Both the position numbers and the translations under genes were made by a program. A DNA stretch of 64,000 bases, taken from positions 5,759 through 69,758 of the forward strand of contig CAVRNL010000015.1 in NCBI GenBank assembly GCA_963722485.1, given 5' to 3'. The notes under the pieces were generated by a model that saw only the letters and a program-made list of their open reading frames with translations, had not been told where the DNA came from and ran no database searches. Below are positions 1 through 64,000 of the stretch, in pieces. Within the stretch, counting starts at the first letter, position 1; every line of letters begins with the position of its first letter. The stretch comes from an uncultured Acidobacteriaceae bacterium. GTDB taxonomy: Bacteria; Acidobacteriota; Terriglobia; Terriglobales; Acidobacteriaceae.

Positions 1-1591
1 TGCCGACCGGCTTGGTGGTGTAAAAAGGATCGAAGACGCGCTCGGGATCGCGCAGGCCGGGGCCGGAGTCGGCGAACTGGACGACCACTTCGTTGCCTTC
101 GCGCCAGAGCGAGACCTGTAGACGCCCGCCGCCGACTTCCTGTAACGCGTCCACCGCGTTCTCGACAATTTGAAGAAAGGCCTGCAGGAGCTGGTTGGCG
201 TTGCCGAGGACGCGAGGCAGCGGATCTTCGCTTTCCACGGTCAAACTGATCGTCTTGCGTTCGAGTTTGAACCCTTCCATTTGAACCGCGCGCTGCAAAA
301 GAGGCTTTAGATCGAGAGGACTTTTTTCTCCCGGAGTCTGCTGGGCGAAGCTGAGCAGATCGCCGACGAGTTCGCGGGTGCGCCGCGCCTGCTGGCCGAT
401 TTTCTGCGCGTTGGAGAGTTGCTCGCGGCTCAGGTTGCTGCTGGCGGCCATACGTTCGGAACTGCGCAGGATGGCCGCGAGCGGGTACTCCAGTTCGCCG
501 GCGGCCAGCGCGATCAGTTCTCCGAGGGAAGCCAGCTTGGCTTGTTGGATCACTCTTCCCTGCAGCCGCTGCAGGTTGTCAAAGCTCTTGCGCGAATGAT
601 TGAGCAGGTGCAAAAGCCGCTGGTCCAGCAGGTGCTGTTTGAGGAAAACGAAAAAGGCCAGCACGGCAACACCGCCCATAGTCACCGCAAAGCGGACGTG
701 GCGCAGATAAGGCTGGTCGTGGCTCAGGAACAGTGCCCAATATCCCATGAGGGGCAGAGAGAACAAGGCAAATTTCGCAAGGTGGGGTGCAATCGGGCGG
801 CTGGCGCGGGTGCGCGAAGGCATCATCTCGGCGTCACGAAGACAATGCCCCCCGGCGATGGGGACCCAGAGGAACCAAAGCACAGCTGTGAGGACCGGGA
901 GATCGTAGATTCCGCCAGTCTTGTAGGTGCCGCGCATGACGGCCGTATGCATGGCTTCGGCAGCGAATGTATAGAGACCACTGGCGAAAAAAATGTTGCG
1001 ATAGAGTTCGCGCCATGGCCCTCCAGTGGTGAAAAATGCCGATGCCGACACGGCAATCAGAATCGCTCCCTCGATGAAATACAGAAGATCCCAGCGCAGG
1101 TTGTACACCGGGACATTGATGACCATGTATTCCTCGGGAAAAACGAAGAAGGCGTAGACCACGAGCCACCACACCAGCAGGATGAGGACATTCAGTGTGC
1201 TCGGCAACACCCCCTCGCGTTCATCCGCCTGATGGGGGCGTATCGACACCGCCGCCATGATGGGCACAGTGTGCAGGAACAACAGGATGTCCCCCTGAAA
1301 AGGGTGGGGCAGCGGCTTGCGAGCCAGCACCTCAAACCACGTCCAGCAGGCCGCGTTAGAACCCCACATGGCCATGCCCGCAGCCATAAGACTCCAGAAC
1401 AGGCGCGTATGCCCGTGGCTATCGAAGGCGTTTCTGGCGGACAGGATGAACGCCGCCGTGATCACCAGCAGTGGGACCAGGTCCCCCATGGCCACGCGAA
1501 AGAATGCGTTCGGAAACACTACCGGCGCCAGAACAAAGATCAGCAGTAGACAGGCGCCGCCGAGGAGCGCCGAAATTTGGAGTCGAGACAC
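1..1591 (-). CDS. sensor histidine kinase, partial (C-terminus runs off the window)
   Basis: The minus frame is open from the window edge to GTG at 1591. Reverse translation of 1-210 gives LGNANQLLQAFLQIVENAVDALQEVGGGRLQVSLWREGNEVVVQFADSGPGLRDPERVFDPFYTTKPVG, which carries HATPase_c N/G boxes. Region 600-1590 encodes several hydrophobic helices. It is absent from the ORF track because it is edge-truncated. Confidence 0.75.
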   Translation of the reverse strand, partial: MSRLQISALLGGACLLLIFVLAPVVFPNAFFRVAMGDLVPLLVITAAFILSARNAFDSHGHTRLFWSLMAAGMAMWGSNAACWTWFEVLARKPLPHPFQGDILLFLHTVPIMAAVSIRPHQADEREGVLPSTLNVLILLVWWLVVYAFFVFPEEYMVINVPVYNLRWDLLYFIEGAILIAVSASAFFTTGGPWRELYRNIFFASGLYTFAAEAMHTAVMRGTYKTGGIYDLPVLTAVLWFLWVPIAGGHCLRDAEMMPSRTRASRPIAPHLAKFALFSLPLMGYWALFLSHDQPYLRHVRFAVTMGGVAVLAFFVFLKQHLLDQRLLHLLNHSRKSFDNLQRLQGRVIQQAKLASLGELIALAAGELEYPLAAILRSSERMAASSNLSREQLSNAQKIGQQARRTRELVGDLLSFAQQTPGEKSPLDLKPLLQRAVQMEGFKLERKTISLTVESEDPLPRVLGNANQLLQAFLQIVENAVDALQEVGGGRLQVSLWREGNEVVVQFADSGPGLRDPERVFDPFYTTKPVG

Positions 1592-1834
1592 CGCTTTTGC
1601 ATCATATGCCGTTCGCGACCGGATGTTTAGATCTCAAAGTGGTGACCAGAGGTTACCTCGGTAATGCTCCGGAGTGAGGCACGAGGAGGAGAGTTGCGTT
1701 TCCCCTCACCTCGCAGGGATCGCAATTCTTCCAAAAGTGCTTCTTCTCCTCCGCCAACTGCGTTACGCGTATCTCCCGGCAAAAGAAAAGGGGAGATTCG
1801 CTCTCCCCTCTCTTCCGTCAAATTGTTGCGTTCT

Positions 1835-2794
1835 CTACGGCTGCTCGTCCAGTTCTACCGTGTCGCCCGCGTGCACATCTTCCAGCGCGAAGACGACCAT
1901 GGCCGACGATGAGGTCGGGGTTACGTTCAGAACCACCACTTCTCCCACGGCGCGCCGCGGCAGATCGCGCACATGAATGTTCGGCCCTTTGGTTTTCTGG
2001 AAGCGATCGGCTTCAAAAGTTGGCGGCCGCACCTGCGTGTCTTCCGAAGTCTGGGCCTCGAAGGAAAGCGATTCCACCGGATCTTTCAAGGTGGATTCGT
2101 AGGAGCGCACCACGCGGAAATAGTCTCCCACCTTTACGCCCTGGTTTGAACCCATGCTCATATAAAGTTTCATGCCCGTGCCAAGCTCGCTGTCAAAATC
2201 TTTACCGAGCACGATCCGTCCGGTCAGCTTGCCATTCGCCGGCGCGAACCGGTCGAAATGCCCCGGCACGTGAAACGCAACCGGCAGTCTTTCCACGAAA
2301 GGCACAACGACATCTCCCGGGTTGATGGGATCACAGCTGAGTTCCACCTGGGCGATGGCACTGTGGCTGCGCGTATCGACGACCCGCACCCGCCCAATTT
2401 CCCCGTACGGACGGCCCGCGGCAGCCAGTACTTTCCTCTGTCCCGGATAGATTTCGTATTCGTTAACGTCCCGTATTTCACGGACGATCGAGTACAGTTG
2501 TCCCGCCTGGTAGCCGCTCCCCGCCAGGTAGACCAGTTCCCCGATCTCGAACTTGGTTGAGGTTGGTGTCTGCAAGCCCCCGTTTACGTAGTTCGCGTCG
2601 GGAATCCGGTTCTTGGTAATAAATCCGGCGCAATAAATGTCGGCCGCGGTAGGCGTCTGGAAACGCACGAATGGCACGTTGACCGACGTGTGGACGATAC
2701 CGTCGGCATCGGGCGTCACCGCAGTCGTCGACTGCTGCGACGCCGCCAAGGTCGCGGTCGCCATCAGCAGCAATAACAATCCTGTTTTCTTCAT
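1835..2794 (-). CDS. exported hypothetical protein with two similar beta-rich halves
   Basis: ORF 1835..2851. I moved the start to ATG 2794 because MKKTGLLLLLMATATLAASQ is a signal peptide. No family recognised. Confidence 0.6.
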   Translation of the reverse strand: MKKTGLLLLLMATATLAASQQSTTAVTPDADGIVHTSVNVPFVRFQTPTAADIYCAGFITKNRIPDANYVNGGLQTPTSTKFEIGELVYLAGSGYQAGQLYSIVREIRDVNEYEIYPGQRKVLAAAGRPYGEIGRVRVVDTRSHSAIAQVELSCDPINPGDVVVPFVERLPVAFHVPGHFDRFAPANGKLTGRIVLGKDFDSELGTGMKLYMSMGSNQGVKVGDYFRVVRSYESTLKDPVESLSFEAQTSEDTQVRPPTFEADRFQKTKGPNIHVRDLPRRAVGEVVVLNVTPTSSSAMVVFALEDVHAGDTVELDEQP

Positions 2795-3008
2795 GTTACC
2801 TCCAACTCCCAACCGTTTCGGGGATTCCCGGCTATCTCTCTCGGAAGACAAGGGTTACAGCCGAAAAGTAACAAGCGCCTGGGGATGGGTCAAGGTTACG
2901 AGGGTGTTTAGCCCTCTTGCTCCCAAAGTGCTTTTCGGAGCCATTTGGCAACCTTCATGTTGCATCTGCGCTTCCACCACTGTAATATCGCGCCGTCGTT
3001 GAAAACAA

Positions 3009-4574
3009 ATGGCCTTGGCTTTTTCTTCCACCGTCGCGCCACGTTTTCTGCCTATGCGCTTACCTAGGGTCTGCCTTGCGCTCAGCGGCGACTCTGCCGA
3101 AGACATGCTCGCGATCGCTGAATCCATGGCCCGGGACAATCCCTTCATCGAGTTCCGTTTGGATTACCTGAAACAGCCTCTGGCAGCGCTCCCCAATATC
3201 CATCGTTTCCTGGAGACCCATCAGTACGTCACCGCCATCGGCACCTGCCGCCGCGCCGACAATGGCGGAAAATTCAAAGGATCGCTGGCTTCGCAATTGG
3301 ATGTGCTCGCCAAGGCCCAAGCCGCCGGCTGTCAGATTGTCGATCTGGAACTCCAAAGCGCGCTGAAAGCAAAGCCCGAAGCGGTTGCGCGCCTGCGCAG
3401 CCGCGCCGGACTCATCGTCTCATTCCACGATTTCCACGCCACCCGCAAGCTCGAGGAGACGCTGGAAAAAATGCTGAAGATCCCGGCCGACTTCTACAAG
3501 GTCGTCACCACCGCCACCACACTCTCCGACAACGTGGCCATGATGAAGTTTCTGCAAACCCAGAGCGACAAGCACGCGCTCATCGGGTTGTGCATGGGAG
3601 AGCAAGGCATCATCAGCCGCGTGCTCAGCGTGCGCGCCGGCAGCGTTTTCACCTTTGGCGCGGTCAGCGCGGATCTTAAAACCGCGCCCGGCCAGGTCAG
3701 CGCGCGCGATCTGCACAGTATCTACCGCATCGAGCAAGTCGACGCCGCCACCCGCATCTATGGAGTCGCCGGCGATCCGATCGAGCATTCCCTGTCTCCG
3801 GTCATCATGAACACGGCGTTGCGCCGCGAGAACGTGAACGGCGTTTATCTTCCTCTCCACGCCAAAACGCTCAAGGATCTCATCCACTGCGCGCGCGAGA
3901 TTCCGCTCCACGGTCTCAGCATCACCATGCCCTACAAGCAGGCCATTCTTCCCTATCTCGATAACACCGACGCGCACACCGCCAAGATCGGCGCCTGCAA
4001 CACCGTCGTTCGCGGCCAGGAAGGCAAACTTTACGGTTTCAACACCGATATCGCCGGCGTAATTCGTCCCCTCGAACAGCGTCTCTCCATCGAGAACGCG
4101 AAAGCTCTTGTGCTCGGCGCCGGGGGCGCGGCCCGGGCCGCGGTGTTCGGCCTCAAAGAGCGCGGCGCCGAAGTCTGGATCCTGAATCGCACTGCCGTCA
4201 AAGCTCAGAAACTCGCCCGCCAGGCCAAGGCTCGAACCATCAAACGCGCCGACCTGCGCAAGGTCGCCTTCGACGTCATCGTCAACGCCACCCCCGTTGG
4301 CATGGGGAACACGCGCGACTGCCCGCTCAAGGATCAGGAGATTCAAGCCCGCGTCGTCTTCGACATGGTGTACGACCCGGTCGAGACCCACCTGCTGCAA
4401 GTGGCGCGCGCCAAGGGAATTGCCGTCATCCCCGGAGTGGAAATGTTCGTGCAGCAAGCTGCCCGCCAATTTGAAATCTGGACCGGGAAACCCGCTCCCG
4501 CCGGCGATATGCTGCGCGCGGTTACGATCGCCCTGCAAGAGCGCGCCGCGGCCCAAAAGCAGCAGAAATCCTGA
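3009..4574 (+). CDS. aroE: bifunctional 3-dehydroquinate dehydratase (type I) / shikimate dehydrogenase
   Basis: The N-terminal half is AroD-like (IEFRLDYL, SFHDF). The C-terminal half has AroE motifs SLSPVIMN, GLSITMPYKQ, NTDIAGV and GAGGAARA. An alternative start is ATG 3054. Confidence 0.85.
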   Translation: MALAFSSTVAPRFLPMRLPRVCLALSGDSAEDMLAIAESMARDNPFIEFRLDYLKQPLAALPNIHRFLETHQYVTAIGTCRRADNGGKFKGSLASQLDVLAKAQAAGCQIVDLELQSALKAKPEAVARLRSRAGLIVSFHDFHATRKLEETLEKMLKIPADFYKVVTTATTLSDNVAMMKFLQTQSDKHALIGLCMGEQGIISRVLSVRAGSVFTFGAVSADLKTAPGQVSARDLHSIYRIEQVDAATRIYGVAGDPIEHSLSPVIMNTALRRENVNGVYLPLHAKTLKDLIHCAREIPLHGLSITMPYKQAILPYLDNTDAHTAKIGACNTVVRGQEGKLYGFNTDIAGVIRPLEQRLSIENAKALVLGAGGAARAAVFGLKERGAEVWILNRTAVKAQKLARQAKARTIKRADLRKVAFDVIVNATPVGMGNTRDCPLKDQEIQARVVFDMVYDPVETHLLQVARAKGIAVIPGVEMFVQQAARQFEIWTGKPAPAGDMLRAVTIALQERAAAQKQQKS

Positions 4575-4910
4575 AGCCTCTCGATAATTTCCACTCGCGA
4601 AGCGCAGCTCTTTAGTTTGCTGGCAGCGCAAAATCAACGGCCCAAATGTGACCGTTGGCGACATTGGCGCCAAGGTCACTCGCACCGCAGCCGCCAGTCG
4701 CACCCTCGTAGCAAAGTGAGACAAATCGCCGATGCAGTCATCGCAAGAAAGGTTGCAAATAACACGGACCGGAAGTAGTATGGCTTTGGACGCGGTATTT
4801 CGCGTTCACCTTGTCCCAAAAAATCAAAACTTCCAGGTAGAAACGCAGCCCTAGCCTTAAACGAAATCTAAAGGGGTGCCCAAGACCCCGGTGCAATTCG
4901 GAGAGAATGC

Positions 4911-5657
4911 ATGTCGTGGTACGCGTACTGCCTCACGGAACACCAAACCCTCGCCAACGGTGTTCGCGCCCGCCGTCCTTTCGTCCTAGACGGAATTCAG
5001 GGTGTGAACTCCGCTCCGGTCATGAGTTACCCCAGCGGAGAATTCGCGGTGATCGTCAGCGAATATGACCGCGCAGCCTCCAAACTCGACGAAAAATCCG
5101 TCCTCGAACATGCCCGCGTGGTAAGCCAGAGCTTCCGCACCGCCACCGTCTTGCCCTTCCGCTTTGGCACGATTTTCGACACCGAAGACGCCATCCGTCA
5201 AGCCGTTCGCTCCAACCGCCGCACTTTCTGTGAGAGCGTGGCCCGGCTCCGGGGCAAGTCCGAAATGCGCATCAAGCTGATGGTCCGCGACGGTTCTCTG
5301 CGCGGCGCCATGGAAGAGATTGTCTTGCCCGATACCGTCGGCCGCGAGTACCTCACCAAGCTTCGCGAGAAGGCATCCCGCGAGCGTGAACGCCAGACCA
5401 AGGCCCGCGCCCTTTCCGTCCAAGTGCATAAGCTTTTTAATCCCCTCGAAGAAGAAATCAGCTGCAAGAGGGTCGATGCCGACGGCATGTTGCTCGATAT
5501 CGCGCACCTCATCGACACCAAATCGATCGAAAAATATCAGAACCGTTACAACACGGCTGCTAAGCAACTCAAGAATTGTGAACTGATCGTGACCGGTCCG
5601 TGGCCGCCCTACCATTTCCTGCCCGGCAAGGTGCGCACCGTAGCCGGCGACAGCTAG
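4911..5657 (+). CDS. GvpL/GvpF family protein (orphan)
   Basis: N-terminal YAYCL, central TVLPFRFGTIF, and C-terminal TGPWPPYHF, which is the GPWPPY signature of GvpL/GvpF. Confidence 0.6.
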   Translation: MSWYAYCLTEHQTLANGVRARRPFVLDGIQGVNSAPVMSYPSGEFAVIVSEYDRAASKLDEKSVLEHARVVSQSFRTATVLPFRFGTIFDTEDAIRQAVRSNRRTFCESVARLRGKSEMRIKLMVRDGSLRGAMEEIVLPDTVGREYLTKLREKASRERERQTKARALSVQVHKLFNPLEEEISCKRVDADGMLLDIAHLIDTKSIEKYQNRYNTAAKQLKNCELIVTGPWPPYHFLPGKVRTVAGDS

Positions 5658-5678
5658 AGACCCGAACCAGTTTGTCCC

Positions 5679-5708
5679 AAGCCCCCTTTCGAGGGGGCTT
5701 TTCTTTTG
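5679..5708. terminator. intrinsic terminator hairpin shared by convergent genes
   Basis: AAGCCCCC-TTTCGA-GGGGGCTT followed by TTCTTTT. It lies between the gvpF-like stop (5657) and the barrel gene stop (5723). Confidence 0.7.
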
Positions 5709-5722
5709 TGTGGGGACGGGGC

Positions 5723-7088
5723 CTAAAATCTCAATCCAAAGCCGGTTGTGAACTGCATGCCGTTGTCGTGGAAAGCTGGGTCCACGAAATTGCCTTTCGG
5801 GAAGAGAGGGCCCTGCGGAGCAAGAACTAGCGTGGAGCCGTAGAACGCCACGGTATGGCTAAGATCAAACCGCAGCATCGTCCGTCGGGATGGGTAACAT
5901 TCCAAGACTCCGCCGAAATCTACCGCAAAAATAAGTCCGCCGGTTGGCAGGGAAGGGCGGGTAATAATTGTCATGCACACTGCCGTAGCTGAGAAAGCCA
6001 GGGCGCGCCTTCGCGAAAACACCGAACCGCCGTGTATGGATCCCCGCCTTGGGGCCGAAAGAGCCTTGCAGTATTTTTCCGCCTCTAGCATCATCGCCCG
6101 CGTTGGGGGCCTTGTAAAAGTAATTGACCACGGAATCCATCGCCAGCCAGCGGTTGAAGTTGTACGTCAGTCGCCCGCCGAAACCGGGGTAATCTCCGAG
6201 GGACCAGGGAGTGAAAGTCTGGGTGTCAGTCACCTTACTACTTCCTAGGCTGAGTACTCCATACTGCCCACCAACTTCCCATTTTTGCGCTTTCTGAATG
6301 GCAACCGACCGATCATCCAACCGCCCCAAGCGGTAACTTAAGCCAGCGCTGACGAGAAGCGAGTTTCCTATGACACCGATGGCCGTAACGGCCCCTCCGT
6401 GCGTATCCGGAATGGGGTAGGTCCGGTCACCATAACGAAGCAGCATCTCGCTCACATCGAATCGGATGAATGTTCGCCGACTGGCATTGATTTCCATCGT
6501 GCCGCCCAGCTCCAGGGCGAGGTGGGTGCGGTGTCCGCCAGCGGACTCGATATAGAATGGCGTTCCGTTGGGCAACACCCCGGTCTGGACCTTAAGTACA
6601 TTGCTGAAGTTCGCAATGCCGGGACGCGCCTTCAGGAAAAAGCCAACTTCCCGCCAACGCCAACCGGCCTTGGGGCCAGCCATCGCCAGGAATGCTCGGC
6701 CACCACGTTGCGCCCCCGGTTGTGAAGTGCTGGGAAAGAAATCGCTTTCAGCGTCCCAAGCCAAGACAGGCGAGAAATTGAACGTGGCCCTGGCACCGAA
6801 TCCGCCCTTTTCGTCGGTACCTGCGATTGGATCGCTCAGTCTCAATGAGGCTCCCTGCGCGCCGATTTCCATGCGTGAGTAGGTCTGCGCGAATAGCGGC
6901 GCTCGGCAGGCCCCTGCCGCTAAAAACAAAAGAAGAACGCGGATCGAAGCCCTTGCTGTGGCTCGGCTAACTACCTTGGGGAGGCATGGAAGAAAGGCGC
7001 GGTCATTGATCTGATAAATCATGTTGAGTCCGGATGTGAGTATCATAATTGCGCGGACGATTTTTTCCCTGCCATGAATTTCTTCCAA
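5723..7088 (-). pseudogene. outer-membrane beta-barrel protein, frameshifted near 5938-5956
   Basis: ORF 5865..7088 has signal peptide IRVLLLFLAAGACRAPLFAQ and alternating beta-strand sequence. It loses frame, and ORF 5723..6094 continues in another frame to a barrel-type C-terminus, GFGLRF. Confidence 0.6.
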
Positions 7089-7376
7089 AGTGCAGCTTTG
7101 TGCATCCCGTGTAACGGCGCCTTGTGATCGCTTCCGCTGTTGCGCCTCGGCGATTCACCCTAAAATCCTGATTTGGAACAGGTTCCCAAAATGGGAGTCG
7201 CCCTCTCACCTACTTACCCCTTTGGTGCCGCAAATGCTCATTCATAATTCACTGAAGAGGTCGCCGTTGGAAACTTCACTCTCGATGTTCTTGACATCTC
7301 AATGTGTCCGTTCCCGTCCTGGAGCGGCGTCAAACTAGTCTCCTCAGATTCCCGCCACTTTCGCCTCTTTGAAAAG

Positions 7377-7404
7377 GGTGGCCCCGAAAGGGGCCGCTTT
7401 TTTT
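7377..7404 (+). terminator. strong intrinsic terminator 34 nt upstream of the tldD-like start
   Basis: GTGGCCCC-GAAA-GGGGCCGC (8 bp including one G:U) followed by TTTTTTT. Confidence 0.7.
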
Positions 7405-7437
7405 GTTGCGCCCGCTCCTGTACACTCGCGGTTTCCA

Positions 7438-9165
7438 ATGAATTTCAAAAAAGCGATCTCCCTAATCATCCTCCTCTCGCTGGTTGCCATCTTTGGCCAA
7501 AAACCGCTGCACGCCCAAAAGCCGCTTGCCGTGTCCGACGATCTCCTGCTCGCGACCATGGAGAAGGAACTGCATCGCGGCCAGTCCGAGCTCGCCAAAC
7601 AGGATCCCGCGCCCTACTTCACGAGCTACAACGTCACCGACGGTGAGTCGCTGGTCATTCTCAGCGCCCAGGGTGGCATCTTGACGTCCACTCATATCCG
7701 TCACCGTGCCGCCGACGTCAGCATGCGCATCGGTACCCCGGCTCTCGACAACACGCACGACCAGGAGCGCTACTCCGGCATTTCTTCCGGCCAGCTTCCG
7801 CAGCGGGACGACCCCGACGCCATCGCCCGCGTCCTTTGGCGCCTGACTTACGAGCAGTACCGCAAGGCCCGCCAAGCCTACACCAACGTAAAGACCAAGA
7901 CCGCCGTCCGCGCCAAGGACGAGGACGACTCGCCCGACTTCTCCCAGGAGAAGCCCTCGACCTACCTTGAAATTGAGAAAACTCCGTCGCCCGCGTTTCC
8001 CGAGCAAAAGGCTTGGGAGGAACTGGCCCGCCGCTATTCCGCTTCCTTCCGCCAGTATCCGCAGGTCGAAGAGTCCATGGTTTTTCTTTTTGCCGAGAGG
8101 GAGCACAGTTACCTGGTCTCGACCGAAGGCACGAAGATCGTCACCGCCGACGCCATCTTCCGCGTCATGATCCAGGCGGAAACCCGCGCCGACGACGGCA
8201 TGCAACTGATGCGCGTCGAAACTTTCCAGTTTTCCCACCCGTCAAAAGTCCCCTCCGAAGCGGAAGTGGCGGCGAGCGTGAAAAAGATGGCCACCGACTT
8301 GAGCGCGTTGCGCGCCGCTCCGCTCGCCGAGCCTTATAGCGGTCCAGCGTTGCTCTCTGGCCGGGCCGCCGCCGTTTTCTTTCACGAAGTGCTCGGCCAT
8401 CGCGTCGAAGGACAACGCCAGCGCGGCCGCGACGAAGGCCAGACTTTTACCAAGAAGGTGAACGAAAAAATTATGCCCGAGTTCCTCAGCGTCACCGACG
8501 ATCCCACGCTGCGCACTCTCGACGGCACGGAGTTGTCGGGCTTTTATCGCTTCGACGACGAAGGCATTCCCGCCGCCCGCGTCGAGGTGGTCAAGGATGG
8601 CATCCTGAAGAATTTTCTGATGGGACGATTGCCGGTGAAGAATTTCAGCAACTCGAATGGGCACGGCCGCGCGCAGTCTGGAATGATGCCGGTTGGCCGC
8701 CAGGGCAATCTGATCGTGACTTCTTCGAAAACGATTCCCGACGCTCAACTGCGCACCCGTTTCATCGAAGAAATCAAGAAGCAGGGGAAGCCCTACGGTC
8801 TCTATTTCGAAGACATCCAGGGCGGATTCACTCTGACCACGCGCGATCTGCCGCAAGCGTTTCAGGTGTTGCCCGTCATGGTGTGGCGCGTTTACGCAGA
8901 TGGGCGTCCCGATGAACTTGTCCGCGGCGTGGATATCGTCGGCACTCCGCTCACCGTCTTGACCGAGATCGCCGCCACCGGAGACACCACCAGCGTCTTC
9001 AACGGCATTTGCGGAGCCGAATCCGGCAGCGTTCCTGTATCCGCAGCCGCTCCAGCCATGTTGTTCTCGGAGATGGAAGTGCAGAAACGAAAGTACGGCG
9101 ACGCGCGGCCACCGATTCTTCCGCCTCCGCCCGGCGCAACCGAGGAGAAGGGAGGCAAGCAATGA
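7438..9165 (+). CDS. tldD: exported TldD-family metallopeptidase
   Basis: Signal peptide MNFKKAISLIILLSLVAIFGQKPLHAQ. HExxxH motif in FFHEVLGHRVEG. TldD/PmbA-type C-terminal region (GICGAESGSVPVS). Confidence 0.8.
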   Translation: MNFKKAISLIILLSLVAIFGQKPLHAQKPLAVSDDLLLATMEKELHRGQSELAKQDPAPYFTSYNVTDGESLVILSAQGGILTSTHIRHRAADVSMRIGTPALDNTHDQERYSGISSGQLPQRDDPDAIARVLWRLTYEQYRKARQAYTNVKTKTAVRAKDEDDSPDFSQEKPSTYLEIEKTPSPAFPEQKAWEELARRYSASFRQYPQVEESMVFLFAEREHSYLVSTEGTKIVTADAIFRVMIQAETRADDGMQLMRVETFQFSHPSKVPSEAEVAASVKKMATDLSALRAAPLAEPYSGPALLSGRAAAVFFHEVLGHRVEGQRQRGRDEGQTFTKKVNEKIMPEFLSVTDDPTLRTLDGTELSGFYRFDDEGIPAARVEVVKDGILKNFLMGRLPVKNFSNSNGHGRAQSGMMPVGRQGNLIVTSSKTIPDAQLRTRFIEEIKKQGKPYGLYFEDIQGGFTLTTRDLPQAFQVLPVMVWRVYADGRPDELVRGVDIVGTPLTVLTEIAATGDTTSVFNGICGAESGSVPVSAAAPAMLFSEMEVQKRKYGDARPPILPPPPGATEEKGGKQ

Positions 9166-10919
9166 CGCGGCACAAGACGCGGCACAAAATGATTGAACAC
9201 GCTTTCCCTCAGCGGCGAAAGCCGCGTTCACAACCATGCCGCAATCGCAGCGCTGAAGCGCTGCGCCACCCAAAGTCAATATTCGGCCTGCTTGCGTGTG
9301 CGATCCTCTGCGCCATGTCAGCTTCCGCCCGCGCCGCCGATCCGGCTTCCGGCGATGTCGTCCTCCGCGCTCTTCGCGAAGAAATGGACCGCTCCAAAGC
9401 ACAGCTGAAAATGGACAACGTCCAAGCGCCGTATTACATCGAGTACCGCGTCACCGAACTCGACCAGTTCGATGCCAGCGCCGTTTTCGGCGCCCTGCGC
9501 AACCAGCAACACGATCACGCCCGTCTGTTGCGCGTCGTAGTTCGCGTCGGCGACTACAAGCAGGATAGTTTCTTCGGCACCGGAGAAGGCACCATCGACC
9601 TGGTTCCCTCCGATGACGACGTCTTCGCCATCCGTCATCGCATCTGGCTCGCCACCGATCGCGCTTACAAGGCGGCCACCGAAGCGCTCTCCGCCAAGCA
9701 AGCGGCCTTGAAGCAATTGAAAGTCGATGAGCCGGTTGACGATTTCGCGAAAGCCGCGCCCGTTGAATCCATCGAGCCGCTCGCCCACTTTGCTTCGACT
9801 GACTTCACTCCCTGGATTCATCTTCTCGAAGAGGCTTCCGCGCAATATCGCACCGACAAGGAACTGGAGACCTTCGAATCCGCGCTGCGTTTCACTGTCC
9901 AGAATCGTTATTTCCTGAACTCCGAGGGTACAGTCGCCCGCTCGGGTAAAACGCACTACGTCATCTCCATCGCGGGATCGACCCAGGCTGCCGACGGCAT
10001 GTTGCTGCAACGCTCGCACGCCGACCAGGGAAACGATCTTAAGCAGCTCCCCACTCGCGAACAATTCCTGAAGACCACGGCCCGCATCCTCGAAACGCTG
10101 AAGCTGCTGCGTGACGCCCCGGTCGTCGACGAAGAATATCGCGGGCCGGTCCTGTTTTCGAACGACGCTGCCGCTACCGTTGTCACCGAACTCATTGAGC
10201 CAAATGTTCTCGGCCGCAAGCCGCAGCTCGGCGAGAACGCCCGCACTACGGGCAAATGGTCGAGCAGCTACAAGTCCCGCGTGCTGCCCGATTTCATCAA
10301 TGTGTTCGACGACCCGACGATTTCTACCATTTCCGGCCAGATTCTGTTCGGCAACTACACGCTCGACGACGAGGGCGTGAAAGCCCAGCGCGTGTCTTTG
10401 ATCGAGAAGGGACAGCTCATCTCTTATCTCATCGGACGCCAGCCCATTCGCGACTTCCCCGCTTCGAATGGTCATGGACGCGCTGGTGCAGCCGCGGCGC
10501 CCGCTCCTGACCCCGGCAACCTCATTTTGCAATCGACCGATCCGCAGCCCGACGCCGGCCTCAAAGCAAAATTGATCGAACTCTGCAAGCAGCGCGATCT
10601 GCCCTACGGACTCTACGTGGAAACCATGGGCCCAAGCCTCGAACCCAGGCTCCTCTATCGCATCTGGACCAAGGACGCGCATGAAGAACTCGTGCGCGGC
10701 GGCGTCTTCGGAGATCTCGACGTCCGCTCCCTGCGCAGCGATCTCATCGCCGCCGGAACCGCGCCCGATGTCGAAGACCGCTCCGAGCCAGTCTGGTTCA
10801 GTGTCGCCAGCCCCGCGCTTTTGTTCGACGAACTCCAGGTCAAGCGATCGCAAGCCGTCAAGCAGAAACTCCCCGAGTACCCCGCGCCCGCGCTCGGAGC
10901 AGCCGCGAACCAACCATGA
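9162..10919 (+). CDS. exported PmbA/TldE-family protein (no HExxxH)
   Basis: The ATGA start/stop overlap with the preceding gene and GGGAGG upstream suggest translational coupling. Hydrophobic signal LLACAILCAMSASARA. Same fold family as the neighbour (NGHGRAG, LLFDELQV) but without the metal motif. Confidence 0.75.
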   Translation: MTRHKTRHKMIEHAFPQRRKPRSQPCRNRSAEALRHPKSIFGLLACAILCAMSASARAADPASGDVVLRALREEMDRSKAQLKMDNVQAPYYIEYRVTELDQFDASAVFGALRNQQHDHARLLRVVVRVGDYKQDSFFGTGEGTIDLVPSDDDVFAIRHRIWLATDRAYKAATEALSAKQAALKQLKVDEPVDDFAKAAPVESIEPLAHFASTDFTPWIHLLEEASAQYRTDKELETFESALRFTVQNRYFLNSEGTVARSGKTHYVISIAGSTQAADGMLLQRSHADQGNDLKQLPTREQFLKTTARILETLKLLRDAPVVDEEYRGPVLFSNDAAATVVTELIEPNVLGRKPQLGENARTTGKWSSSYKSRVLPDFINVFDDPTISTISGQILFGNYTLDDEGVKAQRVSLIEKGQLISYLIGRQPIRDFPASNGHGRAGAAAAPAPDPGNLILQSTDPQPDAGLKAKLIELCKQRDLPYGLYVETMGPSLEPRLLYRIWTKDAHEELVRGGVFGDLDVRSLRSDLIAAGTAPDVEDRSEPVWFSVASPALLFDELQVKRSQAVKQKLPEYPAPALGAAANQP

Positions 10920-10940
10920 CCGGCTGCGGGAGAATTTCCA

Positions 10941-12404
10941 ATGAGAATCTCCGCCATGAAAATGCCCGACCTGAAATCCTTGACTCCGATCTGCGCCTTC
11001 CTGCTCTCCGCCACTTTCGCCGCCTGGTCTCAGACTCCGCCGCCCAAGCCGCCGGCCACTCCGCCCACTTTCTCCAAGGAACTGCGCGATCAGTTGCAGA
11101 CGCTGCGCGATGCCGCTCTCACCAGCGACTACGCCTGGCATCAGCTCGAGCACTTGACCGAGAACATCGGCCCCCGTCCCGCTGGATCGCCGCAAGCGCA
11201 GGCCGCTGCCGAATACGTGGCCGCCGGGATGCGCAAACTCGGCCTCGATGTTCATCTGGAGCCGGCGCAAGTCTCCCACTGGATTCGCGGTGAAGAAAAA
11301 GCCCAGCTCGTCGAGTATCCCGGCCAGGCGCCGGAAACGACCCAGCGCATCGTTCTCGCAACCATCAGCGGCAGTTCCGCGACTCCCGCCGAAGGCCTTA
11401 CCGCGGACGTCGTCGTAGTCCACAGCTTCGACGAACTTACCGCTCTCGGCCGCGAAAAAGTTGCCGGCAAAATTGTCCTCTTCAACGTTCCCTACGACGA
11501 GCGCAAGGCCATCGCGGGCATGGCATTCGAAGCTTACGGCGAAGCCGTTGTCTACCGCACCCGCGGCGCCAAATCTGCCGCTGAACTGGGCGCCGCCGCC
11601 TCGCTCATCCGTTCCGTTGGAGGAGCCGATTATCGCCTGCCGCACACCGGTTACAGCACTCCCGCTGGAATTCCAGCCGCCGCTCTCGCCGCCGAAGATG
11701 CCGATTTGGTCGAGCACTTAGCCGTCCAGGGCCGAGTCCGCATGCATCTCACGCTCACTCCGCAGAGCCTGCCCGCTGCCACCGGCTACAACGTCGTCGC
11801 CGACCTCAAAGGCAGCGAGCATCCCGAGCAGATCGTCATCGTTTCCGGGCATCTGGATTCCTGGGATCTCGGCCGCGGCGCTATCGACGACGGCGCAGGC
11901 GTGGTCATCTCGATGGCCACCGCCGAACTTCTCCAGCGCCTGCACCTGCGCCCGCGCCGCACGCTGCGCGTCATCGCCTGGATGGACGAGGAAAATGGCG
12001 GCGGCGGCAACAAGGCTTATGCGAAAGCCCACGCCGCGGAATTTCCCAACCACGTCGCCGCCATCGAGAGCGACTCCGGCGCCGGTCATCCCCTTGGCTT
12101 CTATGTCAAGATGCCGCCCGCTGCCATCGCTGCCTTACAGCCGCTGCGCGACATCCTGCGTCCGGTCGGCTCGACGGTTCTTCGCTCGACTGAAACCAGT
12201 CCCGGCTCCGACATCGAGCCCCTGGTGGAAGCCGGTGTCCCCGGCATCGGCATCATCCAGGACGGCCGCAAATACTTCGACTATCACCACACCGCCGCCG
12301 ACACGCTCGACAAAGTCGATCCGCAGGATCTGCGCGAAAACGCCGCTGCCATGGCTGTCATCGGCTACGCCATCGCCAGCATGACCGATCCGCTGCCGCG
12401 ATAG
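10941..12404 (+). CDS. M28-family aminopeptidase with PA domain, exported
   Basis: Signal peptide, then SGHLDSWDLGRGAIDDGAGV and HHTAADTLDKV, which are M28 zinc-ligand regions. Confidence 0.8.
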   Translation: MRISAMKMPDLKSLTPICAFLLSATFAAWSQTPPPKPPATPPTFSKELRDQLQTLRDAALTSDYAWHQLEHLTENIGPRPAGSPQAQAAAEYVAAGMRKLGLDVHLEPAQVSHWIRGEEKAQLVEYPGQAPETTQRIVLATISGSSATPAEGLTADVVVVHSFDELTALGREKVAGKIVLFNVPYDERKAIAGMAFEAYGEAVVYRTRGAKSAAELGAAASLIRSVGGADYRLPHTGYSTPAGIPAAALAAEDADLVEHLAVQGRVRMHLTLTPQSLPAATGYNVVADLKGSEHPEQIVIVSGHLDSWDLGRGAIDDGAGVVISMATAELLQRLHLRPRRTLRVIAWMDEENGGGGNKAYAKAHAAEFPNHVAAIESDSGAGHPLGFYVKMPPAAIAALQPLRDILRPVGSTVLRSTETSPGSDIEPLVEAGVPGIGIIQDGRKYFDYHHTAADTLDKVDPQDLRENAAAMAVIGYAIASMTDPLPR

Positions 12405-12430
12405 CGGTGCCTCGCAGCCGCGTCTTCCGT

Positions 12431-12460
12431 TTGACCGATTTCCACAGCGCACGATAGACT
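12431..12460 (+). promoter_or_regulatory. candidate sigma-70-type promoter for rplU-rpmA
   Basis: TTGACC, an 18-nt spacer, then TAGACT, about 150 nt upstream of rplU. Pattern match only. Confidence 0.3.
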
Positions 12461-12612
12461 AGATGAGTTTGCCTGTACTTGCGGACCCGTTCTGGGGCCG
12501 CGCCGCGTTTCCGGTCAGAAGCCGCAGCGGGAAAACAGCAAGCACAAGATTGTATTTTGCCGAGCTGCGGACGGGGCCAAGCCCCGTCCCTGCACGAGCA
12601 TAAGGAGAGTTT

Positions 12613-13098
12613 ATGTACGCGGTGATCCGCGCAGGTGGAAAGCAGTATCGCGTAGCCCCGGGCGACGTGATTCGAGTCGAGACCCAGGACGACAAGGACG
12701 GCAAGATCGAGTTCGGCGACGTGCTGGCGGTTTCGGCGGAGGCGGGCAGCGTTGTGCCTGCGGGGTCGGGAGCGCTCGTCACCGGCGAAGTGGTCGAGCA
12801 GGGACGCGGCGACAAGATCCTGGTCTTCCACTACAAGCGCAAGAAGCAATACAAGAAGCTGCGCGGACACAGGCAGGACTACACCGCGGTTCGCATCACC
12901 GAGATCGCTTTCGATGGGCAGTCGTTCAAAGCGCCTGAGCTTCCGAAGAAAGAGAAGAAGGTGAAGCCGGCGCACGAGGAAGGCGAAGAAGTGAAGACTT
13001 CGGCGCGGCCCGGCAAAAAGGCGAAGAAGCACGTGGCTCACGCGCACGCCAAGAAATCGGCGCCGAAAAAAGCAGCAGCAAAGAAGAAAAAGAAGTAG
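12613..13098 (+). CDS. rplU: 50S ribosomal protein L21 with Lys-rich C-terminal extension
   Basis: MYAVIRAGGKQYRV N-terminus, with GGAGAG upstream. About 60 extra residues end in KKAAAKKKKK. Confidence 0.95.
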   Translation: MYAVIRAGGKQYRVAPGDVIRVETQDDKDGKIEFGDVLAVSAEAGSVVPAGSGALVTGEVVEQGRGDKILVFHYKRKKQYKKLRGHRQDYTAVRITEIAFDGQSFKAPELPKKEKKVKPAHEEGEEVKTSARPGKKAKKHVAHAHAKKSAPKKAAAKKKKK

Positions 13099-13200
13099 AG
13101 GTCCTGCCCCATCGGTTTGTTGTGACGAACGAGTTGGTTTTGCGAAAAATTGAGATTGAGAATTACTGGCAACTGGCCACTGGAAACCGGGAACTGATTT

Positions 13201-13470
13201 ATGGCGCATAAAAAAGGACAAGGCACTTCACGAAACGGGCGCGACTCGAACGCGCAGCGGCTTGGCTTTAAGGCTTTCGGCGGACAACTGGTGCCCGGCG
13301 GCACCATCATCGTCCGCCAGCGCGGCACGCGCGTGAAGCCCGGACTGAACGTTGGACGCGGCAAGGACGACACTCTCTTCGCCAAGATCACGGGCCGCAT
13401 CAAGTTCATCGACAAGGGGTCGATGGGGAAGTTTGTGATGGTCGAGCCCGAGGCTGTCGAAGCGAAGTAG
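13201..13470 (+). CDS. rpmA: 50S ribosomal protein L27
   Basis: [22 protein letters not shown]. Confidence 0.95.
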
Positions 13471-13490
13471 GGCGCGAGCCTTGTTTGTAA

Positions 13491-13517
13491 AGACGGGGCT
13501 TGCCCCGTCTCCTTTTG
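13491..13517 (+). terminator. intrinsic terminator after rpmA (member of the AGACGGGGC hairpin family)
   Basis: AGACGGGG-CTTG-CCCCGTCT followed by CCTTTTGG. Confidence 0.65.
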
Positions 13518-13584
13518 GACACGGCGGGAGACACGGCAAGTCGAAATCTTAGTTCCTCCCGTAGATTCATAGCGGAGGAATTTT

Positions 13585-13887
13585 GTGAAACGTGTCGCGG
13601 CATTCCTTGCTCTTGGTCTTGCATTCATTCTAATGGCCTATGCTGTTCATGGGATTAGCCATACCTATGGTGTTTACAAAAGCAATAGTCCTGACATAAC
13701 ACTTAAAGAACTGCTCGTAGACAACTGTGAACCTCTGCTTGTTGGGTGGGGGCCAGAGAAAGAACGAGTATGTGACACCATTATGGGAGGAGACATTGAA
13801 AATCTTCACCGATATGAAGTCGCAGGAATTTTCGGGGCGTTCTCTCTCATAGGATTCCTACTCCTCTTCCCTCGTCGCTCGGCCTAG
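13585..13887 (+). CDS. small two-TM membrane protein, hypothetical, in a low-GC insert
   Basis: GGAGG lies 7 nt before GTG. Hydrophobic N- and C-terminal helices. Visibly AT-richer than the flanks. Confidence 0.5.
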   Translation: MKRVAAFLALGLAFILMAYAVHGISHTYGVYKSNSPDITLKELLVDNCEPLLVGWGPEKERVCDTIMGGDIENLHRYEVAGIFGAFSLIGFLLLFPRRSA

Positions 13888-14018
13888 CAACCATCAAGAG
13901 CGGTTCGGTGAGCGCTCTCCCAGAAATGAGTCTGAGCATGGGCCAACTGCCCTCAAGCTTTCTAGCGACCTTGAAAACTTTCTGCGTAGTATATAGAAGC
14001 ACGATCATCGTATGAAGC

Positions 14019-14135
14019 GCAGCTTCAGGCTGTAGGACGAGGGTTCGATTCCCTCCCGCTCCACCTATAAACCTAGACGGGGCGGAACTGGTATCGATTG
14101 TGACACTGAAGTGGCGGGGGCGGTTGCCCCTAAGC
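14019..14135 (+). ncRNA. tmRNA-like tRNA domain in permuted order (3' half, 13-nt spacer, 5' half); function unknown, possibly a relic
   Basis: GGAC, then T-arm GAGGG-TTCGATT-CCCTC, then CCGCTCC-ACC (14035-14065). GGGGCGG at 14079-14085 pairs with all 7 nt and gives G3:U70. It is followed by AACTGGTATCGAT, which resembles the 5' end of tmRNA. No tag ORF found. Confidence 0.4.
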
Positions 14136-14202
14136 GAGTTTCGGTGGAGTCGGCCTTTTCGCGGACAGGAGTGTCCGCGCCACACAATCATCTTTCACCG
14201 TC

Positions 14203-15279
14203 ATGTTCATCGATGAAGCCAAAATACGAGTTAAGGCGGGGGACGGCGGCAACGGCTGCATGGCGTTCCGGCGGGAGAAGTTTATTCCACGCGGCGGCCC
14301 TTCGGGCGGCGATGGCGGCCGGGGCGGCGACATCTGGATGGAGTCGAGCGAACGCCACAATACGCTGGTGCATTTCCGTTTCAATCCCGAATATACGGCC
14401 CAACGCGGACGCCACGGCGAGGGCTCGAAAAAAACTGGACGCGATGGCGAAGGGATTGTCCTGAAAGTGCCGGTGGGCACGATCGTTTTCGACGAGGATA
14501 CGGGCGAGAAGGTTCACGATTTTTCGCGCGCCGATGAACGCGTCGTGATCGCGCGCGGCGGACGCGGCGGACGCGGCAACGCGCAGTTTGCCACTTCGAC
14601 GCATCAAGCCCCGCGCGAGCACGAAGAAGGACGTCCCGGCGAAGAACGCCACTTCCGCTTGGAGTTGAAGCTGCTCGCCGATGTGGGGTTGGTGGGATAT
14701 CCGAATGTGGGCAAGTCGACGCTAATCTCGCGCATCTCAGCGGCGCGGCCGAAGATTGCGGATTATCCATTTACCACGCTCGAACCGAACCTCGGTGTGG
14801 TGCTGGCCGGTGGAAAAGGAAAAGACAAGGGGAAAGAAGAGAGTTTCGTGGTCGCCGACATTCCGGGCTTGATCGAAGGCGCGCACGCCGGATCGGGCCT
14901 CGGAACGCAATTCCTGCGGCATATCGAGCGCACGAGGTTGCTGGTGCATATGGTGGATGTCTCCGACAGCAGTGGTCGAGCCGACGTGGTGAAAGACGTC
15001 GACGTGATCCGGGGCGAGCTGGCGAGTTTCGGAGCGGGTCTGGAAAAGAAGCCCACGCTGATGGTCGCGTCCAAGATTGACGTGGCGAATCCGGAAAAGC
15101 TCAAGAAACTGAAGCAGTGGGCGACGCGCAAGAAGCTGAAACTTTATCCGATTTCCGCGGTGACCGGCGAGGGGATCGAGAAGCTGAAGTACGCGATGGC
15201 GGAGGAAGTGGAGAAAGTGCGAAAGGCGCTGGCGGAGGCGCAAGCAGAAGAAACGAAGATCTCTCGCTTCGGCGCTTAG
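14203..15279 (+). CDS. obg: GTPase ObgE/CgtA
   Basis: [27 protein letters not shown], the Gly-rich Obg fold, and G-domain motifs GYPNVGKST and DIPGLIEGA. Confidence 0.95.
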
Positions 15280-15411
15280 ATTGGGCGGTGGCTCTAAGAA
15301 TGCGGCGTTGGTGTAATGATGATGTTACGCCAGCCATCGAAAGACCTCTTCCGGCTTTGCGATATAGACTGGCCCGGACGAGGCCAATCCTCATGGCCGA
15401 GGGAGGTGGAA

Positions 15412-15858
15412 ATGTTTGAAACCAGTGGAACCACTGATGTCATGGAAAAGAGCCCGTGGCAGAAATACGTGCTCTGGTTTGCGGCAGGCTGCTTGGTCAC
15501 GATTCTGATCTTCTATCTGATCCTCATACCCAGTGCGAAGCGTGCTGCGGCTGAGTCCGCCGAAAAAGCGGCGCAACAGAAATTCTCCGCTGAACTGGCA
15601 CAGAACCCGGTGGAGGCTCAACTGGAAGTCACGACGGCCGCATTGCAGACTGCAACCCACGAGCGCGACGAGTGCAAAGCCAAGTTTGATCGCCAGACGA
15701 TCCTCTACGACAACAGCATCGTCGTCGACCCCGACAAAATCTGGATCATCCCCGCCGACGTTGAACCGATCGCCGTCGGCGACCACCGCGTCACTTATAC
15801 GCACTACGACCCGGAGACCAAGCGCGAGACTGTCCACTTGTATCCTCAGCGGCAATAG
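15412..15858 (+). CDS. membrane-anchored hypothetical protein
   Basis: GGAGG lies 5 nt before ATG 15412. One TM helix (VLWFAAGCLVTILIFYLILIP), then a coiled-coil-like segment. Confidence 0.55.
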   Translation: MFETSGTTDVMEKSPWQKYVLWFAAGCLVTILIFYLILIPSAKRAAAESAEKAAQQKFSAELAQNPVEAQLEVTTAALQTATHERDECKAKFDRQTILYDNSIVVDPDKIWIIPADVEPIAVGDHRVTYTHYDPETKRETVHLYPQRQ

Positions 15859-15923
15859 CCGGCGGGCGCGCACTCAAGACTCCGGGTCGGGGGACAACGA
15901 AAGAAATCGGGATTTAACGACAA

Positions 15924-16298
15924 CTAGGGTCGCCCTTTGGCTCGTCGCGAGCGCCCCGTCGTGATTGTCCAGCCGAATTTCTTCGCCATTTCTCGCAGGT
16001 ACCGCTTCCGCTCCCTCAGGTCGACGACGGGGTCGCTGCGGTGTCGCCGCGCTCGTGGACTGTCGGCGGATTCGACTTCGACTATCTGGATCTGTATTTG
16101 ATCGCCTGTCCGAAGCTTTCTTTGCTCAAGCCAGCGTACGTGTTCTGCCTTCGAGCTGATGAACCCGCCGACCGAGACTTGTAGCATGTCTCTACCGCGC
16201 ATGGTTACGCAGTCCACGATCGCACTGAGAACACCGTTCTCGCCAACACCAGCGACGCAGAGTTTCTTGCCATTCAGGTGTATTTGGAAAGCTTTCAT
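15924..16298 (-). CDS. hypothetical protein
   Basis: 124-aa ORF with ordinary composition. No family recognised. Confidence 0.45.
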   Translation of the reverse strand: MKAFQIHLNGKKLCVAGVGENGVLSAIVDCVTMRGRDMLQVSVGGFISSKAEHVRWLEQRKLRTGDQIQIQIVEVESADSPRARRHRSDPVVDLRERKRYLREMAKKFGWTITTGRSRRAKGRP

Positions 16299-16462
16299 TG
16301 GGCTATTTAATCATGGTCGGTGCGACAGTTGCAGATGATTGGCGCAATCAGCCATAGCGCTCAGCCCCGGTCTCTACCGAACTTCGATTGTGCCGCCGCC
16401 CTCCCCTGCCCCACCGTGCTAGAATTTCCACAGCGCCGACCCTATACTTCTGGACCCTAGTC

Positions 16463-17137
16463 TTGATCGAACTCGCATCCTCGATACTCGCGGCGGATTT
16501 CGCTCACTTGGCGGACCAGGTGGAGCGGGCGACTGCGGGCGGCGCTAGCGTCATCCATGTGGACATCATGGACGGGCATTTTGTGCCCAATCTGACGCTG
16601 GGGCCGGCAGTGGTGAAATCCTTGCGCCGGGCAACTCGGCTGCCGCTGGACTGCCATCTGATGATAGAGAATCCCGACCAGTTCATCCCGGAATTTGCCG
16701 AAGCGGGAGCCAGCTGGATTTCGGTGCATCAGGAGGCGTGCCAGAATTTGAACCGCACGCTGAACCTGATCAAGCAGCATGAATGCCGGGCGGGCGTGGT
16801 GATTAATCCGGCGACGCCGGTGGAAACGCTCAGCGAGGTGCTCGACATTGTGGATTATGTGCTGGTGATGAGCGTGAATCCGGGATTCGGGGCGCAGAAG
16901 TTTATCCCAGGGACGCTGCACAAAATAGCGAAATTGGCAGAGATTCGCGCTGCGCGGGGATACGAGTACCGCATCGAAGTAGATGGCGGTGTCGGGCTGG
17001 ATACGGTCGCGGAAGTGGTGCGCGCCGGGGCCGAGATTCTGGTGTCGGGGACTGCAGTGTTCGGCAAGGGCGATGCCAAGGCAAATGCGCAGGCGCTGCT
17101 CGAAGCGGCGCGGAGCGCGAGTTTGCAGAGAGTCTAG
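16463..17137 (+). CDS. rpe: ribulose-phosphate 3-epimerase
   Basis: ASSILAADFAHLADQV, HVDIMDGHFVPN, VMSVNPGFGAQKF. I set the start to TTG 16463 to match the usual N-terminus. Confidence 0.9.
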   Translation: MIELASSILAADFAHLADQVERATAGGASVIHVDIMDGHFVPNLTLGPAVVKSLRRATRLPLDCHLMIENPDQFIPEFAEAGASWISVHQEACQNLNRTLNLIKQHECRAGVVINPATPVETLSEVLDIVDYVLVMSVNPGFGAQKFIPGTLHKIAKLAEIRAARGYEYRIEVDGGVGLDTVAEVVRAGAEILVSGTAVFGKGDAKANAQALLEAARSASLQRV

Positions 17138-17171
17138 GGTGGCAGAGGTTCGAGGTGGAAAAACGCTGATC

Positions 17172-17222
17172 GCTGTTCGCTGTTCGCTCTTTGCGAATCG
17201 CCAACAGCGAAGAGCGAACAGC
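17172..17222. repeat. hairpin with tandem-heptamer arms (GCTGTTC units), likely rpe terminator
   Basis: GCTGTTCGCTGTTCGCTCTT pairs with AACAGCGAAGAGCGAACAGC (18 of 20) around an 11-nt loop, followed by TGGTTTT. Confidence 0.7.
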
Positions 17223-17239
17223 TGGTTTTGAGGTCTTTT

Positions 17240-18616
17240 ATGCGTCGGAATTCTACTATCGTGCTTCTCCCGTTGCTGCTCGCGCTCAGCGTGGCGTGCA
17301 CCAACAAGAAATCGGTGAATCCGCTGGCCAACGTCGGGTCGAAGCAGCCCGACAAGGTGCTGTTTGACCGGTCCATGGATGCCATGAAGCACAACCGCTT
17401 CGACGTGGCGCGAATGACGCTGCAGACGCTGATCAACACCTATCCTGATTCCGAGTTTATCGCGCGGGCTAAGCTGGCGGTGGCCGACTCATGGTACGCC
17501 GAGGGTGGTTCGACCGCGATGCAGCAGGCCGAGATCGAATACAAGGATTTCCGCACCTTCTTTCCCAATATGCCGGAGGCGGCCGAGGCGCAGTTGAAGG
17601 TAGCGAACATCCACTATCAGGAGATGGAAAAGCCCGACCGCGACTACACCCACGCCATGCGGGCAGAGGAGGAATACCGGGCGCTGATTCAGGAGTATCC
17701 CGACAGCAAGCTGCTGCCGCAGGCGAAGCAGCGCTTGCGGGAAGTTCAGGAGGTGCTGGCGGAACGAGAGTTCGGCATCGGCCGTTTCTATTATCTGCGC
17801 ATGGCGTATCCGGCGGCGATTGCGCGCTTGAGAACGCTGGTCGACCGCTATCCGTTGTATAGCGGCGCGGACCAGGCCTTGTATCTGATGGGGCAATCCT
17901 ACGAAGCCGAGATCGAAGTGGTGCGCAAGAACCCGCGCATGGGCGAAGTGGTCAAGGGCAAGATGATCGAGGACTTGACCAAGGACGCGGCCGACGCGTA
18001 CGGAAGGATCATCAAGCGTTATCCGGCGATGGATCGGGCGGTGGATGCCAAGGCGCGGCTGGAGGCACTGCATCAGACGGTGCCGCGGCCGACGCGGGCG
18101 ATGCTCGAACAGAACAAGAAGGAAGTGGCCAGCCGGCATGAAGCCAGCATGATGTCGAGCATGCTGGGCAACTTCGAGAAGCATCCCGACGTGGCCCGGG
18201 CCTCGCGCGTGGGCGAGCCGACGATGGTCGATCCGGAGCCGATGACGGCAACGGACGTGGTGAGAAAGATAAGCAATTCGGTGAGCGGTGGTGACAACAA
18301 GGTCACCGTGGAAACGACGAATGGCACGGTAACGCCGAACCAGGAGGCGCCGCGTTCGGATACCCCCGCAGCCGTGGCAGACCCGGCGTCGGCTGAGTTG
18401 AAGCCAACAGTGGCGGATCCGAATGAACTGAAGCCGAATGTCGAGGCCGATCCGAACGCACTTCCCCCGCTGCAACAGAGTAACCAACTGGATAACAACG
18501 GCGTGGCATCAGGTGCTCTCTCTTCGACTGCCTCGGCGAAATCCGAGGAGATGGCGGATATTTCTTCGACCAAGAAGAAAAAGAAAAAGGGTCTGGGGAA
18601 GCTAAACCCCTTCTAG
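17240..18616 (+). CDS. bamD: outer membrane protein assembly factor BamD-like lipoprotein with long low-complexity tail
   Basis: Lipobox LSVAC. TPR region with TYPDSEFIARAKLAVADSWY and QEYPDSKLLPQA. About 190 aa of tail ending KKKKKKGLGKLNPF. Confidence 0.75.
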   Translation: MRRNSTIVLLPLLLALSVACTNKKSVNPLANVGSKQPDKVLFDRSMDAMKHNRFDVARMTLQTLINTYPDSEFIARAKLAVADSWYAEGGSTAMQQAEIEYKDFRTFFPNMPEAAEAQLKVANIHYQEMEKPDRDYTHAMRAEEEYRALIQEYPDSKLLPQAKQRLREVQEVLAEREFGIGRFYYLRMAYPAAIARLRTLVDRYPLYSGADQALYLMGQSYEAEIEVVRKNPRMGEVVKGKMIEDLTKDAADAYGRIIKRYPAMDRAVDAKARLEALHQTVPRPTRAMLEQNKKEVASRHEASMMSSMLGNFEKHPDVARASRVGEPTMVDPEPMTATDVVRKISNSVSGGDNKVTVETTNGTVTPNQEAPRSDTPAAVADPASAELKPTVADPNELKPNVEADPNALPPLQQSNQLDNNGVASGALSSTASAKSEEMADISSTKKKKKKGLGKLNPF

Positions 18617-18618
18617 AG

Positions 18619-18746
18619 AGGGCAGAGGTTAGAGGTCAGATTGCAGAGGTTACAGGCCTGCGTTTAGGTGCCTCTTGGCTGCGCAATCGTGCATCGCTCG
18701 CTTTCCGCGCTTTTACCTCTGCAATCTGACCTCTGACCTCTGCCCT
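18619..18746. repeat. hairpin with tandem-heptamer arms, CAGAGGT family, copy 1
   Basis: The 32-nt arms AGGGCAGAGGTTAGAGGTCAGATTGCAGAGGT and ACCTCTGCAATCTGACCTCTGACCTCTGCCCT have 1 mismatch, with a 64-nt loop. The element starts 3 nt after the bamD stop. Confidence 0.85.
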
Positions 18747-18868
18747 TGTCCCTCCTCCCCAACAGGCTAGGAACGGAAGTAACCGGTTACCGCTGCGGGA
18801 ACCGTTGACTTCGACTGAGGGACGAGTTAGTTTCGCGTTATCTCTCCTTTTTTGTCGAAGGATGAAGC

Positions 18869-21442
18869 TTGTCGCGGAAAATACTTCTCGCCGATGATAG
18901 TGTGACGGCCCAGAACATGGGGCGAAAAATCCTGGCCGATGCCGGGTATGACGTCGTCACGGTCAATAACGGATCTGCCGCTCTGAAGCGGATCGCCGAA
19001 ATCAAACCGGACCTCATCGTGCTGGACGTGTACATGCCCGGCTACAGCGGGCTGGAAGTGTGCCAGCGCTTGAAGGATTCGGCCGAGACCGAACACATTC
19101 CCGTGCTGCTGACGGTGGGCAAGCTGGAACCGTTCAAGCCGGAAGAAGCGCGCCGGGTCAGGGCCGACGCTCACATCGTGAAGCCATTTGAAGCCAGCGA
19201 GTTGCTGACGGCGATCACGCGCCTCGAAGACCGCATGGTGCCGCAGCACGACGGCACGCGCTTCAGTGCTTCGGTTCCGGGCGTGGAACGGTTTGGCGGC
19301 GAAAGCAACACGGATCCCGATACCGGATGGAAGAGCCGGCTGCGCTTTCCGTCGAAGAAAAAGAAGGAAGAACCGGAAACGGAAGCAGAGGATGCCGCGG
19401 CCGGTGCGACCTTCCGGGATTTCCGCAAAGCAAAAGGCAAGACGGGCGCGAGCGGAGTGTTCGCGGTAAAGGCGCCAGCGCCGCCGGGACAGGAGCCGGG
19501 GCTGGTTCCGGATATTCCGCGCGACATCACGCCCGACGAGTTGGACGCACTCAGCGCCTTGGCCGCGAGGCTCGATGGACCGATTCCGGCTGCCGAGGAC
19601 ATTGCCCCGCTGGCGGAGAAAATGGGCCCCGCAGTTCCGGTGGCACACGCGGCGGCAAAGACGGAAGTAGCAAGAACTGAAGTAGCAAAGACTGAACCGG
19701 AAGTTCCCGCCGCGGCGGCGGAAACGAAAACAGAAGTTGCACCTTCGGCGCCGGCCGTTGAGCCCGCTGCCGCAGCCGTTGCCGCCCCGGCGTTAGCCGT
19801 CGAGGTCCCGGCATTAGCCGTCGAGGCCAAGAGCGAAGTCGAAATTCCGGTCGAGCACACGGAGCCGGCGAGCGAAGTTGCCGCGGCCGAGATGCATCGG
19901 CACGAAACTGAGCCCGAAACTCCGGCTGCGATCGTCGCCGTCGCGGTGAATCCTGCCCCCCTCGCGCAAGAGCCCGCCCCCGTGGACAGGAACGATGAGC
20001 CGATCTTTGCTTCGGCCGCAAGCGCGGTTGAGCAGGCCGCGGAAGACAAGGCCGAACGCGAAACCGAAGAGAAGATTGCAGCGAAACCCGCCGAAGCCAT
20101 CGCCAGCAATGAGGCGGCCGCGGCGAGCGCGCCCGTGGAAGCAGTCGCTGCGCAGGAAGAATCCAAGGGTGGAGAATCGAAGCCGGAAGCACCGAAAACT
20201 CAGGAGTTAAGGGCCGAGAATTTCCAGGCCGAGAATTCCGGGCCCCAAGACTTCGGGAGCGAAGATTTCCGGGCCGAAGACTTGCGGACCCAGGACTTGC
20301 CGGCGGAGCAGGCTGCGCTTCCGGTCCCGGTTGCGGAGAGCGTACCCGAGACGGCGGAGCCGGAAGAGCCGGCGCCGAGCGATGAGGAACTGGCTGAAGC
20401 ATTACGCTTGCTGACACCCTCTACCAGCCACGCGGATGTCTCGGTGGCTCCGTCACACGGAGCCTTGGTGGCGGCTGGCCAGTTGCTGGCGGAAGAAGCG
20501 GCACGCAATGCGGCGGCCGGTCCGCGATGGATGGCGGAGGCGGTGGGGTTGAGTCCGGAGGAAGAGGCGATTTCGCTGGAAGCGGAAATGTTCCGCACGT
20601 TCGCGGCGGAGCCTGCGGCGGCATCCACGGCAACGCCCAGCAGCGAAATCGAACTCACGCCGCTCACCGGAGTTTCAGCGATTGCGGCCGCGATCGAGGA
20701 CAGACTGGCAGCCGCGGAATTGGACGCCAGTGCGAAAGCTGGGCCGGAGCAACAAGAGGATGAACAAGGTTTGTCTGGCCAGCGTTCATCGGAGCATGCC
20801 TCAGACGCCACAGCCCCAGCACCGGTTATGGAAGCGCCCACGGAAGAGATGGCGGCGACTTCGAACACAGCGGCGCCGTCGGTGGACGCAATCGTGCCGG
20901 AGCAGATTGAATCAGCGCAGGTTGAACCAGCGCAGGTTGAACCGAAACAGGTTGAACCCGAGCCGATTGAACCGGAGAAGGTCGCGCAAGAAAAGCACGA
21001 GGCGGAGCAGAGAGATTCTCCGGCGGAAGTCGCGGAGCAAGCGCCGGTGGAAGAGGCTGCGGCAGCGACGTTCGCGGATGCGGTCGGTAAGGACGAGGTC
21101 GAAGCTGCGGCGGCAGAAGAGAATCAGGATTCGAGTTTAGACTCTAGGGGGCAGGAATCCATGGGCGACATGAAAGCGAAATCGGGAAAATCGAACTGGC
21201 ATCAGATCCACACGGCGTCGGCCGGCGCTGCCGCGAGCACTGACGTAGAAACGGCGAAACAGCAGGCCGAGCACGCGCCGGAGGCCCCTCCGAAGGCCAT
21301 GGCGGCAGCAGCGGCGGCACAGGGACCGGCCTCGGTGTCGGCCACCGACGCCAGCACCATAGCCAGCATCGTGGACAGCGTAATGGCCGATCTTCGCCCG
21401 AGGATCGTGGAAGAAATTGCGCGGAAGCTGGCGGGAAAGTAG
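18869..21442 (+). CDS. response regulator receiver protein with about 700-aa Ala/Glu/Pro-rich disordered region
   Basis: REC domain (ILLADDS, DLIVLDVYMPGYSG, KPF). The remainder is low complexity with pentapeptide repeats and a short conserved-looking C-terminal helix. Confidence 0.8.
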   Translation: MSRKILLADDSVTAQNMGRKILADAGYDVVTVNNGSAALKRIAEIKPDLIVLDVYMPGYSGLEVCQRLKDSAETEHIPVLLTVGKLEPFKPEEARRVRADAHIVKPFEASELLTAITRLEDRMVPQHDGTRFSASVPGVERFGGESNTDPDTGWKSRLRFPSKKKKEEPETEAEDAAAGATFRDFRKAKGKTGASGVFAVKAPAPPGQEPGLVPDIPRDITPDELDALSALAARLDGPIPAAEDIAPLAEKMGPAVPVAHAAAKTEVARTEVAKTEPEVPAAAAETKTEVAPSAPAVEPAAAAVAAPALAVEVPALAVEAKSEVEIPVEHTEPASEVAAAEMHRHETEPETPAAIVAVAVNPAPLAQEPAPVDRNDEPIFASAASAVEQAAEDKAERETEEKIAAKPAEAIASNEAAAASAPVEAVAAQEESKGGESKPEAPKTQELRAENFQAENSGPQDFGSEDFRAEDLRTQDLPAEQAALPVPVAESVPETAEPEEPAPSDEELAEALRLLTPSTSHADVSVAPSHGALVAAGQLLAEEAARNAAAGPRWMAEAVGLSPEEEAISLEAEMFRTFAAEPAAASTATPSSEIELTPLTGVSAIAAAIEDRLAAAELDASAKAGPEQQEDEQGLSGQRSSEHASDATAPAPVMEAPTEEMAATSNTAAPSVDAIVPEQIESAQVEPAQVEPKQVEPEPIEPEKVAQEKHEAEQRDSPAEVAEQAPVEEAAAATFADAVGKDEVEAAAAEENQDSSLDSRGQESMGDMKAKSGKSNWHQIHTASAGAAASTDVETAKQQAEHAPEAPPKAMAAAAAAQGPASVSATDASTIASIVDSVMADLRPRIVEEIARKLAGK

Positions 21443-21633
21443 AGCAGCTTCCAGCCATCAGCTTTCAGCTATCGAGTTATCCGCCCGCAATAGTCTGTAC
21501 GTGACGATGTTCCACGTGAAACATGGCACATGTACGTACATTCAGACGGCGGCGGGAGCAAGGCTTTGGCGCACAAAAAAGCGAAACTGCATGGGGCTGA
21601 TCCGGTGCTTCTTAGTCGAGCGTTGGCACCTGG

Positions 21634-22188
21634 TCACGCTGCTGGTGCTCGAAACGATATCTTTCCCCATCCTTCATTGACCCGCACTGGCGCAAGTTCG
21701 TCGAGAAGATAGAAACGATAACTACTCCAGCGCCAATCCTCAGGCGCCTCCGTGAGACCTCGCTTCACCGGATTACGGTGCATATACCGAAGTTTCTCCA
21801 CTCTCTTCTTCTCCGTCCAAACGTTGAAGTCATGGAAACGTGTCTGCCAGAAGGGTGCGCGGGTAGGATCATCCGCAAATAGCCTGCTCTGGCGCGGGTC
21901 GCATGCTTTTTTCTTCGGCAACAAGGCATGGGCCGTGCGCTGTTTCAATACTTGCATCACTGTCGAAGGAGTCCCGACCTCCGGTTCGCTCAGCAGCAAG
22001 TGGATATGTTCCGGCATCACGACATACCCCACCACTACGAAGCGGAAGCGTTTGCGGGTTTGTTCTAACACGGAGAGCAGACGGTCGCGGCTACGAGCGG
22101 AATGCAAAAGTGGCAGGCGGCGATAACAAGAGCACGTGATAAAGTGCAAGTGGTCGGCGCCGTAGAAGCGATGCAGACCGCGAGGCAT
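21634..22188 (-). CDS. REP-associated tyrosine transposase (RAYT, IS200/IS605 Y1 family-like)
   Basis: HUH motif in MPEHIHLL and catalytic Tyr region LRYMHRNPVKRGL. A REP hairpin lies about 30 nt upstream. Confidence 0.85.
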   Translation of the reverse strand: MPRGLHRFYGADHLHFITCSCYRRLPLLHSARSRDRLLSVLEQTRKRFRFVVVGYVVMPEHIHLLLSEPEVGTPSTVMQVLKQRTAHALLPKKKACDPRQSRLFADDPTRAPFWQTRFHDFNVWTEKKRVEKLRYMHRNPVKRGLTEAPEDWRWSSYRFYLLDELAPVRVNEGWGKISFRAPAA

Positions 22189-22218
22189 GACAGAGTTATG
22201 CTATCAGCAGCATCGCGG

Positions 22219-22251
22219 CCCACCCTTGCAAAAAACGCAAGGATGGGGCAC
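22219..22251 (-). repeat. REP, GTGCCCCA-head family, copy next to RAYT
   Basis: The minus strand reads GTGCCCCATCCTTGC-GTTTTTT-GCAAGGGTGGG. Confidence 0.8.
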
Positions 22252-22354
22252 CCACGTTTCTTTTTGGGAAAAAGGAACAGAGTACAGAGAAAGGTGGGCC
22301 ACCCGCCTCCGACGCTTACTCGGTGATCTATGTTGCACCGAATTGGTGGTGACT

Positions 22355-23002
22355 ATGAATTCATGGTATTGCATCGTTCTTCTGCAGCTCACGACGACAT
22401 TGGCGCTGGGCCAACTTGTTCCGCAAACCAAATCTGCCATGGTTGCCGGGGAGCCCGCAGCTATAGTGCGGAGCCTATATCGTGTGGTGGTAGCTCGCCA
22501 CCCGATCGGCCTCCCGTGGGGCGCGGACAGGAAAGCCCTCGCACCCTACCTGAGCAAAGACCTCATCCGCAAACTTGATGCAGCTCAAGCCTGCGGAGCG
22601 GACTACAGTCGGCACCATCCAGACCCAAACGAAAAACCACAAATCGAGTGGCTTGAGCTGGGGCTCTTCTCTGGTGCGAACGAGAACGCTTTGCCTGCCG
22701 CTTTCCACGTTGAAAACGTGTACCCAGAGAAGGATGGCTCCTTTCGCGTGCATTTGAGGCTCACATACAGGGATTCCTATGAAACATACGGACGACCACC
22801 AACTGAGGCGAACACGTTTCGCTGGTACGTTGATGTGATTGTGGTACGGGAAGACGGACACTTCGCTGTTGATAATGTCATCTATCTTAAGGACGAAGGC
22901 GATCCCCGAGATGTTGAACCGCCGCTATCGCAGGTGTTGACTATTGGCTGCGACGGTTCTCGGTGGGTTGGCTACGGCGATGAACGAAACGATTCCAAGT
23001 AA
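22355..23002 (+). CDS. exported hypothetical protein in low-GC cassette
   Basis: ATG 22355 gives signal peptide MNSWYCIVLLQLTTTLALGQ. The longer ORF start would read through the REP. Confidence 0.55.
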   Translation: MNSWYCIVLLQLTTTLALGQLVPQTKSAMVAGEPAAIVRSLYRVVVARHPIGLPWGADRKALAPYLSKDLIRKLDAAQACGADYSRHHPDPNEKPQIEWLELGLFSGANENALPAAFHVENVYPEKDGSFRVHLRLTYRDSYETYGRPPTEANTFRWYVDVIVVREDGHFAVDNVIYLKDEGDPRDVEPPLSQVLTIGCDGSRWVGYGDERNDSK

Positions 23003-23091
23003 GAAAGCGAAGCCGGGTACCCGGTGGAACATCCTAGGGCGCGGATGCTGGTCCCTCACCGCCCTGGAGCAGCATCGGACAGCGCCGACGC

Positions 23092-23406
23092 TTACTCTGT
23101 GATCAGTGGAATCTCGTCCGGGCAGATCGGCTTCTGCTCCAGTTCCTCGGCGAAGTCGAGCAGCACCTGCGCCAGATCGCCGGGCGAACGCAGCCGATCC
23201 GCGCGCGGTCCGTAGTACCACTTCCGGTATCGTTCCAGTTCCAGTTGCAGGCGCAGATTTTCAACGTGGAGATCGTCGGCCCGCTGGGTCTGCTCTTCGG
23301 CCCGCTGTTTCTCGCGGTCGCGCTCCAGCAACAGAGTACGCAGCAGCGCTTGCAGCGCGTCGCGGTCCTCGGGTAGGTTGGCCAGGTTAGGTTCCGCGGG
23401 GTGCAC
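23092..23406 (-). pseudogene. IS66-family transposase TnpC, N-terminal fragment only
   Basis: A leucine-zipper-like N-terminus with LELERYRKWYYGPRADRL, typical of IS66 TnpC. It stops after 104 aa, and the catalytic body is absent. Confidence 0.6.
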
Positions 23407-23441
23407 TTACTATTAGATGTAAGTACAGCGCCGTAGTTATC

Positions 23442-23690
23442 TCAGGCACTCACTTTTTCTTGGTTATCTGGATTGGTTCTCGCTGCGCGTTGGTAGCGCG
23501 GCACACGCTTCAACTTCGAGACATCGATCCCATCCAGGATCATCGCCAACTCGCTCGCGCGCAACTCCACCGACCGCGTCCCCTCGTCCAACCGCCGGAC
23601 AGCCGACGCTGGAGTGGATCTGTTTTTACGCGGCAGGCGATTCGGATTTTCATCTTTGACTGACTTCGCAATGCCCTCCCGTACACTCAC
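23442..23690 (-). pseudogene. possible IS66 TnpB (Orf2) C-terminal fragment
   Basis: ELAMILDGIDVSKLKRVPRYQ resembles the TnpB C-terminus (LLEGIDW-type). Its position just upstream of the tnpC fragment fits IS66 gene order. Confidence 0.4.
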
Positions 23691-23853
23691 GATCTTGAAA
23701 CAGGCGTTGGCGACTGTCTACATTCCCAGTCTACCTCTGCTTGCCTGATAGCTCTTTCTCACCGCGCCCCGCTCGACCCGACCCCAGCCTAGCCTTAGCC
23801 TTCGGTTGGGGGTGTAGCAAAATCCCCTCAGTGCGTATAACCCCGCCCTGCGT

Positions 23854-23883
23854 TTGACCCTTCTTTTCTTGCGCCTGTAAGAT
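23854..23883 (+). promoter_or_regulatory. candidate promoter for valS
   Basis: TTGACC, an 18-nt spacer, then TAAGAT, about 100 nt upstream of valS. Pattern match only. Confidence 0.3.
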
Positions 23884-23983
23884 CAAAGATTCCCTCCTTC
23901 TGCCGGAGATCTGCCGAGCTTCGCTCAGCCTGGACGGCCGGGGGCGGCCGTCCCTACGCAAGTGCTGGAGCTTCACACACAAT

Positions 23984-26824
23984 ATGCCTCACGAATTGCC
24001 GAAAGCTTACGAACCGGGCGCGATTGAAGCGCGCTGGGCCGAATATTGGGTCCGGGAAAAACTGTTTCATGTGGAAACGCCGGCGCCGGGAGATTTGTGT
24101 CCCGTATTCACGCTGCTCCTGCCGCCTCCGAATGTGACGGGCCGGCTGCACATGGGGCACATGCTCAACCAGACGCAGATGGACATCATCGTCCGCTGGC
24201 ATCGCATGCGCGGCCATGTGGCACTCTGGCTGCCCGGCACCGACCATGCCGGCATCGCGACGCAGGTGATGGTGGAGCGCCAGCTTGCGAAGGAAGGCAA
24301 GAAGCGGCGCGACTTGGGGCGCGAGAAGTTTATCGAGCGGGTGTGGGAATGGAAGCGGCAGTATGGCGGCGCGATCCTCGACCAGATGAAGCGGCTGGGC
24401 GCGTCGGTGGATTGGGGCCGCGAGTACTTCACCATGGACGACAACCTGTCGCACGCGGTGAAGGAGACGTTCGTGCGGCTGTATGAAGATGGGCTGATCT
24501 ATCGCGGGAAGTACATCGTGAATTGGTGCCCGGACTGCGGGACCGCGATCTCGGACCTCGAGGTGAAGCACGAGGACGTTCCCGGCAAGCTGTATGAGAT
24601 ACGCTACCCGGTGGTGGGAACGGGGCAGAGCCCCGTCACCACACAGACTGGAGAGCAGGAATTTATTACAGTGGCCACGACCCGTCCGGAGACGATGCTG
24701 GGCGACACGGCGGTCGCGGTGAATCCGAAGGATGAGCGTTACATTCATCTGCACGGCAAGTACGTGATGCTGCCGCTGATGAACCGGGAGATTCCAATCA
24801 TCGCCGACGAACTGGCGCAACCCGAATTCGGCACCGGCGCCGTGAAGGTGACGCCGGCGCACGATCCCAACGACTTCGAGGCCGGACTGCGGCACAACCT
24901 GCCGCAGATCGAAGTGATCGATGAGCACGCCAGGATGAATGCGAATGCCGGCCCCTACGCGGGTCTGGACCGCTTTGCCGCGCGCGAGCATGTGGTCGAG
25001 GACCTCTCCGCGCAAGGCTTCCTCGTGGGCACGAAGGATTACACGATTGCGCTTGGCAAGTGCGACCGCTCGGGCACGATTGTCGAGCCGCGGCTCTCAA
25101 CCCAGTGGTTCGTCAAGATTGCGCCACTCGCCAAGCGCGCGATTGAGGTCGTCGAGAAGGGATACATCCGCTTCACCCCGGAAAATTACGGCCAGATTTA
25201 TTTGAACTGGATGCACAACATCCACGACTGGTGCATCTCGCGGCAGTTGTGGTGGGGACACCGGATTCCGGCGTGGTATTGCACGAACAACGGCTGCAAG
25301 AAAGTGGTGGTGGCGCGCGAGGCGCCAACGGCGTGCCCATGCGGCGGCACGAACTTCGAGCAGGACACGGATGTGCTCGACACCTGGTTTTCGTCGGGCC
25401 TTTTGCCGTTCACGACGCTGGGCTGGCCGCAGGCGACGCGCGATCTGGAAGTGTTCTATCCCAATTCCCTGATGATCACCGGCTTTGACATCCTGTTTTT
25501 CTGGGTGGCGCGCATGATCATGCTTGGTTGCTGGTTCATGATGCCGCCGCACAAGCCGAGTAATAATCCCAGGTTAGCGCCCAGAGAGCAGGCGCGAACC
25601 CGGGGCACAGACTCGGAGGACGATGCGTCGCGGGCAAGCGTTCCCTTTCGCGAGGTCTACATTCACGCGCTGGTGCGCGATGCCGACCGGCAGAAGATGT
25701 CGAAGATGAAGGGGAACGTGCTCGATCCGATCGAGGTGATCGGGAAGTACGGGACGGACGCGACGCGCTTCACTCTGGCGTCGATGGCTGCGCCGGGAAC
25801 CGATATCGCGTTCAGCGAAAGCCGCACAGCGGGCTATCGGAATTTTGCCAACAAGATATGGAATGCCGCGCGCTTCATGTTCATGAACGTGGACCGGGTG
25901 GAACCGGGTTTGCGGCCCGCTAGTGTGGACGCGGGCGACTCGCCCGCGCCAGTTGGAGGCATTGCAAGCTTCCGCCTCGACACGCTCGAAGATCGCTGGA
26001 TTCTCTCCCGCTTCAATCGCGCGGCGAAGGACGTGAACGAATCTCTGCAAACGTACCGTTTCGATGAGGCGGCGAATCGCATCTACGATTTCTTCTGGGG
26101 AGAGTTCTGCGATTGGTACATCGAATTGATCAAACCACGCCTTAATTTCGAGGAAGGCGCGGACTCAGGGCCGGCCAAAGTGGCATGTGCCAACCTCGTC
26201 AATTTATTCGAGGCGGCGTTGCGGCTGCTTCATCCCGTGATGCCGTTCATCACGGAAGAAATCTGGCAGGCAATGTATGATGGCCAGCCGCCGCTGAAGT
26301 CGATTGCGCTGGCGGCGTACCCGACAGCGAATAAGGAGCAGATTGATCTTGGCGCCGAGACGGAGATGGCGATTCTGCAGGACCTGATTGTCAGCGTGCG
26401 CAACCTGCGCGCGGAATTGAAAGTCGAGCCCAAGGTCAAAGTGCCGATTGAGGTGTTTGCGCATGAACCGGCAATGCGCATCCTGCTTGAACAGAACCTC
26501 GCGTCCATTGAGCGGTTGGCGGGCGTCGAGAGAGTCGCGTTCGTGGAGGCTTCGCTGGAGAAGGTGGCAGGAGCGCGCAGCACGTCGCGATTCGATGTGC
26601 ATGTTGTATATGAAAAAAAGATCGACGTGGCGGCCGAGCACGAGCGTCTAACGAAGGAGTTAGAGAAAATCGAGAAGGAGATTGCCAACGGGCAACGGCA
26701 GCTTCTGAATGAACAGTTCTTGGCGAAAGCTCCGCCGAAAGTGGTGGAAGGGCTGAAGACGCGTGCGGAAGAACTGAGAGTGCTGCGGGAAAAAACGCTG
26801 GCGAAGTTGAAAGAACTTACGTAG
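23984..26824 (+). CDS. valS: valine--tRNA ligase
   Basis: [12 protein letters not shown] (HIGH), KMSKMKGN (KMSKS), an editing domain and a C-terminal coiled coil. Confidence 0.95.
25568..25608 (-). repeat. REP, GTGCCCCA-head family, in-frame inside valS
   Basis: The minus strand reads GTGCCCCGGGTTCGCGCC-TGCTCTCT-GGGCGCTAACCTGGG. Its arms are nearly identical to the intergenic copy at 57891-57932. Confidence 0.75.
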
Positions 26825-26945
26825 GGACGGCCGCCCTCGACCGTCCGGTCGAGTGAAGTTCGACGCATCATCGCGACTGCGGCTCTGCGAGCCGCTGGGC
26901 AGGTGAGGGCACCCGCCCCTACGCAAACATCGATTCGCGCAAGCC

Positions 26946-27821
26946 ATGGACTGGAATTCACGACGCATCACCGCAATTATCGAGAACGCGCTGAACGAAG
27001 ATCGAGCGACGAGCGACGCCACCAGCTACGCCTGCATCGATCCCAACCAGCGCGCTTCGGCGACGATTGTCGCCAAGCAGGAGTGCATTCTGGCCGGCCT
27101 CGGATGTGTGCCGCGGATTCTCGACGTCTATGCGGCGCTTGACGGAGCGGTCACTTCGCATTACGAAGTGACCAGCCATCCTTCGATTTTCGACGGCATC
27201 CGCCTGCGTCCGGGGCAGCAGATCGCGGTCATCCAGCATAACGCGCGGGTGCTTCTGTCGTGCGAGCGCGTGATCCTGAATTTTCTGCAGCGCATGGCCG
27301 GAATCGCGACCACCACTCGCAAGTTTGTGGATGCGGTCGAAGGCACGCGCGTGCGCATTCTCGATACCCGCAAGACGGCGCCAGGCCTGCGCGTGATCGA
27401 CAAGTACGCGGTGCGCTGCGGCGGCGGGCAGAATCACCGGCTCGATCTCTCCGACGGCGTGTTGATCAAGGGCAATCACATTGTGCTGGCCGGCGGCGCG
27501 ATTCCGGCGCTGCAGCATGCCATCCACAATCGGCGCGGCCGGCAGCCGGTCGAGATTGAAGTGCGGTCGCTCGAGGAACTGCAGCTGGCGCTCGAAAACG
27601 GGGCCGAGGCGATCCTGTTCGACCATGTAAGCGTTGAGGATGTGCGCAAAGGAGTCGAGATCTGTTCGCGCCACACGCGCCGCATTCCGCTGGAGTGCGC
27701 CGGCGGAATCAATCTGGAAAACGTGCGCTCGTATGCGGAGACGGGAGTCGATTTCATTTCCGTCGGGGCGCTGACGCATTCCTCGACGGTGGATATGAGT
27801 TTGCGGGTGACGCCGGCGTAG
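26946..27821 (+). CDS. nadC: nicotinate-nucleotide diphosphorylase (carboxylating)
   Basis: ILDTRKTAPGLR, IKGNH, and GGINLENVRSYAETGVDFISVGALTHS. Confidence 0.9.
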   Translation: MDWNSRRITAIIENALNEDRATSDATSYACIDPNQRASATIVAKQECILAGLGCVPRILDVYAALDGAVTSHYEVTSHPSIFDGIRLRPGQQIAVIQHNARVLLSCERVILNFLQRMAGIATTTRKFVDAVEGTRVRILDTRKTAPGLRVIDKYAVRCGGGQNHRLDLSDGVLIKGNHIVLAGGAIPALQHAIHNRRGRQPVEIEVRSLEELQLALENGAEAILFDHVSVEDVRKGVEICSRHTRRIPLECAGGINLENVRSYAETGVDFISVGALTHSSTVDMSLRVTPA

Positions 27822-27827
27822 ACCCCT

Positions 27828-27916
27828 GTCGTTGGTCGTTCGTCGCTGGTCGTTCGCTGGGCTGAATCATTCGGGAATTCGATTTGGCCAACGACTAACG
27901 ACGAACGACCAGCGAC
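27828..27916. repeat. hairpin with tandem-heptamer arms, GTCGTTS family
   Basis: GTCGTTGGTCGTTCGTCGCTGGTCGTTCG pairs with CGACTAACGACGAACGACCAGCGAC (about 25 of 28). It starts 7 nt after the nadC stop. Confidence 0.8.
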
Positions 27917-27959
27917 TGTTTATAATCCCTCCATCTCTACTTCCACCAAAACTCGCAGC

Positions 27960-28973
27960 TTGCCGTCCGTGCACAAAGCGACAGACGCTCGTTTGGGCCG
28001 CATCGTCCGCCTGCTCATGGACCACGCCACCGTCGTCGTCAGCGGCACCAAGATTGCCGAAGAGATCGGCACCAGCCGGTCGGAAGTCTGGCGGCTGATT
28101 CAGCAACTGCGCGGCCTGGGCGTGGATGTTGCCGGACATCCGGCGACCGGCTATCAGCTGCGCGCGGTCCCAGACTTGCTGCTGCCGGAAATGTTAGCGC
28201 CGCTGTTGAGGGGCACGATCTTCGGCGATGCCAAGCAGATCCATCACTATTACAAGATCGGCTCGACCAATTCGGAGGCCATGCAATCCGCGGCGGAAGG
28301 CGCGCCCGAGGGCAGCGTGTTTCTTGCCGAAGAACAACTGGCTGGGCGCGGACGCGGCGCGCACGGCTGGCATTCGGCGCGGTCGACGGGAGTTTACTGT
28401 TCGGTGATCCTGCGTCCAGCGATGCCGCCGTCGGATGCGCTGATTTTTTCGTTGGCTGCGGGGCTCGCGGTGCGCGCGGCGGTGGTGGAGATTGCGCCGC
28501 AGCTTTTGGTGGACCTGAAATGGCCGAACGACCTGCTGCTTGGCGGCAAGAAGTTCTGCGGCATTCTCACGGAGATGAATGCCGAGGTAACGCGAGTGCG
28601 CCACCTGGTTGTGGGCGCGGGCATCAATGTGAACCAGGTCAAGTTTCCGGCTGAGCTGCGCGAGATTGCGACGTCGTTGCGCATCGAAACAGGCACGGAG
28701 TGGTCGCGCGTGGAGCTCTGCGCCGCTTTGCTAAAATCGCTCGACCGCGAGTATCGAAGTTTGGTGGAGGATGCGGGAGCGCGAGATGCAATCCTTCGCC
28801 GGTTCGAGGAGAATTCTTCGTCGGTGCGCGGCAGAAAAGTTTCCATCGGCGATGATGGCAACTTGGCCGGTGTTACCGAAGGGTTGGATGAGCGTGGATT
28901 TTTGCGCATAAGGACCGCGGAAGGGTTGCGAACGGTGGTGAGTGGAACGGTGAGGACTATTGAGAATTTGTAA
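27960..28973 (+). CDS. birA: bifunctional biotin--protein ligase / biotin operon repressor
   Basis: N-terminal HTH region, GRGRGAHGWHS, and KWPNDLLLGGKKFCGIL. Confidence 0.9.
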   Translation: MPSVHKATDARLGRIVRLLMDHATVVVSGTKIAEEIGTSRSEVWRLIQQLRGLGVDVAGHPATGYQLRAVPDLLLPEMLAPLLRGTIFGDAKQIHHYYKIGSTNSEAMQSAAEGAPEGSVFLAEEQLAGRGRGAHGWHSARSTGVYCSVILRPAMPPSDALIFSLAAGLAVRAAVVEIAPQLLVDLKWPNDLLLGGKKFCGILTEMNAEVTRVRHLVVGAGINVNQVKFPAELREIATSLRIETGTEWSRVELCAALLKSLDREYRSLVEDAGARDAILRRFEENSSSVRGRKVSIGDDGNLAGVTEGLDERGFLRIRTAEGLRTVVSGTVRTIENL

Positions 28974-29050
28974 TTGGCAATTGGTAATTTGTAATTGGAA
29001 AGGCCGCTGCGCCTAGATCACAAATCACCAATTACAAATTACCAATTACA
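28967..29050. repeat. hairpin with tandem-heptamer arms, TAATTGG family, copy 1
   Basis: TTTGTAATTGGCAATTGGTAATTTGTAATTGG pairs with CCAATTACAAATTACCAATTACA. It fills the birA-coaX gap and contains the birA stop codon. Confidence 0.85.
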
Positions 29051-29053
29051 CAT

Positions 29054-29908
29054 ATGCTTCTCGTCATCGATGTCGGAAACACGAATACGGTGCTCGGCGT
29101 TTTTGAGCGGCTGGCGCACCTTGCGGGCGGGGACGTGACCACGGACGCGCCTCGTTATGAGCGGCTGGTTGCGAACTGGCGCGTCGGCTCCCACCTGACC
29201 CGCACCGTCGACGAATACGGAGTGATCTTCCGCAACCTTTTCTCGATGGACAACCTGGAAGTTTCTGGCGTGCACGGGATCGTAGTTTCGTCGGTGGTGC
29301 CGCCGCTCGATCCCGTGCTGCGGCAGGTGTGCGAGCGCTATTTCAATACCAAGCCGCTGTTCATTGAGCTTGGCGTGAAGACAGGCATGCCGGTGCTGTA
29401 CGACAATCCCGCGGAAGTGGGCGCGGACCGGATCGTGAATGCGGTGGCGGCGTTTGAGAAATTTGGCGGCCCCTGCGTGATTGTCGACTTCGGCACGGCA
29501 ACGACCTTCGATTGTGTTTCGAAGAAGGGCGAGTACCTGGGCGGCGTGATTTGTCCGGGCATTGGAATTTCGGCGGACGCGCTCTTTCAGCGCACCGCCC
29601 GGCTGCCGCGAGTGGAGATTCGCAAGCCCGCCCGGGTGATTGGTTCGAACACGGTCGGCAGTTTGCAATCCGGGCTTTACTACGGCTATCTGGGCTTGCT
29701 CGACGGCGTCCTGGAACGGCTGGTGGATGAACTGGGCGCGGAAACCCGCGTGGTTGCGACCGGCGGACTGGCGTCGCTTTTTGGCACCGCTTCGCACTTC
29801 ATTAAAGATGTGGACGAGTTCTTGACCCTCGAAGGGTTGCGCATCATCTGGGATCGGAACCAGTCCTACCGCCGCGAAGCCGCGCCGAAAGCTTCTAGAA
29901 CGAGGTGA
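29054..29908 (+). CDS. coaX: type III pantothenate kinase
   Basis: MLLVIDVGNTNTVLGVF, VDFGTATTFD, and ATGGLA. Confidence 0.9.
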   Translation: MLLVIDVGNTNTVLGVFERLAHLAGGDVTTDAPRYERLVANWRVGSHLTRTVDEYGVIFRNLFSMDNLEVSGVHGIVVSSVVPPLDPVLRQVCERYFNTKPLFIELGVKTGMPVLYDNPAEVGADRIVNAVAAFEKFGGPCVIVDFGTATTFDCVSKKGEYLGGVICPGIGISADALFQRTARLPRVEIRKPARVIGSNTVGSLQSGLYYGYLGLLDGVLERLVDELGAETRVVATGGLASLFGTASHFIKDVDEFLTLEGLRIIWDRNQSYRREAAPKASRTR

Positions 29909-29913
29909 GAAAT

Positions 29914-29985
29914 CAGAGGTCAGATTGCAGAGGTGAAACCCTGGGTTCTAACCTCTGCAATCTGACCTCTGACCTTTGACCTCTG
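29914..29985. repeat. hairpin with tandem-heptamer arms, CAGAGGT family, copy 2
   Basis: CAGAGGTCAGATTGCAGAGGT pairs perfectly (21 bp) with ACCTCTGCAATCTGACCTCTG around a 16-nt loop. It starts 6 nt after the coaX stop. Confidence 0.85.
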
Positions 29986-29997
29986 TACAAACCTGTC

Positions 29998-30708
29998 GTG
30001 GAAAATTACTTCAACTACTTCACGGAAATCGAAGAGCACTATCTGCGGCGACGAGGCACTCATCTGCTGCTGTCAACTCTGGATTGGGCCCTCATTGAGA
30101 CCTGGAAAAGCGCGGGCGTGCCGCTGGAGGCCGTGCTCCGCGGGATCGATGATGCGTTCGACAAGTACGATCAGCGTCCCTCGAAATCGAAGAAGGTGAA
30201 TAGCCTGGCGTACTGTTCGCAGGCCGTACTGGCTGCGGCCGAAGATATGAAGGAAGCGGCGGTGGGTGCGGCCAGCGAAGAAAAAACTCAACGCGATCCC
30301 GGATTCGAAGCGGCGCAGATTGCAGCGTTTCTGCGAGAAAATGCCGGCAAGCTCGAGAAAGCGAAGCCGCCCGAGCGCGCGGGATTCGCGACCGCAGCGC
30401 TGGCACGGGAAGAAGCGGCCTCGCTGCGTGAGATGGCCGAGGCCATCGAGAGCAGCGGGAAGCTGCCGCGCCTGGAAGATTTGGAGCGGCGACTGACCGT
30501 GCTGGAGGAAAAGCTGTTCGCGGTGCTGATGGCCGCCACCCCGGATGAAGATCTGGTGAATGTTCGCGCGGAAGCCGATCGGGATCTTGCTCCCTACCGC
30601 CGCAAAATGACGGCAGCGCAAGTTGAACCGCTGCACAAGCAGTACATACATAAGCGGCTGCTGGAGCGCTGTGGAGTACCGCGGCTGAGCTTGTTCTATA
30701 TGCACTGA
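29998..30708 (+). CDS. conserved-looking hypothetical protein
   Basis: 236-aa ORF, helical (FTEIEEHYLRRRGTHLLLSTLDWALIETWK). No family recognised. Confidence 0.55.
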   Translation: MENYFNYFTEIEEHYLRRRGTHLLLSTLDWALIETWKSAGVPLEAVLRGIDDAFDKYDQRPSKSKKVNSLAYCSQAVLAAAEDMKEAAVGAASEEKTQRDPGFEAAQIAAFLRENAGKLEKAKPPERAGFATAALAREEAASLREMAEAIESSGKLPRLEDLERRLTVLEEKLFAVLMAATPDEDLVNVRAEADRDLAPYRRKMTAAQVEPLHKQYIHKRLLERCGVPRLSLFYMH

Positions 30709-30744
30709 TGTGGTGTTTCGGATGTTAGGAACATAAATTGGCGC

Positions 30745-30827
30745 TGTCATCCTGAGCGAAGCGAAGGACCTATGCATTCCAGCGCCGCGAGCAAATGCAT
30801 AGGTCTTTCGCTTCGCTCAAGATGACA
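30745..30827. repeat. long palindrome, TGTCATCCTGAGCGAAGCGAAGGACC family, copy 1
   Basis: 34-nt arms with 3 mismatches and a 15-nt loop. Confidence 0.85.
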
Positions 30828-30888
30828 AGACATACCCAGCAAATTCGCGGGCCAAGACACAGAGAGCCCGTGCTAGACGGAAACGTAC

Positions 30889-32283
30889 TTGCTGCTTTCC
30901 ATAGAAAAACTGATCTACGGCGGTGACGGCCTAGCCCGCACGCCAGCCGGCGCGGACGGACGCAGCATGGCGGTGTTTGTGCCGTTTGTGCTGCCGGGTG
31001 AAAAAGTCGAGGCCGAGATACGGCAAGAGAAGCCTGGCTTCGCGCGCGGCTCGGTCACGCAGCTGACCGAAGCGTCGTCCGATCGCATCGAAGCACGCTG
31101 CCCGTACTTCCGCCAATGCGGCGGATGCCATTACCAGCACATCCCTTACGACCGGCAAATCGATTTCAAGGCCGCGATTCTGCGCGAGACGTTGCAGCGG
31201 ATCGCGAAGATCGAGCTGCAATTCGACCTTCGCCTGCATGTCTCTCCTCCCTGGCACTACCGCAATCGCACGCGCCTGCAGGTGCGAACTGCACCGGAGT
31301 TTCCACCCCAGCCTGCGAAAAGCGCACGGTCTGGGGACCCCGGATTTCCACCCCAGCCCGCGAAAAGCGCGCGGTCTGGGGACCCCGGGTTTGCGCTGGG
31401 ATACTTCCGCGTTGGCTCGCACGAATTTCTGCCGGTGCGCGAGTGTCCCATCAGCTCGCCGCTGCTCAATCGCGTGATGGCGCGTCTGCTTGAGCTCGGC
31501 GGATTGAATTGCCCGTCGGCAGTGGAAGAGATTGAACTGTTCGTGGACGCCGCCGATGAGCGTTTGCTCGCCTGGGCATTCTGCGAGCGCGAGGCTGACA
31601 GGAGAGATCTGCTGCGCTGGGCGGAGGCGCTTGGGCGCGAGTTGCCGGAAATCAGCGGCATGACGTTTTTCTCTTCTCGGCGAAGAACAGAAGACGATGA
31701 CGCGCCCATGGACTCGAAAACCATCGCGCAATCCGGCATGAAGGCACTTCGCTATCGCACGAAGCACGCGGAGTTCCAAGTCAGCGCGGGAGCCTTTTTC
31801 CAGGTGAACCGTCATCTGATCGACGACCTGGTTTCGGTCGTGACCGGCAATGCCAGCGGCGAAGTCGCACTCGACTTGTACGCGGGGGTGGGATTGTTTT
31901 CGGCCACGCTGGCGCAAAACTTTCATCACATATTTGGTGTAGAGGCGTCACAGACATCGTATGGCGACTTCGTGCAGAATGTCCCTGCGAACGTGAAAGC
32001 GGCCGGGGCGCGAACCGAGGATTACCTGAGAAACCGGCCGGTGCGAAAAAGGCCTGACCTGGTCGTCCTGGACCCTCCCCGCACCGGGGCCGGCAAGGCG
32101 GTTATTCGCTCTCTGGTGGAACTCGGAGCGCCCCGTGTCCGATATGTTTCGTGCGATCCGGCGACGCTGGCCAGGGATGTCGCCCCCCTGCTGGCGGCTG
32201 GATACCACATCGAGGAAGCACACTTATTCGATCTCTTTCCGGAGACGTTCCACATCGAATCGGTGATGCTGCTGGCGCGCTGA
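30889..32283 (+). CDS. rlmD: 23S rRNA (uracil-5)-methyltransferase RlmD/RumA-like
   Basis: TRAM-like N-terminus, Fe-S cysteines CPYFRQCGGCHYQH, SAM-binding region LDLYAGVGLF, and catalytic region VSCDPATLARD. Confidence 0.85.
   Translation: MLLSIEKLIYGGDGLARTPAGADGRSMAVFVPFVLPGEKVEAEIRQEKPGFARGSVTQLTEASSDRIEARCPYFRQCGGCHYQHIPYDRQIDFKAAILRETLQRIAKIELQFDLRLHVSPPWHYRNRTRLQVRTAPEFPPQPAKSARSGDPGFPPQPAKSARSGDPGFALGYFRVGSHEFLPVRECPISSPLLNRVMARLLELGGLNCPSAVEEIELFVDAADERLLAWAFCEREADRRDLLRWAEALGRELPEISGMTFFSSRRRTEDDDAPMDSKTIAQSGMKALRYRTKHAEFQVSAGAFFQVNRHLIDDLVSVVTGNASGEVALDLYAGVGLFSATLAQNFHHIFGVEASQTSYGDFVQNVPANVKAAGARTEDYLRNRPVRKRPDLVVLDPPRTGAGKAVIRSLVELGAPRVRYVSCDPATLARDVAPLLAAGYHIEEAHLFDLFPETFHIESVMLLAR
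31300..31389 (+). repeat. two tandem 45-bp REP-like units, in-frame in rlmD-like gene
   Basis: TTTCCACCCCAGCCTGCGAAAAGCGCACGGTCTGGGGACCCCGGA occurs twice with 3 differences. Each unit is an imperfect palindrome (CCCCAG...CTGGGG) and encodes FPPQPAKSARSGDPG. Confidence 0.85.
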
Positions 32284-32452
32284 CCGCTTTCACGTCGCCC
32301 AGTTCCTCCTGGAAGACGGGTGGGTTGGCCGAGGGCCTTGGCGCCAGCGACATGCGCGCCGGGGCCCACTCGTCCTGCTGCCAAAGCGAAGCTTGGGAGT
32401 ATCCATTTTTTCGGGTAAACATCCTAAAAAATTGCACTTTTGCGGGAAAGTG

Positions 32453-32959
32453 ATGAAACTTATGAGGTCAATTTCGATGTGGATTATTGTTCTCCTGATG
32501 GCTCTCTCTATCGGGTGCAGTTCCGGCAAGTCAAACACATCCATCCCCGGTAGCTGGTCTATCGTTACAACGGAATCCGAGGGGAGCAACAACACTTTGC
32601 AAGTCTCCCTAGTCTCCAGCGCGTGCAGCGTGTCAACTCCGGTTGGCACCTTCACGGTTCAGGGACCGTCCTGCTTTATCGCCGACGACAACACAGGGCA
32701 GGGCACAATCTCTGGGACGGGCAATTTCTTCTACCCCCCACAGGGACTCTTAGCGGGCGTTCCGTACAACCCAATTCCAGGCAATGGGTCGGCAACAGTG
32801 GATTTACTCTTTGTTGAAGCTGATCAATTCGGCGCTATTGCTGTGGCCAATGGCATCGGCACACTAACTAACGGAACAATCACGGGTACATGGACGTGCA
32901 ATCCCGACACTCCCATTTGTACAGGGTTGAGCGGCACGTTCTCTGGCACCAAGCAATAA
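32453..32959 (+). CDS. hypothetical lipoprotein
   Basis: MKLMRSISMWIIVLLMALSIGCSSG has a lipobox. The region is lower in GC. Confidence 0.55.
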   Translation: MKLMRSISMWIIVLLMALSIGCSSGKSNTSIPGSWSIVTTESEGSNNTLQVSLVSSACSVSTPVGTFTVQGPSCFIADDNTGQGTISGTGNFFYPPQGLLAGVPYNPIPGNGSATVDLLFVEADQFGAIAVANGIGTLTNGTITGTWTCNPDTPICTGLSGTFSGTKQ

Positions 32960-33041
32960 CGAACCATGCCCCGCGATAAGGGAAGGGCACGAACGAAGTC
33001 GTACCCTTTCCTTTTTAGCAGCGACCTCATCGGGCTAAAAG

Positions 33042-35741
33042 ATGATGCGCACCCTCAAGCCGCCACGGCAGCCGTTGTTCTGGGCCGCCTTGGTATTTTC
33101 GCTCGGTCTGTGGACGGGCGTCCGCGCCTGGCGTCCACCGTCGTGGTGGGTGATCGCCTTAGTCGTCTTCACTTTTGCGGCATCATGGTTTCTTCCCAAA
33201 CGAGCCTGGCTGGCCAAGGCGCTCGCTTTGGGCGCGTGGTTTCTTCTAGGCGCTTTTCTGATTCAGGTTCGCGGTCAGCCGCCGCACGCACTGCAGGATG
33301 ACGCTCGAATTCTCACCCTCGCCGATGGCCGTGAAGTAACTCTTACAGCGCATGTGATGCGTGAGGGCTACTCGCGGTCCGCAGGGCCGCGCTCGATTCG
33401 TGAATCGATTGATGTGGAGACCGAAGAGATCGCGAGCCAAGGTGAAAGCTGGCCGGTGCGAGCCGGAGTGCGGCTGACGATTTACAAGACGGTGGAGGAT
33501 CGGGCCATCGGGTCATCGGAAAATCGGGTGATCGGGCCATCGGGCCATCGGGTGATCGAAGGTCAAGGGCATTTGGATCTCAATGACCCGATCACCCGAT
33601 CACCCGATCACCCGATCCCTCTGACCTACGGCACGCGCCTTCAGATTCTCGCCAAGTTGCACCCCGCGCGCAATTACCGCAATCCCGGAGCCTTCGATTA
33701 TGAAGGCTATCTCCGCGACAACGGCATCAGCGTGCTCGGCTCGGCCGAGGCAACGGACATTTCGCGACTTCCCGGATTTTCCGGCAGCCGCATTCAACTC
33801 TGGCGGACGCGCGTTCATGCCAGCATCGTGGCCAAGATTCACCAATTATGGCCCGCGTCGCAGGCCTCGCTCATGGACGCCATGGTGCTCGGCGAAGAAT
33901 CGTTCCTGCGCAATGCGACCCGCACCGAGTACCAGCGCTCGGGCACGTATCACGTGCTGGTAGTTTCCGGGATGAACTTGAGCATCCTGGCGTTCGCCAT
34001 TTTTTGGACGCTGCGCCAGTTTCGCGTCGATCCCGCGCTGGCCGCCCTCACCACGGTCGTGGTCTCGTTCGCATACGCATTCGTAGTCGGCGTCGGCCCG
34101 CCGGTATGGCGCGCCGCGTTGATGCTGGCAACATACCTAGGCGCGCGTCTGCTCTATCGCGAACGCAACATGATGAACGCCATTGGAGCCGCCGCGCTGG
34201 GAGTTCTGATCGTCGATCCGCATGCCCTGTTTGGCGCCAGTTTTCAGCTCACGTTTCTCGCTGTCTTCATCATCGCCGGCATCGGCTCTCCCATTCTCGA
34301 ACGGACAACGCTGCCCTACGCGCGCGGTCTGCGCCTGTTGCAAGCTGCCAGCTACGATTTGCACTTAGCTCCCAAGGTGGCGCAGTTCCGGCTCGACCTG
34401 CGGTTGATCGCAGGGCGGCTGAAAAGATTCGTCGGCGACCGCCTCAGCCTGGCGCTGCCCGCGATCTTCATGCGGGCAGCCATCGGCGTGGGCGAATTGA
34501 TCTTCATCTCGGCGCTGATGCAGGCGGGACTGGCGCTGCTCATGGCGTATCACTTTCATCGCGCCACCACCATGGGAATGCCGGCCAACATGGCGGTGAT
34601 TCCGCTCACCCAGGTGCTGATGCCCGCTGCCGCCGCCGCCGTCGGCTTGGGATACATCTCGACAGTTCTGGCCAAACCCGCGGTTTGGATCTCCGGCTTC
34701 GCGCTCGAAGGGATTGCGGGAACGGTGCACTGGCTCGGCGGCGCCCAACTCGCTGGAGCATCGATTGCCGATCTGCGCGTAGCCATGCCCACGCTCACGA
34801 TGATTCTGGCTTCGATTGCCGCCCTGGCGCTCGCCATGCTGGCGGCGCAAATCCGTCGCGCGCGCTGGGCCGCGTTCGCTTCCGTGGCGTTGTTGTTCGC
34901 CGTTGCCGGATGGATCGCGTTTTTCCCGTCGCGCCCTCACCTTCACGCCGGCGTGATGGAGATGACCACCATCGACGTCGGACAAGGCGATTCCATTCTT
35001 CTGGTCACGCCCGAGGGCCGCGCCATCCTCATCGATGCCGGAGGCATTCCCCAGTGGATGCATTCCGATTTCGATCTCGGCGAACAGGTGGTCTCTTCGT
35101 ATCTTTGGAATCGCGGCATCGATCGTCTCGACGTGGTCGCCATCACCCATCCTCATGCCGACCACCTCGGTGGAATGCCCGCGGTGATTGCAAATTTCCA
35201 CCCGCGAGAACTCTGGATCAGCATCGACAAACCGGCGGGCGAACTGGCGCCCATCGTTGCCCAAGCCCAGCGCGCGGGAATGAATGTGTCGGTAAAACAA
35301 GAAGGCGATCAATTCGATTACGGCGGAGCGCATTTCCAGATGCTCGCTCCCGGACGCGACCAAATTACCGGCTCGATGCGCCCGAACGACGATTGCCTTG
35401 TGTTTACGGCCAAGTTCGGCGGCACCACCGCTTTACTAGAGGGAGACGCGGAGCGTCCAGCCGAACGGCGCGTCGTCGAAGAGCATCCCGAGGCGATGCT
35501 GCTGAAGGTGGCCCATCACGGCAGCGCCAGTGGAACCTCTGCCGATCTGCTAGCGACTGTTCATCCGCGCTACGCTGTTATTTCCGTTGGTGCGCGAAAT
35601 GTGTATGGACATCCCCGGCGCGAGGTCCTGGAACGGCTGCAGCAAGCTGGCGTGAAAACCTACCGCACCGACGAGGAGGGCGCTATCAGTTTTTACCTCG
35701 ACGGCAAGTCCGTGACTCCGGACGTGGCGCTTCTCCACTGA
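33042..35741 (+). CDS. comEC: DNA internalization competence protein ComEC/Rec2
   Basis: Multi-TM competence domain (SGTYHVLVVSGMNL) and a C-terminal metallo-beta-lactamase domain (ITHPHADHLGG, VAHHGS). Confidence 0.9.
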   Translation: MMRTLKPPRQPLFWAALVFSLGLWTGVRAWRPPSWWVIALVVFTFAASWFLPKRAWLAKALALGAWFLLGAFLIQVRGQPPHALQDDARILTLADGREVTLTAHVMREGYSRSAGPRSIRESIDVETEEIASQGESWPVRAGVRLTIYKTVEDRAIGSSENRVIGPSGHRVIEGQGHLDLNDPITRSPDHPIPLTYGTRLQILAKLHPARNYRNPGAFDYEGYLRDNGISVLGSAEATDISRLPGFSGSRIQLWRTRVHASIVAKIHQLWPASQASLMDAMVLGEESFLRNATRTEYQRSGTYHVLVVSGMNLSILAFAIFWTLRQFRVDPALAALTTVVVSFAYAFVVGVGPPVWRAALMLATYLGARLLYRERNMMNAIGAAALGVLIVDPHALFGASFQLTFLAVFIIAGIGSPILERTTLPYARGLRLLQAASYDLHLAPKVAQFRLDLRLIAGRLKRFVGDRLSLALPAIFMRAAIGVGELIFISALMQAGLALLMAYHFHRATTMGMPANMAVIPLTQVLMPAAAAAVGLGYISTVLAKPAVWISGFALEGIAGTVHWLGGAQLAGASIADLRVAMPTLTMILASIAALALAMLAAQIRRARWAAFASVALLFAVAGWIAFFPSRPHLHAGVMEMTTIDVGQGDSILLVTPEGRAILIDAGGIPQWMHSDFDLGEQVVSSYLWNRGIDRLDVVAITHPHADHLGGMPAVIANFHPRELWISIDKPAGELAPIVAQAQRAGMNVSVKQEGDQFDYGGAHFQMLAPGRDQITGSMRPNDDCLVFTAKFGGTTALLEGDAERPAERRVVEEHPEAMLLKVAHHGSASGTSADLLATVHPRYAVISVGARNVYGHPRREVLERLQQAGVKTYRTDEEGAISFYLDGKSVTPDVALLH
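33497..33618. repeat. hairpin with tandem-octamer arms (ATCGGGNN units), in-frame inside comEC
   Basis: The left arm has 7 units of ATCGGGNN. The right arm is GACCCGATCACCCGATCACCCGATCACCCGATCC. The outer GGATCGGG/CCCGATCC pair closes a 122-nt element. Confidence 0.8.
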
Positions 35742-35848
35742 AATAAGGCCAGGTTTCAAAGTTTCAAGGTTTCAATGTTTCAGCGTCGCTTTCTGATGTT
35801 CAGACATTGAAACTCTGAAACTTTGAAACTTTGAAACCTGGCCTTATT
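35742..35848. repeat. hairpin with tandem-octamer arms, GTTTCAAN family
   Basis: AATAAGGCCAGGTTTCAAAGTTTCAA pairs perfectly (26 bp) with its complement, and the pairing continues imperfectly. It spans exactly from the comEC stop to the stop of the convergent gene. Confidence 0.85.
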
Positions 35849-35849
35849 C

Positions 35850-36137
35850 TCACCCACTGATGTCGGCCGTCTCGTCGTCGAGCGGCGGCAACTTACGATA
35901 CGCCGCGATAATCTTTTCCGCCTCGGGCGCGTCTTCTTCGCGCACCAGGATGACCGTTCCACCGACGCCGGGAAACGCGTCCTGAACCGCGTCAATGGAT
36001 TTTAAGTCCGATTCGATGCCCGCGGATTCGAGCAAGCCCTTCACAACGAGGGCCTCGTTTTCCTGCTCGGCGTCGAAAACCTTGACGAGTTTCTCATCGG
36101 GCTCGGGTTGGGGCGAAAGGTTAGTCGGCTCTGGCAT
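35850..36137 (-). CDS. DUF2007-like small protein
   Basis: 95 aa. LVKVFDAEQENEALVVKGLLESAGIES and VREEDAPEAEKII resemble the DUF2007 pattern. Confidence 0.55.
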   Translation of the reverse strand: MPEPTNLSPQPEPDEKLVKVFDAEQENEALVVKGLLESAGIESDLKSIDAVQDAFPGVGGTVILVREEDAPEAEKIIAAYRKLPPLDDETADISG

Positions 36138-36318
36138 GCGTCCTCCGTAAACGGTCTCCTAACAGAGTACGGCAGTCCCCATCTCTCTGTCTTGCCGATC
36201 GCAAAGGTGTACGCCCAAAGGAAGCTTGATTCGCAAGCCAAAGCTGGCACAATGGCGGCTGGGGCGCAACGCCGGGGCCGCAGTCAACATCTATAAGAGA
36301 AGCCGGGGGGTCGGCCGC

Positions 36319-36546
36319 ATGAACGAAGACGAGGCCCGAAGACTGCGGCGCCTGCAGATGATGATGAGCATGGTCATGTCGGTGATCGGCCAGGATCCCG
36401 GCCTGACACTGGAAGAGGCCGCGGACATGGCCGCCAATGCCCGCCGCGCCGCCCTAAGCATGTTTCCCGGCAAAGAGCTCACCTATGACATCATCTACCG
36501 CCCGCGCCTGCAGCGCCTGATCAACGAGCGCTTCCGGCTGCAGTAG
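36319..36546 (+). CDS. small hypothetical protein
   Basis: 75 aa from ATG 36319. Weak call. Confidence 0.35.
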   Translation: MNEDEARRLRRLQMMMSMVMSVIGQDPGLTLEEAADMAANARRAALSMFPGKELTYDIIYRPRLQRLINERFRLQ

Positions 36547-36595
36547 AGACTATCGATGGAGAGACGGGTGCCCATGCCCGTACAACTGAAGCCGG

Positions 36596-36636
36596 GTGCC
36601 CCATCCTAACGTCGTGCCTTTCGACGTTAGGGTGGG
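36596..36636 (+). repeat. REP, GTGCCCCA-head family
   Basis: GTGCCCCATCCTAACGTCG-TGCCTTT-CGACGTTAGGGTGGG. It shares GTGCCCCATCCT with the RAYT-adjacent copy and lies between convergent genes. Confidence 0.8.
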
Positions 36637-36705
36637 ATTCCAACGCCGCGTGAAGCTGGGGATTTCCCCGGAAGTTGAGGAACATGAATTGTCCCGCTGC
36701 AGGAT

Positions 36706-37467
36706 TTACTTCTCGATCCGCTGCAGCCGAAACAGCAGCGTGCCCCATCCCAGCTTGACCCGCATCTGCACCGGCGTGTGGCCCCCATCCTCCGAATACC
36801 ATACCCACACCTTGCCCTTGGACTGCAGCGGCCCGGAGATGGCTTCGGCTGTCACCTGTACTGTCGAAAATGTTCCGGCCGGCACTTTGATAGGCTCGCG
36901 CTTGTCCACGCTGGCGCGGACGATCGTCGTCTTCCCGTCACTGATCGGGAATTCGTATCTTTCACCGAGCTGCAGCGGCATCGACTGCAAGTAGTAAAAA
37001 CCGGTAATCACGTCGGTGGCGCAAGCGGCAAGATCGTTTTCGACGTGCTTGGTCTCGCCAGTCTTCAAATTCTTTTCATCGAGCGTGCTTTTCTTATGCG
37101 CGTAATCGAAGCGGATCGAAGTCTCGCGTTTGTGCGAGCCCTCCTCGCTGTGCTTGAAGATGGAGAGCGAGCAGAACGTCCGCGGCTCGAAGCGCGATTC
37201 GAAGTGGTCGTGCACCGGAAAGATGACGTTGACAGCTCCCGAAGATTCAGCGGACGCCGTGACTTTGCGTTCGTTCCCGGCAACATCCATTCTCACGATG
37301 GCGGTTCCGGCGGGAATCAAATGCCACTCCACCGAATAAACGAGGCTTCGTCCATCGGGGAAAGGATAGTTGGGACGTGGCGGCGCGATCTGCACCGGAG
37401 CCGGGCCGATGGTTGCCGTGGGCGGCCTCTGTTGCGCGCACAACATGGCCGCGACCAGCAAGATCAT
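36706..37467 (-). CDS. DUF3108-like exported protein
   Basis: I set the start to ATG 37467 (MILLVAAMLCAQQ). SLVYSVEWHLIPAGTAIV and the C-terminal GKVWVWYSEDGGHTPVQMRVKLGWGTLLFRL fit DUF3108. The longer ORF reads through a repeat. Confidence 0.7.
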   Translation of the reverse strand: MILLVAAMLCAQQRPPTATIGPAPVQIAPPRPNYPFPDGRSLVYSVEWHLIPAGTAIVRMDVAGNERKVTASAESSGAVNVIFPVHDHFESRFEPRTFCSLSIFKHSEEGSHKRETSIRFDYAHKKSTLDEKNLKTGETKHVENDLAACATDVITGFYYLQSMPLQLGERYEFPISDGKTTIVRASVDKREPIKVPAGTFSTVQVTAEAISGPLQSKGKVWVWYSEDGGHTPVQMRVKLGWGTLLFRLQRIEK

Positions 37468-37512
37468 GCAGCCGAGCACTGAACCGTAGATCGCCGCGCC
37501 TGGCGCAAGAAT

Positions 37513-37606
37513 CCAGCCCCGGCAGGGGCGAGCTACCTTAGCCCCGCGCTTCAGCGCGGGGTGGGCTCGGAAAAACCGGCGCAGTCCCGGAGGGACGACC
37601 CAGTTC
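37513..37606 (+). repeat. about 94-nt dispersed repeat, copy 1
   Basis: About 80% identical by eye to 57303-57395 in the same orientation. Contains CCCCGCGC-TTCA-GCGCGGGG and GTCCCGGAGGGACGACCC. Confidence 0.8.
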
Positions 37607-37657
37607 CTGCGGCGACTTTTCAAACCCTGAGGCAATCGGCTCATGCTCCCCGGCAGA

Positions 37658-38239
37658 CTACCACACCAGCTTGGCGACGAGCACGGCCAGCACGACCACG
37701 CAGCCAATGCTGGCCTCGTACTCGCGGTGCTTCCAGTAGCGTGCGGAAGAGTACGCACTCTGCTGGCTGCCGTAGCGCGTCAGCCGCGGCAGCATCCGCG
37801 GCACGTGGCGGGCATAGTCGTCGTAGCCGGGAAACGTCCGGCGCAGGTAGCGCTCTTCGCCGGCAATCACCGGAACATAAATCACAGCGAACATCGCGAG
37901 CATGATCGCGACGATCCACCAACTGCGCGCCGCGATGGCAAATCCGGCGGCCAGCATCAGCGAGCCGAGGTACAAAGGGTTGCGAGTGTAAGCGTAGGGA
38001 CCGCTGGTGGTAAGCTGCTTGTCTTTTTGCACATGGCCCGAAGCCAGTCCGCGCAAGACCAGCCCCGGAAGCAGCACCAGCGCGCCCGCAATCAGAGAAG
38101 TCCTTGTCGGCCGCGCCAGCAGCACGAAGACAACCGCAAAAATAAATCCCAGAGGCACGCGGATGCGACGGGCCACGCGCGACCAGGTGTCTCCCGCGGT
38201 CGACGCGGATTGCGATCCGGATTGTGAAACGTCACTCAC
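37658..38239 (-). CDS. isoprenylcysteine carboxyl / phospholipid methyltransferase family membrane protein
   Basis: TSGPYAYTRNPLYLGSLMLAAG and GEERYLRRTFPGYDDY. A GTG 38239 start gives an 8-nt overlap with the upstream gene. The longer start would read the tandem repeat. Confidence 0.7.
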   Translation of the reverse strand: MSDVSQSGSQSASTAGDTWSRVARRIRVPLGFIFAVVFVLLARPTRTSLIAGALVLLPGLVLRGLASGHVQKDKQLTTSGPYAYTRNPLYLGSLMLAAGFAIAARSWWIVAIMLAMFAVIYVPVIAGEERYLRRTFPGYDDYARHVPRMLPRLTRYGSQQSAYSSARYWKHREYEASIGCVVVLAVLVAKLVW

Positions 38240-39455
38240 TTGATTTTGGAAGACCTGATTTTGGAAGACCTGATTTTGGAAGACCTGATTCTGGAGGACT
38301 CGGTTCCGTAATGTCTTCGGCAATATGACGTTCTGCGGCGCGACTCTGCAGCAACTTCCGAGTCGCCCCGACAACTTCAGCGACGGTGATCTCGAGCAAT
38401 CCCTGTTCCGGCTCGCGGCGTCGAGTGTGATCGGTCACACTGCTCGCACTTCGCAGCACCGCCGATCGCGTCCCGAACGGCCCGTTGCGCGACGGATTTG
38501 TCGGACCAAAAATTGCCACCACCGGAATTCTCAAAGCGGCCGCCAGGTGCATCGGTCCGGTGTCGCCGCCGATGAGAAGACGAGCCCGGCGCGCGAGCGC
38601 GATCAACTCAGAAACCGAGCAGCAAATTTTTCGCGCCGTCCCTTCACTGGCGGCTTCCACGGCCACGGCCAGCTCTTCCTCGCCCGGCCCGTAGTTTACG
38701 AGCGAACACAATCCATCTTTTGCAAGTTCCTTCGCAACCTGTCCGTAACGCTCGGCCGGCCATCTCTTCGCTCCCCAGCCCGCGCCGGGATTGAGAATCG
38801 CGAAGCCGTTCCCATCCGCCGTAAGGCCGGCAATTCTTCCCTCTGCATCCGGGTCCACCGGGAACTCCACCGGAGCTTCCATCGCCGCCGTTGGAAGGCT
38901 ATTGGACAAAAAGCCCGCAGTTCGAATGACCGCTTCCGCCAACTCAAGCGCCTGTTCAATCACATGAGTGCCGTTCGTGTTCAAGAGCACTTTTCGTGTG
39001 TAAAACATGCTGGCGGCATTCTCACGCGGTTGCGCGCTTCCATAAACCACGGGTGCGCCCGACCAGCGAGCCAGTAATGCCGAGCGGATCGCGCCCTGAA
39101 AATCAATGGCTGCGGCGTATCGGATTCCGCGCAGTTCACTCAATCCCGCCGCCATCTGTTGCCAGGTATTGAACGAGAAGGGCGCGTGGCGCCATTCCGC
39201 CGTGTTGACGGCATGCACGCGGTCGACCAGCGGGCGCTGCGCAGAGCGCCGTCCCGAGCGCGGATAGCGCAGCGTGCACAGCAGTTCCGCCCAGCGCTCT
39301 TCGACCAGCCATCCCAAAGTGGCGTGAGGAAAAGCCTGGCGCAGCGCGGCGGCGGCAGGCAACGTGTGAATGATGTCGCCCATGGCACTGAGGCGAACGA
39401 TGAGCAGGCTGTCGAATCGCGGAGTGCCGGCGGTGAGAGCAAAAGAGTCGGTCAT
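38232..39455 (-). CDS. glycosyltransferase family 9 (LPS heptosyltransferase)
   Basis: LIVRLSAMGDIIHTLPA and GGDTGPMHLAAAL. The C-terminus is extended by GLPKS repeats. Confidence 0.85.
   Translation of the reverse strand: MTDSFALTAGTPRFDSLLIVRLSAMGDIIHTLPAAAALRQAFPHATLGWLVEERWAELLCTLRYPRSGRRSAQRPLVDRVHAVNTAEWRHAPFSFNTWQQMAAGLSELRGIRYAAAIDFQGAIRSALLARWSGAPVVYGSAQPRENAASMFYTRKVLLNTNGTHVIEQALELAEAVIRTAGFLSNSLPTAAMEAPVEFPVDPDAEGRIAGLTADGNGFAILNPGAGWGAKRWPAERYGQVAKELAKDGLCSLVNYGPGEEELAVAVEAASEGTARKICCSVSELIALARRARLLIGGDTGPMHLAAALRIPVVAIFGPTNPSRNGPFGTRSAVLRSASSVTDHTRRREPEQGLLEITVAEVVGATRKLLQSRAAERHIAEDITEPSPPESGLPKSGLPKSGLPKSSE
38241..38300. repeat. 15-bp tandem repeat x4
   Basis: TGATTTTGGAAGACC occurs 3 times perfectly, followed by TGATTCTGGAGGACT. 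Confidence 0.9.
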
Positions 39456-39495
39456 CTTTTTTGTCGCAGCCCGCCTTGTCGCAACCCGCGCTGTC

Positions 39496-39996
39496 TCATG
39501 ATTTTCGCCGCCCCAGCCGCGAGCGCGACTGAATGATCTCGGTGGCCGAGTGATTCTTCGGATCGCCCACGATCACGACTCGGCCTCCACAGGCTTCGAC
39601 CTCCGCGCGCTCGGGGACGCTCTCCACCGTGTAGTCGGTGCCCTTGGCATGGAAATCAGGACGAATTTCGCGAATGATGGCGCGCACGTCGTTTTCCGAA
39701 AAAATAACGACGGCATCCACATCCGCCAGCGACGCCAGAATCTCCGCGCGTTCTTCGGCTGGCATTGCGGGACGCCCTTCGCCCTTCAGCGCACGCGCGG
39801 AAGCGTCGGAATTCACCGCCACAATCAGTTTGCCGCCGAGTTCCCGCGCAGCGTGCAGGTAACGTACATGTCCGACATGCAGCACATCGAAACATCCGTT
39901 GGCCAGCGTGACGCGCTCGCCGGCGCGCCGCCAATCCGCCACAAGCTGCTGCAGTTCGTCGCGTGAAACAATTTTCTGATGGAGTGATGGGCTCAA
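39496..39996 (-). CDS. hldC: D-glycero-beta-D-manno-heptose 1-phosphate adenylyltransferase
   Basis: Cytidylyltransferase motif [15 protein letters not shown] (RfaE domain II type). Confidence 0.9.
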
Positions 39997-40059
39997 TTGA
40001 TCTCGTGTTGATGCCTCAGCCAGTGTCGTACCCCGTCAATCTGGAACCAAGGTATGGAT

Positions 40060-40143
40060 TGTCATCTTGAGCGAAGCGAAAGACCTATGTATTTTGCTTG
40101 CGCTGCCGGAATGCATAGGTCCTTCGCTTCGCTCAGGATGACA
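40060..40143. repeat. long palindrome, TGTCATCCTGAGCGAAGCGAAGGACC family, copy 2
   Basis: 34-nt arms and a 16-nt loop, lying between hldA and hldC. Confidence 0.85.
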
Positions 40144-40170
40144 GCGTAGATTTGCTCGCGCTGCGCTACT

Positions 40171-41208
40171 CTAATGTTCGCGGGCCACCGGCGGCGTCTT
40201 TTGGAGCGCCTCCAGCAATTCCTCGCCGCTGACCGTGGCTGTCCCGCGCTTCATTACCACAATGCCGCCCGCGTAGTTCGCCAGGTGGGCGGCCTCTTCG
40301 GCGCTTGCGCCCGCAGCCAGGGCAGCGGTGAAAGTCGCGATGACGGTATCGCCAGCGCCGGTTACGTCCGTGACTTCATCGCTGCCATAGATCGGAACAT
40401 CCACCGGCTTGTGCCGTCGCGGGAAAACCACCATGCCATCCTTGCCGCGCGTGATCACGAGCGATTCCAGACTCATTGCGCCCGCAATCTGTTCTCCGGC
40501 AGCCAGCAGGCGCTCCCAGTCGTTGCCGATGCGGATGCTGAGAGCCGCTTCCACCTCAGACTCATTCGGCGTTGCCGCCGTGATGCCGGAAAATTCGAGC
40601 ATGCGATAGCGTGAGTCGAGCGTTATGGGAACCTTGTCGATCCCGCGCTTCTCACGAATCACATTCAGCAAAGTCGGCGTTGCCGCGCCGTATCCGTAGT
40701 CGGAAACCAGCAACGCATCGGATGCCCGCGTGTATTCGCGCGCGGCCAGCACCAGTTCGCGGCGCAGATGCGAATTCGGGCCCTCGGACGGCTCGCGGTC
40801 AAGCCGCACCACCTGCTGTCCCGCCGTGTGCGCGAATCCCGCCAGGATGCGCGTCTTGGTCACCGTGCTGTAGTCCTTGTCTTTGAACACACCGCTGACC
40901 GGGATGCGTTTGTGCCGGAAGGCGCGCAGCAGCAGCTTTCCCGGTTCGTCGTCGCCCACCACCCCAACCGGCAAGACGTTCACTCCGAGGTCGGCAAGGT
41001 TGTAGATGGCATTCGCGCCGCCGCCAGGAACCACCGTGCGATCGCGGTGCTTCAAGATCAGCACGGGCGCTTCGCGCGAGACCCGCGAAATTTCGCCGAA
41101 CACGAACTCGTCGGCCACCAGATCCGCGAGTACGGTGATGGTGAGCTTGGGGAAAGATTCGACGATCTTCCGCAGCCGGTCGTTTTCTTTAATATGTTTT
41201 GTCATCAA
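40171..41208 (-). CDS. hldA: D-glycero-beta-D-manno-heptose-7-phosphate kinase
   Basis: PfkB-family sugar kinase (GGGANAIYNLADLG, DVTGAGDTVIA), RfaE domain I type. Confidence 0.9.
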   Translation of the reverse strand: MMTKHIKENDRLRKIVESFPKLTITVLADLVADEFVFGEISRVSREAPVLILKHRDRTVVPGGGANAIYNLADLGVNVLPVGVVGDDEPGKLLLRAFRHKRIPVSGVFKDKDYSTVTKTRILAGFAHTAGQQVVRLDREPSEGPNSHLRRELVLAAREYTRASDALLVSDYGYGAATPTLLNVIREKRGIDKVPITLDSRYRMLEFSGITAATPNESEVEAALSIRIGNDWERLLAAGEQIAGAMSLESLVITRGKDGMVVFPRRHKPVDVPIYGSDEVTDVTGAGDTVIATFTAALAAGASAEEAAHLANYAGGIVVMKRGTATVSGEELLEALQKTPPVAREH

Positions 41209-41242
41209 TATGCCGGACCATTTGCTGCAACCTTAGATTTTC

Positions 41243-42187
41243 TCACGAGCGGGCCTTCGATTCCGCGATCCTCGCCAAAATGGCACCCACAACGCTAGTA
41301 GGATGGTCAAGCGTAAGGCGGAGCGCGGCGATCGCGAACGGCTTGAGCTCCGCCTGCAATGTTCCCAGATTGACCGCATCTTTTTCTGTGGTTAAGAAGC
41401 CGCCCGCGCCAAGCTTGCCGCGCATGGCCAGCAGTCGCCCAATGTCTCTTTTGTCATAGGCATGGTGGTCGCGAAATTCAATCTCCGCCGCAGGCGTAAT
41501 CCCGGCGGCGCGTACTTGGGCGAAAAATTGCTGCGGCTTCGCGATACCACAGAACACAATCGGCGCGGAAGGCAGGTTCGGGAGAACGAGCGCGCGCTCG
41601 ATTCGCCAGACCGGCTTTTGCCTCAGCGCCGGGTGATCCGCTGCCAATCCCGCGGGCAGCACGACTGCATCCGCGCGAACGAGCGACGACAGCGGTTCGC
41701 GCAGGCGTCCCAAAGGTAACAACCGGTCGTCGACGTCGTGCTCTGTCATCAGCACGATGTCGAAGTCGCGCGCCAGAGAACGATGCTGGAAGCCGTCGTC
41801 GAGGATGTGCAATTGCGGCAGGAATTTCCGCTCGCCGACTCGCCCCGCCTCATAGCGGCTTTCCCCGACGATCACCGGAACTCCCAGCCGCCGCGCGATC
41901 AGCAGCGGCTCATCGCCGAAGTCGGCGGCGCTGCCATCGGGCTCTACTACTAAAACGCCCCGAGTTTTGCGGCCATATCCGCGCGAGAGCACATCGAAGG
42001 GAATGCGGCGCGCCTGCAGCAGTTCGCCCAGCGCGATCACGAACGGAGTCTTGCCCGAACCACCCACCGACAAATTCCCGATGCTCATCACCGGTTGCTC
42101 CAGCCGCCGCGAAGACAGCACCCCGCGATCGTAAAGCGTGTTTCGCAGAGCGGTCGCAGCACCGTAAATTCCGGGAAGCGGATTCAT
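41243..42187 (-). CDS. lpxK: tetraacyldisaccharide 4'-kinase
   Basis: P-loop GNLSVGGSGKTPF. ATGA overlap with waaA. Confidence 0.9.
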   Translation of the reverse strand: MNPLPGIYGAATALRNTLYDRGVLSSRRLEQPVMSIGNLSVGGSGKTPFVIALGELLQARRIPFDVLSRGYGRKTRGVLVVEPDGSAADFGDEPLLIARRLGVPVIVGESRYEAGRVGERKFLPQLHILDDGFQHRSLARDFDIVLMTEHDVDDRLLPLGRLREPLSSLVRADAVVLPAGLAADHPALRQKPVWRIERALVLPNLPSAPIVFCGIAKPQQFFAQVRAAGITPAAEIEFRDHHAYDKRDIGRLLAMRGKLGAGGFLTTEKDAVNLGTLQAELKPFAIAALRLTLDHPTSVVGAILARIAESKARS

Positions 42188-43524
42188 GCCGAGCCCTCGC
42201 CAGAAAACGGCTCGCTCGCCGTTTCAGCGTTCAATGATGAAGCGCCCATCAATCGCAGCAGCGCCGTGACCGTTCTGTCCGTAGCCCCGCGCTGCGATTC
42301 GAGCGCCGCCAGTGCGTTCCGCCCAAGCGTCGTTCGTTCGCCGCCGTTTTCGATCAGTTCCATGAAGACCAGCGGCAACTCCGCCACCCCAACGATGCGC
42401 ACCGCATTGCGGCTGGCAAAGAAATTCACGACGTCGCGAAAATTCTCGTAGTGGTTGCCGGTGACGATGGCAACGCCATAAAGTGCGGGCTCAAGAATGT
42501 TGTGACCGCCGCGCGGCACGAGACTTCCGCCGACGAACGCGACCGTAGCCAGTGAATAGAACGCAGCCAACTCCCCGATGCTGTCGACTAGAAACACGTC
42601 ACCAGCAAGCAATTCGCCGCTCCACAGCGAGCGCCGCCACATTCGGAAGCCAAGCTTCTCGACGAGCTCGCCAACCTCCCCAAAGCGCTCGGGATGCCTC
42701 GGGGCAAGAATCATCACCGCCTTCGGATGGTTGGCCAGGATGTTGTGAAACGCCGAAAGCAGCGAGCCTTCTTCGTCTTCGAGCGTACTGCCACACACCA
42801 GAATCGGCCCCGCTCCCGAGTGGCTGAAGCTCTCACGAAGACTCGCAACGATCTTCGGCGCTGGCGGTGGCGCCACATCGAATTTCAGATTGCCAGCCAC
42901 GGTGATCTTCGCTTCGGCCGCGCCAATTTCCATGAGCCGCTGCCGGTCTTCTTCGGTCTGAGCCAAAAAAATATCGACGTTATCCAGCGTCATCTCCAGC
43001 AATTTCGGAAGCCAGGAGCGAAACCGCTTGTAGCTGGGAAACGAGCGGTCGGAAATGCGGCAGTTGATCACCGCGATGCGAGCCCCGCTGCGCTTCGCCA
43101 GCCGGAGAAAATTCGGCCAGAACTCGGTTTCGGCAACAACCACGAGTTCCGGACGCAAAGCATCAAGGTAGGGACGGATGGCGAAGGCGAAGTCCAGAGG
43201 AAAGTAAAACACGTTCTCCGCACCGAACCGCAGCGCGGCGAGTTTCTGCCCCGTGCTGGTAGTCGTGGAAATCACCACGCGATGAGACGGAAATTTCTGC
43301 CGCAGCGCCGTGACGACTGCGCTCGATGCCACCACCTCGCCCACCGAAACCGCATGAATCCAGATGGCGCCTTTCTCGCCACGGCCAGTGAAAGCGGGCG
43401 GAACGGCGCCGAACCTCTGCCGCAACCCTGCCCGATACTTGCCATGCCGCAGCATTTGCAGCAGCCAGTAGGGCAGCGTCAGCAGCAGACAAGAAGCGAG
43501 CAGCGCACTGTAGAGCACGTACAT
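42184..43524 (-). CDS. waaA: 3-deoxy-D-manno-octulosonic acid transferase
   Basis: IWIHAVSVGEV, and GGSLVPRGGHNILEPA. Confidence 0.9.
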   Translation of the reverse strand: MYVLYSALLASCLLLTLPYWLLQMLRHGKYRAGLRQRFGAVPPAFTGRGEKGAIWIHAVSVGEVVASSAVVTALRQKFPSHRVVISTTTSTGQKLAALRFGAENVFYFPLDFAFAIRPYLDALRPELVVVAETEFWPNFLRLAKRSGARIAVINCRISDRSFPSYKRFRSWLPKLLEMTLDNVDIFLAQTEEDRQRLMEIGAAEAKITVAGNLKFDVAPPPAPKIVASLRESFSHSGAGPILVCGSTLEDEEGSLLSAFHNILANHPKAVMILAPRHPERFGEVGELVEKLGFRMWRRSLWSGELLAGDVFLVDSIGELAAFYSLATVAFVGGSLVPRGGHNILEPALYGVAIVTGNHYENFRDVVNFFASRNAVRIVGVAELPLVFMELIENGGERTTLGRNALAALESQRGATDRTVTALLRLMGASSLNAETASEPFSGEGSA

Positions 43525-43723
43525 GAAAGAAGTCCCATTCTAAATGGCGAGCCGAAATCCGATAGTCGATCGCCGGCATACAGCATCGCTCGCATCGGTG
43601 GCATCCTACCCATGACCGGCTTCGAGCTGCGAGCTGGGCCGAATCGCTGGCTCGCAGCTCGCGGCCATCTCCTATAATTCACGTATGCATAATGCAGGTG
43701 TGCAAAAATCGCCGCCCGCGCCG

Positions 43724-44389
43724 ATGAAGCGAACACCGCATTTCGTGGCAGTCTGCGCTTTCGTGCTGCTGGGCTGCCTGTGCGCGGTTGCGGCAAAAGA
43801 GTTTGTGATGCCCGCAGCACAGCCCGCCCGCACCTACCCGGCGCACGACGACCACCCCATGGAGAAAGTTGTGGTCGCAGTCGATCCCTACGACGTGGAG
43901 GACAAGGCTTCGATCTTCAGCGTCAACTACCGTAACAACGGTTACATGCCGGTCTTCTTCGTCATCACGAATGACGGCGATCAGCCGGTCTCTCTCGTCG
44001 GCATGAAGGCCCAGTTGAATACCAAAGATCGCAGCAAGCTGCTGCCCTCGACCACGGACGAGGTGGTGCGCCGGCTCTCGCGTCCTTCGCGGAATGACGG
44101 GGCGAATCGGATGCCGCTGCCGATTCCGCTGCCCAAGAAAGAGGTCAAAGGCGGCGTCAGCCGCAAGACCTGGGACGAAATCGAGCAGGCTCAGTTTGGC
44201 GCCAGGGCCGTCGAACCGCACTCCACGGCGCGTGGTTTTCTGTTTTTCGATATCCTGGACATCTCGAATCCCTTGGCTGGCGCGAGTTTCTATCTCATGG
44301 GAGTGCGCGACGCGAAGGGCAATGAGCTGATGTATTTTGAAATCCCGATGGAAAAATACTTGAGCGCGCCGGAAACTAAGCAACCGTAG
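43724..44389 (+). CDS. exported hypothetical protein
   Basis: ATG 43724 gives signal peptide MKRTPHFVAVCAFVLLGCLCAVAA. No family recognised. Confidence 0.55.
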   Translation: MKRTPHFVAVCAFVLLGCLCAVAAKEFVMPAAQPARTYPAHDDHPMEKVVVAVDPYDVEDKASIFSVNYRNNGYMPVFFVITNDGDQPVSLVGMKAQLNTKDRSKLLPSTTDEVVRRLSRPSRNDGANRMPLPIPLPKKEVKGGVSRKTWDEIEQAQFGARAVEPHSTARGFLFFDILDISNPLAGASFYLMGVRDAKGNELMYFEIPMEKYLSAPETKQP

Positions 44390-44468
44390 CAGTCGAACGA
44401 TGGAGCGACGGGCGCCCTCACCCGTCCGCCCTGAACCCAGTCCAAGGGTCCAGCTATAATCTCTTGCT

Positions 44469-45962
44469 ATGGTGACCACTCCAGCCCTCTCCGAGGACTT
44501 ACTCGCGAAATACGAGCCGGTCATCGGACTCGAAGTCCACGTACAGCTCCTGACCGCGTCGAAAATCTTTTGCTCATGCTCGACTCGTTTTGGCGATCCG
44601 CCGAACACCAATGTGTGCCCCGTCTGTCTGGGACTTCCCGGAGCTTTGCCGGTGCTGAACCGCAAGGCCGTGGAATTCGCGGCGCTCGCGGCAATGGCGT
44701 TGGAGTGCCGCATCAACCTAGTTTCCATCTTCGCGCGAAAGAACTATTTTTATCCCGACCTGCCGAAGGGTTACCAGATCTCGCAGTACGACAAGCCACT
44801 GGCTGAGTTCGGATTCATCGAGATCGACCTGAGCGAAAGTAAAACGCACGGCGGCAAAAAGAAGATCGGCATCACCCGGCTTCACCTCGAAGAAGACGCG
44901 GGCAAGAGCCTGCACGAGGGCTTCGCCGACTCTGCTCATAAGACTGCCATCGATTTGAACCGCACCGGCGTGCCTCTCGCCGAGATCGTTAGCGAACCCG
45001 ACATGCGGTCGCCGGAGGAAGCTCACGAGTACCTCACGCGGCTCAAGGAAATCATTCTCTACACCGGCGTCAGCGACTGCAACATGGAGGAAGGTTCGCT
45101 GCGCTGCGACGCCAACATCAGCGTGCGCCCTCGCGGACAAAAGGAATTCGGCACCAAGACCGAGATCAAGAACGTCAACTCGTTCCGCTTCGTCAAACAG
45201 GCGCTCGAATATGAGATCGAGCGGCAAATCGAGGTCCTGGAATCCGGCGGTAAGATCACCCAGGAATCGCGTCTCTACAACGCCAACGAGGGCAAAACTT
45301 ACGGCATGCGTTCGAAAGAGCAGGCGCACGACTACCGTTATTTCCCCGAGCCCGATTTACTTCCCCTGGTGGTCGATGAAAAATGGCAAGCCGCAATCCG
45401 CGCCAGCCTGCCCGAACTTCCGGAGGCGCGCCGCCAGCGCATGATGAACGACTATGGCATCACCGCCGGCGACGCCCACACGCTGACGTTGACGCGAGCC
45501 ATGGCCGATCAATTCGAGTCCGCGGCCCGCACCGCGAAAAATCCCAAGCGCGTAGCCAACCTGGTGCAGAGCGAATTACTGGGACGCCTCAAAGCGCAGG
45601 GTCTCGAACTCGAGCAGTCGCCCATTTCGATGGCCGGGGTTACGGTGTCGGCCGACTTGGTCGAGTCGGGCGCAATTTCGGGCAAGATGCTGAAAGATCT
45701 TTACGACCTGTGCTTCGAGCGCAAGCAGGACTTCCCTGCCGTTTACGAAGCGCAGGGGCGTCCCGAGCAGTCGCGCGATACGTCGACACTGGAGAAGCTC
45801 GCCGATGAGCTGATCGCAGCGAATCCCAAGCAGGTGGAGCAATATCGCGCGGGCAAGAAAACCATGATCGGATTCTTCGTCGGCCAGGTGATGAAGGCCT
45901 CGAAGGGTCAAGCCAATCCGCAGTTGGTGAACGAAGTCTTGACCAAGAAGCTGGAAGGGTAG
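44469..45962 (+). CDS. gatB: Asp-tRNA(Asn)/Glu-tRNA(Gln) amidotransferase subunit B
   Basis: YEPVIGLEVHVQL, NRTGVPLAEIVSEPD, and a C-terminal GatB/YqeY domain. Confidence 0.95.
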   Translation: MVTTPALSEDLLAKYEPVIGLEVHVQLLTASKIFCSCSTRFGDPPNTNVCPVCLGLPGALPVLNRKAVEFAALAAMALECRINLVSIFARKNYFYPDLPKGYQISQYDKPLAEFGFIEIDLSESKTHGGKKKIGITRLHLEEDAGKSLHEGFADSAHKTAIDLNRTGVPLAEIVSEPDMRSPEEAHEYLTRLKEIILYTGVSDCNMEEGSLRCDANISVRPRGQKEFGTKTEIKNVNSFRFVKQALEYEIERQIEVLESGGKITQESRLYNANEGKTYGMRSKEQAHDYRYFPEPDLLPLVVDEKWQAAIRASLPELPEARRQRMMNDYGITAGDAHTLTLTRAMADQFESAARTAKNPKRVANLVQSELLGRLKAQGLELEQSPISMAGVTVSADLVESGAISGKMLKDLYDLCFERKQDFPAVYEAQGRPEQSRDTSTLEKLADELIAANPKQVEQYRAGKKTMIGFFVGQVMKASKGQANPQLVNEVLTKKLEG

Positions 45963-46053
45963 GGCGGCGGTCATGCCCAGCCCCTAAAGGGGCATTCGAT
46001 TTTGGAGAGCGTGCGGCATCGCTAAAGCGATGCCCTGATACAAACCCCAGGTC

Positions 46054-47136
46054 CTACTTCGCGTTTCCCAGATTCTTCAGCACTTCCTCCGCATAGTAGT
46101 TCGTGACTTTGGCGTCGTCACGGAGGGTCTCGTAGTACGCCGCTTTCAACAACTGCTCGCGGCGATCGCGCAATTGCTGGCGAATGGCCTGCTGCACCCG
46201 CGGATCGTTCAAGTCCCTCTGGCCCGCCGGCTCTTTCGAGATCAGTTTCACGATGATGTAAGCGAAGGTCTGATGATTGGTTGGGTTGAGCAGCGGGATC
46301 ACGGGCGAATATTGGCCCGGTTTGAGCTTCATCACCGCTGCGGCCACTTCGCGAGTTGTCGGATCGGGGTTCTTCGTGAGTTGGGATTCGGGAGCCATTC
46401 CCAAATCCCCGCCATTATTGCTGGTATCCGGGTCCTCGGAATAATTCATAGCCAGCGTAGCGAAGTCGTCGCCACTGTCGAGCCGGTTGGCAATCATCTC
46501 GATCTTCTTGCGCGCATCGGCATCGTTCTGCGCCTTGCTGTTCTGCAGGTTGTGCACCTGGGCGTTGCCGGCTCCTGAAACCACGATTTTGGCCAAATGA
46601 TACTGCGCTTCGATCAGGTTGAACTCGGCCTTGTGCTCGTTGTAGTAGCCGGAAACATCCTGGTCGGTGATGTTAATGTGCGAGGTGATCTCCTTGTTCA
46701 ACACCTTTTCGCGGGTCAGGGAGCGCCGCAGGTCGCGCTTGAAGTCATCGAGCGTGATCTTCTTGTCCTGCATGCGCTTGTTAAACTCCTCGGCGGTGTA
46801 GGGCGACTTGATTTCGTTCAGCTTGCGGTCCACTTCTTCGTCCGTAGCCAGCAGCCCGAGCTTCTCCGCGCGCTGCATCAGAATTTCCGTCTCGACCAGC
46901 TCATTAAGAATGCTCAGCCGCAGGCTTACCGCCTGCTCGCCCGTCGGCTGCTGATCGGAGCCCGCCGTCTGGTTGGCGTAATATTTGTCGACCTCGCTGC
47001 GATAAATCCTCCGCCCATTGACCGAGGCCATGACGTCGCCGCCGCTGCTGTTGCGGTTGCAAGCCAACAGCCCCATCAAAAGAAATGCGCTGACCATTAC
47101 GAGGCCCGCCCGAACCAAGCAGTTACGATTTTTCAA
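46054..47136 (-). CDS. SurA-like peptidylprolyl isomerase lipoprotein
   Basis: GGAGGGAGG lies before TTG 47136. Lipobox LLAC. SurA-N-like region and a PpiC-type domain (GGDLGM). Confidence 0.8.
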   Translation of the reverse strand: MKNRNCLVRAGLVMVSAFLLMGLLACNRNSSGGDVMASVNGRRIYRSEVDKYYANQTAGSDQQPTGEQAVSLRLSILNELVETEILMQRAEKLGLLATDEEVDRKLNEIKSPYTAEEFNKRMQDKKITLDDFKRDLRRSLTREKVLNKEITSHINITDQDVSGYYNEHKAEFNLIEAQYHLAKIVVSGAGNAQVHNLQNSKAQNDADARKKIEMIANRLDSGDDFATLAMNYSEDPDTSNNGGDLGMAPESQLTKNPDPTTREVAAAVMKLKPGQYSPVIPLLNPTNHQTFAYIIVKLISKEPAGQRDLNDPRVQQAIRQQLRDRREQLLKAAYYETLRDDAKVTNYYAEEVLKNLGNAK

Positions 47137-47166
47137 GTTCCTCCCTCCGCCATGACGGCGTGGAAT

Positions 47167-47255
47167 CTGTAATTGGCAATTTGTAATTGGTAATCTCGAT
47201 CCCGCGACCGACGGATTTTCAATCACAAATCGCAAATTACAAATCATAAATTCAC
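47167..47255. repeat. hairpin with tandem-heptamer arms, TAATTGG family, copy 2 (degenerate)
   Basis: CTGTAATTGGCAATTTGTAATTGG pairs with TCAATCACAAATCGCAAATTACAA (about 19 of 24). It abuts the stop of the dsbA-like gene. Confidence 0.75.
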
Positions 47256-48242
47256 TTACTTCGTGGGCGCGGCCGGCGGAGTTTTTGTTTCCGCCGCGGC
47301 CGGCTTGTGCTCCGGAGGCGCGACGCCGGCATCCTTCAACGCTCGATCGAGCGCCAACCGCACTTCATCCACGGGCACAGCTCCATCCAGTTTCTGTCCG
47401 TTCACAAACATCGTCGGAGTTGCGTCCACTCCGACAGCGTCGCCCTCGTGCATCGAGGCGCGCACCGCCTTTTCATCCTGGGCTTTGACGCATGCCTGCA
47501 ATTTCGCAACGTCGAGATTGTGTTTCTGCGCCTGCAGCGTGGCCAGCTTATCGAGTTCCCCATTCCAACCATCGTGGCCTTTGGCTTTGATCGCGTCCTG
47601 ATTGCCGTGCAGGTAATCGGCGTAGTCCCAGTAGGCATCGACGTTTTGCGCGCCCAGGCAATTGGCATTCACCGCCGCATGCACAGCCCAGGGATGAATT
47701 TCTTCGAGCGGGTAATCCTTGTAGATGAAAAGCACGCGATCGCCGTATTCCTTGAAGATCCCGGGGAAAAGTGTCGCGTGCATGCCGGAGCAGAACGGGC
47801 ACTCGAAATCGTCGTAGTTGATCACCGTCACCTTGGCATCTTTGTTGCCGCGCGTCGGCCGCCCAGTGACGTCAATCTTCTTCATGATCTCGGCATAAGG
47901 ATCGCTGCTCAGATCGAACTTGGTGATGCGCATCAGCGTCTTGTGGTCGCGCGAGAGCAGAAATTCGAAGTCCTGTTTCTTATCGGGACTGGCAAAGGTA
48001 ACCGTCAGCGCGTCGTAGTTCGCAAACTCACTCGGCCGGAGTGTCCCCACCATCACTTTTACATCCGGCGGGAGGGAATAATGCGCCCGCACCTGCCGTT
48101 CGATCGCGCGCGTGATCTCCGAAGCAGGCGAACCCGGCGGCGGAGAAGCAGCAGGAGGAGACTGGGCCGAGCAACCCAGACAAATCAGCAAAAGAACCAG
48201 AAACGCGCGCCGCGCCATCATCAGTAGAACCCGCCTGAACAT
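47256..48242 (-). CDS. DsbA-family thioredoxin-fold protein, exported
   Basis: CxxC motif in FECPFCSGMH. Signal peptide from ATG 48242 (MFRRVLLMMARRAFLVLLLICLGC). Confidence 0.8.
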   Translation of the reverse strand: MFRRVLLMMARRAFLVLLLICLGCSAQSPPAASPPPGSPASEITRAIERQVRAHYSLPPDVKVMVGTLRPSEFANYDALTVTFASPDKKQDFEFLLSRDHKTLMRITKFDLSSDPYAEIMKKIDVTGRPTRGNKDAKVTVINYDDFECPFCSGMHATLFPGIFKEYGDRVLFIYKDYPLEEIHPWAVHAAVNANCLGAQNVDAYWDYADYLHGNQDAIKAKGHDGWNGELDKLATLQAQKHNLDVAKLQACVKAQDEKAVRASMHEGDAVGVDATPTMFVNGQKLDGAVPVDEVRLALDRALKDAGVAPPEHKPAAAETKTPPAAPTK

Positions 48243-48366
48243 GAGCAAACGCCTGATTATCTCATGGCGGGAAGGATTGCCGCTGTAGAGACGGGGCTTG
48301 CCCCATCTCCCGCCCGCGTCTTCAATCGCGCGGGGAGGCGGCAAGCCGCGTCTTTATAGGAAGTTT

Positions 48367-49221
48367 TCAGGAGTGTCCCCGCAGCAACTCTTCCGCGGTC
48401 AGCAACTGATTCATCGACCCGGAGCGGAAACCCTCCAGATCGAGAGTGACGAACTTGAATCCCAGTCCTTTGAACACGGAGGTGAACTCATGGGCCATCT
48501 CGGCCGTCAACGCGCGGGGAAGTTCTTCGCGCGCAATCTCAATGCGCACGATCTCGCCGTGATGGCGCACGCGGAATTGCCGGAACCCCATGCCCCGCAG
48601 CGCGTCTTCGCCCCGCTCGATCACCTGCAGCGCTTCGGGCGTAACCGCGCGTCCGTATTCCATGCGCGACGAAAGACAGGCGGAGGCCGGCTTGTCCCAT
48701 ACCCGCAACTCCGCTTGCCGCGCCAGTTCCCGTATCTCAGCTTTCGTCAGAGCGGCTTCAACCAGCGGCGCCAGAACATGATGCTGGCGCGCGGCCTGCT
48801 GTCCGGGCCGAAAATCTCCCGCATCGTCGGCGTTGACTCCGTAAGCGATGGCGTCGAATCCGTGCGCCTCACGGTAGCGCTCGAGCACGGCAAACAGTTC
48901 GTCTTTGCAGTGAAAACAGCGCATGGCATCGTTGCGCGTATACGCGGGGTTTTCCAATTCCTGCGTTTCCACCACCTCGACCGGAATCTCCCGCTCGCGG
49001 GCAAAGGCCAGCGCGTCTTCGAGATGAGTCCGAGCCAGGCTGGCCGAATCCGCAATCACGGCGAGCATTTGCCCGCCGAGCACGTCGTGCGCCATCCAGG
49101 CAAGAAAGGCGGAGTCCACGCCCCCGGAGTAGGCAACGAGCAAGCGACCGTTGCCTTCAAGGATCTGTCGCAGGCGTGCCGCTTTCTCATCGAGCGTGGC
49201 CACAGTGTTCACCATCTCCAT
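48367..49221 (-). CDS. larE: LarE-like ATP-dependent sulfur transferase (PP-loop)
   Basis: PP-loop AYSGGVDSAF, then RCFHCK, ACLSSR and RVRHHGEIVRIE. Confidence 0.75.
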   Translation of the reverse strand: MEMVNTVATLDEKAARLRQILEGNGRLLVAYSGGVDSAFLAWMAHDVLGGQMLAVIADSASLARTHLEDALAFAREREIPVEVVETQELENPAYTRNDAMRCFHCKDELFAVLERYREAHGFDAIAYGVNADDAGDFRPGQQAARQHHVLAPLVEAALTKAEIRELARQAELRVWDKPASACLSSRMEYGRAVTPEALQVIERGEDALRGMGFRQFRVRHHGEIVRIEIAREELPRALTAEMAHEFTSVFKGLGFKFVTLDLEGFRSGSMNQLLTAEELLRGHS

Positions 49222-49235
49222 TATCCACGAAAAAA

Positions 49236-49314
49236 GTTCTCGGTTCTCAGTTCTCGGTTCTCAGTGAAAGGCGACGCGATTTTCTCTGAGAACTGAGAAC
49301 CGGGAATTGAGAAC
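49236..49314. repeat. hairpin with tandem-heptamer arms, GTTCTCR family
   Basis: GTTCTCGGTTCTCAGTTCTCGGTTCTCAG pairs with CTGAGAACTGAGAACCGGGAATTGAGAAC. It lies between the lptD stop and the larE start. Confidence 0.8.
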
Positions 49315-49342
49315 TCATTGGATGCCTACGCCGCAGCGCCGG

Positions 49343-51868
49343 CTAGTACAGCCGCTCCTGCCGCCTGAGATTGCCGAAGGCTCCAATGTTCGCCAGCGTA
49401 AACGAGAAACGATATTGATTCTCGTTGCGCACCGATCCCAGCGCAAAGCGCCGGTATTCCAGGCTCAGGCCGCAACAGTCCCAGTTGTAGGTCGTCTGCG
49501 CCGTCGCATACTGCAAAGATCCATGGTCGGCGTCGAAGCCAAAGCTGGTGGCGGCGCTCAAGCCGCGCTTGTTGAGTTGACCGTAACCGAACAACACCCG
49601 AAACTGGTTGAACTCGCAGACGCTTGTGGGAGTTGTATGCAGCGCGCAGTTTGTCGGTGCCGTTCCCGCTCCCCTGTCGATCACGCGCAGGAAAGCATCG
49701 CCTCCCCCAAGGGTAAATGGACCGTAGCGGTAGTTCACCAGCGCCATGCTGGAATTGACGCGGCCGTCTTTGAAGTCGTAATCCACATCCCACTCCGTGT
49801 TGGTGCGCGGGCTGGTCTCGATGCGCAAGCGGGAAATGAGTGGAGCAAAGCGCCGCTCTGAATCCAGAAATGCGGCGCCCGTAAAATCCGCGGTCGTCGT
49901 GAACACGTTCCTCTGCCCTGCCGCCAGCGCATTTCCAAACGTGGGATCGAAAAAATACTTCTGTCCGATCTCCCAACTCAAGATTTCCCGCGGGCCCGAG
50001 GCGCAGGGTTGAGCGTCCGGCGCCGGAGGCAGTTCCCACGGAACCACGCCAACTTGCGGGACGCCGCCGATGGTCAGCGTGCTCATGCCCGCCACGTCGC
50101 AATCCTTGACATTGGGATCCACATGCTTGGCGTAAATACGATTCACTACCGAGTACTCGATTTCATTGGTGTTGGTCAGTACATCGGCGGCATCGAAACG
50201 CAGAATGTCGGCGAAGTTATTGACGCCGGTCACGTAGTCGTACCTCATGCGCGGCTCGATTACATGCTTCCATTTGCGCCCGAGCCAGGGATGATCGAAG
50301 ACCCGCGACAACGCCGGCGGGCGCAACTCGACCGAAGTTTCCAGCGATTTGCGATTCAGAATGTCGTCGGCAGCGGTTGTGGAATTTGCCGGGCTGCCCT
50401 GCTCCGTGTAGAACGTATCCCGCAGCGTAAGTGCGGGACGGAACGACCACCCTTGCCATTGCAAGGGCATCGAAAGCGAAGGCGCGAGATCGAATCTTCC
50501 CACCATGGGGCCGGTACGGAACCCAATCTCGCGCCGCTGCAACCCTTCCGCCGCGCTCTCAAACGACCAGTACAGCGGCGTATTTCCCAACTGCCGCTCC
50601 TCGCCGGAGAAAAAGAAACTCGGCGTATGCAGAATCCGAACCAGCTCCGTCTGCGTGAGCGTGGTGCAACCCGCGTTCAATTCGGTATTCGGATTGCAAA
50701 CTTCGAAGTTCTGGTAGCGCTCCGCCAGGGCATTGAAGTGAAATCCGTTGGTCGTGTTGGAGAGAAAAATCTGCGACCGCACTTCCGAGTCGATCGCCTG
50801 GGTGTAAACATCAGTGAAGGCGATGCGGAAAACAAAAGAACTCAAGTAATCGATATTCGCAACGCCGCGAAACGTCCCGAATGGACGCTCTGCGATGAAA
50901 CGTGCATCCTCGCCACCTTGGTTCTGCGGCGGAGTGCCGATGCCGCGATCCACCATTCCCACGTAGTTGAAGAACACGTACGAACTGTCGCTCGGACGAG
51001 CGCGGAATTCTCCGCGTTCGAACCAACCGCGTTTGGAGTAGTATTCGGCGCCCGCCAGCGCGTCCATGCTGCGATTGAAGACCCAGTACACGGCATCGCC
51101 GGCAGTCGTTCCCTTGGTGGACGAGTTGCCGAAACTCGGAAGCAGCAGCCCGGTCTGGCGCTGCTCCTTCTGAACCGGAAGCGCCACAAACGGAAAATAG
51201 AACACCGGCATACCCATCAACCGGAAGTCGCTGTGATAGATTTTGGCGGTGCCGTCCACATCCACCGAGATGTGCCGCGCGTTGAATTGCCATTTCGGAC
51301 GCGGCAGCTCACAGGTGGTGACCGTTCCTTGCCGCACCAGGTAACGGTCTGGCCCGTGTCGCTCTACAATTTTTCCGGTAAAGGCAAACGGATTGGACGT
51401 GGTCAGCACGTAGCGGGAATTCCGCATCCGCAGTCCCACCGTTCCGATTGCGCTATAGAAGACTCCCGTTTCCGTGCGGATATTGTAAGTGCCGTGACTG
51501 GCCTCGACGTGCTCGTCGTAAGGACCGCCATCCAGCACGACGTGGCCCTCCAACTCGCTGTCTCCGGTGTCCGCGTTGTAGGTGACTTGATCGGCGTGCA
51601 GGATGTAGTTGCGATAGCGAATTTCCGCCGCGCCACGCAGGTGATAAATCGACCCATCTTTTTCCTGTTGCACCGCCCGGATCGTAACCTCTTCTTCCGT
51701 CTGTCCGGCAGGCGTTGCCGCCAGAACCGGGGCCGTCGCAGGAGCGTTCTCGGGAGCAGAAACCGCCGCCGCCGCAGGGGGCAGCGTCTGGCTGGTTACT
51801 ATCCCGTGAGCGAGAAGCAGATGACAGACCAATGCGGTCGTGATAAAGATTCGAGAGCGGGTGATCAT
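49343..51868 (-). CDS. lptD: LPS-assembly protein LptD
   Basis: I set the start to ATG 51868 (MITRSRIFITTALVCHLLLA). OstA-like N-terminal domain (YHLRGAAEIRYRNYILHADQVTYN), then a large beta-barrel. Confidence 0.85.
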   Translation of the reverse strand: MITRSRIFITTALVCHLLLAHGIVTSQTLPPAAAAVSAPENAPATAPVLAATPAGQTEEEVTIRAVQQEKDGSIYHLRGAAEIRYRNYILHADQVTYNADTGDSELEGHVVLDGGPYDEHVEASHGTYNIRTETGVFYSAIGTVGLRMRNSRYVLTTSNPFAFTGKIVERHGPDRYLVRQGTVTTCELPRPKWQFNARHISVDVDGTAKIYHSDFRLMGMPVFYFPFVALPVQKEQRQTGLLLPSFGNSSTKGTTAGDAVYWVFNRSMDALAGAEYYSKRGWFERGEFRARPSDSSYVFFNYVGMVDRGIGTPPQNQGGEDARFIAERPFGTFRGVANIDYLSSFVFRIAFTDVYTQAIDSEVRSQIFLSNTTNGFHFNALAERYQNFEVCNPNTELNAGCTTLTQTELVRILHTPSFFFSGEERQLGNTPLYWSFESAAEGLQRREIGFRTGPMVGRFDLAPSLSMPLQWQGWSFRPALTLRDTFYTEQGSPANSTTAADDILNRKSLETSVELRPPALSRVFDHPWLGRKWKHVIEPRMRYDYVTGVNNFADILRFDAADVLTNTNEIEYSVVNRIYAKHVDPNVKDCDVAGMSTLTIGGVPQVGVVPWELPPAPDAQPCASGPREILSWEIGQKYFFDPTFGNALAAGQRNVFTTTADFTGAAFLDSERRFAPLISRLRIETSPRTNTEWDVDYDFKDGRVNSSMALVNYRYGPFTLGGGDAFLRVIDRGAGTAPTNCALHTTPTSVCEFNQFRVLFGYGQLNKRGLSAATSFGFDADHGSLQYATAQTTYNWDCCGLSLEYRRFALGSVRNENQYRFSFTLANIGAFGNLRRQERLY

Positions 51869-52060
51869 TAGCGGTGATCTGCAAGCGCGCGTGCGCTTTG
51901 CCAACGGGAACCAACTGACCTTAGCACGCGGGCGGCAGGCGAAGCAAAGCTGCGCATTTTTGTGGTCTCCCTGATTTGTGCCGGGCCTGGCTCTGGCTCC
52001 TGGCATTCTTCGCGACTTGCTTACGACGACTCGATTCACGACCGGGTTGATACCGGACCG

Positions 52061-53173
52061 ATGACGACTGGACCGATGACGACTGGACTAACGACGGCCG
52101 GACTAACGAACTGTCCGGCTGGCGGCGATCCCGCCGTTCCCAGCCACCTCTGCGCCGCCGCTGAATCTGCGGCCGCGGCACCGGACGTTTGTCCAAACGC
52201 CGATCCGCGAAATGACCATCCGAACGCCGATTCCTGGCGCCTCGAAGTGGCCGCTCGTCTCGAACGTTATCGCGCCCGCCGCAAGCCCCGGACTCCCCGC
52301 TATCCATCGCTCCTCTTACCCTTTGATGCGCCTGAGAACTGGTCCCGCTCTGCGCCGCCCAGTGGATCGGTTGCAATTGCGGCAGCGCCACCGCGAGCCG
52401 GGCAAGATTTTGCGTTCGATATCAAGGAAGAAGCGACGGCTATCGGCTCGGAAATCCTCGCGCCATCTCGCCGGACGCCGGAGCCTCAGGTACCGGAGCG
52501 CCACCCCTCGGAAGGCGCGCACCGGTATCCGGAGCAGGCTCCCGAACAATCCGCCAAGGTGATTGAGTTCCCGCGTTCCGCCGCAATCCCGGTTTTTCAC
52601 TCCAGCGAACTGGCCGACCCCATCTTCGACCGTCCGCGCATCGTGGAAGTTCCGGAGATTTTGCCCGCGCCTCCAGCGCTGGGTGGAATGCTGATCGAAC
52701 CGGCCCAGCAGGAACCAGCCGGCACACAAGCCGATTCGTCTTCCGCATCCCCATCCGGATCCGCATCGATAGGGCGGCGCGCGTTGGCTGCCCTCGTGGA
52801 TGGCGTTGTCGTGGCAACGGCTTTGGCCGGCGTTGCCGCCATTTTTCTTCGTCTGAACCCCGTCCGCGGACCGCTTCCGCTTCTCGCCGGTGCGCTCGGC
52901 TCAGCCGCCGCCTTGCTCTGGATGACTTACGAGTTCTTGTTTGTGGTGTACACCGGCTCGACTCCCGGTCTCCGTGCCGCCCGTCTGCGCCTGGCCGGGT
53001 TCGACGGCTCTCCGCTCCATCGCCGCTCGCGCCGCTGGCGAGTGCTGGCCACGTTTCTCTCCGCCTTTTCCGCCGGACTCGGCTATCTCTGGTGTGTTCT
53101 TGACCAGGACGGCTTATGCTGGCACGACCGCATCACCCGCACCCACGTCCAATCGGAAACGCCAGCAGAATAG
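52061..53173 (+). CDS. RDD-family membrane protein
   Basis: RRALAALVDGVVV, and GSTPGLRAARLRL through WHDRITRTHV. The start is uncertain: the first in-frame ATGs lie inside a 15-bp tandem repeat. Confidence 0.65.
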   Translation: MTTGPMTTGLTTAGLTNCPAGGDPAVPSHLCAAAESAAAAPDVCPNADPRNDHPNADSWRLEVAARLERYRARRKPRTPRYPSLLLPFDAPENWSRSAPPSGSVAIAAAPPRAGQDFAFDIKEEATAIGSEILAPSRRTPEPQVPERHPSEGAHRYPEQAPEQSAKVIEFPRSAAIPVFHSSELADPIFDRPRIVEVPEILPAPPALGGMLIEPAQQEPAGTQADSSSASPSGSASIGRRALAALVDGVVVATALAGVAAIFLRLNPVRGPLPLLAGALGSAAALLWMTYEFLFVVYTGSTPGLRAARLRLAGFDGSPLHRRSRRWRVLATFLSAFSAGLGYLWCVLDQDGLCWHDRITRTHVQSETPAE

Positions 53174-53204
53174 AAGGCACGATCTTTTTTCGTGCCGCCG
53201 CTGG

Positions 53205-54134
53205 TCAGAGCAGATTCTCCAACGCCGCCCTCAACTCGCGAAAACGAAACTTATATCCGCTGGCCCCGAGCTTCCCCGGCTCAACGCGCTGGCTCGCGAG
53301 CAACATTTCCTCCGCCGCTTGCTTGCCGAAAGCCAGCCCCAGCGCGAACGCCGGTACCGGAAAAATCGCTGGACGTCCCAGCACTGACGCCAGCACCTTT
53401 GTGAACTCAGCGTTCCGCACTGCATTGGGCGCCACAAGATTCACTGCCCCAAACAGCGACTCTGTGCTCATCACGTGCTGAATTCCACCCACGATGTCGT
53501 CCACATGAATCCAGCTCAACCACTGACGTCCTGATCCCATCCGTCCGCCGAGCCCCAGCTTGAACGGGGTTAGCATCTTTGCCAGCGCCCCGCCTTTTGC
53601 TGTCAACACCAGCCCAATCCGCAGGTTCACCGTGCGGATGCCGGCCTCGGCCGCAATCCGGCTGGCGTCTTCCCACTCCCCGCAAACCTCGGGGAGAAAT
53701 CCCAGCCCTGCCGGACTCTCCTCGCGCAAAACTTCCTCGTCCCGATTCCCATAAAACCCGACCGCCGATGCGCACACCAATACGCGCGGCTTAGCCTCAC
53801 TCCGCGCTAGCGCCGCAGCCAGATTACGCGTTCCGAGCACGCGGCTCTCCCGGATCGCCTTCTTTTTAGCATCAGTCCAGCGCCCCACCACGCTTTCCCC
53901 GGCAAGGTGGATGACCGCATCGAACCCCGACACCGCCGCCGATGACAGCGGAGCCAGAGGATCCCAGGAAACCTGCGCCGCGTTGCTGGGGCGTCCGCGC
54001 ACCAGCCGCACAACCTCGGCATGTTGCGAGGCGAACGAAGCCAACAGCGCCGAGCCAATCGGCCCCGAAGCTCCACTCACCAATAGCCGCTCCAAGGTTG
54101 CCGCCTCCAGAAATGGGATTGATTTGTGGGTCAA
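53205..54134 (-). CDS. TIGR01777/YfcH-like NAD-dependent epimerase family protein
   Basis: VSGASGPIGSAL Rossmann motif and a DUF1731-like C-terminus. Confidence 0.75.
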   Translation of the reverse strand: MTHKSIPFLEAATLERLLVSGASGPIGSALLASFASQHAEVVRLVRGRPSNAAQVSWDPLAPLSSAAVSGFDAVIHLAGESVVGRWTDAKKKAIRESRVLGTRNLAAALARSEAKPRVLVCASAVGFYGNRDEEVLREESPAGLGFLPEVCGEWEDASRIAAEAGIRTVNLRIGLVLTAKGGALAKMLTPFKLGLGGRMGSGRQWLSWIHVDDIVGGIQHVMSTESLFGAVNLVAPNAVRNAEFTKVLASVLGRPAIFPVPAFALGLAFGKQAAEEMLLASQRVEPGKLGASGYKFRFRELRAALENLL

Positions 54135-54153
54135 CCCATAATATCATACCATC

Positions 54154-54492
54154 ATGAATACCCGCCTCGTTATGGACAAAGCAGGCCGCGTCGTTATTCC
54201 CAAGCCTCTGCGGGAGGAATTGCATCTGGAACCCGGCGACGCTTTGGAACTGGAAAGCGGGGGCGAGCAAATTACCCTCCGCCCGGCCCGTGGCGTGGGG
54301 CCGCTCCAGAATGAGCATGGTATCTGGGTGTTGTACACCGGAGAACCGTTGCCTGCCTCTACCACTGACGATTTGCTGCGCCAAATTCGCGAGGAACGCG
54401 ACTTGGCGAACTTGGGCGGCGGGTTTGCGGAAGATGCGCGTCCGGACTCGAGTAAGCCTGCCCATCCAACCCGGCGTAGAGCCAAAAAATGA
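54154..54492 (+). CDS. vapB: AbrB/SpoVT-type antitoxin (VapB-like)
   Basis: MDKAGRVVIPKPLREELHLEPGDALELE. 4-nt overlap with the PIN gene. Confidence 0.8.
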   Translation: MNTRLVMDKAGRVVIPKPLREELHLEPGDALELESGGEQITLRPARGVGPLQNEHGIWVLYTGEPLPASTTDDLLRQIREERDLANLGGGFAEDARPDSSKPAHPTRRRAKK

Positions 54493-54914
54493 GGGGCTTT
54501 TTCGACACTTCGGTGTTAGTTCCGCTGTTCTACCGGGACCACGTCCACCACGGCCCCAGCCAGGAACTCTTCATCCAATTCAACAAGACAACCGGCTGCT
54601 GCGGAGCGCACAGCTTGGCCGAGGTTTACGCCACTTTGACGAGGATGCCGGGAAAGCGCCGCATCAGCGGCGAACAGGCAATGCTTTTTGTCGGGAACAT
54701 TCGCGAGCGCCTTTCCATCGTCGCGCTGAATGGCGAGGAATACGCCGACGCGCTGGCGGCGTCCGCCGCTCGGGGCATCGTAGGCGGCGCCATCTACGAC
54801 GCGATGCTGGCACACTGCGCCCTCAAGTCGCAAGCGCAGGCAATCTACACCTGGAACACGCGCCACTACACTCTGTGCGGCAGGGAGGTTGTCGGACGGC
54901 TGCGTACTCCCTAA
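54489..54914 (+). CDS. vapC: PIN-domain toxin (VapC-like)
   Basis: FFDTSVLV N-terminal acidic motif, about 140 aa, and a later D in GGAIYDAM. Confidence 0.8.
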   Translation: MRGFFDTSVLVPLFYRDHVHHGPSQELFIQFNKTTGCCGAHSLAEVYATLTRMPGKRRISGEQAMLFVGNIRERLSIVALNGEEYADALAASAARGIVGGAIYDAMLAHCALKSQAQAIYTWNTRHYTLCGREVVGRLRTP

Positions 54915-54992
54915 GTGCAAAAAGGGCGCGAATAATCGGCTCGATTGTGACTCGGCGGTGAATTCCCCGCCTCCGCTGCGTTAAAATCGATC

Positions 54993-57233
54993 ATGGCGAC
55001 GTTACGGGAACAGATCAAGACTAACGTTCTCACCGTGACCCGCTTTCGCGAGTTGATGCGGAAGCTGCGCGAGAACCGTCCCAACGACGACCTCGCCATC
55101 GTCAAGAAAGCCTACGAATTTTCTCAGAAGCATCACGCCGGACAATCTCGCGCCTCCGGCGAACCTTACCTCGTCCATCCTCTCGAAGTCGGCAACGTGC
55201 TCGCCGACATGAAAATGGACTCGATCTCCATTGCCGCCGGTCTCCTCCACGATTCCGTCGAAGATACTTCCGTCACCACCGTTGAAATCCGCCAGGAATT
55301 CGGCGAACAGGTCGCTCACATCGTCGAGGGCGTCACCAAAATCAGCAAGATCGATTTCTCCACTCGAGAAGAAGCGCAGGCGGAGAATCTCCGCAAGATG
55401 ATGCTGGCCATGGTCGACGACATCCGCGTCGTCCTCATCAAGCTCGCCGACCGCCTGCACAACATGCGCACCCTGGAACATCTCGACCCCGGACGCCAGC
55501 AGAAAATCGCCCGCGAGACGCTGGAAATCTACGCTCCCATCGCCCATCGCCTCGGCATGGGCAAAATTCGCGGCGAACTCGAAGACCTCGGCTTCAAGTA
55601 CGTCGATCCCATTGGATACGAGCAAGTCCGCGCCGCCGTCGAATCGCGCCGCAAGGAAGGCGAAGCCTTCATGACGCGTGTCGAAGACGTGCTGCGCGAC
55701 GGCCTGAAGGAAGCTGGCATCACCGGGCGTGTCGAAAGCCGCATCAAACGCCTCTACAGCATCCACAAGAAATTACAACGCCAGCACATCAGCGTCGATC
55801 AGGTTTACGACCTCTACGCCATGCGCGTCATCACCAACTCCGTGCAGGATTGCTACGCTGTTCTCGGCATCATCCACAACCTGTGGCGTCCCGTGCCCGG
55901 CCGAATCAAGGATTTCATCGCCATGCCGCGGCCCAACCTTTACCAGTCGCTGCACACCTCCGTCATCACCGAAACCGGCGAGACTTTCGAAATTCAGATC
56001 CGCACCGAAGAAATGCACAAGATGTGCGAGGAAGGCATCGCCGCCCACTGGAAATACAAAGACGGCCCCGTCTCCGCCGAAGACGAGCAGCGTCTGGCGT
56101 GGCTGCGCCAAGTCGTGGAGTGGCAGCGCGACGTCTCCGATCCCAACGAATTCCTTTCGACCCTGAAAGTCGATCTCTATCCCGAAGAGGTTTACACCTT
56201 CACGCCCAAAGGCAAAGTTCTGGTCCTGCCGCGCGAGTCCACGCCCATCGACTTCGCCTATTCCATCCACACCGAAGTCGGACACAATTGCACTGGCGCC
56301 AAGGTCAACGGACGCATGGTTCCCCTCCGCCACAAGCTCCGCTCCGGCGACATCGTGGAAGTCATCACCCAGCCCGGACACAAGCCCAGCCGCGACTGGC
56401 TCGCCATCGTCAAGTCCTCGCGCGCCCGCAACAAGATCAAGCATTGGCTCAATGTTCACCAGCGCGAGCGCGCCATTGAAATCGGAAAGAAGCTGATCGA
56501 AAAAGAGGCGCGCAAATACCGCATCTCGCTCAAGGAAATCAAAGAGGCCGACCTGCAAAGAGCGGCCAGCGACTACGGACTCGGCCGTCCCGACGACCTG
56601 ATGGCCGGCATCGGCTATGGCAAATACTCCGCCCGCCAGGTGCTGGCGAAGTTCGCCCCCGCCGGCGCTCAGCCCATGTCGGAACTCGAAGAGCAGGCCG
56701 CGTCCCACGGCTTCACCAGCGGCGTATCGAGCGGCATATCGAGTGTTGTCCGCCGCGTCTTCGGCGGCGGCGACAGCAATGCCATCGTGGTTCGCGGACA
56801 AGGCGACCTGCTCGTCTATCGCGCCAAGTGTTGCAACCCCATTCGCGGCGAATCCATTGTTGGCTATGTCACCCGCGGAAAAGGCGTAGCTGTCCACTCC
56901 ATCAATTGTCCGAACGTCACCAATCTTCTCTACGAACCCGAGCGCCGCATCGATGTACTCTGGGCCGGCGGCAGCAAAGACGAACAGCCGGTTTCCTATC
57001 CCGTGAAACTAACGCTGCTCTGCGACGACCGCTTCGGCATGTTGAAGCAAATCACCGCCGTCATCAGCGACACCAACACCAACATCCGCAACATGGAGTC
57101 CCGCAGCCAGAACGGTCAAGCCTGCGTCGACGTAGTCCTCGAAATCGCCGATCTGAAACACCTCCAGAAAATCATGGACGGAGTAAGACAAATCCCCGGC
57201 GTCCACGACGTCCAAAGATTGCAGAAGATCTAG
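54993..57233 (+). CDS. relA: bifunctional (p)ppGpp synthetase/hydrolase
   Basis: HD domain (HPLEV, HDSVEDT), synthetase domain (YQSLHT, EIQIRT), and TGS and ACT regions. Confidence 0.95.
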   Translation: MATLREQIKTNVLTVTRFRELMRKLRENRPNDDLAIVKKAYEFSQKHHAGQSRASGEPYLVHPLEVGNVLADMKMDSISIAAGLLHDSVEDTSVTTVEIRQEFGEQVAHIVEGVTKISKIDFSTREEAQAENLRKMMLAMVDDIRVVLIKLADRLHNMRTLEHLDPGRQQKIARETLEIYAPIAHRLGMGKIRGELEDLGFKYVDPIGYEQVRAAVESRRKEGEAFMTRVEDVLRDGLKEAGITGRVESRIKRLYSIHKKLQRQHISVDQVYDLYAMRVITNSVQDCYAVLGIIHNLWRPVPGRIKDFIAMPRPNLYQSLHTSVITETGETFEIQIRTEEMHKMCEEGIAAHWKYKDGPVSAEDEQRLAWLRQVVEWQRDVSDPNEFLSTLKVDLYPEEVYTFTPKGKVLVLPRESTPIDFAYSIHTEVGHNCTGAKVNGRMVPLRHKLRSGDIVEVITQPGHKPSRDWLAIVKSSRARNKIKHWLNVHQRERAIEIGKKLIEKEARKYRISLKEIKEADLQRAASDYGLGRPDDLMAGIGYGKYSARQVLAKFAPAGAQPMSELEEQAASHGFTSGVSSGISSVVRRVFGGGDSNAIVVRGQGDLLVYRAKCCNPIRGESIVGYVTRGKGVAVHSINCPNVTNLLYEPERRIDVLWAGGSKDEQPVSYPVKLTLLCDDRFGMLKQITAVISDTNTNIRNMESRSQNGQACVDVVLEIADLKHLQKIMDGVRQIPGVHDVQRLQKI

Positions 57234-57302
57234 CAGCCTATTGCAACGCTTCAGGAAATGTCATCCGGAACGAAATGTCATCCGGAACAAAGCACGGATT
57301 TC

Positions 57303-57395
57303 CCAGCCCCGCAGGGGCGAACCAGCTTAGCCCAGCGCTTCAGCGCTGGGACAGGCCCAAAAAGCGATTCAAGTCCCGGAGGGACGACCCGGTTC
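57303..57395 (+). repeat. about 94-nt dispersed repeat, copy 2
   Basis: Matches 37513-37606. It is preceded by a perfect 17-bp tandem duplication, GAAATGTCATCCGGAAC x2, at 57255-57288. Confidence 0.8.
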
Positions 57396-57410
57396 TCATG
57401 CGCACTCTTT

Positions 57411-57525
57411 AGCCTGTGGTGCAAGTAAGATTTGTATCAGGGTATGCCTTAGGCATACCGTAAGTATCGTGTTATGAATGCGCCTTCAGGCGCTGCTTTT
57501 GGGCGTTGGAGCTTCACCACAGGCT
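57411..57525. repeat. nested hairpin element
   Basis: The outer pair AGCCTGTGGTG/CACCACAGGCT encloses TTTGTATCAGGGTATGCC-TTA-GGCATACC and GCGCC-TTCA-GGCGC. The TTTGTATCAGGG-plus-hairpin motif recurs inverted at 46015-46044. Confidence 0.75.
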
Positions 57526-57785
57526 GTTAGGGACTGGGTAGCAAGAATCAACCCCGCTCCTTCACAAAAAGCGCAAGTAAGTGCAATATCCGGCCATCAC
57601 ATCTTCGGGTGACTAAGCGCACCGACAAAACTCACCAAAAGGTATTTATTTATCCTGCCTGAAACTCCCCCAAAAGCGAAAACAAGACGCCATTAAAGGG
57701 CGATCCTCCGGGACGTTCGGGAAATTCACTTTACGGAGGAATCACAAACAAAGAACAAAACTAACAAAGCTATAAGGAGGGCACT

Positions 57786-59495
57786 GTGCATTCATCAGGA
57801 ACAAGCAGTAGGACGAAAGGCCGTTTGCACATTTCCAATGTCGGCCCAAGATTCGGCTCGAAGAAACTGGCAGCGGGTGCCCCAGTTTTTGTGCCCCAGG
57901 TTCGCGCCCGTTTTTTGGGCGCTAACCTGGGCCGCGGTGTGTCGCCAAGCAAAGCCGTTGTCAGCCTGAGCGCAGCGAGGGACCTCTGCATTCGCGCCTT
58001 GTGCGAACGTGCGGGCGTGTGCGCCATCCGCGCCGCTCTAATACTAGCTGTACTTTCTGCGCTGCTGATGATTACCGCTCGCCCAGCGCACGCCCAAAGC
58101 GGCCCCTATGGCGTCGTATCTCCGGCGACTTTGAATTTCCGAGGAGCGGTGGGTCAAACAAGCCCCCCGCAACTGGTAAGTCTCAAGAACACCGGGGATT
58201 CGGAACTTACCGTATCCAACATTTCAATCAGCGAGGATTTCGCCATCACCAAAAATCAATGCGCAAACGGGGTTAAACCGGGGACACATTGCAATGTCTA
58301 TGTCACGTTCACTCCCCCGGGTCCTGGAACGGAAACCGGCACCCTGACCTTCGTGGACAATGCATCGAACAGCCCGCAGACGGTTTCGCTTACGGGCACG
58401 ATCGGCGAGATTGTGATCTACACCTTCTGCCCGCTCGGGTACAACTGCACTGATGGCCTCTATCCGGCGTCCAGCCTCACCTTTGACCGTGCTGGCAACC
58501 TTTATGGGACGACCTACTACGGGGGGGCTTTTGGGGCTGGAACCGTATACGAGCTTTCGCCGAACGGCAGCGGAGACTGGAACGAGACCGTGCTCTACAG
58601 CTTCACTGGAGGGGCGGACGGTGCGTATGCAGATGGTAACGTGATATTCGACAGCATGGGGAACCTTTACGGGACAGCGGCCGACGGCGGCGCGAACGGA
58701 GACGGCGTCATGTTCGAACTTAGTCCCGCGGGAACAAGCTGGACGGAAACCGTCCTGTACAGCTTTGCTGGCGGGGCGGACGGTGCCAATCCGGGAAGTC
58801 TGATCATGGACCCGGCGGGCACTTTCTACGGCACAAATTCCGCAGGCGTCTTCGAACTGAGCCCCTCCGGTGGCGACTGGACGAACCGAGTAATCTACGG
58901 CATCGGTCCCAAGTCGGGGTTGACGATGAATGCCGCCGGAAACATCTTTGGCACCGGATGGTTGCCCGGCTGGGGAGTATTCGAGCTGTCACCGAACGGC
59001 AACGGCGGCTGGACTCCGACTGTGCTCCATATCTTTATTTATGGCACTAAAGATGGCAGCGAACCATTCGGCACTCCCGTGCTCGACCAGGCCGGAAATG
59101 TCTACGGTACGACATTGTTCGGCGGCGCCAAGAACAGCGGAACGGTCTACAGGCTGCATCCCATAACGAAGGGAAAAAAGAAGGGAGAATGGACGGAGAG
59201 TATTCTCCACTCCTTTATGGGCGGCGAAGATGGAAGTTACCCTGCGGCGGGGGTTGTGCTCGACGCGGCCGGTAACATTTATGGCGATACGGTGGGAGGG
59301 GATGGAACTGTTTTCGAGCTTCTCGCCCCAGTGGGTAGCGGCGGCTACAAAGAGAAGGTTCTTTGGAGTTTCAACAGCGCGGACGGATTTGAACCGGGTG
59401 ACAGCCTGATTCTGGATAGCGCAGGCAACCTCTATGGCACGACTCTGCAGGGCGGAGTCAGCACACGAGGCGATGTGTTCGAAGTGATTCCGTAA
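57786..59495 (+). CDS. choice-of-anchor-D plus GloVer tandem-repeat protein
   Basis: AAGGAGG lies 5 nt before GTG 57786. An Ig-like region (LTVSNISISEDFAI, THCNVYVTFTP) is followed by repeated GG..G.GTV(F/Y)ELSP and LYSF.GG.DG units. An alternative start, GTG 58017, sits just before the signal peptide AALILAVLSALLMITARPAHAQ. Confidence 0.7.
   Translation: MHSSGTSSRTKGRLHISNVGPRFGSKKLAAGAPVFVPQVRARFLGANLGRGVSPSKAVVSLSAARDLCIRALCERAGVCAIRAALILAVLSALLMITARPAHAQSGPYGVVSPATLNFRGAVGQTSPPQLVSLKNTGDSELTVSNISISEDFAITKNQCANGVKPGTHCNVYVTFTPPGPGTETGTLTFVDNASNSPQTVSLTGTIGEIVIYTFCPLGYNCTDGLYPASSLTFDRAGNLYGTTYYGGAFGAGTVYELSPNGSGDWNETVLYSFTGGADGAYADGNVIFDSMGNLYGTAADGGANGDGVMFELSPAGTSWTETVLYSFAGGADGANPGSLIMDPAGTFYGTNSAGVFELSPSGGDWTNRVIYGIGPKSGLTMNAAGNIFGTGWLPGWGVFELSPNGNGGWTPTVLHIFIYGTKDGSEPFGTPVLDQAGNVYGTTLFGGAKNSGTVYRLHPITKGKKKGEWTESILHSFMGGEDGSYPAAGVVLDAAGNIYGDTVGGDGTVFELLAPVGSGGYKEKVLWSFNSADGFEPGDSLILDSAGNLYGTTLQGGVSTRGDVFEVIP
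57891..57932 (+). repeat. REP, GTGCCCCA-head family
   Basis: GTGCCCCAGGTTCGCGCCC-GTTTTTT-GGGCGCTAACCTGGG. A second GTGCCCCA head sits at 57877. Confidence 0.8.
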
Positions 59496-59970
59496 GATGC
59501 TCGTCAACCTGCGCACCTTAACGTCGCGAGTACTCGATAAGGCGCGCGATAGTAGAAGCGTGCTTGTTGGCTCAACCCGACCCCGCCCAACTCAGCTTGG
59601 GCGGGGTTTTGATTTTTTCATCACAAACAGCTGGTGAGCGCCATCACAGACACTCAACCCGCCCTGCGCGATAATGAAGATCTGATTGGGGCAGTCAAGA
59701 GTGTGCCCGTCCACCAAGACGGCCCTCGAAGCTGCCCCAAACCCATCTTCAGCGCTCTTTGACAACTTAAGTCCTTATTCCGGAATATTTTCCATATAAG
59801 TCCTTATTCGCGAATATTTTACCCGTAACCATCTGATTCTAATGGATCGAAAAAGTAGGGGGGGAGGGGGTACCCCACCTTGGCAATCTTCGCCAACTGT
59901 GCCCAAGCGAAAAGATTCATGCTCGCAAGGCGCAGGCTCCCCATGAAAATGCCGGCAGTTTCAGGGTTTG

Positions 59971-60013
59971 CCAACGACCATCGACGAACGACGAACGACG
60001 AACGACCGACGAC
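59971..60013 (+). repeat. solitary arm of the GTCGTTS hairpin family
   Basis: CCAACGACCATCGACGAACGACGAACGACGAACGACCGACGAC resembles the right arm at 27888-27916. No complementary arm is nearby. Confidence 0.6.
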
Positions 60014-60055
60014 ACCAGAATCCGGTAGAATAGAAAGCATTCTCCCGGAGGGGCA

Positions 60056-61222
60056 ATGGCAGTTCCCGTATCCCAGATGTGGACAGTGGCCTCCTACGTT
60101 CTGCGCCAGAAGCTGGCCGGACGCAAGCGCTATCCGCTCGTGCTCATGCTCGAGCCGCTGTTCCGCTGCAACCTGGCCTGCGCCGGATGCGGCAAGATTC
60201 AGTACCCGGCCCACATCCTGAAGACGGATCTTTCCCCGGAAGACTGCTTCAAAGCGGTCGATGAGTGCGGAGCCCCGATGGTCTCCATCCCCGGCGGCGA
60301 GCCGCTGATGCATCCGCAGATCGCCGAAATTGTCGAAGGCCTGCTCGCGCGCAAAAAGTATGTCTACCTCTGCACCAACGCGCTGTTGCTGAAAGAGAAA
60401 CTGCACCTGTTCAAGCCCAGCAAGTATCTGAGTTTCTCGGTTCACGTGGACGGGCAGAAGGAGCATCACGATTTTTCCGTGTGCCGCGAAGGCGGATACG
60501 AGATCGCCCTCGACGGAATCCACGCGGCCGTCGACGCTGGCTTCCGCGTGACCACGAACACGACTCTGTTCGATGGCGCCGATCCCAACAGCGTGCGCAA
60601 CTTCTTCGATGAGATGATGGCCGCCGGCGTCGAGAGCATGATGGTCTCGCCCGGATATTCCTATGACAAAGCGCCGGACCAGAAACACTTCATGGGACGC
60701 GCCCGCACTCGCCGCCTGTTCCGCGCCATGCTGTCGAATCGCAAGAAGACGTGGCGCTTCAACCAGTCGCCGCTTTTTCTCGAATACCTGATGGGCAAGC
60801 GCAACTACAAATGCACGGCTTGGGGCATGCCGACTTACAACATCTTCGGATGGCAGAAACCCTGTTACCTGCTGCAGGATGGCTACACCGATTCCTTCCA
60901 GGAATTGATGGAAACGACGGAGTGGGCGAACTACGGCACTGAGTCGGGCAATCCGCAGTGCGCCAACTGCATGGTGCATTGCGGCTACGAAACCACGTCG
61001 GTGGACGACATGTTCGGCTCTCTGCGAGGATTCGCGGACGCGGTCAAGGCGACCTTCTCGCTTTATCCCGACAAAGAAGCGCTAGCAGATCTCGGCCGCG
61101 AAGTGCGCCCGGTGCACTCCTACAATCCGCTGGTTCAGATCAATGCCCAGATAGGCGCCCAAATAGACGCGCAGCTTGACGCGGCCGCTCCGCAAGCGCA
61201 GGCTGAAGCGAGCCGCGCATGA
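60056..61222 (+). CDS. hpnH: adenosyl-hopene transferase (radical SAM)
   Basis: [21 protein letters not shown] contains the CxxxCxxC motif. The remaining sequence is typical of HpnH. Confidence 0.85.
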
Positions 61223-61710
61223 GCGGCCGTGAAGCTGGACGCGATCCGGCGCTGCCGCATAACGCGAAAGTTCCCGCCCCCACGCCGCGTGCCACCGACG
61301 AACTCGAAGTTGTCCCCGGATTCGAGCGCGAAAATCTTCAGGGATGGATTCCGCAACTCGCCACCGAAGCCGATGTCCGAGCGGTCATCGAAAAAGCATT
61401 CGACTATCGCGGCGACGTAACCATCACCCGCAAAAATAAAGACAAAGACAAGAATGAAGACGGCTCCCAGATCACCGGCTACCTCTTCGACCGCCGCATC
61501 GGCCCGACGCTGGAGAACTCCGTCGTTCGTCTGATGCTTGCCAATAGCAGCGAACGCCCAGCGATTCCCTACTCCGAAATTGCCGCCATCGCCTTCACCG
61601 GACGCGACACCGCCGCCGGCAAGAGCTACGAAGCCTGGGTGAAGAAATACTGGGAAAAGCGCGCCAAAGGCGAGAAGAACATTTCCATCGAGCCGGAAGC
61701 GCTGGAGTAG
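61219..61710 (+). CDS. hypothetical protein translationally coupled to hpnH
   Basis: ATGA overlap with the hpnH stop. 163 aa. No family recognised. Confidence 0.55.
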
Positions 61711-61810
61711 AGCGCTCTCCCTCGGTCCGCGCCAATCAAACCAACAACTTGGATCGTGAGTGTAATTGCCTGCTACGACAATTCACTGTCATGCGACATA
61801 ATATGGGCTT

Positions 61811-62449
61811 ATGCAAAAGCGGCTTATGATTATTCTGCTGGCTCTTGTTGTCGGCTTGACCACCTGCAATCGGGGGCAAAAGGCCGCAACGCCTACGCGT
61901 GAAATGAGTGCCGCGGAATACGAGGTGCTTACAGCGTGGATTGATGCCAAGCTGAACAGCAAGGAGCGGGTCGGCAAAATCGCCAAGGTCCTCGTCATAT
62001 TCGATACCACCAAGTCCGGCGACGATGATCTCCTAGGAGATGAGAACGGCCGACCTATACCTTGGGAGAAAACGGCGGAGTCGTTACGCAAGAAAGACCC
62101 TGCTCTTCAGCAAGCAGCACTGGACGCATTCCGAAAGGTGAACACACAGCAAGCATTTCTTCGGCGTTCCCTCCACCCTTCGATTGACTACGAACTCGTA
62201 ACTTCAGCGCAGTTGGAGCCAATTTTCTGCTACCGTTGCGGCTTTTGGCCCGCCTATTACAAGCGATTCCCGGGTTCTCAGGGACTTCTGACATTCTCGG
62301 GCGTAGGATTCAACGCGGATGGCACCCAAGCGTTTTTCTATTTCGGCAACATTTGCGAAGGACTATGTGGAGTGGGTGACTACGTGATCATGGAGAAACG
62401 CGACGGTCGCTGGGCCATTCAGAAGGAAATCAACATGTGGGTTTCGTAA
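61811..62449 (+). CDS. hypothetical lipoprotein
   Basis: MQKRLMIILLALVVGLTTCNRG has a lipobox. The region is lower in GC. Confidence 0.6.
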   Translation: MQKRLMIILLALVVGLTTCNRGQKAATPTREMSAAEYEVLTAWIDAKLNSKERVGKIAKVLVIFDTTKSGDDDLLGDENGRPIPWEKTAESLRKKDPALQQAALDAFRKVNTQQAFLRRSLHPSIDYELVTSAQLEPIFCYRCGFWPAYYKRFPGSQGLLTFSGVGFNADGTQAFFYFGNICEGLCGVGDYVIMEKRDGRWAIQKEINMWVS

Positions 62450-62609
62450 CGCCTGGGTTTCGTAACGCCGGAAGGAATTTTGGCGAGAAATCGCCATTGC
62501 CCCAACAATCGCTGGATAGCACATCTGTGATACGCGAATTGAGTCCGCCATGTCGGAGGTGATGAGCCCCTAAACTTCAACAGCTCCGTCTGTTCTAGAA
62601 TCAAGCTCC

Positions 62610-63182
62610 ATGCTAGTGCTCGCTTCCGCCTCGCCGCGTCGCCAGGAATTGCTGCGCAACGCCGGGATCGCCTTCGAAGTGCAGCCCGCAGACATTCCGG
62701 AAGACCCGCTGCCCGGAGAATCCGCGAAGAACTGCGCTGAACGCCTGGCGCGTGAGAAGGCGCTCGCCGTTGCGCGTCAACGCCCGCATGATTTCGTGCT
62801 CGGCGCCGATACTGTGGTCGTCGTCGACGGCCAAATTCTAGGCAAACCCTGCGATGCCGCCGACGCCGCGCGCATGTTGCGCCTGCTTTCCGGACGCGAG
62901 CATCAGGTGATTACGGGAGTCTGCTTAGTGGTCAGTGGCCAGTCGTCGGTGGCCAGTCAAACTGTGGCCAGCCAAACCACGTCTGTAACGATGTCCGAGA
63001 TTACGGAGAAGGAGATCGCCGACTACGTCGCCAGCGGCGAGCCCATGGACAAAGCGGGAGCCTATGCGATTCAGGGCATCGCGTCCCGCTGGATTCCTCG
63101 CATCGAAGGGGATTACTGCAACGTGGTCGGACTGCCGGTAGCGCTCGTCTGGCGGATGCTGCGGGACGCGGGAGTTGTTTAG
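62610..63182 (+). CDS. maf: Maf-family nucleoside triphosphate pyrophosphatase
   Basis: [20 protein letters not shown], and [10 protein letters not shown]. Confidence 0.9.
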
Positions 63183-63239
63183 GGCAGGATTTCCGATTGT
63201 GCTGGCAGTTCGCGGGCGAGGGCGCCCGCGCCACACATG

Positions 63240-63410
63240 CTACTGAGGTTTCTTCTCTTCGCCTTCTTCGCCTTCTTTTATGGCGGTCTTGAAATTCTTG
63301 ATGCCTTCGCCCAATCCCTTGCCCAGACTGGCGAGTTTACTTGGTCCGAACAGGAGCAGCGCAACCGCAAGAATCAGCAGAATTTCAGGCAATCCCAGTT
63401 TTCCCGGCAT
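63240..63410 (-). CDS. tatA: twin-arginine translocase TatA/TatE subunit
   Basis: GGAGG lies before ATG 63410. MPGKLGLPEILLILAVALLLFGPSKL. Confidence 0.9.
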   Translation of the reverse strand: MPGKLGLPEILLILAVALLLFGPSKLASLGKGLGEGIKNFKTAIKEGEEGEEKKPQ

Positions 63411-63546
63411 AATAACCTCCAACGGGGTTGCCCGGCACCCGGCTAGGGCGCAGCATTCTTCTAAGGACCCCAACTGAATTCTAGGTTAGTGTGGACCTTC
63501 AGGTCAAAGGCTCCTGTGTTGCCGGTCACGCGAGTACGTGATTCCG

Positions 63547-64000
63547 TCACACTGCTTCGATCAGGCCGGCCAGGAGCGCGGCGCGGCGGGGCAACTCCGA
63601 GATCAGTATGTGCTCGTGCGGGGCGTGCGCTCCATCGCCTACGGCGCCGAGGCCGTCTAGGGTTGGAATCCCCAGGCTTGCGGTGAAATTCCCGTCGGAG
63701 CCGCCGCCCACCGCGGCTTCGCCGAGCTTCCATCCCAGTTCGCGCGCGATGGCTGCGGCCTGCGCATACAGCGTTGCCACTCCGGCGGTACGTTCCATGG
63801 GCGGGCGATTGATACCTCCAGTGATCTCGATTTTGCATTTGCGATTGAAAGGACGCAGGCTGCGCATCTTCTTATCGATCCCGGCCGCGTCTTTCAGGCG
63901 AGCGATGCGCACATCAATCTGCGCCGCCGCTTCGGCTGGAACTACGTTGGTTCGCGATCCGCCGCTCACGATTCCGACGCTTACTGTCAAGCCCTTCTTT
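63547..64000 (-). CDS. M20-family metallopeptidase (carboxypeptidase G2-like), partial; N-terminus lies outside the window
   Basis: GGSRTNVVPAEA, GGGSDGNF, and HAPHEHI near the C-terminus. The frame is open to the window edge. Confidence 0.7.
   Translation of the reverse strand, partial: KKGLTVSVGIVSGGSRTNVVPAEAAAQIDVRIARLKDAAGIDKKMRSLRPFNRKCKIEITGGINRPPMERTAGVATLYAQAAAIARELGWKLGEAAVGGGSDGNFTASLGIPTLDGLGAVGDGAHAPHEHILISELPRRAALLAGLIEAV

Follow-up and report, generated by a model that had tools for sequence, protein, structure and literature searches.

Circularly permuted ssrA genes, which encode the two-piece tmRNAs (Rfam RF04321 and RF01850), begin with an acceptor piece that is followed by a short intervening sequence and then by the 5′ acceptor strand of the coding piece. 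Tandem duplication is thought to be the route by which such permuted genes arise. In Rfam 15 the permuted tmRNA genes were merged into a single model, RF04321 (tmRNA_permuted), that is limited to the tRNA-like domain (PMC11915505). Two-piece ssrA genes on phages, as well as ssrA fragments in prophages, have been documented (PMC9004378), and tag-less permuted tmRNAs (RF02544) exist in the mitochondria of jakobids and others (PMC11915505). Partial ssrA sequences accompanied by foreign DNA are also found at the att sites of islands and prophages or in phages (PMC9004378, PMC11915505). Fragments of the att type are 3′-terminal, and on their flanks lie an island that carries an integrase and a direct repeat of the target. 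In the Acidobacteriota standard ssrA is the norm, and a survey of 2144 genomes of this phylum lists 1589 standard genes, no alpha-type genes and five ‘beta-type’ permuted genes (PMC11915505, supplementary table 2).

Here we describe an element from a soil member of the Acidobacteriota that has the order of parts of two-piece tmRNA and shares with it the GGAC and T arm, G3:U70, A73, a tmRNA-type D-loop (CTGGTNTCGA), a hairpin within the acceptor piece and the motif GTATGAAGC, which is common to the permuted genes L089, L094 and L199. The element differs from two-piece tmRNA in that it has no complete PK1, resume codon, tag ORF or 3′ helices, scores about half as high as genuine genes, and occurs, without conservation in relatives, in a phylum where standard ssrA is the norm. 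Like the mitochondrial tag-less tmRNAs it is permuted, tRNA-like and devoid of a tag frame, whereas those are conserved organellar genes and the element is a single-species insertion with an internal breakpoint. Like the att-type fragments it is a partial ssrA together with foreign DNA, but it has both acceptor strands, in permuted order, and no integrase, island or repeat. Its mimic of an acceptor and T arm could be cleaved in the manner of the tRNA-like RNase P signals found in transcripts, with the predicted difference that, the strands being permuted, cleavage would leave a small piece paired to the 5′ end of the mRNA. We think it probable that the element is a relic, truncated at its 3′ end, of a permuted ssrA that was acquired horizontally and may have been phage-borne.

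A tmRNA-type tRNA-like domain in permuted order between rpmA and obg

The DNA that we analysed, referred to here as the window, is a stretch of 64,000 nt from an uncultured Acidobacteriaceae bacterium (GCA_963722485.1, contig CAVRNL010000015.1, positions 5,759–69,758 of the forward strand). The features of the locus are as follows.

12613–13098, + strand: rplU (ORF list of the window)
13201–13470, + strand: rpmA (ribosomal protein L27), native upstream gene (ORF; Pfam Ribosomal_L27 on the identical gene of L082; homologous in relatives)
13492–13516, + strand: terminator-like hairpin GACGGGGC-TT-GCCCCGTC, then TCCTTTT; native, common to L004
13533 to about 14112/14133, no strand: lineage-specific foreign block (blastn, shuffle-controlled alignments, GC, absence from relatives)
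13585–13887, + strand: 100-aa orphan ORF inside the rpmA–obg spacer (ORF list)
14007–14124, + strand: the flagged permuted tmRNA element (RF04321 match)
14007–14065, + strand: acceptor-piece-like segment (RF04321 alignment, upstream motif, GGAC; without native counterpart)
14066–14078, + strand: intervening sequence of 13 nt (read from the window)
14079–14112, + strand: start of the coding piece, possibly partly native leader, the junction being uncertain (RF04321 alignment)
14113–14202, + strand: probable native obg leader (homology to the leaders of L001, L005 and L006)
14203–15279, + strand: obg (GTPase), native downstream gene (ORF; Pfam GTP1_OBG on an identical gene; 74–93% identical in 80 relatives)

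Elsewhere in the window, two matches to the Acido-Lenti-1 RNA exceed its gathering score of 37 (57305–57350 on the − strand at 54.6 bits, and 37515–37561 on the − strand at 42.7 bits) and are consistent with an acidobacterial origin of the window.

Positions 14035–14065 read GGAC-GAGGG-TTCGATT-CCCTC-CCGCTCC-A-CC. The parts of the tRNA-like domain, read from the window unless another source is given, are these.

14010–14018, + strand: GTATGAAGC motif (RF04321-aligned segment, comparison with permuted genes)
14013–14027, + strand: hairpin TGAAGC-GCA-GCTTCA
14023–14028 and 14106–14111, + strand: candidate P2 strands CTTCAG and CTGAAG
14035–14038, + strand: GGAC preceding the T stem
14039–14055, + strand: T arm GAGGG/TTCGATT/CCCTC, perfect (5/5 pairs)
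14056–14062, + strand: acceptor 3′ strand CCGCTCC
14063, + strand: discriminator A
14064–14065, + strand: CC, the terminal A not being encoded
14066–14078, + strand: 13-nt spacer TATAAACCTAGAC
14079–14085, + strand: acceptor 5′ strand GGGGCGG, pairing 7/7 with CCGCTCC and giving G3:U70
14086–14098, + strand: D-loop-like AACTGGTATCGAT
14099–14112, + strand: P2a-like TGTGACACTGAAGT (RF04321 alignment)
14116–14133, + strand: GGGGGCGGTTGCCCCTAA

What the initial annotation had said at the level of single bases about the T arm, the acceptor strands, their spacing and G3:U70 is correct throughout when read against the window. In the minimum free energy (MFE) fold predicted for 13990–14200, the T arm and acceptor stem arise unaided (z = −2.4). 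The predicted P2 is weak, with 12 of the 14 pairs modelled in the RF04321 alignment formed, several of them G-U. The hairpin at 14013–14027 had been seen as a competitor of P2, an objection that loses its force given that counterpart hairpins are normal at the same place in beta-type acceptor pieces. The GGAC is invariant in 15/15 genuine permuted genes and was absent from the search pattern used to collect those genes. In the D-loop-like region the element has TCGAT where 15/15 genuine genes have TCGAC, a single change at a free invariant position; judged by its sequence, the D-loop is of the tmRNA type, unlike that of a tRNA. The intervening sequence of 13 nt compares with 5–68 nt in genuine permuted genes.

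A family model recognizes a permuted but truncated domain

RF04321 matched 14007–14124 at 54.6 bits, above its gathering score of 47 (E = 7e-8 for the 64-kb window), in agreement with the earlier proposal of a tmRNA-type tRNA-like domain in permuted order. The match spans model positions 2–132 of 213 only, and positions 133–213 are unmatched. A permuted-order pattern consisting of a T loop, an acceptor 3′ strand, 5–35 nt, and GGGG-N6-TGGTNTCGA had one match in the window and none in 100 shuffles. Taken with the unaided MFE fold, the RF04321 score and the comparison with shuffles indicate that the permuted arrangement is beyond chance.

As a calibration set we took 20 IMG/VR viral contigs that match the permuted-order pattern, and all 20 matches proved to be permuted ssrA genes on viral contigs. 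ARAGORN reported a two-piece tmRNA with an ...AA tag in 19/20 of these control loci, the 20th of which ends at the contig end, and it also called a permuted tmRNA with a tag in L199. In a control subset of 12 genuine permuted genes, RF04321 scored 84–172 bits over positions 1–213, and beta_tmRNA (RF01850) scored 94–299 bits in 11/12, L100 not being listed for beta_tmRNA. For the element, beta_tmRNA was the best-matching sub-model, at 47.9 bits against a gathering score of 84, with 21 nt standing for 95 tag-region positions of the model. RF04321 thus bore out the assignment, and beta_tmRNA, a model that runs from the promoter through the acceptor and coding pieces to the terminal hairpin, stayed below its gathering score. 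RF02544 was not listed for the element at E ≤ 10, which carries little weight since overlapping, lower-scoring members of the clan are hidden in that listing.

Run on the window, ARAGORN called no tRNA and no tmRNA by default and no tmRNA at relaxed thresholds; a ‘tRNA-SeC’ call at 13996–14065 under relaxed thresholds was dismissed as a threshold artefact. Downstream of the element the three frames contain SGGGGCP*, a read-through into obg and a long spurious ORF, and thus no tag ORF. Both results agree with the caveat, entered at the time of the initial annotation, that no tag ORF with an ..AA stop could be found. The model of standard tmRNA, RF00023, had no match in 13400–14800 at E ≤ 10. 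The beta_tmRNA model aligned TTGAAA-N17-TAGAAG as a promoter of the element, yet a consensus scan called no sigma-70-type promoter on the + strand, and we do not regard a promoter of the element's own as established.

The permuted tRNA-like domain is therefore present and truncated. Measured against RF04321, the element has the score and the tRNA-like domain of the family, with TCGAT for TCGAC as its one deviation; a complete coding piece with a resume codon and an ...AA tag ORF is missing, as is conservation as ssrA in related organisms, the element being absent from this locus in 80/80 relatives. By these sequence features the element is not a complete or working ssrA. We also rejected a tRNA-Ala gene or pseudogene: ARAGORN found no tRNA by default, GGAC rather than GGTC precedes the T stem, and the D-loop is of the tmRNA type, all of which accords with the original view that this is not a plain tRNA.

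The element lies in a foreign block confined to one lineage

We compared the locus with the obg loci of the 80 closest species-level genomes (Obg 74–93% identical), all of which are Terriglobales, either Acidobacteriaceae or Ca. Sulfotelmatobacter MAGs. In 0/80 of these relatives did we find a T-loop motif within 4 kb of the obg locus, an ARAGORN match at that locus, or blastn similarity to 13541–14133, and the Rfam models gave no tmRNA signal at E ≤ 10 in the seven closest relatives. The conservation in related genomes on which the initial annotation would have relied is thus lacking at this locus in 80/80 closest relatives, and by that annotation's own criterion this absence counts against a functional RNA of the lineage.

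The rpmA–obg spacer is 733 nt long here and typically 85–250 nt in the relatives. In shuffle-controlled alignments, 13471–13540 is homologous to the spacer of L004 (z = 13); native homology runs to about 13532 (L004) and resumes from 14134 (L005, L006). The left junction accordingly lies at about 13533, and the intervening block of ~600 nt stands in place of ~130 nt of native spacer, with which the rpmA terminator seen in relatives has gone. The terminator-like hairpin at 13492–13516 was not called by a consensus terminator scan. The block has a GC content of 0.485, compared with 0.596 for the window; its composition is foreign, and it is confined to one lineage. No integrase or island lies near this block of only ~600 nt, whose neighbours are housekeeping genes, and no meaningful direct repeats flank it. 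When the block was compared by blastn with phages and plasmids, only the ~35-nt core of T arm and acceptor was matched.

Several JGI and ENA samples yielded a total of 13 contigs with an identical Obg. In the five of these that were retrieved, which are independently assembled strain-level contigs, the block is 100% identical, with zero polymorphism across the five. The element is therefore real, an assembly artefact being ruled out by five identical independent contigs.

The block also contains the orphan ORF, which the initial annotation had passed over. This 100-aa ORF has hydrophobic N and C termini and a GTG start, with GGAGGA, a strong ribosome-binding site, 6 nt ahead of it, and it is called as a (predicted) gene in the JGI annotation. 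The only homologue found among 5.8 billion clusters and 1.84 billion representatives was a 99%-identical self-match, and neither Pfam nor PHROGs gave a match. Its GC3 is 0.41, against 0.72–0.78 in the neighbouring genes.

Other genomes carry other insertions at this site. About a dozen relatives have unrelated insertions in the rpmA–obg spacer, with spacers of 520–980 nt (L002, L003, L008, L010, L014, L016, L022, L027, L046, L052, L061 and L065). An opposite-strand ORF of 165–264 aa is common to the spacers of L010, L014, L016, L022, L027 and L052, and differing small ORFs occupy those of L002, L003, L008, L046, L061 and L065. Judged by its sequence in these relatives, the rpmA–obg spacer is a variable spot, and a hot spot for lineage-specific insertions.

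The right junction and the native obg leader

The right-hand limit of the block bears on how much of a coding piece is left. Positions 14134–14202 align with the leaders of L005 and L006 (z = 11.7 and 27.3, respectively). Upstream of this, 14113–14135 is collinear with the leader of L001 (z = 3.8, 0/1000 shuffles), reading GGGGGCGGTTGCCCCTAAG here and GCCGAGGGCGGCTGTCCCTACG in L001, and contains a hairpin, GGGGC-GGTT-GCCCC, at 14116–14130. This segment (GGGGCGGTTGCCCC), which had been compared with the PK1 region of tmRNA, is thus probably native obg leader and not tmRNA-derived. For 14079–14112 the similarity to the native leader of L006 (z = 2.7, 15/1000 shuffles) is suggestive only. In the same collinear test, 14035–14078 had no native counterpart in the leaders of the closest clade, and neither GGG at 14079–14081 nor the 13-nt spacer has one.

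From these alignments we place the right junction somewhere between about 14081 and 14134, its exact point being uncertain. It follows from these limits that at most 34–55 nt of the putative coding piece would survive, compared with about 240 nt, including the tag, in genuine genes. We considered whether the entire 5′ half might be native leader. The segment tests spoke against this; the collinear test then marked 14113–14135 as native and 14079–14112 as suggestive, and we keep the suggestive overlap in 14079–14112 as an uncertainty of the junction and not as our main reading.

Further downstream, at 14160–14185, lies a conserved hairpin, CGCGGACAGGAGTGTCCGCG, with CCACAC. The beta_tmRNA alignment took this hairpin for the terminal hairpin of tmRNA, an assignment that we rejected, as it is a native element conserved in 17 relatives. 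It belongs to a family of the form CGCGGRC-N4-7-GYCCGCG, usually followed by CCACAC, that is found in L005, L006, L028, L064 and 13 further relatives, shows one covarying G:C/A:T pair and has no Rfam match. Most relatives have the hairpin ~20 nt after rpmA, ahead of the terminator, and L005, L006 and the window have it 17–20 nt ahead of obg. It may be an undescribed cis-element of the rpmA–obg operon. The closest clade (L001, L005, L006 and L007, with 14113–14135 in the window) also has an obg-leader module in which GCGGAGC-TTCG-GCTCCGC is followed by a GAGGGC-loop hairpin, whose loop is conserved while its stems vary by genome (AGCC/GGCT, GGAC/GTCC, GGGC/GCCC); these stem differences look like covariation.

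Donor type and possible vehicle

The 3′ half of the element is not diagnostic by itself: its terminal 24-mer recurs exactly as the end of a phage tRNA-Ala(TGC), and the 31-mer as the end of many standard tmRNA genes. These matches are what one would expect of an att-type remnant, in which an integrative element had left the 3′ end of a standard ssrA or tRNA-Ala, so that the T arm and acceptor 3′ strand would be the only foreign parts and GGGGCGG...CTGGTATCGA a coincidental stretch of native leader. The native character of 14113–14135 and the resemblance of 14079–14112 to the L006 leader fit this explanation too. The sequence ahead of the T arm does not. The motif GTATGAAGC lies 16 nt ahead of GGAC, at the same offset as in the genuine permuted genes L089, L094 and L199, and at this offset it occurs in 3/17 unique permuted genes and in 0/29 unique upstream regions of standard tmRNA. 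At the sequence level, then, the upstream half of the element bears the signature of a permuted gene. This specificity indicates that the element is not merely a duplicated 3′ end of a standard ssrA, nor a fragment of tRNA-Ala, in which GGTC and not GGAC would precede the T stem. Moreover, GGG at 14079–14081 and the 13-nt spacer are without native counterpart, and it is very unlikely that chance would bring together a 7/7 acceptor match and, correctly spaced, a D-loop-like consensus (0/100 shuffles). No integrase, island or direct repeat of the target adjoins the element, which also tells against the old integration site that had been among the first suggestions. We consider an att-type remnant very unlikely.

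A permuted-type tmRNA origin, by contrast with these 3′-end matches, is indicated by the GGAC, the tmRNA-type D-loop and GTATGAAGC at the offset of permuted genes. L091 and L094 align unbroken with the element from its T arm through the intervening sequence into the 5′ strand. Identity to any permuted gene found is 50–65% outside the universally conserved core, and there was no close donor among the viral-contig and listed metagenome matches examined. Such a permuted arrangement could also have come about by rearrangement of the host's standard ssrA, if the junction of a tandem duplication (the 3′ end of copy 1, a spacer and the 5′ end of copy 2) had later been moved into the rpmA–obg spacer. 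This is the textbook route for the origin of permuted genes; it would nevertheless need more steps than the transfer of an already permuted piece, and it does not sit well with the foreign composition of the block and the accompanying orphan ORF, with the lack of a standard tmRNA body upstream of the element (RF00023, 13400–14800, E ≤ 10), or with an upstream motif that matches permuted and not standard genes. We hold it to be very unlikely.

Searches of metagenomes and viral contigs bear on the donor. A metagenome search with the tmRNA-type 31-mer yielded at least 119 matches; of those listed, all except L199 are standard one-piece tmRNA 3′ ends, mostly from one clade, and the host's own ssrA is not among them. 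Many of the standard tmRNA 3′ ends in the listed loci L107–L225 are no more than about 100 nt away from the end of their contig, as expected if assemblies break at integrated variable islands near ssrA. In viral contigs a pattern with the same acceptor as the element had 0 matches. A pattern of the form GGGGCGG-N4-GGTNTCGA-NNG proved too loose in viral contigs, with 120 chance matches and 0 tmRNA genes, and was discarded. Because two-piece ssrA genes are frequent on phage contigs, phages are a plausible vehicle.

A probable relic and its possible co-option

‘Relic’ is the one that we favour among the four options offered by the initial annotation. We envisage that the 5′ portion of a circularly permuted ssrA would have arrived horizontally, together with the orphan ORF, as a block of ~600 nt, and that this block would have replaced part of the variable rpmA–obg spacer in one Terriglobales (Acidobacteriota) species. 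The donor would have been a beta-type-like permuted gene, plausibly phage-borne. Surviving parts would comprise the whole acceptor piece, the intervening sequence of 13 nt and no more than the initial 34–55 nt of the coding piece. As the recombination junction would fall within the latter, the remainder of PK1 would be missing, and with it the resume codon, the tag ORF and the 3′ helices. Microhomology between the 5′ end of the tmRNA and the native leader may have guided the junction. Tagging by trans-translation would not be possible for such a relic, which would be redundant with a standard ssrA that we assume the host to have, from the norm of the phylum. If transcribed, the intact tRNA-like fold might still be cut by RNase P at G14079, and a residual role as a tRNA-like processing site could be envisaged on sequence grounds.

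Some features are less readily expected of a relic. The near-unblemished tRNA-like core could reflect either recent arrival or selection, all five strain-level contigs that were compared carry the element in fixed and invariant form, and its position in the obg leader, together with the displaced terminator, could allow co-option. Accordingly, we weighed a co-opted, functional, tag-less tRNA-like element in the obg leader, transcribed with or ahead of obg. Such an element might be cut by RNase P at G14079 and trimmed after A14063-CC, defining the 5′ end of obg mRNA; it might uncouple obg mRNA from rplU–rpmA; or, alanylated, it might join SmpB in rescuing ribosomes without a tag, as has been proposed for the tmRNA of mitochondria. 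Everything that RNase P and AlaRS recognize is intact (the acceptor stem of 7 bp with its G3:U70, the A73 and the T arm, which is canonical), the tRNA-like fold forms spontaneously in the MFE prediction, the block replaces the native rpmA terminator and sits in the obg leader, the sequence is invariant in the five contigs, and mitochondria provide a precedent for permuted tmRNAs lacking a tag (PMC11915505). Against this, the element is confined to a single species and is dispensable in 80/80 relatives; the five contigs, being identical, give no measure of constraint; the consensus scan called no promoter of the sigma-70 type on the + strand; the P2 is weak (12/14 modelled pairs, several G-U); an invariant C has become T in the D-loop-like region; and a breakpoint inside the gene looks accidental and not designed. 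We regard a functional element of this kind as unlikely. To a co-opted relic, whose two-strand domain in the obg leader would be cut by RNase P and might also carry alanine, acting as a processing switch or a tag-less mini-tmRNA, we give, from its sequence, a slighter chance still.

Returning to the relic that we favour, its confinement to one species leaves knowledge of trans-translation unchanged. The consequences for annotation are practical. Because the element passes the RF04321 gathering score, automatic annotation would record a tmRNA gene here, in a phylum of one-piece ssrA; a truncated, tag-less fragment of this kind ought to be entered as a partial gene or a pseudogene. The element also suggests that permuted ssrA sequences cross phyla and can enter core operons of ribosomal proteins and obg, and it offers a natural test case for whether an isolated tRNA-like domain of tmRNA in an mRNA leader is processed. 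Were co-option true, the element would provide the essential GTPase Obg with a processing switch that mimics a tRNA, or would be a bacterial tag-less mini-tmRNA like that of mitochondria.

A one-piece tag-less candidate on a viral contig

Separately from the rpmA–obg locus, we observed a one-piece, tag-less, tmRNA-type tRNA-like candidate of ~66 nt on the viral contig IMGVR_UViG_3300007960_000095 (L296, 873–940, + strand). The candidate, which ARAGORN left uncalled and of which Rfam recognized only the T-loop part (tmRNA, 10.9 bits, E = 0.023), combines GGGGCGG, a GGTGTCGA D-loop, a P2 closed by a hairpin, a T arm and ACGCTCCAC.

Follow-up and report, generated by a model that had tools for sequence, protein, structure and literature searches.

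Short palindromes inserted in frame into protein-coding genes, those of aminoacyl-tRNA synthetases included, have already been published for REP and RPE elements, and the ValRS insert described here is a clear new example. In the sections of Di Nocera et al. (2013, PMC3733652) drawn on here, REPs lie in frame within known proteins including GlyRS-beta and IleRS, and the described REP superfamilies bear a GTAG or CGTC tag. RPE-7 lies in pheT (PheRS) as an in-frame palindromic element with an insert of 63-84 bp (PMC1779305). The same sections of PMC3733652 describe acidobacterial TIRYT/TIRtron systems in T. saanensis, K. versatilis, A. capsulatum and G. mallensis, and in K. versatilis one TIRYT-flanking repeat forms a repeated family.

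The window (the whole 64-kb stretch of DNA analysed) carries a 42-nt REP-like palindrome, here called type A, in frame in valS (25568-25609, minus strand), where it encodes 14 residues (ValRS 529-542). Like the repeats of REP/RAYT systems, type A is a short imperfect hairpin palindrome with a conserved head (42 nt, about 20-50 nt being typical), is dispersed and mostly intergenic with unrelated flanks, and has a few copies in frame inside known proteins. It departs from them in its Terriglobia (Acidobacteriota) host, its valS target, the presence of three subfamilies in one loop across sister lineages and the in-frame copies within RAYT itself; its head, GGTGCCCC in place of the GTAG or CGTC tag given in those sections of PMC3733652, counts against a REP-type explanation. 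The likeness to the palindromic elements of Rickettsia that the first-pass annotation had drawn holds as an analogy, in that both are palindromes in frame in functional, essential protein genes with intact ORFs and both are read as tolerated surface additions, but it does not extend to membership: RPEs (families 1-8, Rickettsiales) span 100-150 bp and occupy reduced intracellular hosts of another phylum, whereas type A spans 42 nt, occurs in free-living soil bacteria with large genomes and has an identifiable, predicted cognate transposase. No sequence relationship of type A to RPEs was found. MITEs (Correia/NEMIS, RUP, Nezha) are 70-300 bp long, end in terminal inverted repeats and duplicate their target sites; type A shares with them a small, non-autonomous form that occasionally lies in frame in coding sequence, but consists of just one 42-nt hairpin, beside which no duplication is seen. 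We consider it probable that the valS feature is a RAYT-mobilised copy of REP type, lodged in a permissive surface loop of ValRS and translated as a passenger peptide.

Type A palindromes and RAYT genes

The valS copy, whose minus strand at 25568-25608 reads GTGCCCCGGGTTCGCGCCTGCTCTCTGGGCGCTAACCTGGG, is slightly decayed, with about 37 of its 42 bases matching the consensus, a changed loop and a G-T wobble at one stem pair. The intergenic copy (57890-57931, plus strand; 57891-57931 reads GTGCCCCAGGTTCGCGCCCGTTTTTTGGGCGCTAACCTGGG) matches the consensus at 41/42 bases; it has relA/spoT (54993-57233) on one side and a secreted-protein gene on the other, and is clustered with other repeats. Reading both strands at these positions bore out the two sequences first quoted for them. 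In a repeat search of the window the two copies are 88% complementary over 42 nt, and their match exceeds chance, with 3 matches against 0.37 expected for an 18-nt pattern of head and arm and 3 against 0.21 for a 15-nt tail pattern. When folded, each copy forms a hairpin, the one at -25.7 kcal/mol (z = -3.6) and the other at -33.9 kcal/mol (z = -5.0). An Rfam search of positions 20000-30000 gave no family match.

Type A is a dispersed, mostly intergenic family of Terriglobia that is associated with RAYT genes. Its 42-nt palindromic consensus is GGTGCCCC-AGGTTCGCGCC-(9 nt)-GGCGCTAACCT-GGG, with a stem of 8 + 6/7 bp. A reference-genome scan yielded, among the matches listed, at least 146 copies on at least 120 stretches from about 60 MAGs, Terriglobia MAGs throughout, one of which has at least 14 of the listed copies. 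The copies have sharp ends and unrelated flanks: information content falls sharply at -9 and +4, the 42-nt unit is present in 129/146 listed copies, and each position of the GGTGCCCC head is 87-99% conserved. Most of the listed copies are spanned by short stop-free stretches only. Copies at many unrelated sites, together with presence or absence at the orthologous valS site of sister lineages, point indirectly to mobility of type A.

The association with RAYT is seen where inverted type A copies bracket a gene. In L112 copies at 3509-3550 (plus) and 4324-4365 (minus) enclose an ORF at 3617-4288, and in L126 copies at 5013-5054 (plus) and 5828-5869 (minus) enclose one at 5132-5752; both ORFs pass NF047646 as RAYT, an arrangement like the REPtron of REP/RAYT systems. 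L112 and the locus L001, which has type A in valS, come from one MAG (SPRUCE 290). The window itself has, 1.8 kb upstream of valS, an intact RAYT gene for a protein of 184 aa (21634-22188, minus strand; NF047646 105 bits, cut-off 80), in which HUH motif and catalytic Tyr region are both present. RAYT scores against the model are 105.2, 105.4 and 98.4 bits (cut-off 80), and the RAYTs conserve the HUH motif MPEH(V/I)HLLL and a YxHRNPV region. Directly 5' of the start of the window gene lies another, GGTGCCCCA-headed hairpin (22217-22252, minus strand), identical to the one preceding a RAYT pseudogene in L005; a REP 3' of the window gene was looked for and not found. A further GGTGCCCCA-headed hairpin, a relative of the type B repeat described below, lies at 36595-36639 (plus strand) and precedes the 3' end of a convergent ORF (36706-37758), with no homology-confirmed gene over it.

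In acidobacterial TIRtrons, too, RAYT-like Y1 transposases lie between inverted repeats, according to the sections of PMC3733652 cited above; intragenic copies are not reported for TIRtrons in those sections. Type A was compared with the TIR motif published there, GGGGWSAS, only; the complement of the type A head, GGGGCACC, does not match this motif exactly, departing from it at positions 5-6.

The insertion site in ValRS

The presumably essential gene valS is an intact ORF in the window (23984-26824, plus strand; 946 aa), and its product, valine--tRNA ligase, scores 1191 bits against the NCBIfam equivalog NF004349 (cut-off 704) and 1055 bits against TIGR00422 (cut-off 612). The AlphaFold2 model (mean pLDDT 93) is matched by Foldseek with 1GAX, the T. 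thermophilus enzyme, at a TM of 0.87. That the element was brought into this frame by an assembly or binning artefact, for example a chimeric join through the repeat, can practically be dismissed: the ORF is continuous and the model is that of a complete ValRS, two sources have an identical protein on record and 4 contigs a variant of 98%, the in-frame element recurs in assemblies of independent origin (NCBI, ENA and JGI), and no support for an artefact was found. The initial reading of the element as 14 residues in the valS frame of an unbroken ORF is upheld.

The element occupies a hypervariable, lineage-specific loop (25538-25639, plus strand; residues 519-552) that is an insertion hotspot, bounded by the FFWVARM helix (501-518) and the strand preceding KMSK (555-561). 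The alignment to 1GAX breaks here (query 519 to 553 against chain 507 to 510), the Thermus structure having two residues where the window ValRS has the loop. The FFWVARM-to-KMSKS distance is 72 residues in the window ValRS against 40 in 89/111 distant ValRS representatives, with 46-80 in various other lineages. The segment is an addition to the ValRS core, as the first-pass annotation had suspected. Over residues 521-550 pLDDT runs 75/54/80, the lowest of the model (about 54), and in the prediction the loop containing the element is a structurally permissive surface loop.

The segment of roughly 35 residues originally singled out is repeat-derived in part only. The repeat accounts for 14 of about 33 extra loop residues, and the remainder is a lineage-specific variable loop, also present in relatives without the repeat. 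All of the close relatives (120/120) and one representative of 67% identity have a shorter additional loop, of 18-26 residues, which would suit an ancient lineage-specific loop whose likeness to the palindrome at 57891 is coincidental. That reading can be set aside with near certainty, because close relatives lack the 42 nt and the element agrees, down to the individual bases and the positions of its ends, with a family of at least 146 copies.

In the mechanism that we favour, a putative RAYT (HUH/Y1) transposase would mobilise the short palindrome as single-stranded DNA, and a REP-type copy would have inserted into the permissive surface loop between the Rossmann-fold helix and the pre-KMSK strand, a place where many bacteria tolerate length changes; the copy may therefore have escaped purging. 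The modal type A unit is 42 nt long, a multiple of three, and stop-free in 4/6 frames, so that such an insertion would add 14 residues and leave the ORF unbroken. The retained copy would be read through as a predicted passenger peptide, probably disordered, and may now be in slow decay. In sister lineages the same loop would have been invaded repeatedly by other hairpins of the GGTGCCCC-headed superfamily, some of them later deleted.

Loop states among close relatives

In a set of 120 ValRS sharing 83-100% identity, the loop takes one of several discrete states between flanks that do not vary: type A, a second hairpin repeat (type B), a third in the opposite orientation (type C), deletion remnants and palindrome-free forms. 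At the DNA level type A is found in valS of the window, L001, L005, L007 and L073, and type B in L002 and L128; L003 has type C, which runs on the opposite strand. A type B remnant persists in L006, P0106 has a type B copy that lacks its centre through an in-frame deletion, and valS of L004, L129 and L130 is palindrome-free. Ortholog alignment, which had been proposed as a way of delimiting the insert, places relatives of 83-88% identity without the palindrome beside the carriers, with invariant flanks and a clean 42-nt (14-codon) insertion as the difference. No target-site duplication is visible between the filled site of L001 and the palindrome-free site of L004. Two common loop forms, PSRSSETSLATGE and PGRSSEKSLATGSAAEE, were considered as decayed REPs and are not claimed as such, a convincing palindrome being absent.

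The states are scattered over the tree. Type A carriers are monophyletic in 0/150 bootstrap replicates, and carriers pair with non-carriers as sisters (P0103/P0104 in 148/150 replicates and P0107/P0077 in 149/150). This distribution could arise partly from recombination of loop patches between lineages. Taken further, one or a few original insertions would have been spread by homologous recombination or gene conversion of short valS patches, drawn from other lineages or from genomic copies, an account that is possible but to which we give well under even weight. In its favour, the downstream flanks of L001 and L005 are nearly identical (GATGCGGATGAAG/AATGCGCTGCG) even though P0103 groups with the palindrome-free P0104, and types A and B share their head-side junction position. 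Yet identity around the element rises in no patch that stands out from the general conservation of the core, and types A, B and C have unrelated stems and differ in reading frame, with C on the opposite strand; whatever part recombination played, the number of separate insertions must therefore be three or more.

The sequence of the hairpin itself raises the question of function. Type A copies in L001, L005 and L073 are 41-42/42 identical, in valS genes that are 83-86% identical overall and 67-73% identical at third positions, and the loop codons directly upstream are merely 75-88% identical. A compensatory exchange of one stem pair, T-A to G-C, separates the type B copies of L002 and L128, and type B is near-invariant over about 14 metagenomic valS loci, themselves selected by exact match. 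The type A identity and the compensatory pair weakly favour constraint or gene conversion over neutral decay. A hairpin under selection, acting as RNA or DNA structure (in translation pausing, in mRNA processing or stability, or as a safe-harbour RAYT recognition site) or through a peptide role in ValRS, would accord with these observations, and on that reading it would not be a neutral passenger. We nevertheless find a functional hairpin distinctly unlikely. Strong DNA-level constraint, once considered from the 42/42 identity, was downgraded to suggestive because the adjacent catalytic core is already 88-96% identical (sliding window), and the identity comparisons are biased in that L073 was found through an exact-arm search and the metagenome loci through exact-match patterns. 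The window copy and the L007 copy have decayed, with 36-37/42 and 31-36/39 positions matching and a stem that is broken or shortened; in each of L132, L137 and L147 a single change breaks the stem; and the palindrome is absent from close relatives and lost by in-frame deletion in L006 and P0106. Furthermore, the site holds three unrelated stems in both orientations, so that it demands neither a shared sequence nor a shared peptide. The insert in ValRS is most likely a tolerated passenger peptide.

Recurrent in-frame hairpins and their implications

Two smaller hairpins also lie in frame in the window valS. The first (ACGGGGCAGAGCCCCGT, 24620-24636) lies within a TGQSPVT insert at residues about 212-219 and is one of a dispersed GGACGGSC...GSCCGTCC family; few relatives have it. 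The second (GCGGGCGACTCGCCCGC, 25931-25947) lies within DAGDSPAP (residues about 650-657) in another variable, low-pLDDT loop, where relatives have AGLRPAL or DGAEPRPH hairpin inserts. Outside valS, the copy count called for at the outset describes a dispersed and mostly intergenic family, in which at least 9 of the 146 listed type A copies are in frame within Pfam-confirmed domains. Besides ValRS, the in-frame hosts are PMT_2 and GT2/GT21 glycosyltransferases, an RlmI-like methyltransferase and RAYT, whose ORFs themselves contain type A. Long stop-free stretches over other copies (L016, L017, L019, L045 and others) were not accepted as intragenic, having no Pfam match at the element, and neither were the copies at L046 (urocanase) and L123 (CarboxypepD_reg), which lie upstream of the real starts.

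What sets the ValRS loop apart is that it is a multi-family hotspot of hairpin repeats. A more far-reaching proposal, which we regard as a long shot, is that this loop and at least two other valS loops are a recurrent landing pad for RAYT-mobilised GGTGCCCC hairpins across Terriglobales, with the valS hairpins held near consensus by selection or gene conversion. If that were true, the valS hairpins would be more than junk, for instance a protected REP reservoir or an RNA-level regulator of valS, and the invasion of RAYT ORFs by their own REPs would be the same biology.

To our knowledge, REP/RAYT systems have barely been described in Acidobacteriota, an abundant soil phylum. On the reading that we prefer, a RAYT-mobilised passenger in a permissive loop, in-frame REP insertion would extend to this phylum and to REPs of a family that lacks the canonical GTAG/CGTC tag. 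Such repeats may explain heterogeneity in protein length and odd low-complexity peptides in Terriglobia, and annotation and alignment pipelines should watch for motifs such as RLAPKERARTWGT, QVSAQKTGANLGH and PTLNASKSEAFRMGHP. Between them, close lineages have one loop of a presumably essential enzyme with this palindrome, with a different one, with a remnant or with none, and so form a natural series in which the addition of peptides by mobile hairpins, their persistence and their removal can be studied.

The valS palindrome and the loop that holds it

A REP-like palindrome lying in frame within valS had been proposed by the first-pass annotation, and the element sequences quoted there are exact when checked against the window. 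A repeat search of the window pairs 25568-25609 (- strand) with the intergenic stretch 57890-57931 (+ strand) over 42 nt at 88% complementarity. Both copies of this palindrome, here called type A, fold into strong hairpins, and its head-plus-arm and tail patterns each match three times in the window (0.37 and 0.21 matches expected, respectively). The first copy is contained in an ORF of 946 aa (23984-26824, + strand) that is identified as valine--tRNA ligase by NCBIfam equivalogs and by homology to the T. thermophilus ValRS structure 1GAX, and in the valS frame it encodes 14 residues (ValRS 529-542). With ~37 of 42 positions matching the type A consensus, an altered loop and one stem pair present as a wobble, it is an older, partly decayed copy.

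The segment had not been recognised as part of the ValRS core, and compared with ValRS at large it is an insertion. The alignment with 1GAX breaks between query residues 519 and 553 (chain residues 507 to 510), and the FFWVARM-to-KMSKS spacing of the window ValRS is 72 residues versus the usual 40. In an exhaustive search this spacing was exactly 40 residues in 89 of 111 distant ValRS representatives and 46, 52, 58 or 80 in scattered lineages among them, so the position is naturally length-tolerant. An AlphaFold2 model of the window ValRS built on 114 sequences (mean pLDDT 93; TM 0.87 on 1GAX) reaches its minimum at residues 521-550 (75/54/80); mapping onto structure, as had been suggested, thus places the segment in the lowest-pLDDT loop, between a helix (501-518) and a strand (555-561).

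Smaller repeats occur elsewhere in and around the gene. Two in-frame GC-rich hairpins, at 24620-24636 (ACGGGGCAGAGCCCCGT, in a TGQSPVT insert, residues ~212-219) and 25931-25947 (GCGGGCGACTCGCCCGC, in DAGDSPAP, residues ~650-657), fall in other variable, lower-pLDDT loops. Relatives' ValRS carry the inserts AGLRPAL, DGAEPRPH, GLRPGGGQECPPYT and FGFAQNRLRP at residues ~212, 650 and 725, with hairpin-insert sites in two loci from other genomes or metagenomes (L005 11981-12046, 12239-12304 and 10649-10717; L007 2174-2275). GGACGGSC...GSCCGTCC hairpins form a dispersed family (~43 copies in 1.46 Mb of DNA examined). A 35-nt inverted repeat (89%; 23932-23966 and 26812-26846) made of GGACGGCCG...CGGCCGTCCCTAC hairpins encloses valS, its two arms lying immediately beyond the start and stop codons; some ValRS orthologs (P0024, P0119) have related GRGRPSLR or GRGRPLHT peptides as inserts or at an extended N terminus. 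The abundant repeat family TGTCATCCTGAGCGAAGCGAAGGACCTATGCATT and its inverse build long hairpins at 30735-30836, 40051-40153 and 57959-57992, one site directly adjoining the intergenic type A copy; FGFAQNRLRP, in frame in the L005 ValRS, is related to this family. Other short intergenic repeats, palindromic or in tandem, are also unusually abundant in the window (18611-18749, 29900-29990, 33498-33617, 35742-35848, 27827-27916, 59967-60014), with units such as CAGAGGT, ATCGGG, GTTTCAA and CGAACGA.

Loop polymorphism among relatives

Across the 120 nearest ValRS (83-100% identity, Terriglobales wherever named) the loop flanks are invariant, with ...GCWFM before and a 14-residue stretch after. 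Between them lie type A loops (...NPRLAPKERARTWGTD..., 7 proteins), type B loops (...PTLNASKSEAFRMGHPDSED..., 13 proteins), a type C loop (MPRVPHSFASSANKWENVDD, 1 protein), shortened type B loops (PHRMVHTDSEE, PTLNARHPDS) and plain loops of 20-28 residues. Loop DNA of representative relatives was retrieved and then folded. Type A DNA is the palindrome first noticed in the window; L001 and L005 have near-perfect copies, and those of the window and L007 have decayed. A distinct palindrome (GGGTGCCCCATCCTAAACGCCTCGCTTTTTGAGGCGTTTAGGGTGGG, minus strand) makes up type B, and a third (GTGCCCCACTCATTCGCGTCCTCTGCGAATAAGTGGGAA, plus strand) type C. In L006 the type B head alone is left (GGATGGTGCAC), the hairpin being deleted in frame, and the folded valS loop DNA of L004, L129 and L130 contains no palindrome. 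The ortholog alignment proposed to delimit the insertion gives a clean 14-codon difference between L001 (PPHKPGSN[...]DADEDALR) and palindrome-free L004 (PPHRPGES joined directly to VADGEDALR). The head GGTGCCCC(A) is common to types A, B and C, yet their stems are unrelated and the reading frame relative to the head differs between A and B, so the loop must have received at least three independent insertions.

A longer loop in one metagenomic valS (L146, Ga0074044_10000713; PTLNGPALDR-PTLNASKSEAFRMGHP-ESVRRASEDQ) points to duplication of a part or to a second insertion beside type B. The palindrome-free valS encoding P0019 has an IS200-like Y1 transposase gene (PF01797; L004 9191-9514, - strand) ~500 bp upstream.

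On a bootstrap neighbour-joining ValRS tree (loop removed from the alignment, 150 replicates) monophyly of all type A carriers is recovered in 0/150 replicates. Solid clades are (P0001, 2, 3) in 145 replicates and (P0004, 6) in 150. Carriers have non-carrier sisters (P0103, type A, with P0104, 148/150; P0107, type C, with P0077, 149/150), and elements have remnant sisters (P0063, type B, with P0106 and P0046, type B, with P0025/26, each 150/150). The distribution calls for repeated gain, repeated loss or the movement of loop patches between lineages.

The type A copies of L001, L005 and L073 are identical at 41-42 of 42 positions, versus 83-86% between the genes, and between the type B copies of L002 and L128 a T-A pair is replaced by G-C in a compensatory change. 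Constraint on the hairpin could produce this pattern, as could recent insertions that occurred independently or gene conversion by copies elsewhere. The signal is less strong than it seems at first: the catalytic core around the loop is itself 88-96% identical, with only the adjoining loop codons falling to 75-88%, L073 was recovered by an exact-arm pattern, and both decayed copies and single stem-breaking changes occur.

Repeat families, RAYT genes and other in-frame copies

Searching one genome per GTDB species with the pattern AGGTTCGCGCC-N5-9-GGCGCTAACCT returned at least 146 type A copies in at least 120 stretches, all those listed being from Terriglobia MAGs except one labelled Bryobacteraceae. 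Flanks are unrelated among the 146 copies listed and information content falls at -9 and +4, delimiting a unit of GGTGCCCC + 31 + GGG that is 42 nt long in 129 of 146 copies among the matches listed; one MAG holds at least 14. A gene passing the NCBIfam 'REP-associated tyrosine transposase' (RAYT) model is enclosed by type A copies in inverted orientation in both L112 and L126. One MAG, SPRUCE 290, contains both L112 and L001, and the L001 valS carries type A. Type B is likewise dispersed (34 metagenome matches to head plus arm, ~14 in valS and ~20 elsewhere), and L058 and L098 hold additional type C copies.

At 1.8 kb upstream of valS the window has an intact RAYT gene of its own (21634-22188, - strand), which scores 105 bits where the cut-off is 80. 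Directly upstream, at its 5' end, lies a different, GGTGCCCCA-headed hairpin (22217-22252; GGTGCCCCATCCTTGCG...GGGTGGGCC), which together with 16 flanking bases (52 nt) is identical in L005 (3406-3457), there preceding a frameshifted RAYT pseudogene. A search 3' of the window RAYT found no matching REP. By eye, a short ORF between RAYT and valS (23092-23406, - strand) resembles the N terminus of an IS66-family transposase or transposase accessory protein.

Four of the six frames of type A contain no stop codon, and the modal length of the element is divisible by three. Long ORFs across type A copies were tested against Pfam, counting copies inside matched domains. The count of intragenic, in-frame copies called for earlier came to at least 9 of the 146 listed. 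These lie in ValRS (L073), a PMT_2 glycosyltransferase (L018), a GT2/GT21 glycosyltransferase (L058), an RlmI-like methyltransferase (L076) and the RAYTs of L060 (242-925, - strand; two copies), L112 (3617-4288, + strand; two) and L126 (5132-5752, - strand; one). Within the RAYTs the copies (SQVSAQRTGANLGH) sit between the HUH motif and the catalytic Tyr region, both motifs being intact; these genes have type A REPs on their flanks too and still pass the NCBIfam RAYT cut-off. Copies close to genes for a urocanase (L046) and a secreted protein (L123) precede the true start codons and were left uncounted.

Proposed mechanism and precedents

Most likely, a single-strand hairpin mobilised by a RAYT was inserted into a ValRS loop tolerant of extra residues, the 14 added residues being a passenger peptide. 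Transposition would be the mechanism and the segment would be translated; being 42 nt long and stop-free, the insertion would leave ValRS intact and therefore escape purifying selection as a presumably neutral change. The repeat family, its link to RAYT genes, the in-frame position and the variation of the loop among relatives are demonstrated; transposition, neutrality and translation are inferred from them. The first-pass observation is confirmed, and its interpretation as a mobile palindrome akin to the Rickettsia elements is supported.

The kind of event is already established, because REPs occur within genes of several species, GlyRS-beta and IleRS being among the decorated proteins listed by Di Nocera et al. 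(2013; PMC3733652), and because an RPE-7-derived insert is present in Rickettsia pheT (Blanc et al., 2007; PMC1779305). Di Nocera et al. also define a group of RAYT-like transposases in Acidobacteria, 'TIRYT', with inverted repeats on their flanks. What is new is the host phylum of in-frame REPs, the REP family with the GGTGCCCC head, valS as a target, three subfamilies plus remnants in one loop, and REPs in frame inside their own RAYT.

Follow-up and report, generated by a model that had tools for sequence, protein, structure and literature searches.

A tandem pair of dispersed REP-like palindromes, probably acquired by insertion, is translated within an RlmD-type gene of an uncultured Acidobacteriaceae bacterium

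We describe a palindromic, REP-like repeat that is translated twice in succession within an rlmD gene, in a 64,000-nt stretch of DNA (the window) from an uncultured Acidobacteriaceae bacterium. In the reading that we prefer, with a probability of about 85%, a dispersed element of this kind was inserted into rlmD and then changed its copy number. The case is carried by the presence and absence of the insert among rlmD orthologs, the membership of the units in a dispersed family, a hairpin that covaries, a 45-nt gain in an unrelated gene, and structure models in which the insert is a disordered loop. REPs and Rickettsia palindromic elements within genes have already been published, and what is new here is the repeat family and the phylum. 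In-frame "selfish DNA in protein-coding genes" has been described for Rickettsia and for a few REP families of proteobacteria and Verrucomicrobia, and the finding would extend it to free-living members of the Acidobacteriota, a soil phylum that is dominant and has been little studied. The features are the following.

30889-32283, plus strand: host gene rlmD, an intact ORF of 464 aa for an RlmD/RumA-type 23S rRNA (uracil-C5)-methyltransferase
31294-31302, plus strand: left copy of the bounding direct repeat, CCGGAGTTT, placed by alignment of empty and filled sites
31300-31344, plus strand: unit 1, 45 nt, codons 138-152, peptide FPPQPAKSARSGDPG; 42-nt core at 31302-31343, hairpin stem-loop at 31306-31336
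31340-31347: middle copy of the bounding direct repeat, CCGGATTT
31345-31389, plus strand: unit 2, 45 nt, codons 153-167, peptide FPPQPAKSARSGDPG; 42-nt core at 31347-31388, hairpin at 31351-31381
31385-31392, plus strand: right copy of the bounding direct repeat, CCGGGTTT, after which RlmD resumes with GCGCTGGGATAC (ALGY)

The host protein consists of TRAM, central 4Fe-4S and SAM methyltransferase domains. It matches TIGR00479 (rumA) with 228 bits (cutoff 183.55) and the TRAM and tRNA_U5-meth_tr families of Pfam. Its best PDB match is RumA (1uwv/2bh2, E 1.6e-38), and a Foldseek comparison with RlmCD/RumA gives an E of 1e-28. The alignment to 1uwv covers the CPxF..CGGC, ECPI, VSC(D/N)PATLARD and H(I/L)ES motifs, while C71, C77, C80, C186, DPPR 395-398, C422 and E457 are invariant among 52 RlmD orthologs. 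With a TRAM domain, four Fe-S cysteines, a SAM fold and the catalytic Cys and Glu, the protein has what would be expected of an RlmD/RumA enzyme. The source genome is a fragmented MAG (127 contigs, 89.65% complete).

An earlier, sequence-only reading of this DNA had described two tandem 45-bp units at 31300-31389 that differ at three positions and encode the same peptide twice, and on both points it is confirmed. Tandem Repeats Finder gives one array, 31294-31392 (period 45, 2.2 copies, 92% matches), and its score of 168 is the highest in the whole window. There are exactly two occurrences of the 31-nt palindromic core in the window, one per unit, and 100 shuffles produced no match. The differences between units 1 and 2 (31314 T/C, 31326 A/G and 31344 A/G) fall at the third codon positions of Pro, Ala and Gly and are all synonymous, and both units therefore encode FPPQPAKSARSGDPG. 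A unit of 45 bp, or 15 codons, had been said to preserve the reading frame, and the ORF is indeed intact. A short direct repeat flanks every unit, and a single CCGGAGTTT constitutes the empty site in orthologs.

The units had also been called imperfect palindromes, and the minus-strand sequence quoted for them is correct. Folded singly, the sense-strand RNA hairpins have energies of -19.9 (unit 1) and -21.5 kcal/mol (unit 2), with z = -2.1 and -1.7, which is only moderately better than shuffles; the opposite-strand energies are similar. The T at 31314 and the A at 31326, two of the three unit differences, pair with each other in the RNAfold register, and an alternative folding register of the inner stem is backed in type-A units alone (see below for the types). 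It is the family that lends strong support to the hairpin, since its stems covary. In an alignment of 46 copies, 96% of the cells are paired, compared to 54% or less if the partner is slid, and there are 26 double-change cells, compared to 5.6 in shuffles, with none of 500 shuffles reaching as high a value. For the rlmD units alone, 88% of the cells are paired, compared to at most 59% with the partner slid.

It is important to point out that the insert does not lie where it was originally placed, in the linker between the Fe-S/TRAM part and the methyltransferase domain. According to the alignment to RumA, it replaces the turn at RumA residues 141-144, a beta-turn of 4-5 residues that belongs to the central Fe-S domain and is flanked by the third (C80) and fourth (C186) cysteines of the cluster. 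The structure prediction with and without the insert, as had been suggested, gives a disordered loop in one case and a tight turn in the other. In the AlphaFold2 model residues 136-166 are coil with pLDDT of about 30, between strands 124-134 and 168-173, while the model of an insert-less ortholog has a five-residue turn at this position with a local pLDDT of 87. The models thus present the insert as a disordered surface loop at the tip of a beta-hairpin, with the fold predicted to be intact.

We now turn to the state of the site in 81 rlmD orthologs from the same uncultured Acidobacteriaceae genus, as the proposed alignment for presence or absence of the insertion demands. The site is empty (..TAPE|FALGY..; gcgCCGGAGTTTgcgctgggg) in 60 of them and filled in 21, with one unit (n=14), two (n=5), three (n=1) or an altered copy. 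One ortholog (L063) has a 24-nt remnant left by internal deletion, with the peptide FTPQPAPG, and another (L118) a decayed 45-nt copy without the hairpin. The remnant is sister to four empty orthologs (SH-aLRT 94), three of which read GGATTT (..GF) and not GAGTTT (..EF), as expected if a deletion kept the right-hand copy of the repeat. The units are of two types, A and B, that differ by GC/CG swaps at two inner pairs and in their peptide (PAKSAR and TGKTGR, respectively). From these alignments, the rlmD units read as an insertion and not as a native linker. The tree of this single gene has poor resolution, with 11 parsimony changes of which strongly supported branches force only two, and on it one ancient gain with many losses is indistinguishable from repeated gains. 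The site offers an unusually complete series at one codon, from empty through one to three units to remnant, deletion scar and decayed copy. Such a series lends itself to the study of how palindromic repeats get into proteins, expand there and are lost again, and of the extent to which an Fe-S RNA methyltransferase tolerates insertions in a loop.

The family to which the units belong was located by BLAST, by exact regular expressions and with a covariance model, R1, which finds unit 1 with 65.4 bits (E 3e-14) and unit 2 with 69.9 bits (E 2e-15). The family unit is a 42-nt core plus 3 nt, the core being TCCACCCCA, a stem, an AAAASCG loop, the complementary stem and TGGGGACCCCGG; the consensus ends are TCCACCCC and GGGGACCCCGG, and the minus strand reads CCGGGGTCCCCA. 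The genome-wide search for the unit that had been proposed yields 11 copies in the source genome, and each of four close relatives has 21-39. R1 matches occur in at least 118 of 141 genomes of the genus, most of its genomes having some 10-40 copies or more, and in at least 19 of 39 genera of the order; these are lower bounds, as only 40-42 candidates were scored in each genome. The copies are mostly intergenic (C75, C73 and C99 in the source genome, and most of those in genome G017). They share the 5' end, the AAAASCG loop and the 3' end with the rlmD units, and the inner stem varies among copies in a co-varying manner. When copies come in pairs, in rlmD as in intergenic DNA, the two are directly repeated and the period is 45 nt. 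These family matches support the idea that a dispersed palindromic, REP-like element is translated within an RlmD-type gene. A 20-nt match (GCCTGCGAAAAGCGCCCGGT) at C23:50775 was set aside as chance, being short, partial and within another gene. Rfam cmscan at E <= 1 on four element-carrying loci gave no match on the element, and elsewhere in the locus only sub-threshold miRNA-like matches to other hairpins.

In-frame copies are found in other genes as well. The PMT_2 glycosyltransferases of G007 and G023 have exactly 15 extra residues (45 nt) compared to the ortholog in the source genome, and UvrC of G008 has 41, made up of the element and another repeat. Further in-frame copies are carried by the N-terminus of NuoC, in the source genome and in G017, and by a TonB-like linker of G017. 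Two other copies in G017 were considered, of which one (L188) was rejected because it lies upstream of the ruvA start, and the other (L203) appears to lie upstream of the start of the neighbouring gene. Shorter ORFs that span copies at L193 and L200 in the same genome were left out of the in-frame cases.

With regard to mobility, most copies common to the source genome and G017 are at orthologous sites, which indicates that most of the family is old and vertically inherited. An intergenic copy in G017, for which the source genome has an empty site, has a 28-nt core identical to that of the type-A RlmD unit; it is probably a recent copy and as such counts in favour of the preferred reading. Taken together, the comparison of copies points only weakly to mobility of the family at present. 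Copies are often nested at fixed points within two other repeat families, the stem subtype correlating with the host repeat at the loci examined, and many of them may have spread passively in this way. The junction repeats are 3-4 nt long (RTT or RTTT in rlmD, TTCC in PMT_2). No common rule for a target-site duplication follows from the junctions of rlmD, PMT_2 and the nested copies, and in these sequences such a duplication cannot be told apart from microhomology.

A search for the mobilising enzyme covered 17 PF01797 (Y1-transposase, RAYT) loci in six genomes, using R1 with filters off, and found no copy adjacent to any of them; the sole match nearby is weak (24.9 bits) and about 1 kb off. 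The same genomes do have RAYT genes that are flanked by REPs of their own, one of them in the window at 21634-22188, and where the 17 loci have hairpin repeats in their flanks these are other REPs. G017, with its approximately 30 copies, has a single RAYT gene, flanked by a different REP.

On the basis of these results, the following course of events can be proposed. A family member would have been inserted into rlmD in an ancestor within the genus, at the tip of the beta-hairpin in the central Fe-S domain. The frame would have stayed open because the unit is 15 codons long and nearly without stop codons, and the enzyme would have tolerated the 15 extra residues as a disordered surface loop. 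The two units found here, and as many as three in other orthologs, would then have arisen by tandem duplication, for which slippage on the CCGGRTTT direct repeats bounding each unit, or unequal exchange between them, is the most likely route; in other lineages a unit was presumably shortened or lost. Within rlmD the element is probably selfish or neutral, and the leading candidate for its movement is a Y1/RAYT-type single-strand transposase acting in trans.

Alternatively, the family may be a new type of mobile element, in which a near-stop-free 45-nt unit, an actively maintained hairpin and spread without a cognate RAYT go together; as a combination we regard this as rather unlikely. Such a unit would live in coding sequences and in the loops of other REPs, its hairpin would be kept by selection or intrastrand correction even when translated, and it would spread by an undescribed mechanism or by hitch-hiking in other repeats. 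The RlmD series of zero to three units would in that case be a natural record of insertion, amplification and excision.

Less probable still is that the insert has been exapted, such that the loop, or the hairpin in the rlmD mRNA or DNA, gained a function and was kept by selection. A basic, flexible, RNA-contacting loop by the Fe-S cluster, a translational pause site and an RNase or processing site are the candidates, to which, even jointly, we give only a small chance. Consistent with a function, the insert persists in 21 of the 81 species with a length that is a multiple of three even in the remnant and the decayed copy, almost every RlmD unit retains its hairpin, with pairing at the 88% level and through the swaps between types A and B, and all three differences between the present units are synonymous, two of them forming the T-A pair. 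However, the insert is missing from most orthologs, even from close ones (80-85% identity), and outside the insert position the proteins of these orthologs are just as conserved. The copy number ranges from 0 to 3, the peptide varies with the unit type, L118 keeps 45 nt with the hairpin destroyed, L063 has deleted half of the unit, and the loop is modelled as disordered. The difference between types A and B may, in addition, reflect separate source copies, as a twin of type A lies elsewhere in G017.

That the repeat arose from a variable native linker, by local duplication in rlmD through slippage on CCGGAGTTT, and resembles the intergenic palindromes by chance or GC-richness, is very improbable. 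The turn is admittedly a hot spot for insertion, with unrelated inserts in L112 (a Ser-rich 14-mer) and in G010 (an 18-mer), and the units are bounded by short direct repeats. But the units are matched (E about 1e-14 to 1e-15) by a model derived chiefly from copies outside rlmD, they share ends and loop with intergenic copies that have different stems, the element was cleanly gained as 45 nt in an unrelated gene, the empty site has no sequence able to yield the palindrome, and the flanks of the dispersed copies show that these are not fragments of rlmD pseudogenes. The sequence-only reading would have given way to a conserved native linker lacking intergenic relatives, and the orthologs and the genome search speak against both. 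It had likewise named absence from independent assemblies, and a mis-assembly of this short-read metagenome bin, fragmented as it is, is the most remote of the explanations, since one to three units are present at this codon in some 20 further MAGs that stem from different projects (Microflora Danica, SPRUCE, Stordalen and others), some of them in 3-5 contigs, and the three differences between the units argue against a collapsed or duplicated read.

Having favoured insertion of a dispersed element, we compare it with known repeats. Rickettsia palindromic elements (RPEs), reportedly described by Ogata et al. in 2000 and by Claverie and Ogata in 2003, are said to lie in frame in housekeeping genes. 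They are about 100-150 bp long and belong to the reduced genomes of an obligate intracellular alphaproteobacterium. As with RPEs, dispersed palindromes here occur both between genes and in frame within conserved ones, at surface-exposed positions with the fold predicted intact, and orthologs without the insert exist. With 60 empty and 21 filled sites in RlmD, 15 extra residues in PMT_2 and 41 in UvrC, the element would be of the RPE-like kind. The differences are that it is 45 nt long, that its hosts are free-living soil and peat Acidobacteriaceae with 5-Mb genomes, and that it forms tandem arrays of 1-3 units and is nested within other repeat families. The likeness is one of description, and given the two lengths homology in sequence is not expected. 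MITEs are 70-300 bp long, with terminal inverted repeats of 15-30 bp and a target-site duplication, while the inverted repeat of the present 45-nt unit is the hairpin itself and its junction repeats are 3-4 nt.

Being a short imperfect palindrome in many dispersed, mainly intergenic copies, the element resembles REPs. In several species, Di Nocera et al. 2013 found REPs wholly contained in ORFs; more than half of these were dimers or groups, coding for 20-30 amino acids, and many were in DNA-repair (uvrA, recB, dnaE2) and RNA-related genes. They also found REPs nested within other palindromes (PMC3733652). The dimer described here similarly encodes 30 residues in an rRNA methyltransferase, a relative holds a copy in UvrC, and nesting occurs in two other repeats. 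REPs have a conserved GTAG or CGTC tetranucleotide at one end, those with GTAG being linked to RAYT genes, and Acidobacteriota are mentioned in that work for TIR-flanked transposases alone (PMC3733652). The present element differs in that neither tag was found in any of the 46 aligned copies and in having no cognate RAYT among the 17 loci of six genomes. With REPIN/RAYT systems (Bertels and Rainey 2011, PMC3116915; Ton-Hoang et al. 2012; Corneloup et al. 2021, PMC8266576) it has in common that a short hairpin lies between conserved single-stranded flanks, that a genome contains tens of copies, that these persist vertically over long times, and that the same genomes also have RAYT genes with REPs of their own. 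REPINs, however, are inverted REP pairs, whereas the pairs here are direct. The sequence-only reading had likened the units to GTGCCCCA-head REPs; the architecture is indeed alike (head GGGGTCCCCA compared to GGGTGCCCCA), but the element forms a family apart, whose conserved flanks and loop are its own.

For annotation, the element explains recurrent peptide motifs, among them ..PPQPAKSARSGDPG.., ..HHAKTGRAGDPG.. and ..ACWGPR.., in acidobacterial proteins as well as spurious ORFs, and caution is called for, as the length heterogeneity of element-bearing genes is driven by the repeat.

The top-scoring tandem repeat of the window, at 31294-31392 (period 45, 2.2 copies, score 168), contains two copies of the 45-nt element:

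31300-31344, in ORF 30889..32283 (+): unit 1 of the element
31345-31389, in ORF 30889..32283 (+): unit 2 of the element

Both units are in frame, at residues 138-167, and they differ at 31314, 31326 and 31344. Because all three differences are synonymous third codon positions, FPPQPAKSARSGDPG is encoded twice, and the sequence-only reading, which described two palindromic 45-bp units with three differences and the same peptide, is confirmed by the repeat scan and the ORF. The 31-nt palindromic core occurs at two places only in the window, namely the two units, and had no match in any of 100 shuffled sequences. On either strand, each unit has a hairpin of about -20 to -22 kcal/mol, an energy that for a single unit just modestly beats shuffles.

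The host ORF is, as judged by homology, an RlmD/RumA-type 23S rRNA m5U methyltransferase. It scores 228 bits against TIGR00479 (cutoff 183.55) and carries the Pfam domains TRAM and tRNA_U5-meth_tr. The closest solved structure is E. coli RumA (1uwv/2bh2, E 1.6e-38), and a Foldseek search with the model of the ORF gives E 1e-28. The four Fe-S cysteines and the DPPR motif, as well as the Cys and Glu aligned to the VSCNPATLARD and HLES motifs of RumA, are invariant in 52 orthologs, and the rlmD of the window looks functional.

It is important to point out where the insert is located. In the alignment to RumA, the 30 inserted residues replace residues 141-144. These form a turn that joins two strands in the central domain and is located between Fe-S cysteines three and four. 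The alignment corrects the earlier placement in a linker that connects the Fe-S/TRAM part to the methyltransferase domain. An AlphaFold2 model of the window's RlmD, made with 52 orthologs (mean pLDDT 70), predicts a disordered loop at residues 136-166 (pLDDT ~30, no secondary structure) between strands 124-134 and 168-173, whereas the insert-less ortholog L055 is predicted to have a five-residue turn between strands 124-133 and 139-143 (local pLDDT 87), the overall quality of both models being medium. Exaptation of the insert is in our view unlikely. We consider instead, with a probability of roughly 85%, that a dispersed REP-like palindrome was inserted in frame and amplified in tandem, and that this is tolerated and probably neutral. 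In two other species (L112 and L020), the same beta-turn holds unrelated insertions, LQSSSQSSSESSPEFI and AFSVHPEDGQSGGSKKPE; on the basis of these sequences, it is a general insertion hot spot.

We now turn to the site in 81 extracted RlmD orthologs, which were aligned at the insert. All compared genomes are MAGs, labelled uncultured Acidobacteriaceae, Terriglobales or Terriglobia, that come from several independent metagenome projects and whose isolate names indicate peat, bog and permafrost sites (SPRUCE, palsa, bog). The site is empty in 60 of the 81 (..RLQVRTAPE^FALGYF.., DNA gcgCCGGAGTTTgcgctgggg), while 14 orthologs have a single 45-nt unit, five have two (the window's genome, L046, L048, L049 and L065) and one, L047 of genome G007, has three. 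In L063 a 24-nt remnant (FTPQPAPG) is left, with the loop and 3' arm deleted, and L118 retains the 45 nt with a decayed hairpin. CCGGRTTT bounds each unit and is present once at the empty site; from this comparison, the repeat is an insertion.

The units are mainly of type A (PPQPAKSARSGDPG, inner stem CCGCG/CGCGG) or type B (PPQTGKTGRSGDPG, inner stem CGGC/GCCG), with an intermediate type B' in addition. Their order varies among the alleles (B-A, A-A, A-A-B' and B-B), suggesting that unequal exchange or conversion occurred repeatedly. A quick ML protein tree built without the insert columns, weak as a gene tree, needs 11 state changes; since well-supported branches force only two of these, a single old gain followed by many losses and repeated gains are inseparable. 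The remnant L063 is sister to four empty orthologs (SH-aLRT 94), three of which have ..GGATTT.. (GF) where others read ..GAGTTT.. (EF), the scar expected if a deletion between the bounding repeats retained the right-hand copy.

Outside rlmD, a BLAST search of the window's own genome with the 97-nt array found intergenic relatives, and a covariance model (R1) built from nine copies gives 11 copies in this genome, among them:

between resB-like and ccsA-like genes: copy of the element
upstream of efp: copy of the element
between recG and a small membrane-protein gene: copy of the element

The sequence-only interpretation is partly supported: it stands as regards a REP-like palindrome in frame in rlmD, and fails as regards the linker. 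Four close relatives with the rlmD insert have 30, 39, 26 and 21 copies, and G021, where the rlmD site is empty, has one weak match. With at most ~42 candidates scored per genome, at least 118 of the 141 genomes of the genus have matches (0-37 per genome, each count a lower bound), as do at least 19 of the 39 genera of the order, where copy counts are again minima. No Rfam family matched the element.

In the consensus, TCCACCCCA is followed by a stem arm of 6 variable bp, the loop AAAA(C/G)CG, the complementary arm and (C)TGGGGACCCCGG. Among 46 copies, in an alignment that is model-fitted and favours pairing, 96% of the stem cells are paired versus at most 54% with the 3' partner slid, and 26 cells have double changes versus 5.6 in shuffled data (none of 500 shuffles reached this number). 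In the gap-free alignment of the RlmD units alone, the values are 88% and at most 59%.

At the loci examined, two other repeats host many copies at fixed points, namely the hairpin GCAGCGCTGAAGC^GCTGCGCCACCC, which is the REP on both sides of the RAYT gene at G000:C40 in the window's genome, and CCTTCGC^TTCGCTCAGGATGAC. In both, the nested piece appears to be 45 nt again, counted against a partly assumed uninserted consensus. The stem is CACGCC in five of six copies in the former and CGCGCC in 8 of 14 in the latter; the subtype thus tracks the host repeat, so that passive spread with this repeat may account for many copies. A spurious-looking ORF at 30073-30777 (-) of the window starts MHRSFASLRMT.. 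and is a translation of the repeat family CCTTCGCTTCGCTCAGGATGAC, the second of the common hosts in which the element is nested.

Most own-genome copies appear, with flanks judged by eye, at orthologous positions in the related genome G017, so that most of the family would be old. The intergenic copy L203 (G017:C2:1058431-1058479) has 28/28 core identity to the RlmD type-A unit, and the window's genome is empty at the corresponding site (G000:C58:~8485-8503). The two close species thus show an insertion polymorphism, evidence that the element has been copied recently, at least on occasion.

Other genes, conserved ones among them, also carry the element in frame. The PMT_2 glycosyltransferase of G007 (L141) and G023 (L144) bears HPNGPKPGPSGTPAF, exactly 15 residues (45 nt) that are missing from the window's own ortholog. 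UvrC of G008 (L142, G008:C1:830976) has 41 extra residues, an opposite-strand reading of the element plus the second (SLRMT-type) host repeat. In the window's genome, NuoC (Complex1_30kDa) has a copy at C22:1632-1680 (-), PQPQPAKTGPSGGPEG, in a Pro/Ala-rich N-terminal extension; this copy is kept in G017 (L194) and thus in two species. Another copy lies in the linker of a GAF-TonB_C protein of G017. The in-gene copies use three different reading frames or orientations, and stop codons are absent from five or six of the element's six frames.

In-frame palindromes inside genes are a known phenomenon, as Di Nocera et al. 2013 (PMC3733652) reported REPs wholly inside ORFs in several species. Over half of these occur as dimers or groups that code for 20-30 residues, and many lie in genes for repair (uvrA, recB, dnaE2) or in RNA-related ones. 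The authors also described REPs nested in other palindromes and gave the Rickettsia RPE as precedent. New here are the phylum for an in-gene REP-like element, the rich allelic series at one rlmD site, and a family that lacks a GTAG/CGTC tag, has a 45-nt unit in direct tandem and shows no link to a RAYT.

The window's genome has three Y1_Tnp (PF01797) genes. One is a RAYT-type transposase in the window:

21634-22188 (-): RAYT-type transposase, 184 aa, PF01797 44.5 bits
21634-22251: the same locus with its REP, GGGTGCCCCATCCTTGC..GCAAGGGTGGG (GGGTGCCCCATCCTTGCgttttttGCAAGGGTGGG), ~30 nt upstream of the gene
36596, 57891 and 25608: REPs with the same head

This head resembles the minus-strand head of the element (GGGGTCCCCA). 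A copy of the element adjoining a RAYT was found at none of 17 loci in six genomes, and in G017, which has ~30 copies, the REP that flanks the only RAYT is a different one. Mobilisation of the element in trans by a RAYT can be put forward as a hypothesis. A second RAYT-like gene, G000:C40:95323-95637 (L157), has GGGTGGCGCAGCGCTTCAGCGCCGC hairpins on both sides, the repeat whose loop hosts many nested 45-nt copies.

The window also has long, recurrent intergenic hairpins (e.g. birA/coaX) at 27828-27917, 28959-29050, 35751-35837, 47164-47251 and 49235-49315, each a 7-8-nt direct-repeat array, ~20 nt and the inverted array; Rfam matches were limited to two of these, miRNA-like and below threshold. 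Finally, a hairpin of tandem octamers at 33497-33618, ATCGGGNN x7 then ACCCGATC x4, is in frame in the ComEC ORF 33042..35741 (..ENRVIGPSGHRVIEGQGHLDLNDPITRSPDHPI..), ~1.1 kb downstream of rlmD and ~2.1 kb from its insert, and is a second translated in-gene palindrome, unrelated to the element.

Follow-up and report, generated by a model that had tools for sequence, protein, structure and literature searches.

The window, by which we mean the whole stretch of 64,000 nucleotides that was analysed, contains on its forward strand a comEC gene encoding 899 amino acids (33042–35741), recognized from the open reading frame (ORF) list, its translation, Pfam matches, and two solved ComEC chains (30bt and 9vc6) that the ORF matched. 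Pfam assigned to it a Competence domain (PF03772, 2.6e-47), DUF4131 (PF13567) in two stretches, and Lactamase_B (PF00753); the layout of ComEC comprises three N-terminal transmembrane helices, a periplasmic OB fold (DUF4131), the Competence channel domain, and a metallo-beta-lactamase nuclease domain. The DUF4131 match to the 899-aa ORF was split in two around an insert, and this insert is a hairpin built of tandem octamers.

The element (GATCGGG...CCCGATC), as delimited by repeat, fold, and orthologue alignments, spans 120 nt on the plus strand (33498–33617), corresponding to codons 153–192; its ends fit the alignments with orthologues holding other alleles. Tandem-repeat analysis placed seven tandem ATCGGGNN units in the left arm (33499–33554, plus strand), reading in order ATCGGGCC, ATCGGGTC, ATCGGAAA, ATCGGGTG, ATCGGGCC, ATCGGGCC, and ATCGGGTG. 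A 30-nt loop follows on the same strand (33555–33584; ATCGAAGGTCAAGGGCATTTGGATCTCAAT), with a central motif specific to the family (ATCGAAGGTCAAGRGCCTTTGA..TTCGAT), and then the right arm (33585–33616, plus strand), complementary to the left and made of four units—GACCCGAT followed by three copies of CACCCGAT—with the consensus NACCCGAT (100% matches, period 8, 4.0 copies). An earlier note on this DNA had described a 122-nt hairpin at 33497–33618 with seven left and four right units. Repeat units, pattern statistics, and fold all confirm the hairpin, and the counts hold; the units are not uniform as the note had them, the third on the left being degenerate and the first on the right being GACCCGAT. 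The outer closing pair GGATCGGG/CCCGATCC lies at 33497–33618, where the note had put it, and amounts to one extra G/C pair beyond the 120-nt element. With up to two mismatches allowed, a three-unit pattern matched nine times in the window, always within the hairpin segment, against an average of 0.01 in shuffled sequences. RNA folding, which the note had suggested as a check, gave −68.9 kcal/mol for the segment (z = −4.1), a value that none of 200 shuffles equalled. In Rfam, the hairpin fell below gathering thresholds, with miRNA precursor models reaching at most 35 bits where at least 78 are needed, as generic hairpin matches.

The comEC reading frame is intact across the insert: exactly 40 codons are added, reading DRAIGSSENRVIGPSGHRVIEGQGHLDLNDPITRSPDHPI, and length differences among the variants present in some 25 related species are always divisible by three, typically amounting to 24 nt or three units. 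This conservation of the frame suggests that codons 153–192 are translated as part of ComEC, as the earlier note had it. The note's assignment to the N-terminal extracytoplasmic part also agrees with the position of the insert, in the loop that joins predicted strands three and four of the OB fold, a domain that a cryo-EM study places in the periplasm, where it contributes to the DNA entrance (PMC13539106). An AlphaFold2 model built from 31 close orthologues shows residues 152–190 as coil, with pLDDT of about 28–37 compared with about 80 in the neighbouring strands; the model as a whole is of low quality (mean pLDDT 51.9, pTM 0.33), so only its local picture, of N-terminal OB-fold strands and a low-confidence insert, is usable. 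The insert is best read as a predicted disordered loop in the periplasmic OB fold.

As the source genome is a 127-contig draft, the assembler might have placed a collapsed or chimeric repeat in comEC. Yet the independently assembled G017, another species of the genus in three contigs, carries this 7+4 element at identical codons (L002/L033), with 117 of 120 bases identical, and about 25 other assemblies hold related forms, all in frame. The G017 copy makes an assembly artefact very unlikely, to the point that we give it next to no weight.

A class of tandem-unit hairpins and its PF05635 genes

The host is a peat-soil acidobacterium. Its genome holds about 195 hairpins with arms of tandem 7- or 8-nt units, that is, paired inverted arrays, and 131 of them include or directly adjoin a long ORF's stop codon. 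A typical stop-proximal member, from another family, begins 12 nt past the comEC stop (GTTTCAAA x3.8 / TTGAAACT x3.9; 35753–35837, no strand assigned; tandem-repeat analysis). The ATCGGG family numbers 27 copies, typically of 4+4 units, which have in common the unit, the ends, and a loop motif (ATC[GT]AA.GTCAA.G.C.TTGA..TTCGAT) whose central part is found in most of them. The comEC copy shares the unit and loop motif of these 27, together with the class architecture of inverted tandem arms, here seven and four units of 8 nt around the 30-nt loop, which bears out the likeness to stop-associated intergenic hairpins drawn in the earlier note; it departs from their usual placement, after a stop or in an intergenic region, by lying inside a coding sequence.

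Most hairpin copies are intergenic, with only about 3% inside genes. In-frame copies are a minority form, comprising 10 candidates, at least five of which, comEC included, have Pfam domains on both sides; the others so flanked number at least four and lie in genes for a GH10 xylanase, RsmH, DnaE2, and an AMP-ligase/acyltransferase. The candidate in LigD (C10:54004) proved to be a different, REP-like repeat of period 9, and three more (C73:125252, C64:27758, and C15:22922) lie in frames unlike real genes and were left uncounted. In intergenic copies about 23% of frames lack a stop, and roughly one copy in three is a multiple of 3 nt long, so frame-compatible insertions should not be rare. Around the 27 ATCGGG copies, flanking direct repeats were no longer than in random controls, giving no sign of target-site duplication, and extra outer-stem complementarity did not exceed that of controls. 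The orthologous accB–accC spacer offered no clean empty site in five species, holding other hairpin families or palindromes. With neither a target-site duplication nor a clean empty site, we infer insertion as such from phylogenetic distribution.

Members of PF05635 (S23p, “rRNA intervening-sequence protein”) are encoded by seven genes in the genome, every one flanked by inverted arrays, and each has a different arm unit, which recurs in a family of 3 to 32 gene-less copies. The gene with ATCGGGNN arms (G000:C31:18502-18861; score 50.3 bits, cut-off 33.8) lies in a gene-carrying copy (G000:C31:18407-18934) that has the ATCGGG-family loop motif on both sides, and it is syntenic in seven genomes. 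Its orthologues at 77% identity or above, eight in eight genomes of the genus, all carry arms of ATCGGGNN, about 4.4 units long, and paralogues at 55–64% identity carry other arm units; the pairing of PF05635 subfamily with arm unit is cognate and strict. Within the literature covered by our full-text search, no paper connected PF05635 genes with arms of tandem units. We know of no catalytic activity for PF05635 proteins, so any role for them in mobility is conjecture.

The comEC loop across related species

Aligning ComEC orthologues had been proposed in the earlier note, which looked out for relatives with the same peptide and no repetitive or palindromic signature in the DNA; among the 70 sequences aligned, wherever relatives share the peptide they share the repetitive, palindromic DNA as well. 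The OB-fold loop occurs in four states: the octamer hairpin (7+4, 4+4, 4+1, or arm-only), a REPIN-like palindrome that we call PalB, the hairpin nested in PalB, and neither. PalB is a dispersed repeat in its own right, with 31 copies in the host genome and 22–47 matches in relatives. In the nested alleles (L028, L031, L081, and L037), GTGGAGCGCCGGG...CCCGTCGCTCCAC, the outer stem of PalB, is retained around the octamer hairpin. The element-free state belongs to basal clades, which show no trace of the ATCGGG array, and in a clade of about 57 sequences the loop is always filled by some structured repeat; L073, L074, L069, and L084 have only 15–20 residues at the insert site. The states are scattered over the comEC gene tree, and the flank tree of 70 sequences requires at least 15 state changes, a figure compatible with re-insertion and with recombination. 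The loop is thus a hot spot in which one hairpin is found nested within another, and the best explanation, judging from these sequences, is that in some species one hairpin replaced the apical part of another.

Because related species hold other hairpin repeats at the same spot, the locus documents the replacement of one such little-understood element by another, and across about 70 related genomes this coding hot spot shows apparent intermediates of hairpin-by-hairpin replacement at symmetric stem positions. Selection for frame acts as a filter that exposes the elementary steps, namely three units at once or 21-nt loop deletions. The loop also takes from 15 to about 60 arbitrary residues, which would make it usable for tagging or engineering the DNA-uptake channel.

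Close relatives have four units in the left arm, the 24-nt gap in the alignment of L034, L047, and L051 corresponding to three units or eight codons, and other losses among relatives amount to 21 nt from the loop and 24 nt from the right arm. Given that unit number shifts by slippage—from four to seven on the left and from four to one on the right—replication slippage of a short ATCGGG-like seed might have built the array within comEC, with no incoming copy. This we consider highly improbable: the 30-nt loop has the family's central motif, which largely refutes such an origin, the 27 dispersed copies and the gene-carrying copy have a matching inverted arm, matching unit variants, and the GATCGGG/CCCGATC ends, and the basal clades lack any trace of the array.

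We instead think it likely that a gene-less copy of the ATCGGGNN-armed class came to occupy a comEC loop site held in sister species by PalB, was changed by frame-preserving steps, and is read through as a disordered loop of 40 residues. An element of this class consists of arms of about four tandem 7- or 8-nt units, with a small PF05635 gene (for an S23p/Avd-like four-helix bundle) between the arms in the gene-carrying form; the comEC copy is a gene-less member, and in some species the octamer hairpin would have taken the place of the apical part of PalB. Only versions that lack a stop and are a multiple of 3 nt long would survive in comEC, and the element would for this reason be read through. 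Frame-preserving steps would have added three units (24 nt) to the left arm and, in relatives, produced the 21-nt and 24-nt losses. That the copy belongs to the family and keeps the frame is directly observed, as are the hot spot, the nesting, and the pairing of gene and arms; the copy is probably selfish and tolerated, the loop may be selectively neutral or selfish, and either the PF05635 protein or hairpin-templated recombination may have driven the movement.

Between the host genome (G000) and G017, the insert agrees at 117/120 positions and the coding DNA on either side at only 81–89%, a contrast that a purely neutral passenger would not predict and that fits recent recombination, concerted unit evolution, or hairpin constraint. 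A function in comEC could reside in an mRNA hairpin, acting as a ribosome pause or as an RNase III site like the intervening sequences of rRNA, or in a useful flexible periplasmic loop near the DNA entrance to which the OB fold contributes (PMC13539106). The conservation of the insert between the two species, the strong RNA fold, and the constant filling of the loop by structured repeats in the clade of about 57 sequences would accord with a function, yet sister species hold the unrelated PalB or nearly nothing (the 15–20 residues of the four sequences above), the peptide varies by allele and is modelled as disordered, and most family copies are intergenic; we regard a function as unlikely.

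Homologous recombination, plausibly through natural transformation, is an alternative that we take more seriously, as quite possible if not what we favour: in place of repeated insertion, it would have produced the scatter of states by spreading a few old loop alleles (hairpin, PalB, and nested) among species. The import of the window's 7+4 allele from a G017-like lineage is possible to the same degree, and concerns how the allele arrived, not what it is. The comEC of the window (L001) is sister to the PalB-bearing L066 (support 100), yet its insert matches that of L033 (G017), a sequence placed elsewhere in the tree, at 97.5% identity, and the odd third unit (ATCGGAAA/ATCGGAAG) is common only to L001 and L033. 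The four nested alleles have the same junction positions, which fits one origin, and the 15 or more state changes on the flank tree also suit shuffling. The flanks point less clearly to such a transfer. Over the left 150 nt L001 is nearer to L066 (88%) than to L033 (81%), whereas over the right 150 nt it is slightly nearer to L033 (89%) than to L066 (83%), and when L001 was compared with L033 and L066 in sliding windows, no tract of recombination stood out clearly beyond the insert. The gene tree is also star-like, and the test for monophyly of hairpin-bearing alleles, on 18 sequences, was borderline (p-AU 0.046).

More tentatively still, and with some doubt on our part, the PF05635 protein may act as the sequence-specific partner of its own 7/8-nt array and, together with the host replication or recombination machinery, swap the apex of a stem-loop already in place for its own hairpin. 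Were this the case, the same process would put intervening sequences at rRNA helix tips and hairpins into the stop-proximal terminator positions found in many phyla, and the comEC loop would amount to a natural time series of it within a coding frame, sister species carrying the PalB, nested, and hairpin-only alleles.

Comparison with known repeats

To our knowledge, no mechanism has been offered in the decades since stop-proximal heptamer repeats (STRR, GGGAATC, and TAACTGA) and rRNA intervening sequences were first described. New here are the comEC hot spot, the replacement of hairpin by hairpin that we propose for it, and the cognate pairing of gene and arms. This pairing, with a syntenic master gene, follows a logic like that of REP-RAYT systems with a protein that is not a transposase; together with the coding hot spot and the frame filter, it makes the question of mechanism testable. 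In REP-RAYT systems and here alike, a syntenic single gene is flanked by its cognate repeat, with tens of gene-less copies mostly just after genes, and PalB, the element replaced in comEC, is itself REPIN-like. REP/REPIN-RAYT systems have features of their own, however—a palindrome of 20–40 nt, a GTAG or CGTC head, and a Y1 HUH transposase gene—whereas here tandem 8-mers form the arms, and a four-helix-bundle PF05635 protein is the product of the cognate gene. The element also differs from a MITE, with no target-site duplication beyond controls and an associated PF05635 gene in place of a transposase.

Rickettsia palindromic elements (RPE), which Ogata et al. reportedly described in 2000, are said to lie in frame within protein-coding genes. 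What they have in common with the comEC element is of a functional kind only: in both cases dispersed palindromes, some of them in frame, add a peptide to a tolerated part of a conserved protein. The host phyla are unrelated and so, presumably, are the sequences; RPEs are not known to have arms of tandem 7/8-nt units or an associated PF05635 gene, and the class to which the comEC copy belongs lies mostly at stop codons, with only the small intragenic fraction given above.

Intervening sequences of 23S rRNA occupy the tip of helix 25 or helix 45 and are removed by RNase III, and Leptospira is one of the bacteria in which they have an S23p ORF. Coxiella burnetii likewise has a 23S rRNA intervening sequence with an S23p ORF (PMC4990558). 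There, a hairpin replaces a helix tip and may carry an ORF of the PF05635 family; here, the apex of PalB appears to have been replaced, and the master copy carries a PF05635 gene. The comEC copy differs in that it lies in a protein-coding gene and not in 23S rRNA, has no ORF, and is presumably translated rather than excised.

Among heptamer repeats, convergent GGGAATC pairs are described from Xanthomonas and STRR-type heptamers from Nostoc (Rehm et al. 2015, PMC4692102), and TAACTGA heptamers from Beggiatoaceae and cyanobacteria (PMC4679880). The heptamers of PMC4692102 cover part of the class to which the comEC copy belongs. Four units are preferred, mostly in intergenic positions within about 50 nt of stop codons; 70–75 convergent pairs could form stem-loops, and 7–11% overlap ORFs (PMC4692102, PMC4679880). 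Both papers propose G-quadruplex or regulatory motifs and are without a link to PF05635 or in-frame hairpins (PMC4692102, PMC4679880). The comEC unit differs from these repeats in being an 8-mer that is not G4-prone. The class in the host genome resembles them in its tandem 7-nt units, about four in number, intergenic and near stops, and its TCAGTTN/TAACTGA family has the same unit as the Beggiatoa heptamer.

The comEC insert: sequence, fold and position

The insert at window 33498-33617, here termed the ATCGGG hairpin, corresponds exactly to codons 153-192 of an 899-aa ORF (33042-35741, +) whose product is ComEC (Pfam PF03772 at 2.6e-47, plus PF00753 and PF13567); these codons translate to the peptide quoted in the earlier note, which had described the hairpin (33497-33618) as read in frame. 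From window 33497 onward, the left arm with its flank is GG-ATCGGGCC-ATCGGGTC-ATCGGAAA-ATCGGGTG-ATCGGGCC-ATCGGGCC-ATCGGGTG, followed by a 30-nt loop between the arms (ATCGAAGGTCAAGGGCATTTGGATCTCAAT) and, up to window 33618, the right arm with its flank, GACCCGAT-CACCCGAT-CACCCGAT-CACCCGAT-CC. Repeat finders reported 6.8 copies of period 8 on the left, 4.0 copies with 100% match on the right, and inverted arms of up to 37 nt with 84% complementarity. All 9 matches to a three-unit pattern (at most 2 mismatches) in the 64-kb window lie within this hairpin (0.01 in shuffles). The RNA folding prediction suggested in the earlier note gave -68.9 kcal/mol (shuffle mean -52.8, z = -4.1), with none of 200 shuffles as stable. 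An Rfam search of the hairpin returned no family match.

The match to PF13567 (DUF4131, OB fold) is split into two stretches with the insert between them, and solved ComEC structures align with the window protein from residue 191 onward. Overall quality of the AlphaFold2 model is low (mean pLDDT 51.9), but its N-terminal part is usable: three helices, then strands 98-107, 118-132, 135-149, 198-207 and 231-246 at pLDDT about 80, the insert residues 152-190 forming coil at pLDDT 28-37. Helix 220-226, with the conserved FDYEGYL, matches alpha-I of the beta-IV to beta-V loop in a cryo-EM structure of ComEC, in which the OB fold is periplasmic and follows three TM helices (PMC13539106). Given the modelled strands, the alpha-I correspondence and the cryo-EM placement, the insert lies in a periplasmic-side loop before beta-IV, consistent with the extracytoplasmic N-terminal location proposed from sequence.

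Alleles and turnover of the comEC loop

Comparison with 18 comEC orthologues from a genome search and 80 from a related-locus search (70 of the 80 parsed) identified this loop as a hot spot for hairpin elements, the residues separating the conserved motifs GVRLTIY and TYGTRL numbering from 15 to about 64. The ortholog alignment, also advised earlier, found the ATCGGG hairpin in relatives in several forms—7+4 units with the loop (the window's L001 and L002/L033 of related genome G017), 4+4 with the loop (L034, L053, L065), 4+4 with a 9-nt loop (L029, L032, L041, L047, L089, L018), 4+1 (L051), and right arm only (L073, L074). A second allele carries a different palindrome of 80-90 nt, named PalB here (GTGGAGCGCCGGGCGTCCTCGCCCGG...GGGACGGGCGAGACGCCCGTCGCTCCAC); in a third, the ATCGGG hairpin is nested in the PalB outer stem (GTGGAGCGCCGGGAA-hairpin-CTTCCCGTCTCTCCAC; L028, L031 (= L003), L081, L037); a fourth is PalB with a small insertion in its left-half loop (peptide SLRQAQGRLS); and basal clades have neither element. 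The small insertion (about 15-24 nt, CTTCGGCAAGCTCAGGGCAGGCTC), seen in the PalB left-hairpin loop of comEC in L036, L042, L046, L057 and L064, is a third nesting level at the hot spot. A tree built on the parts of comEC that flank the loop requires at least 15 changes between hairpin and non-hairpin states, and four well-supported sister pairs have unlike states (L001/L066, L032/L103, L081/L080, L053/L090).

PalB consists of two short hairpins in opposite orientation (GCCGGGCG-TCCC-CGCCCGGC and GACGGGCG-AGA-CGCCCGTC) enclosed by an outer stem (GTGGAGCG/CGCTCCAC), and is dispersed, with 31 copies in the window's genome (G000) and 22-47 matches in four relatives; this inverted doublet with its own dispersal therefore makes it REPIN-like. 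One copy in G000 is at C31:44355-44430, with about 30 more elsewhere. In comEC of many species (e.g., L004-L006, L011, L030) PalB is apparently read in frame, with the predicted peptide VERRASPPGLDAA..GTGETPVAPL.

Aligning L001 with L034, L047 and L051 showed that the 7-unit left arm is 24 nt longer than the 4-unit one, that the short-loop form is 21 nt shorter, and that 24 nt of right arm are missing from the 4+1 form. A single open frame runs through the loop in 70/70 parsed orthologues. Among intergenic ATCGGG copies, 38/162 frames are stop-free and 10/27 lengths are divisible by three, so a compatible in-frame insertion is not improbable.

The inserts of G000 and G017 are identical at 117/120 positions, the adjoining 150-nt flanks at 81% and 89%, and the comEC nearest to that of G000 (L066) carries PalB, not the ATCGGG hairpin. 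An insert more alike than its flanks suggests that an allele was recently transferred, that the units were homogenised or that the hairpin is under constraint, and the flanks are compatible with each. The intergenic accB-accC spacer shows turnover of the same kind as the comEC loop: the ATCGGG hairpin occupies it in G000 (directly after the stop codon, G000:C16:65789-65880, L108) and G007, two other heptamer families are present in G006 and G016, and G005 and G017 have other palindromes there. In the orthologous spacers L113-L117, from five related species, the hairpin family or palindrome differs from one species to the next. Target-site duplications were sought around the 27 ATCGGG copies and not found.

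Hairpin families and PF05635 genes

Tandem repeats are strikingly frequent in G000 (5.17 Mb, 127 contigs, 58.4% G+C), with 692 period-7 and 356 period-8 rows in TRF, and at about 195 sites a 7- or 8-mer array is followed within 200 nt by an array of its reverse complement. Families include GTCGTTG (33 copies), GAGGTCA (27), AGTTCTC/CAGTTCT (24), ATTTGGTA (17), GTTTCAAA (14), TCAGCCA (12) and CAGTTGC (9); a genome search for the arrays of the comEC copy (ATCGGG, ATCGGGNN), as had been recommended, yielded 14 copies by TRF and 27 by motif. The likeness to stop-associated hairpins noted earlier was borne out: 131/195 hairpins contain the stop codon of a long ORF or start at most 10 nt after it, and ATCGGG copies, typically 4+4 units, share their ends and central motif with the comEC copy. 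Another octamer-armed hairpin (GTTTCAAA/TTGAAACT, window 35753-35837) begins 12 nt past the comEC stop codon, and its family has a PF05635 gene (S23p, "rRNA intervening-sequence protein") at G000:C115:22836-23147.

All seven PF05635 genes of G000, each above the curated cut-off, are flanked by inverted 7/8-mer arrays, the unit differing at each (CAGTTGC, AGCTAGG, TCAGTTG/TAACTGA, GTCGTTC, AGGTTTCA, AGAGGTC, ATCGGGNN) and corresponding to a gene-less family with between 3 and 32 members; pairwise protein identity is 20-62%. The ATCGGG-armed gene (G000:C31:18502-18861, 120 aa) has the ATCGGG loop motif on both sides. With its protein as query against 41 genomes of the genus, 8/8 orthologues (at least 77% identity) had ATCGGGNN/NNCCCGAT arms some 4.4 units long, whereas 22 paralogues at 55-64% identity had other units (ATTTGGTA, ATTTGTA, CATTGAGT and others), and the gene is syntenic in seven of the orthologue-bearing genomes. 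Because orthologue arms are constant, paralogue arms differ and synteny holds in these seven, we infer a vertically kept PF05635 gene with cognate arms alongside dispersed gene-less hairpins. We hypothesize from this strict gene-arm pairing that the PF05635 protein, which is without a known catalytic motif, has a role in element movement.

The ATTTGGTA/ATTTGTA family (at least 17 hairpins) is without a PF05635 gene in the 90%-complete G000 assembly; since paralogues in relatives (L135-L152) bear exactly these arms, G000 may have lost its gene or the assembly may have missed it. The PF05635 cassette at G000:C104:8521-8948 is armed with TCAGTTG/TAACTGA; an identical heptamer, TAACTGA, has been reported from Beggiatoaceae, cyanobacteria and Bacteroidetes, where it abounds as a direct repeat (PMC4679880).

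Known systems and other in-frame copies

The comEC element is built and placed like the convergent heptamer pairs of Xanthomonas, in which four units are favoured and the stop is at most about 50 nt away (PMC4692102). With rRNA intervening sequences (IVS) it shares the replacement of a hairpin tip and the association with S23p (PMC4990558), and its effect on genes is, by analogy, like that of Rickettsia palindromic elements. RAYT/REP systems follow the same logic of a kept gene with cognate dispersed repeats, but the PF05635 protein is of another kind. By the features that define these groups, the hairpin is not a MITE, a REP/RAYT element or an IVS. The comEC locus contributes a hot spot with nested intermediates, a rule that units change three at a time, and a clean test of PF05635 gene-arm pairing.

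Other in-frame members of the class, with Pfam domains on either side, occur in a GH10 xylanase, RsmH, DnaE2 and an AMP-ligase/acyltransferase, and one further member in an undefined membrane protein. The DnaE2-like error-prone polymerase ORF holds two in-frame CAGTGGC-type heptamer hairpins (G000:C99:112204-112294 and in the N-terminal part), with peptides ASGQWSVGK...DHWPLATE and AVGSGQWPVAS...AHRPLPTG. Within the ORF upstream of comEC, window 31294-31392 comprises a 45-nt unit x2.2 (92% matches), called REP-like in a separate earlier note; PHFSKNARSGAP, similar to its peptide, is in frame in a LigD-like ORF (G000:C10:54004-54151).
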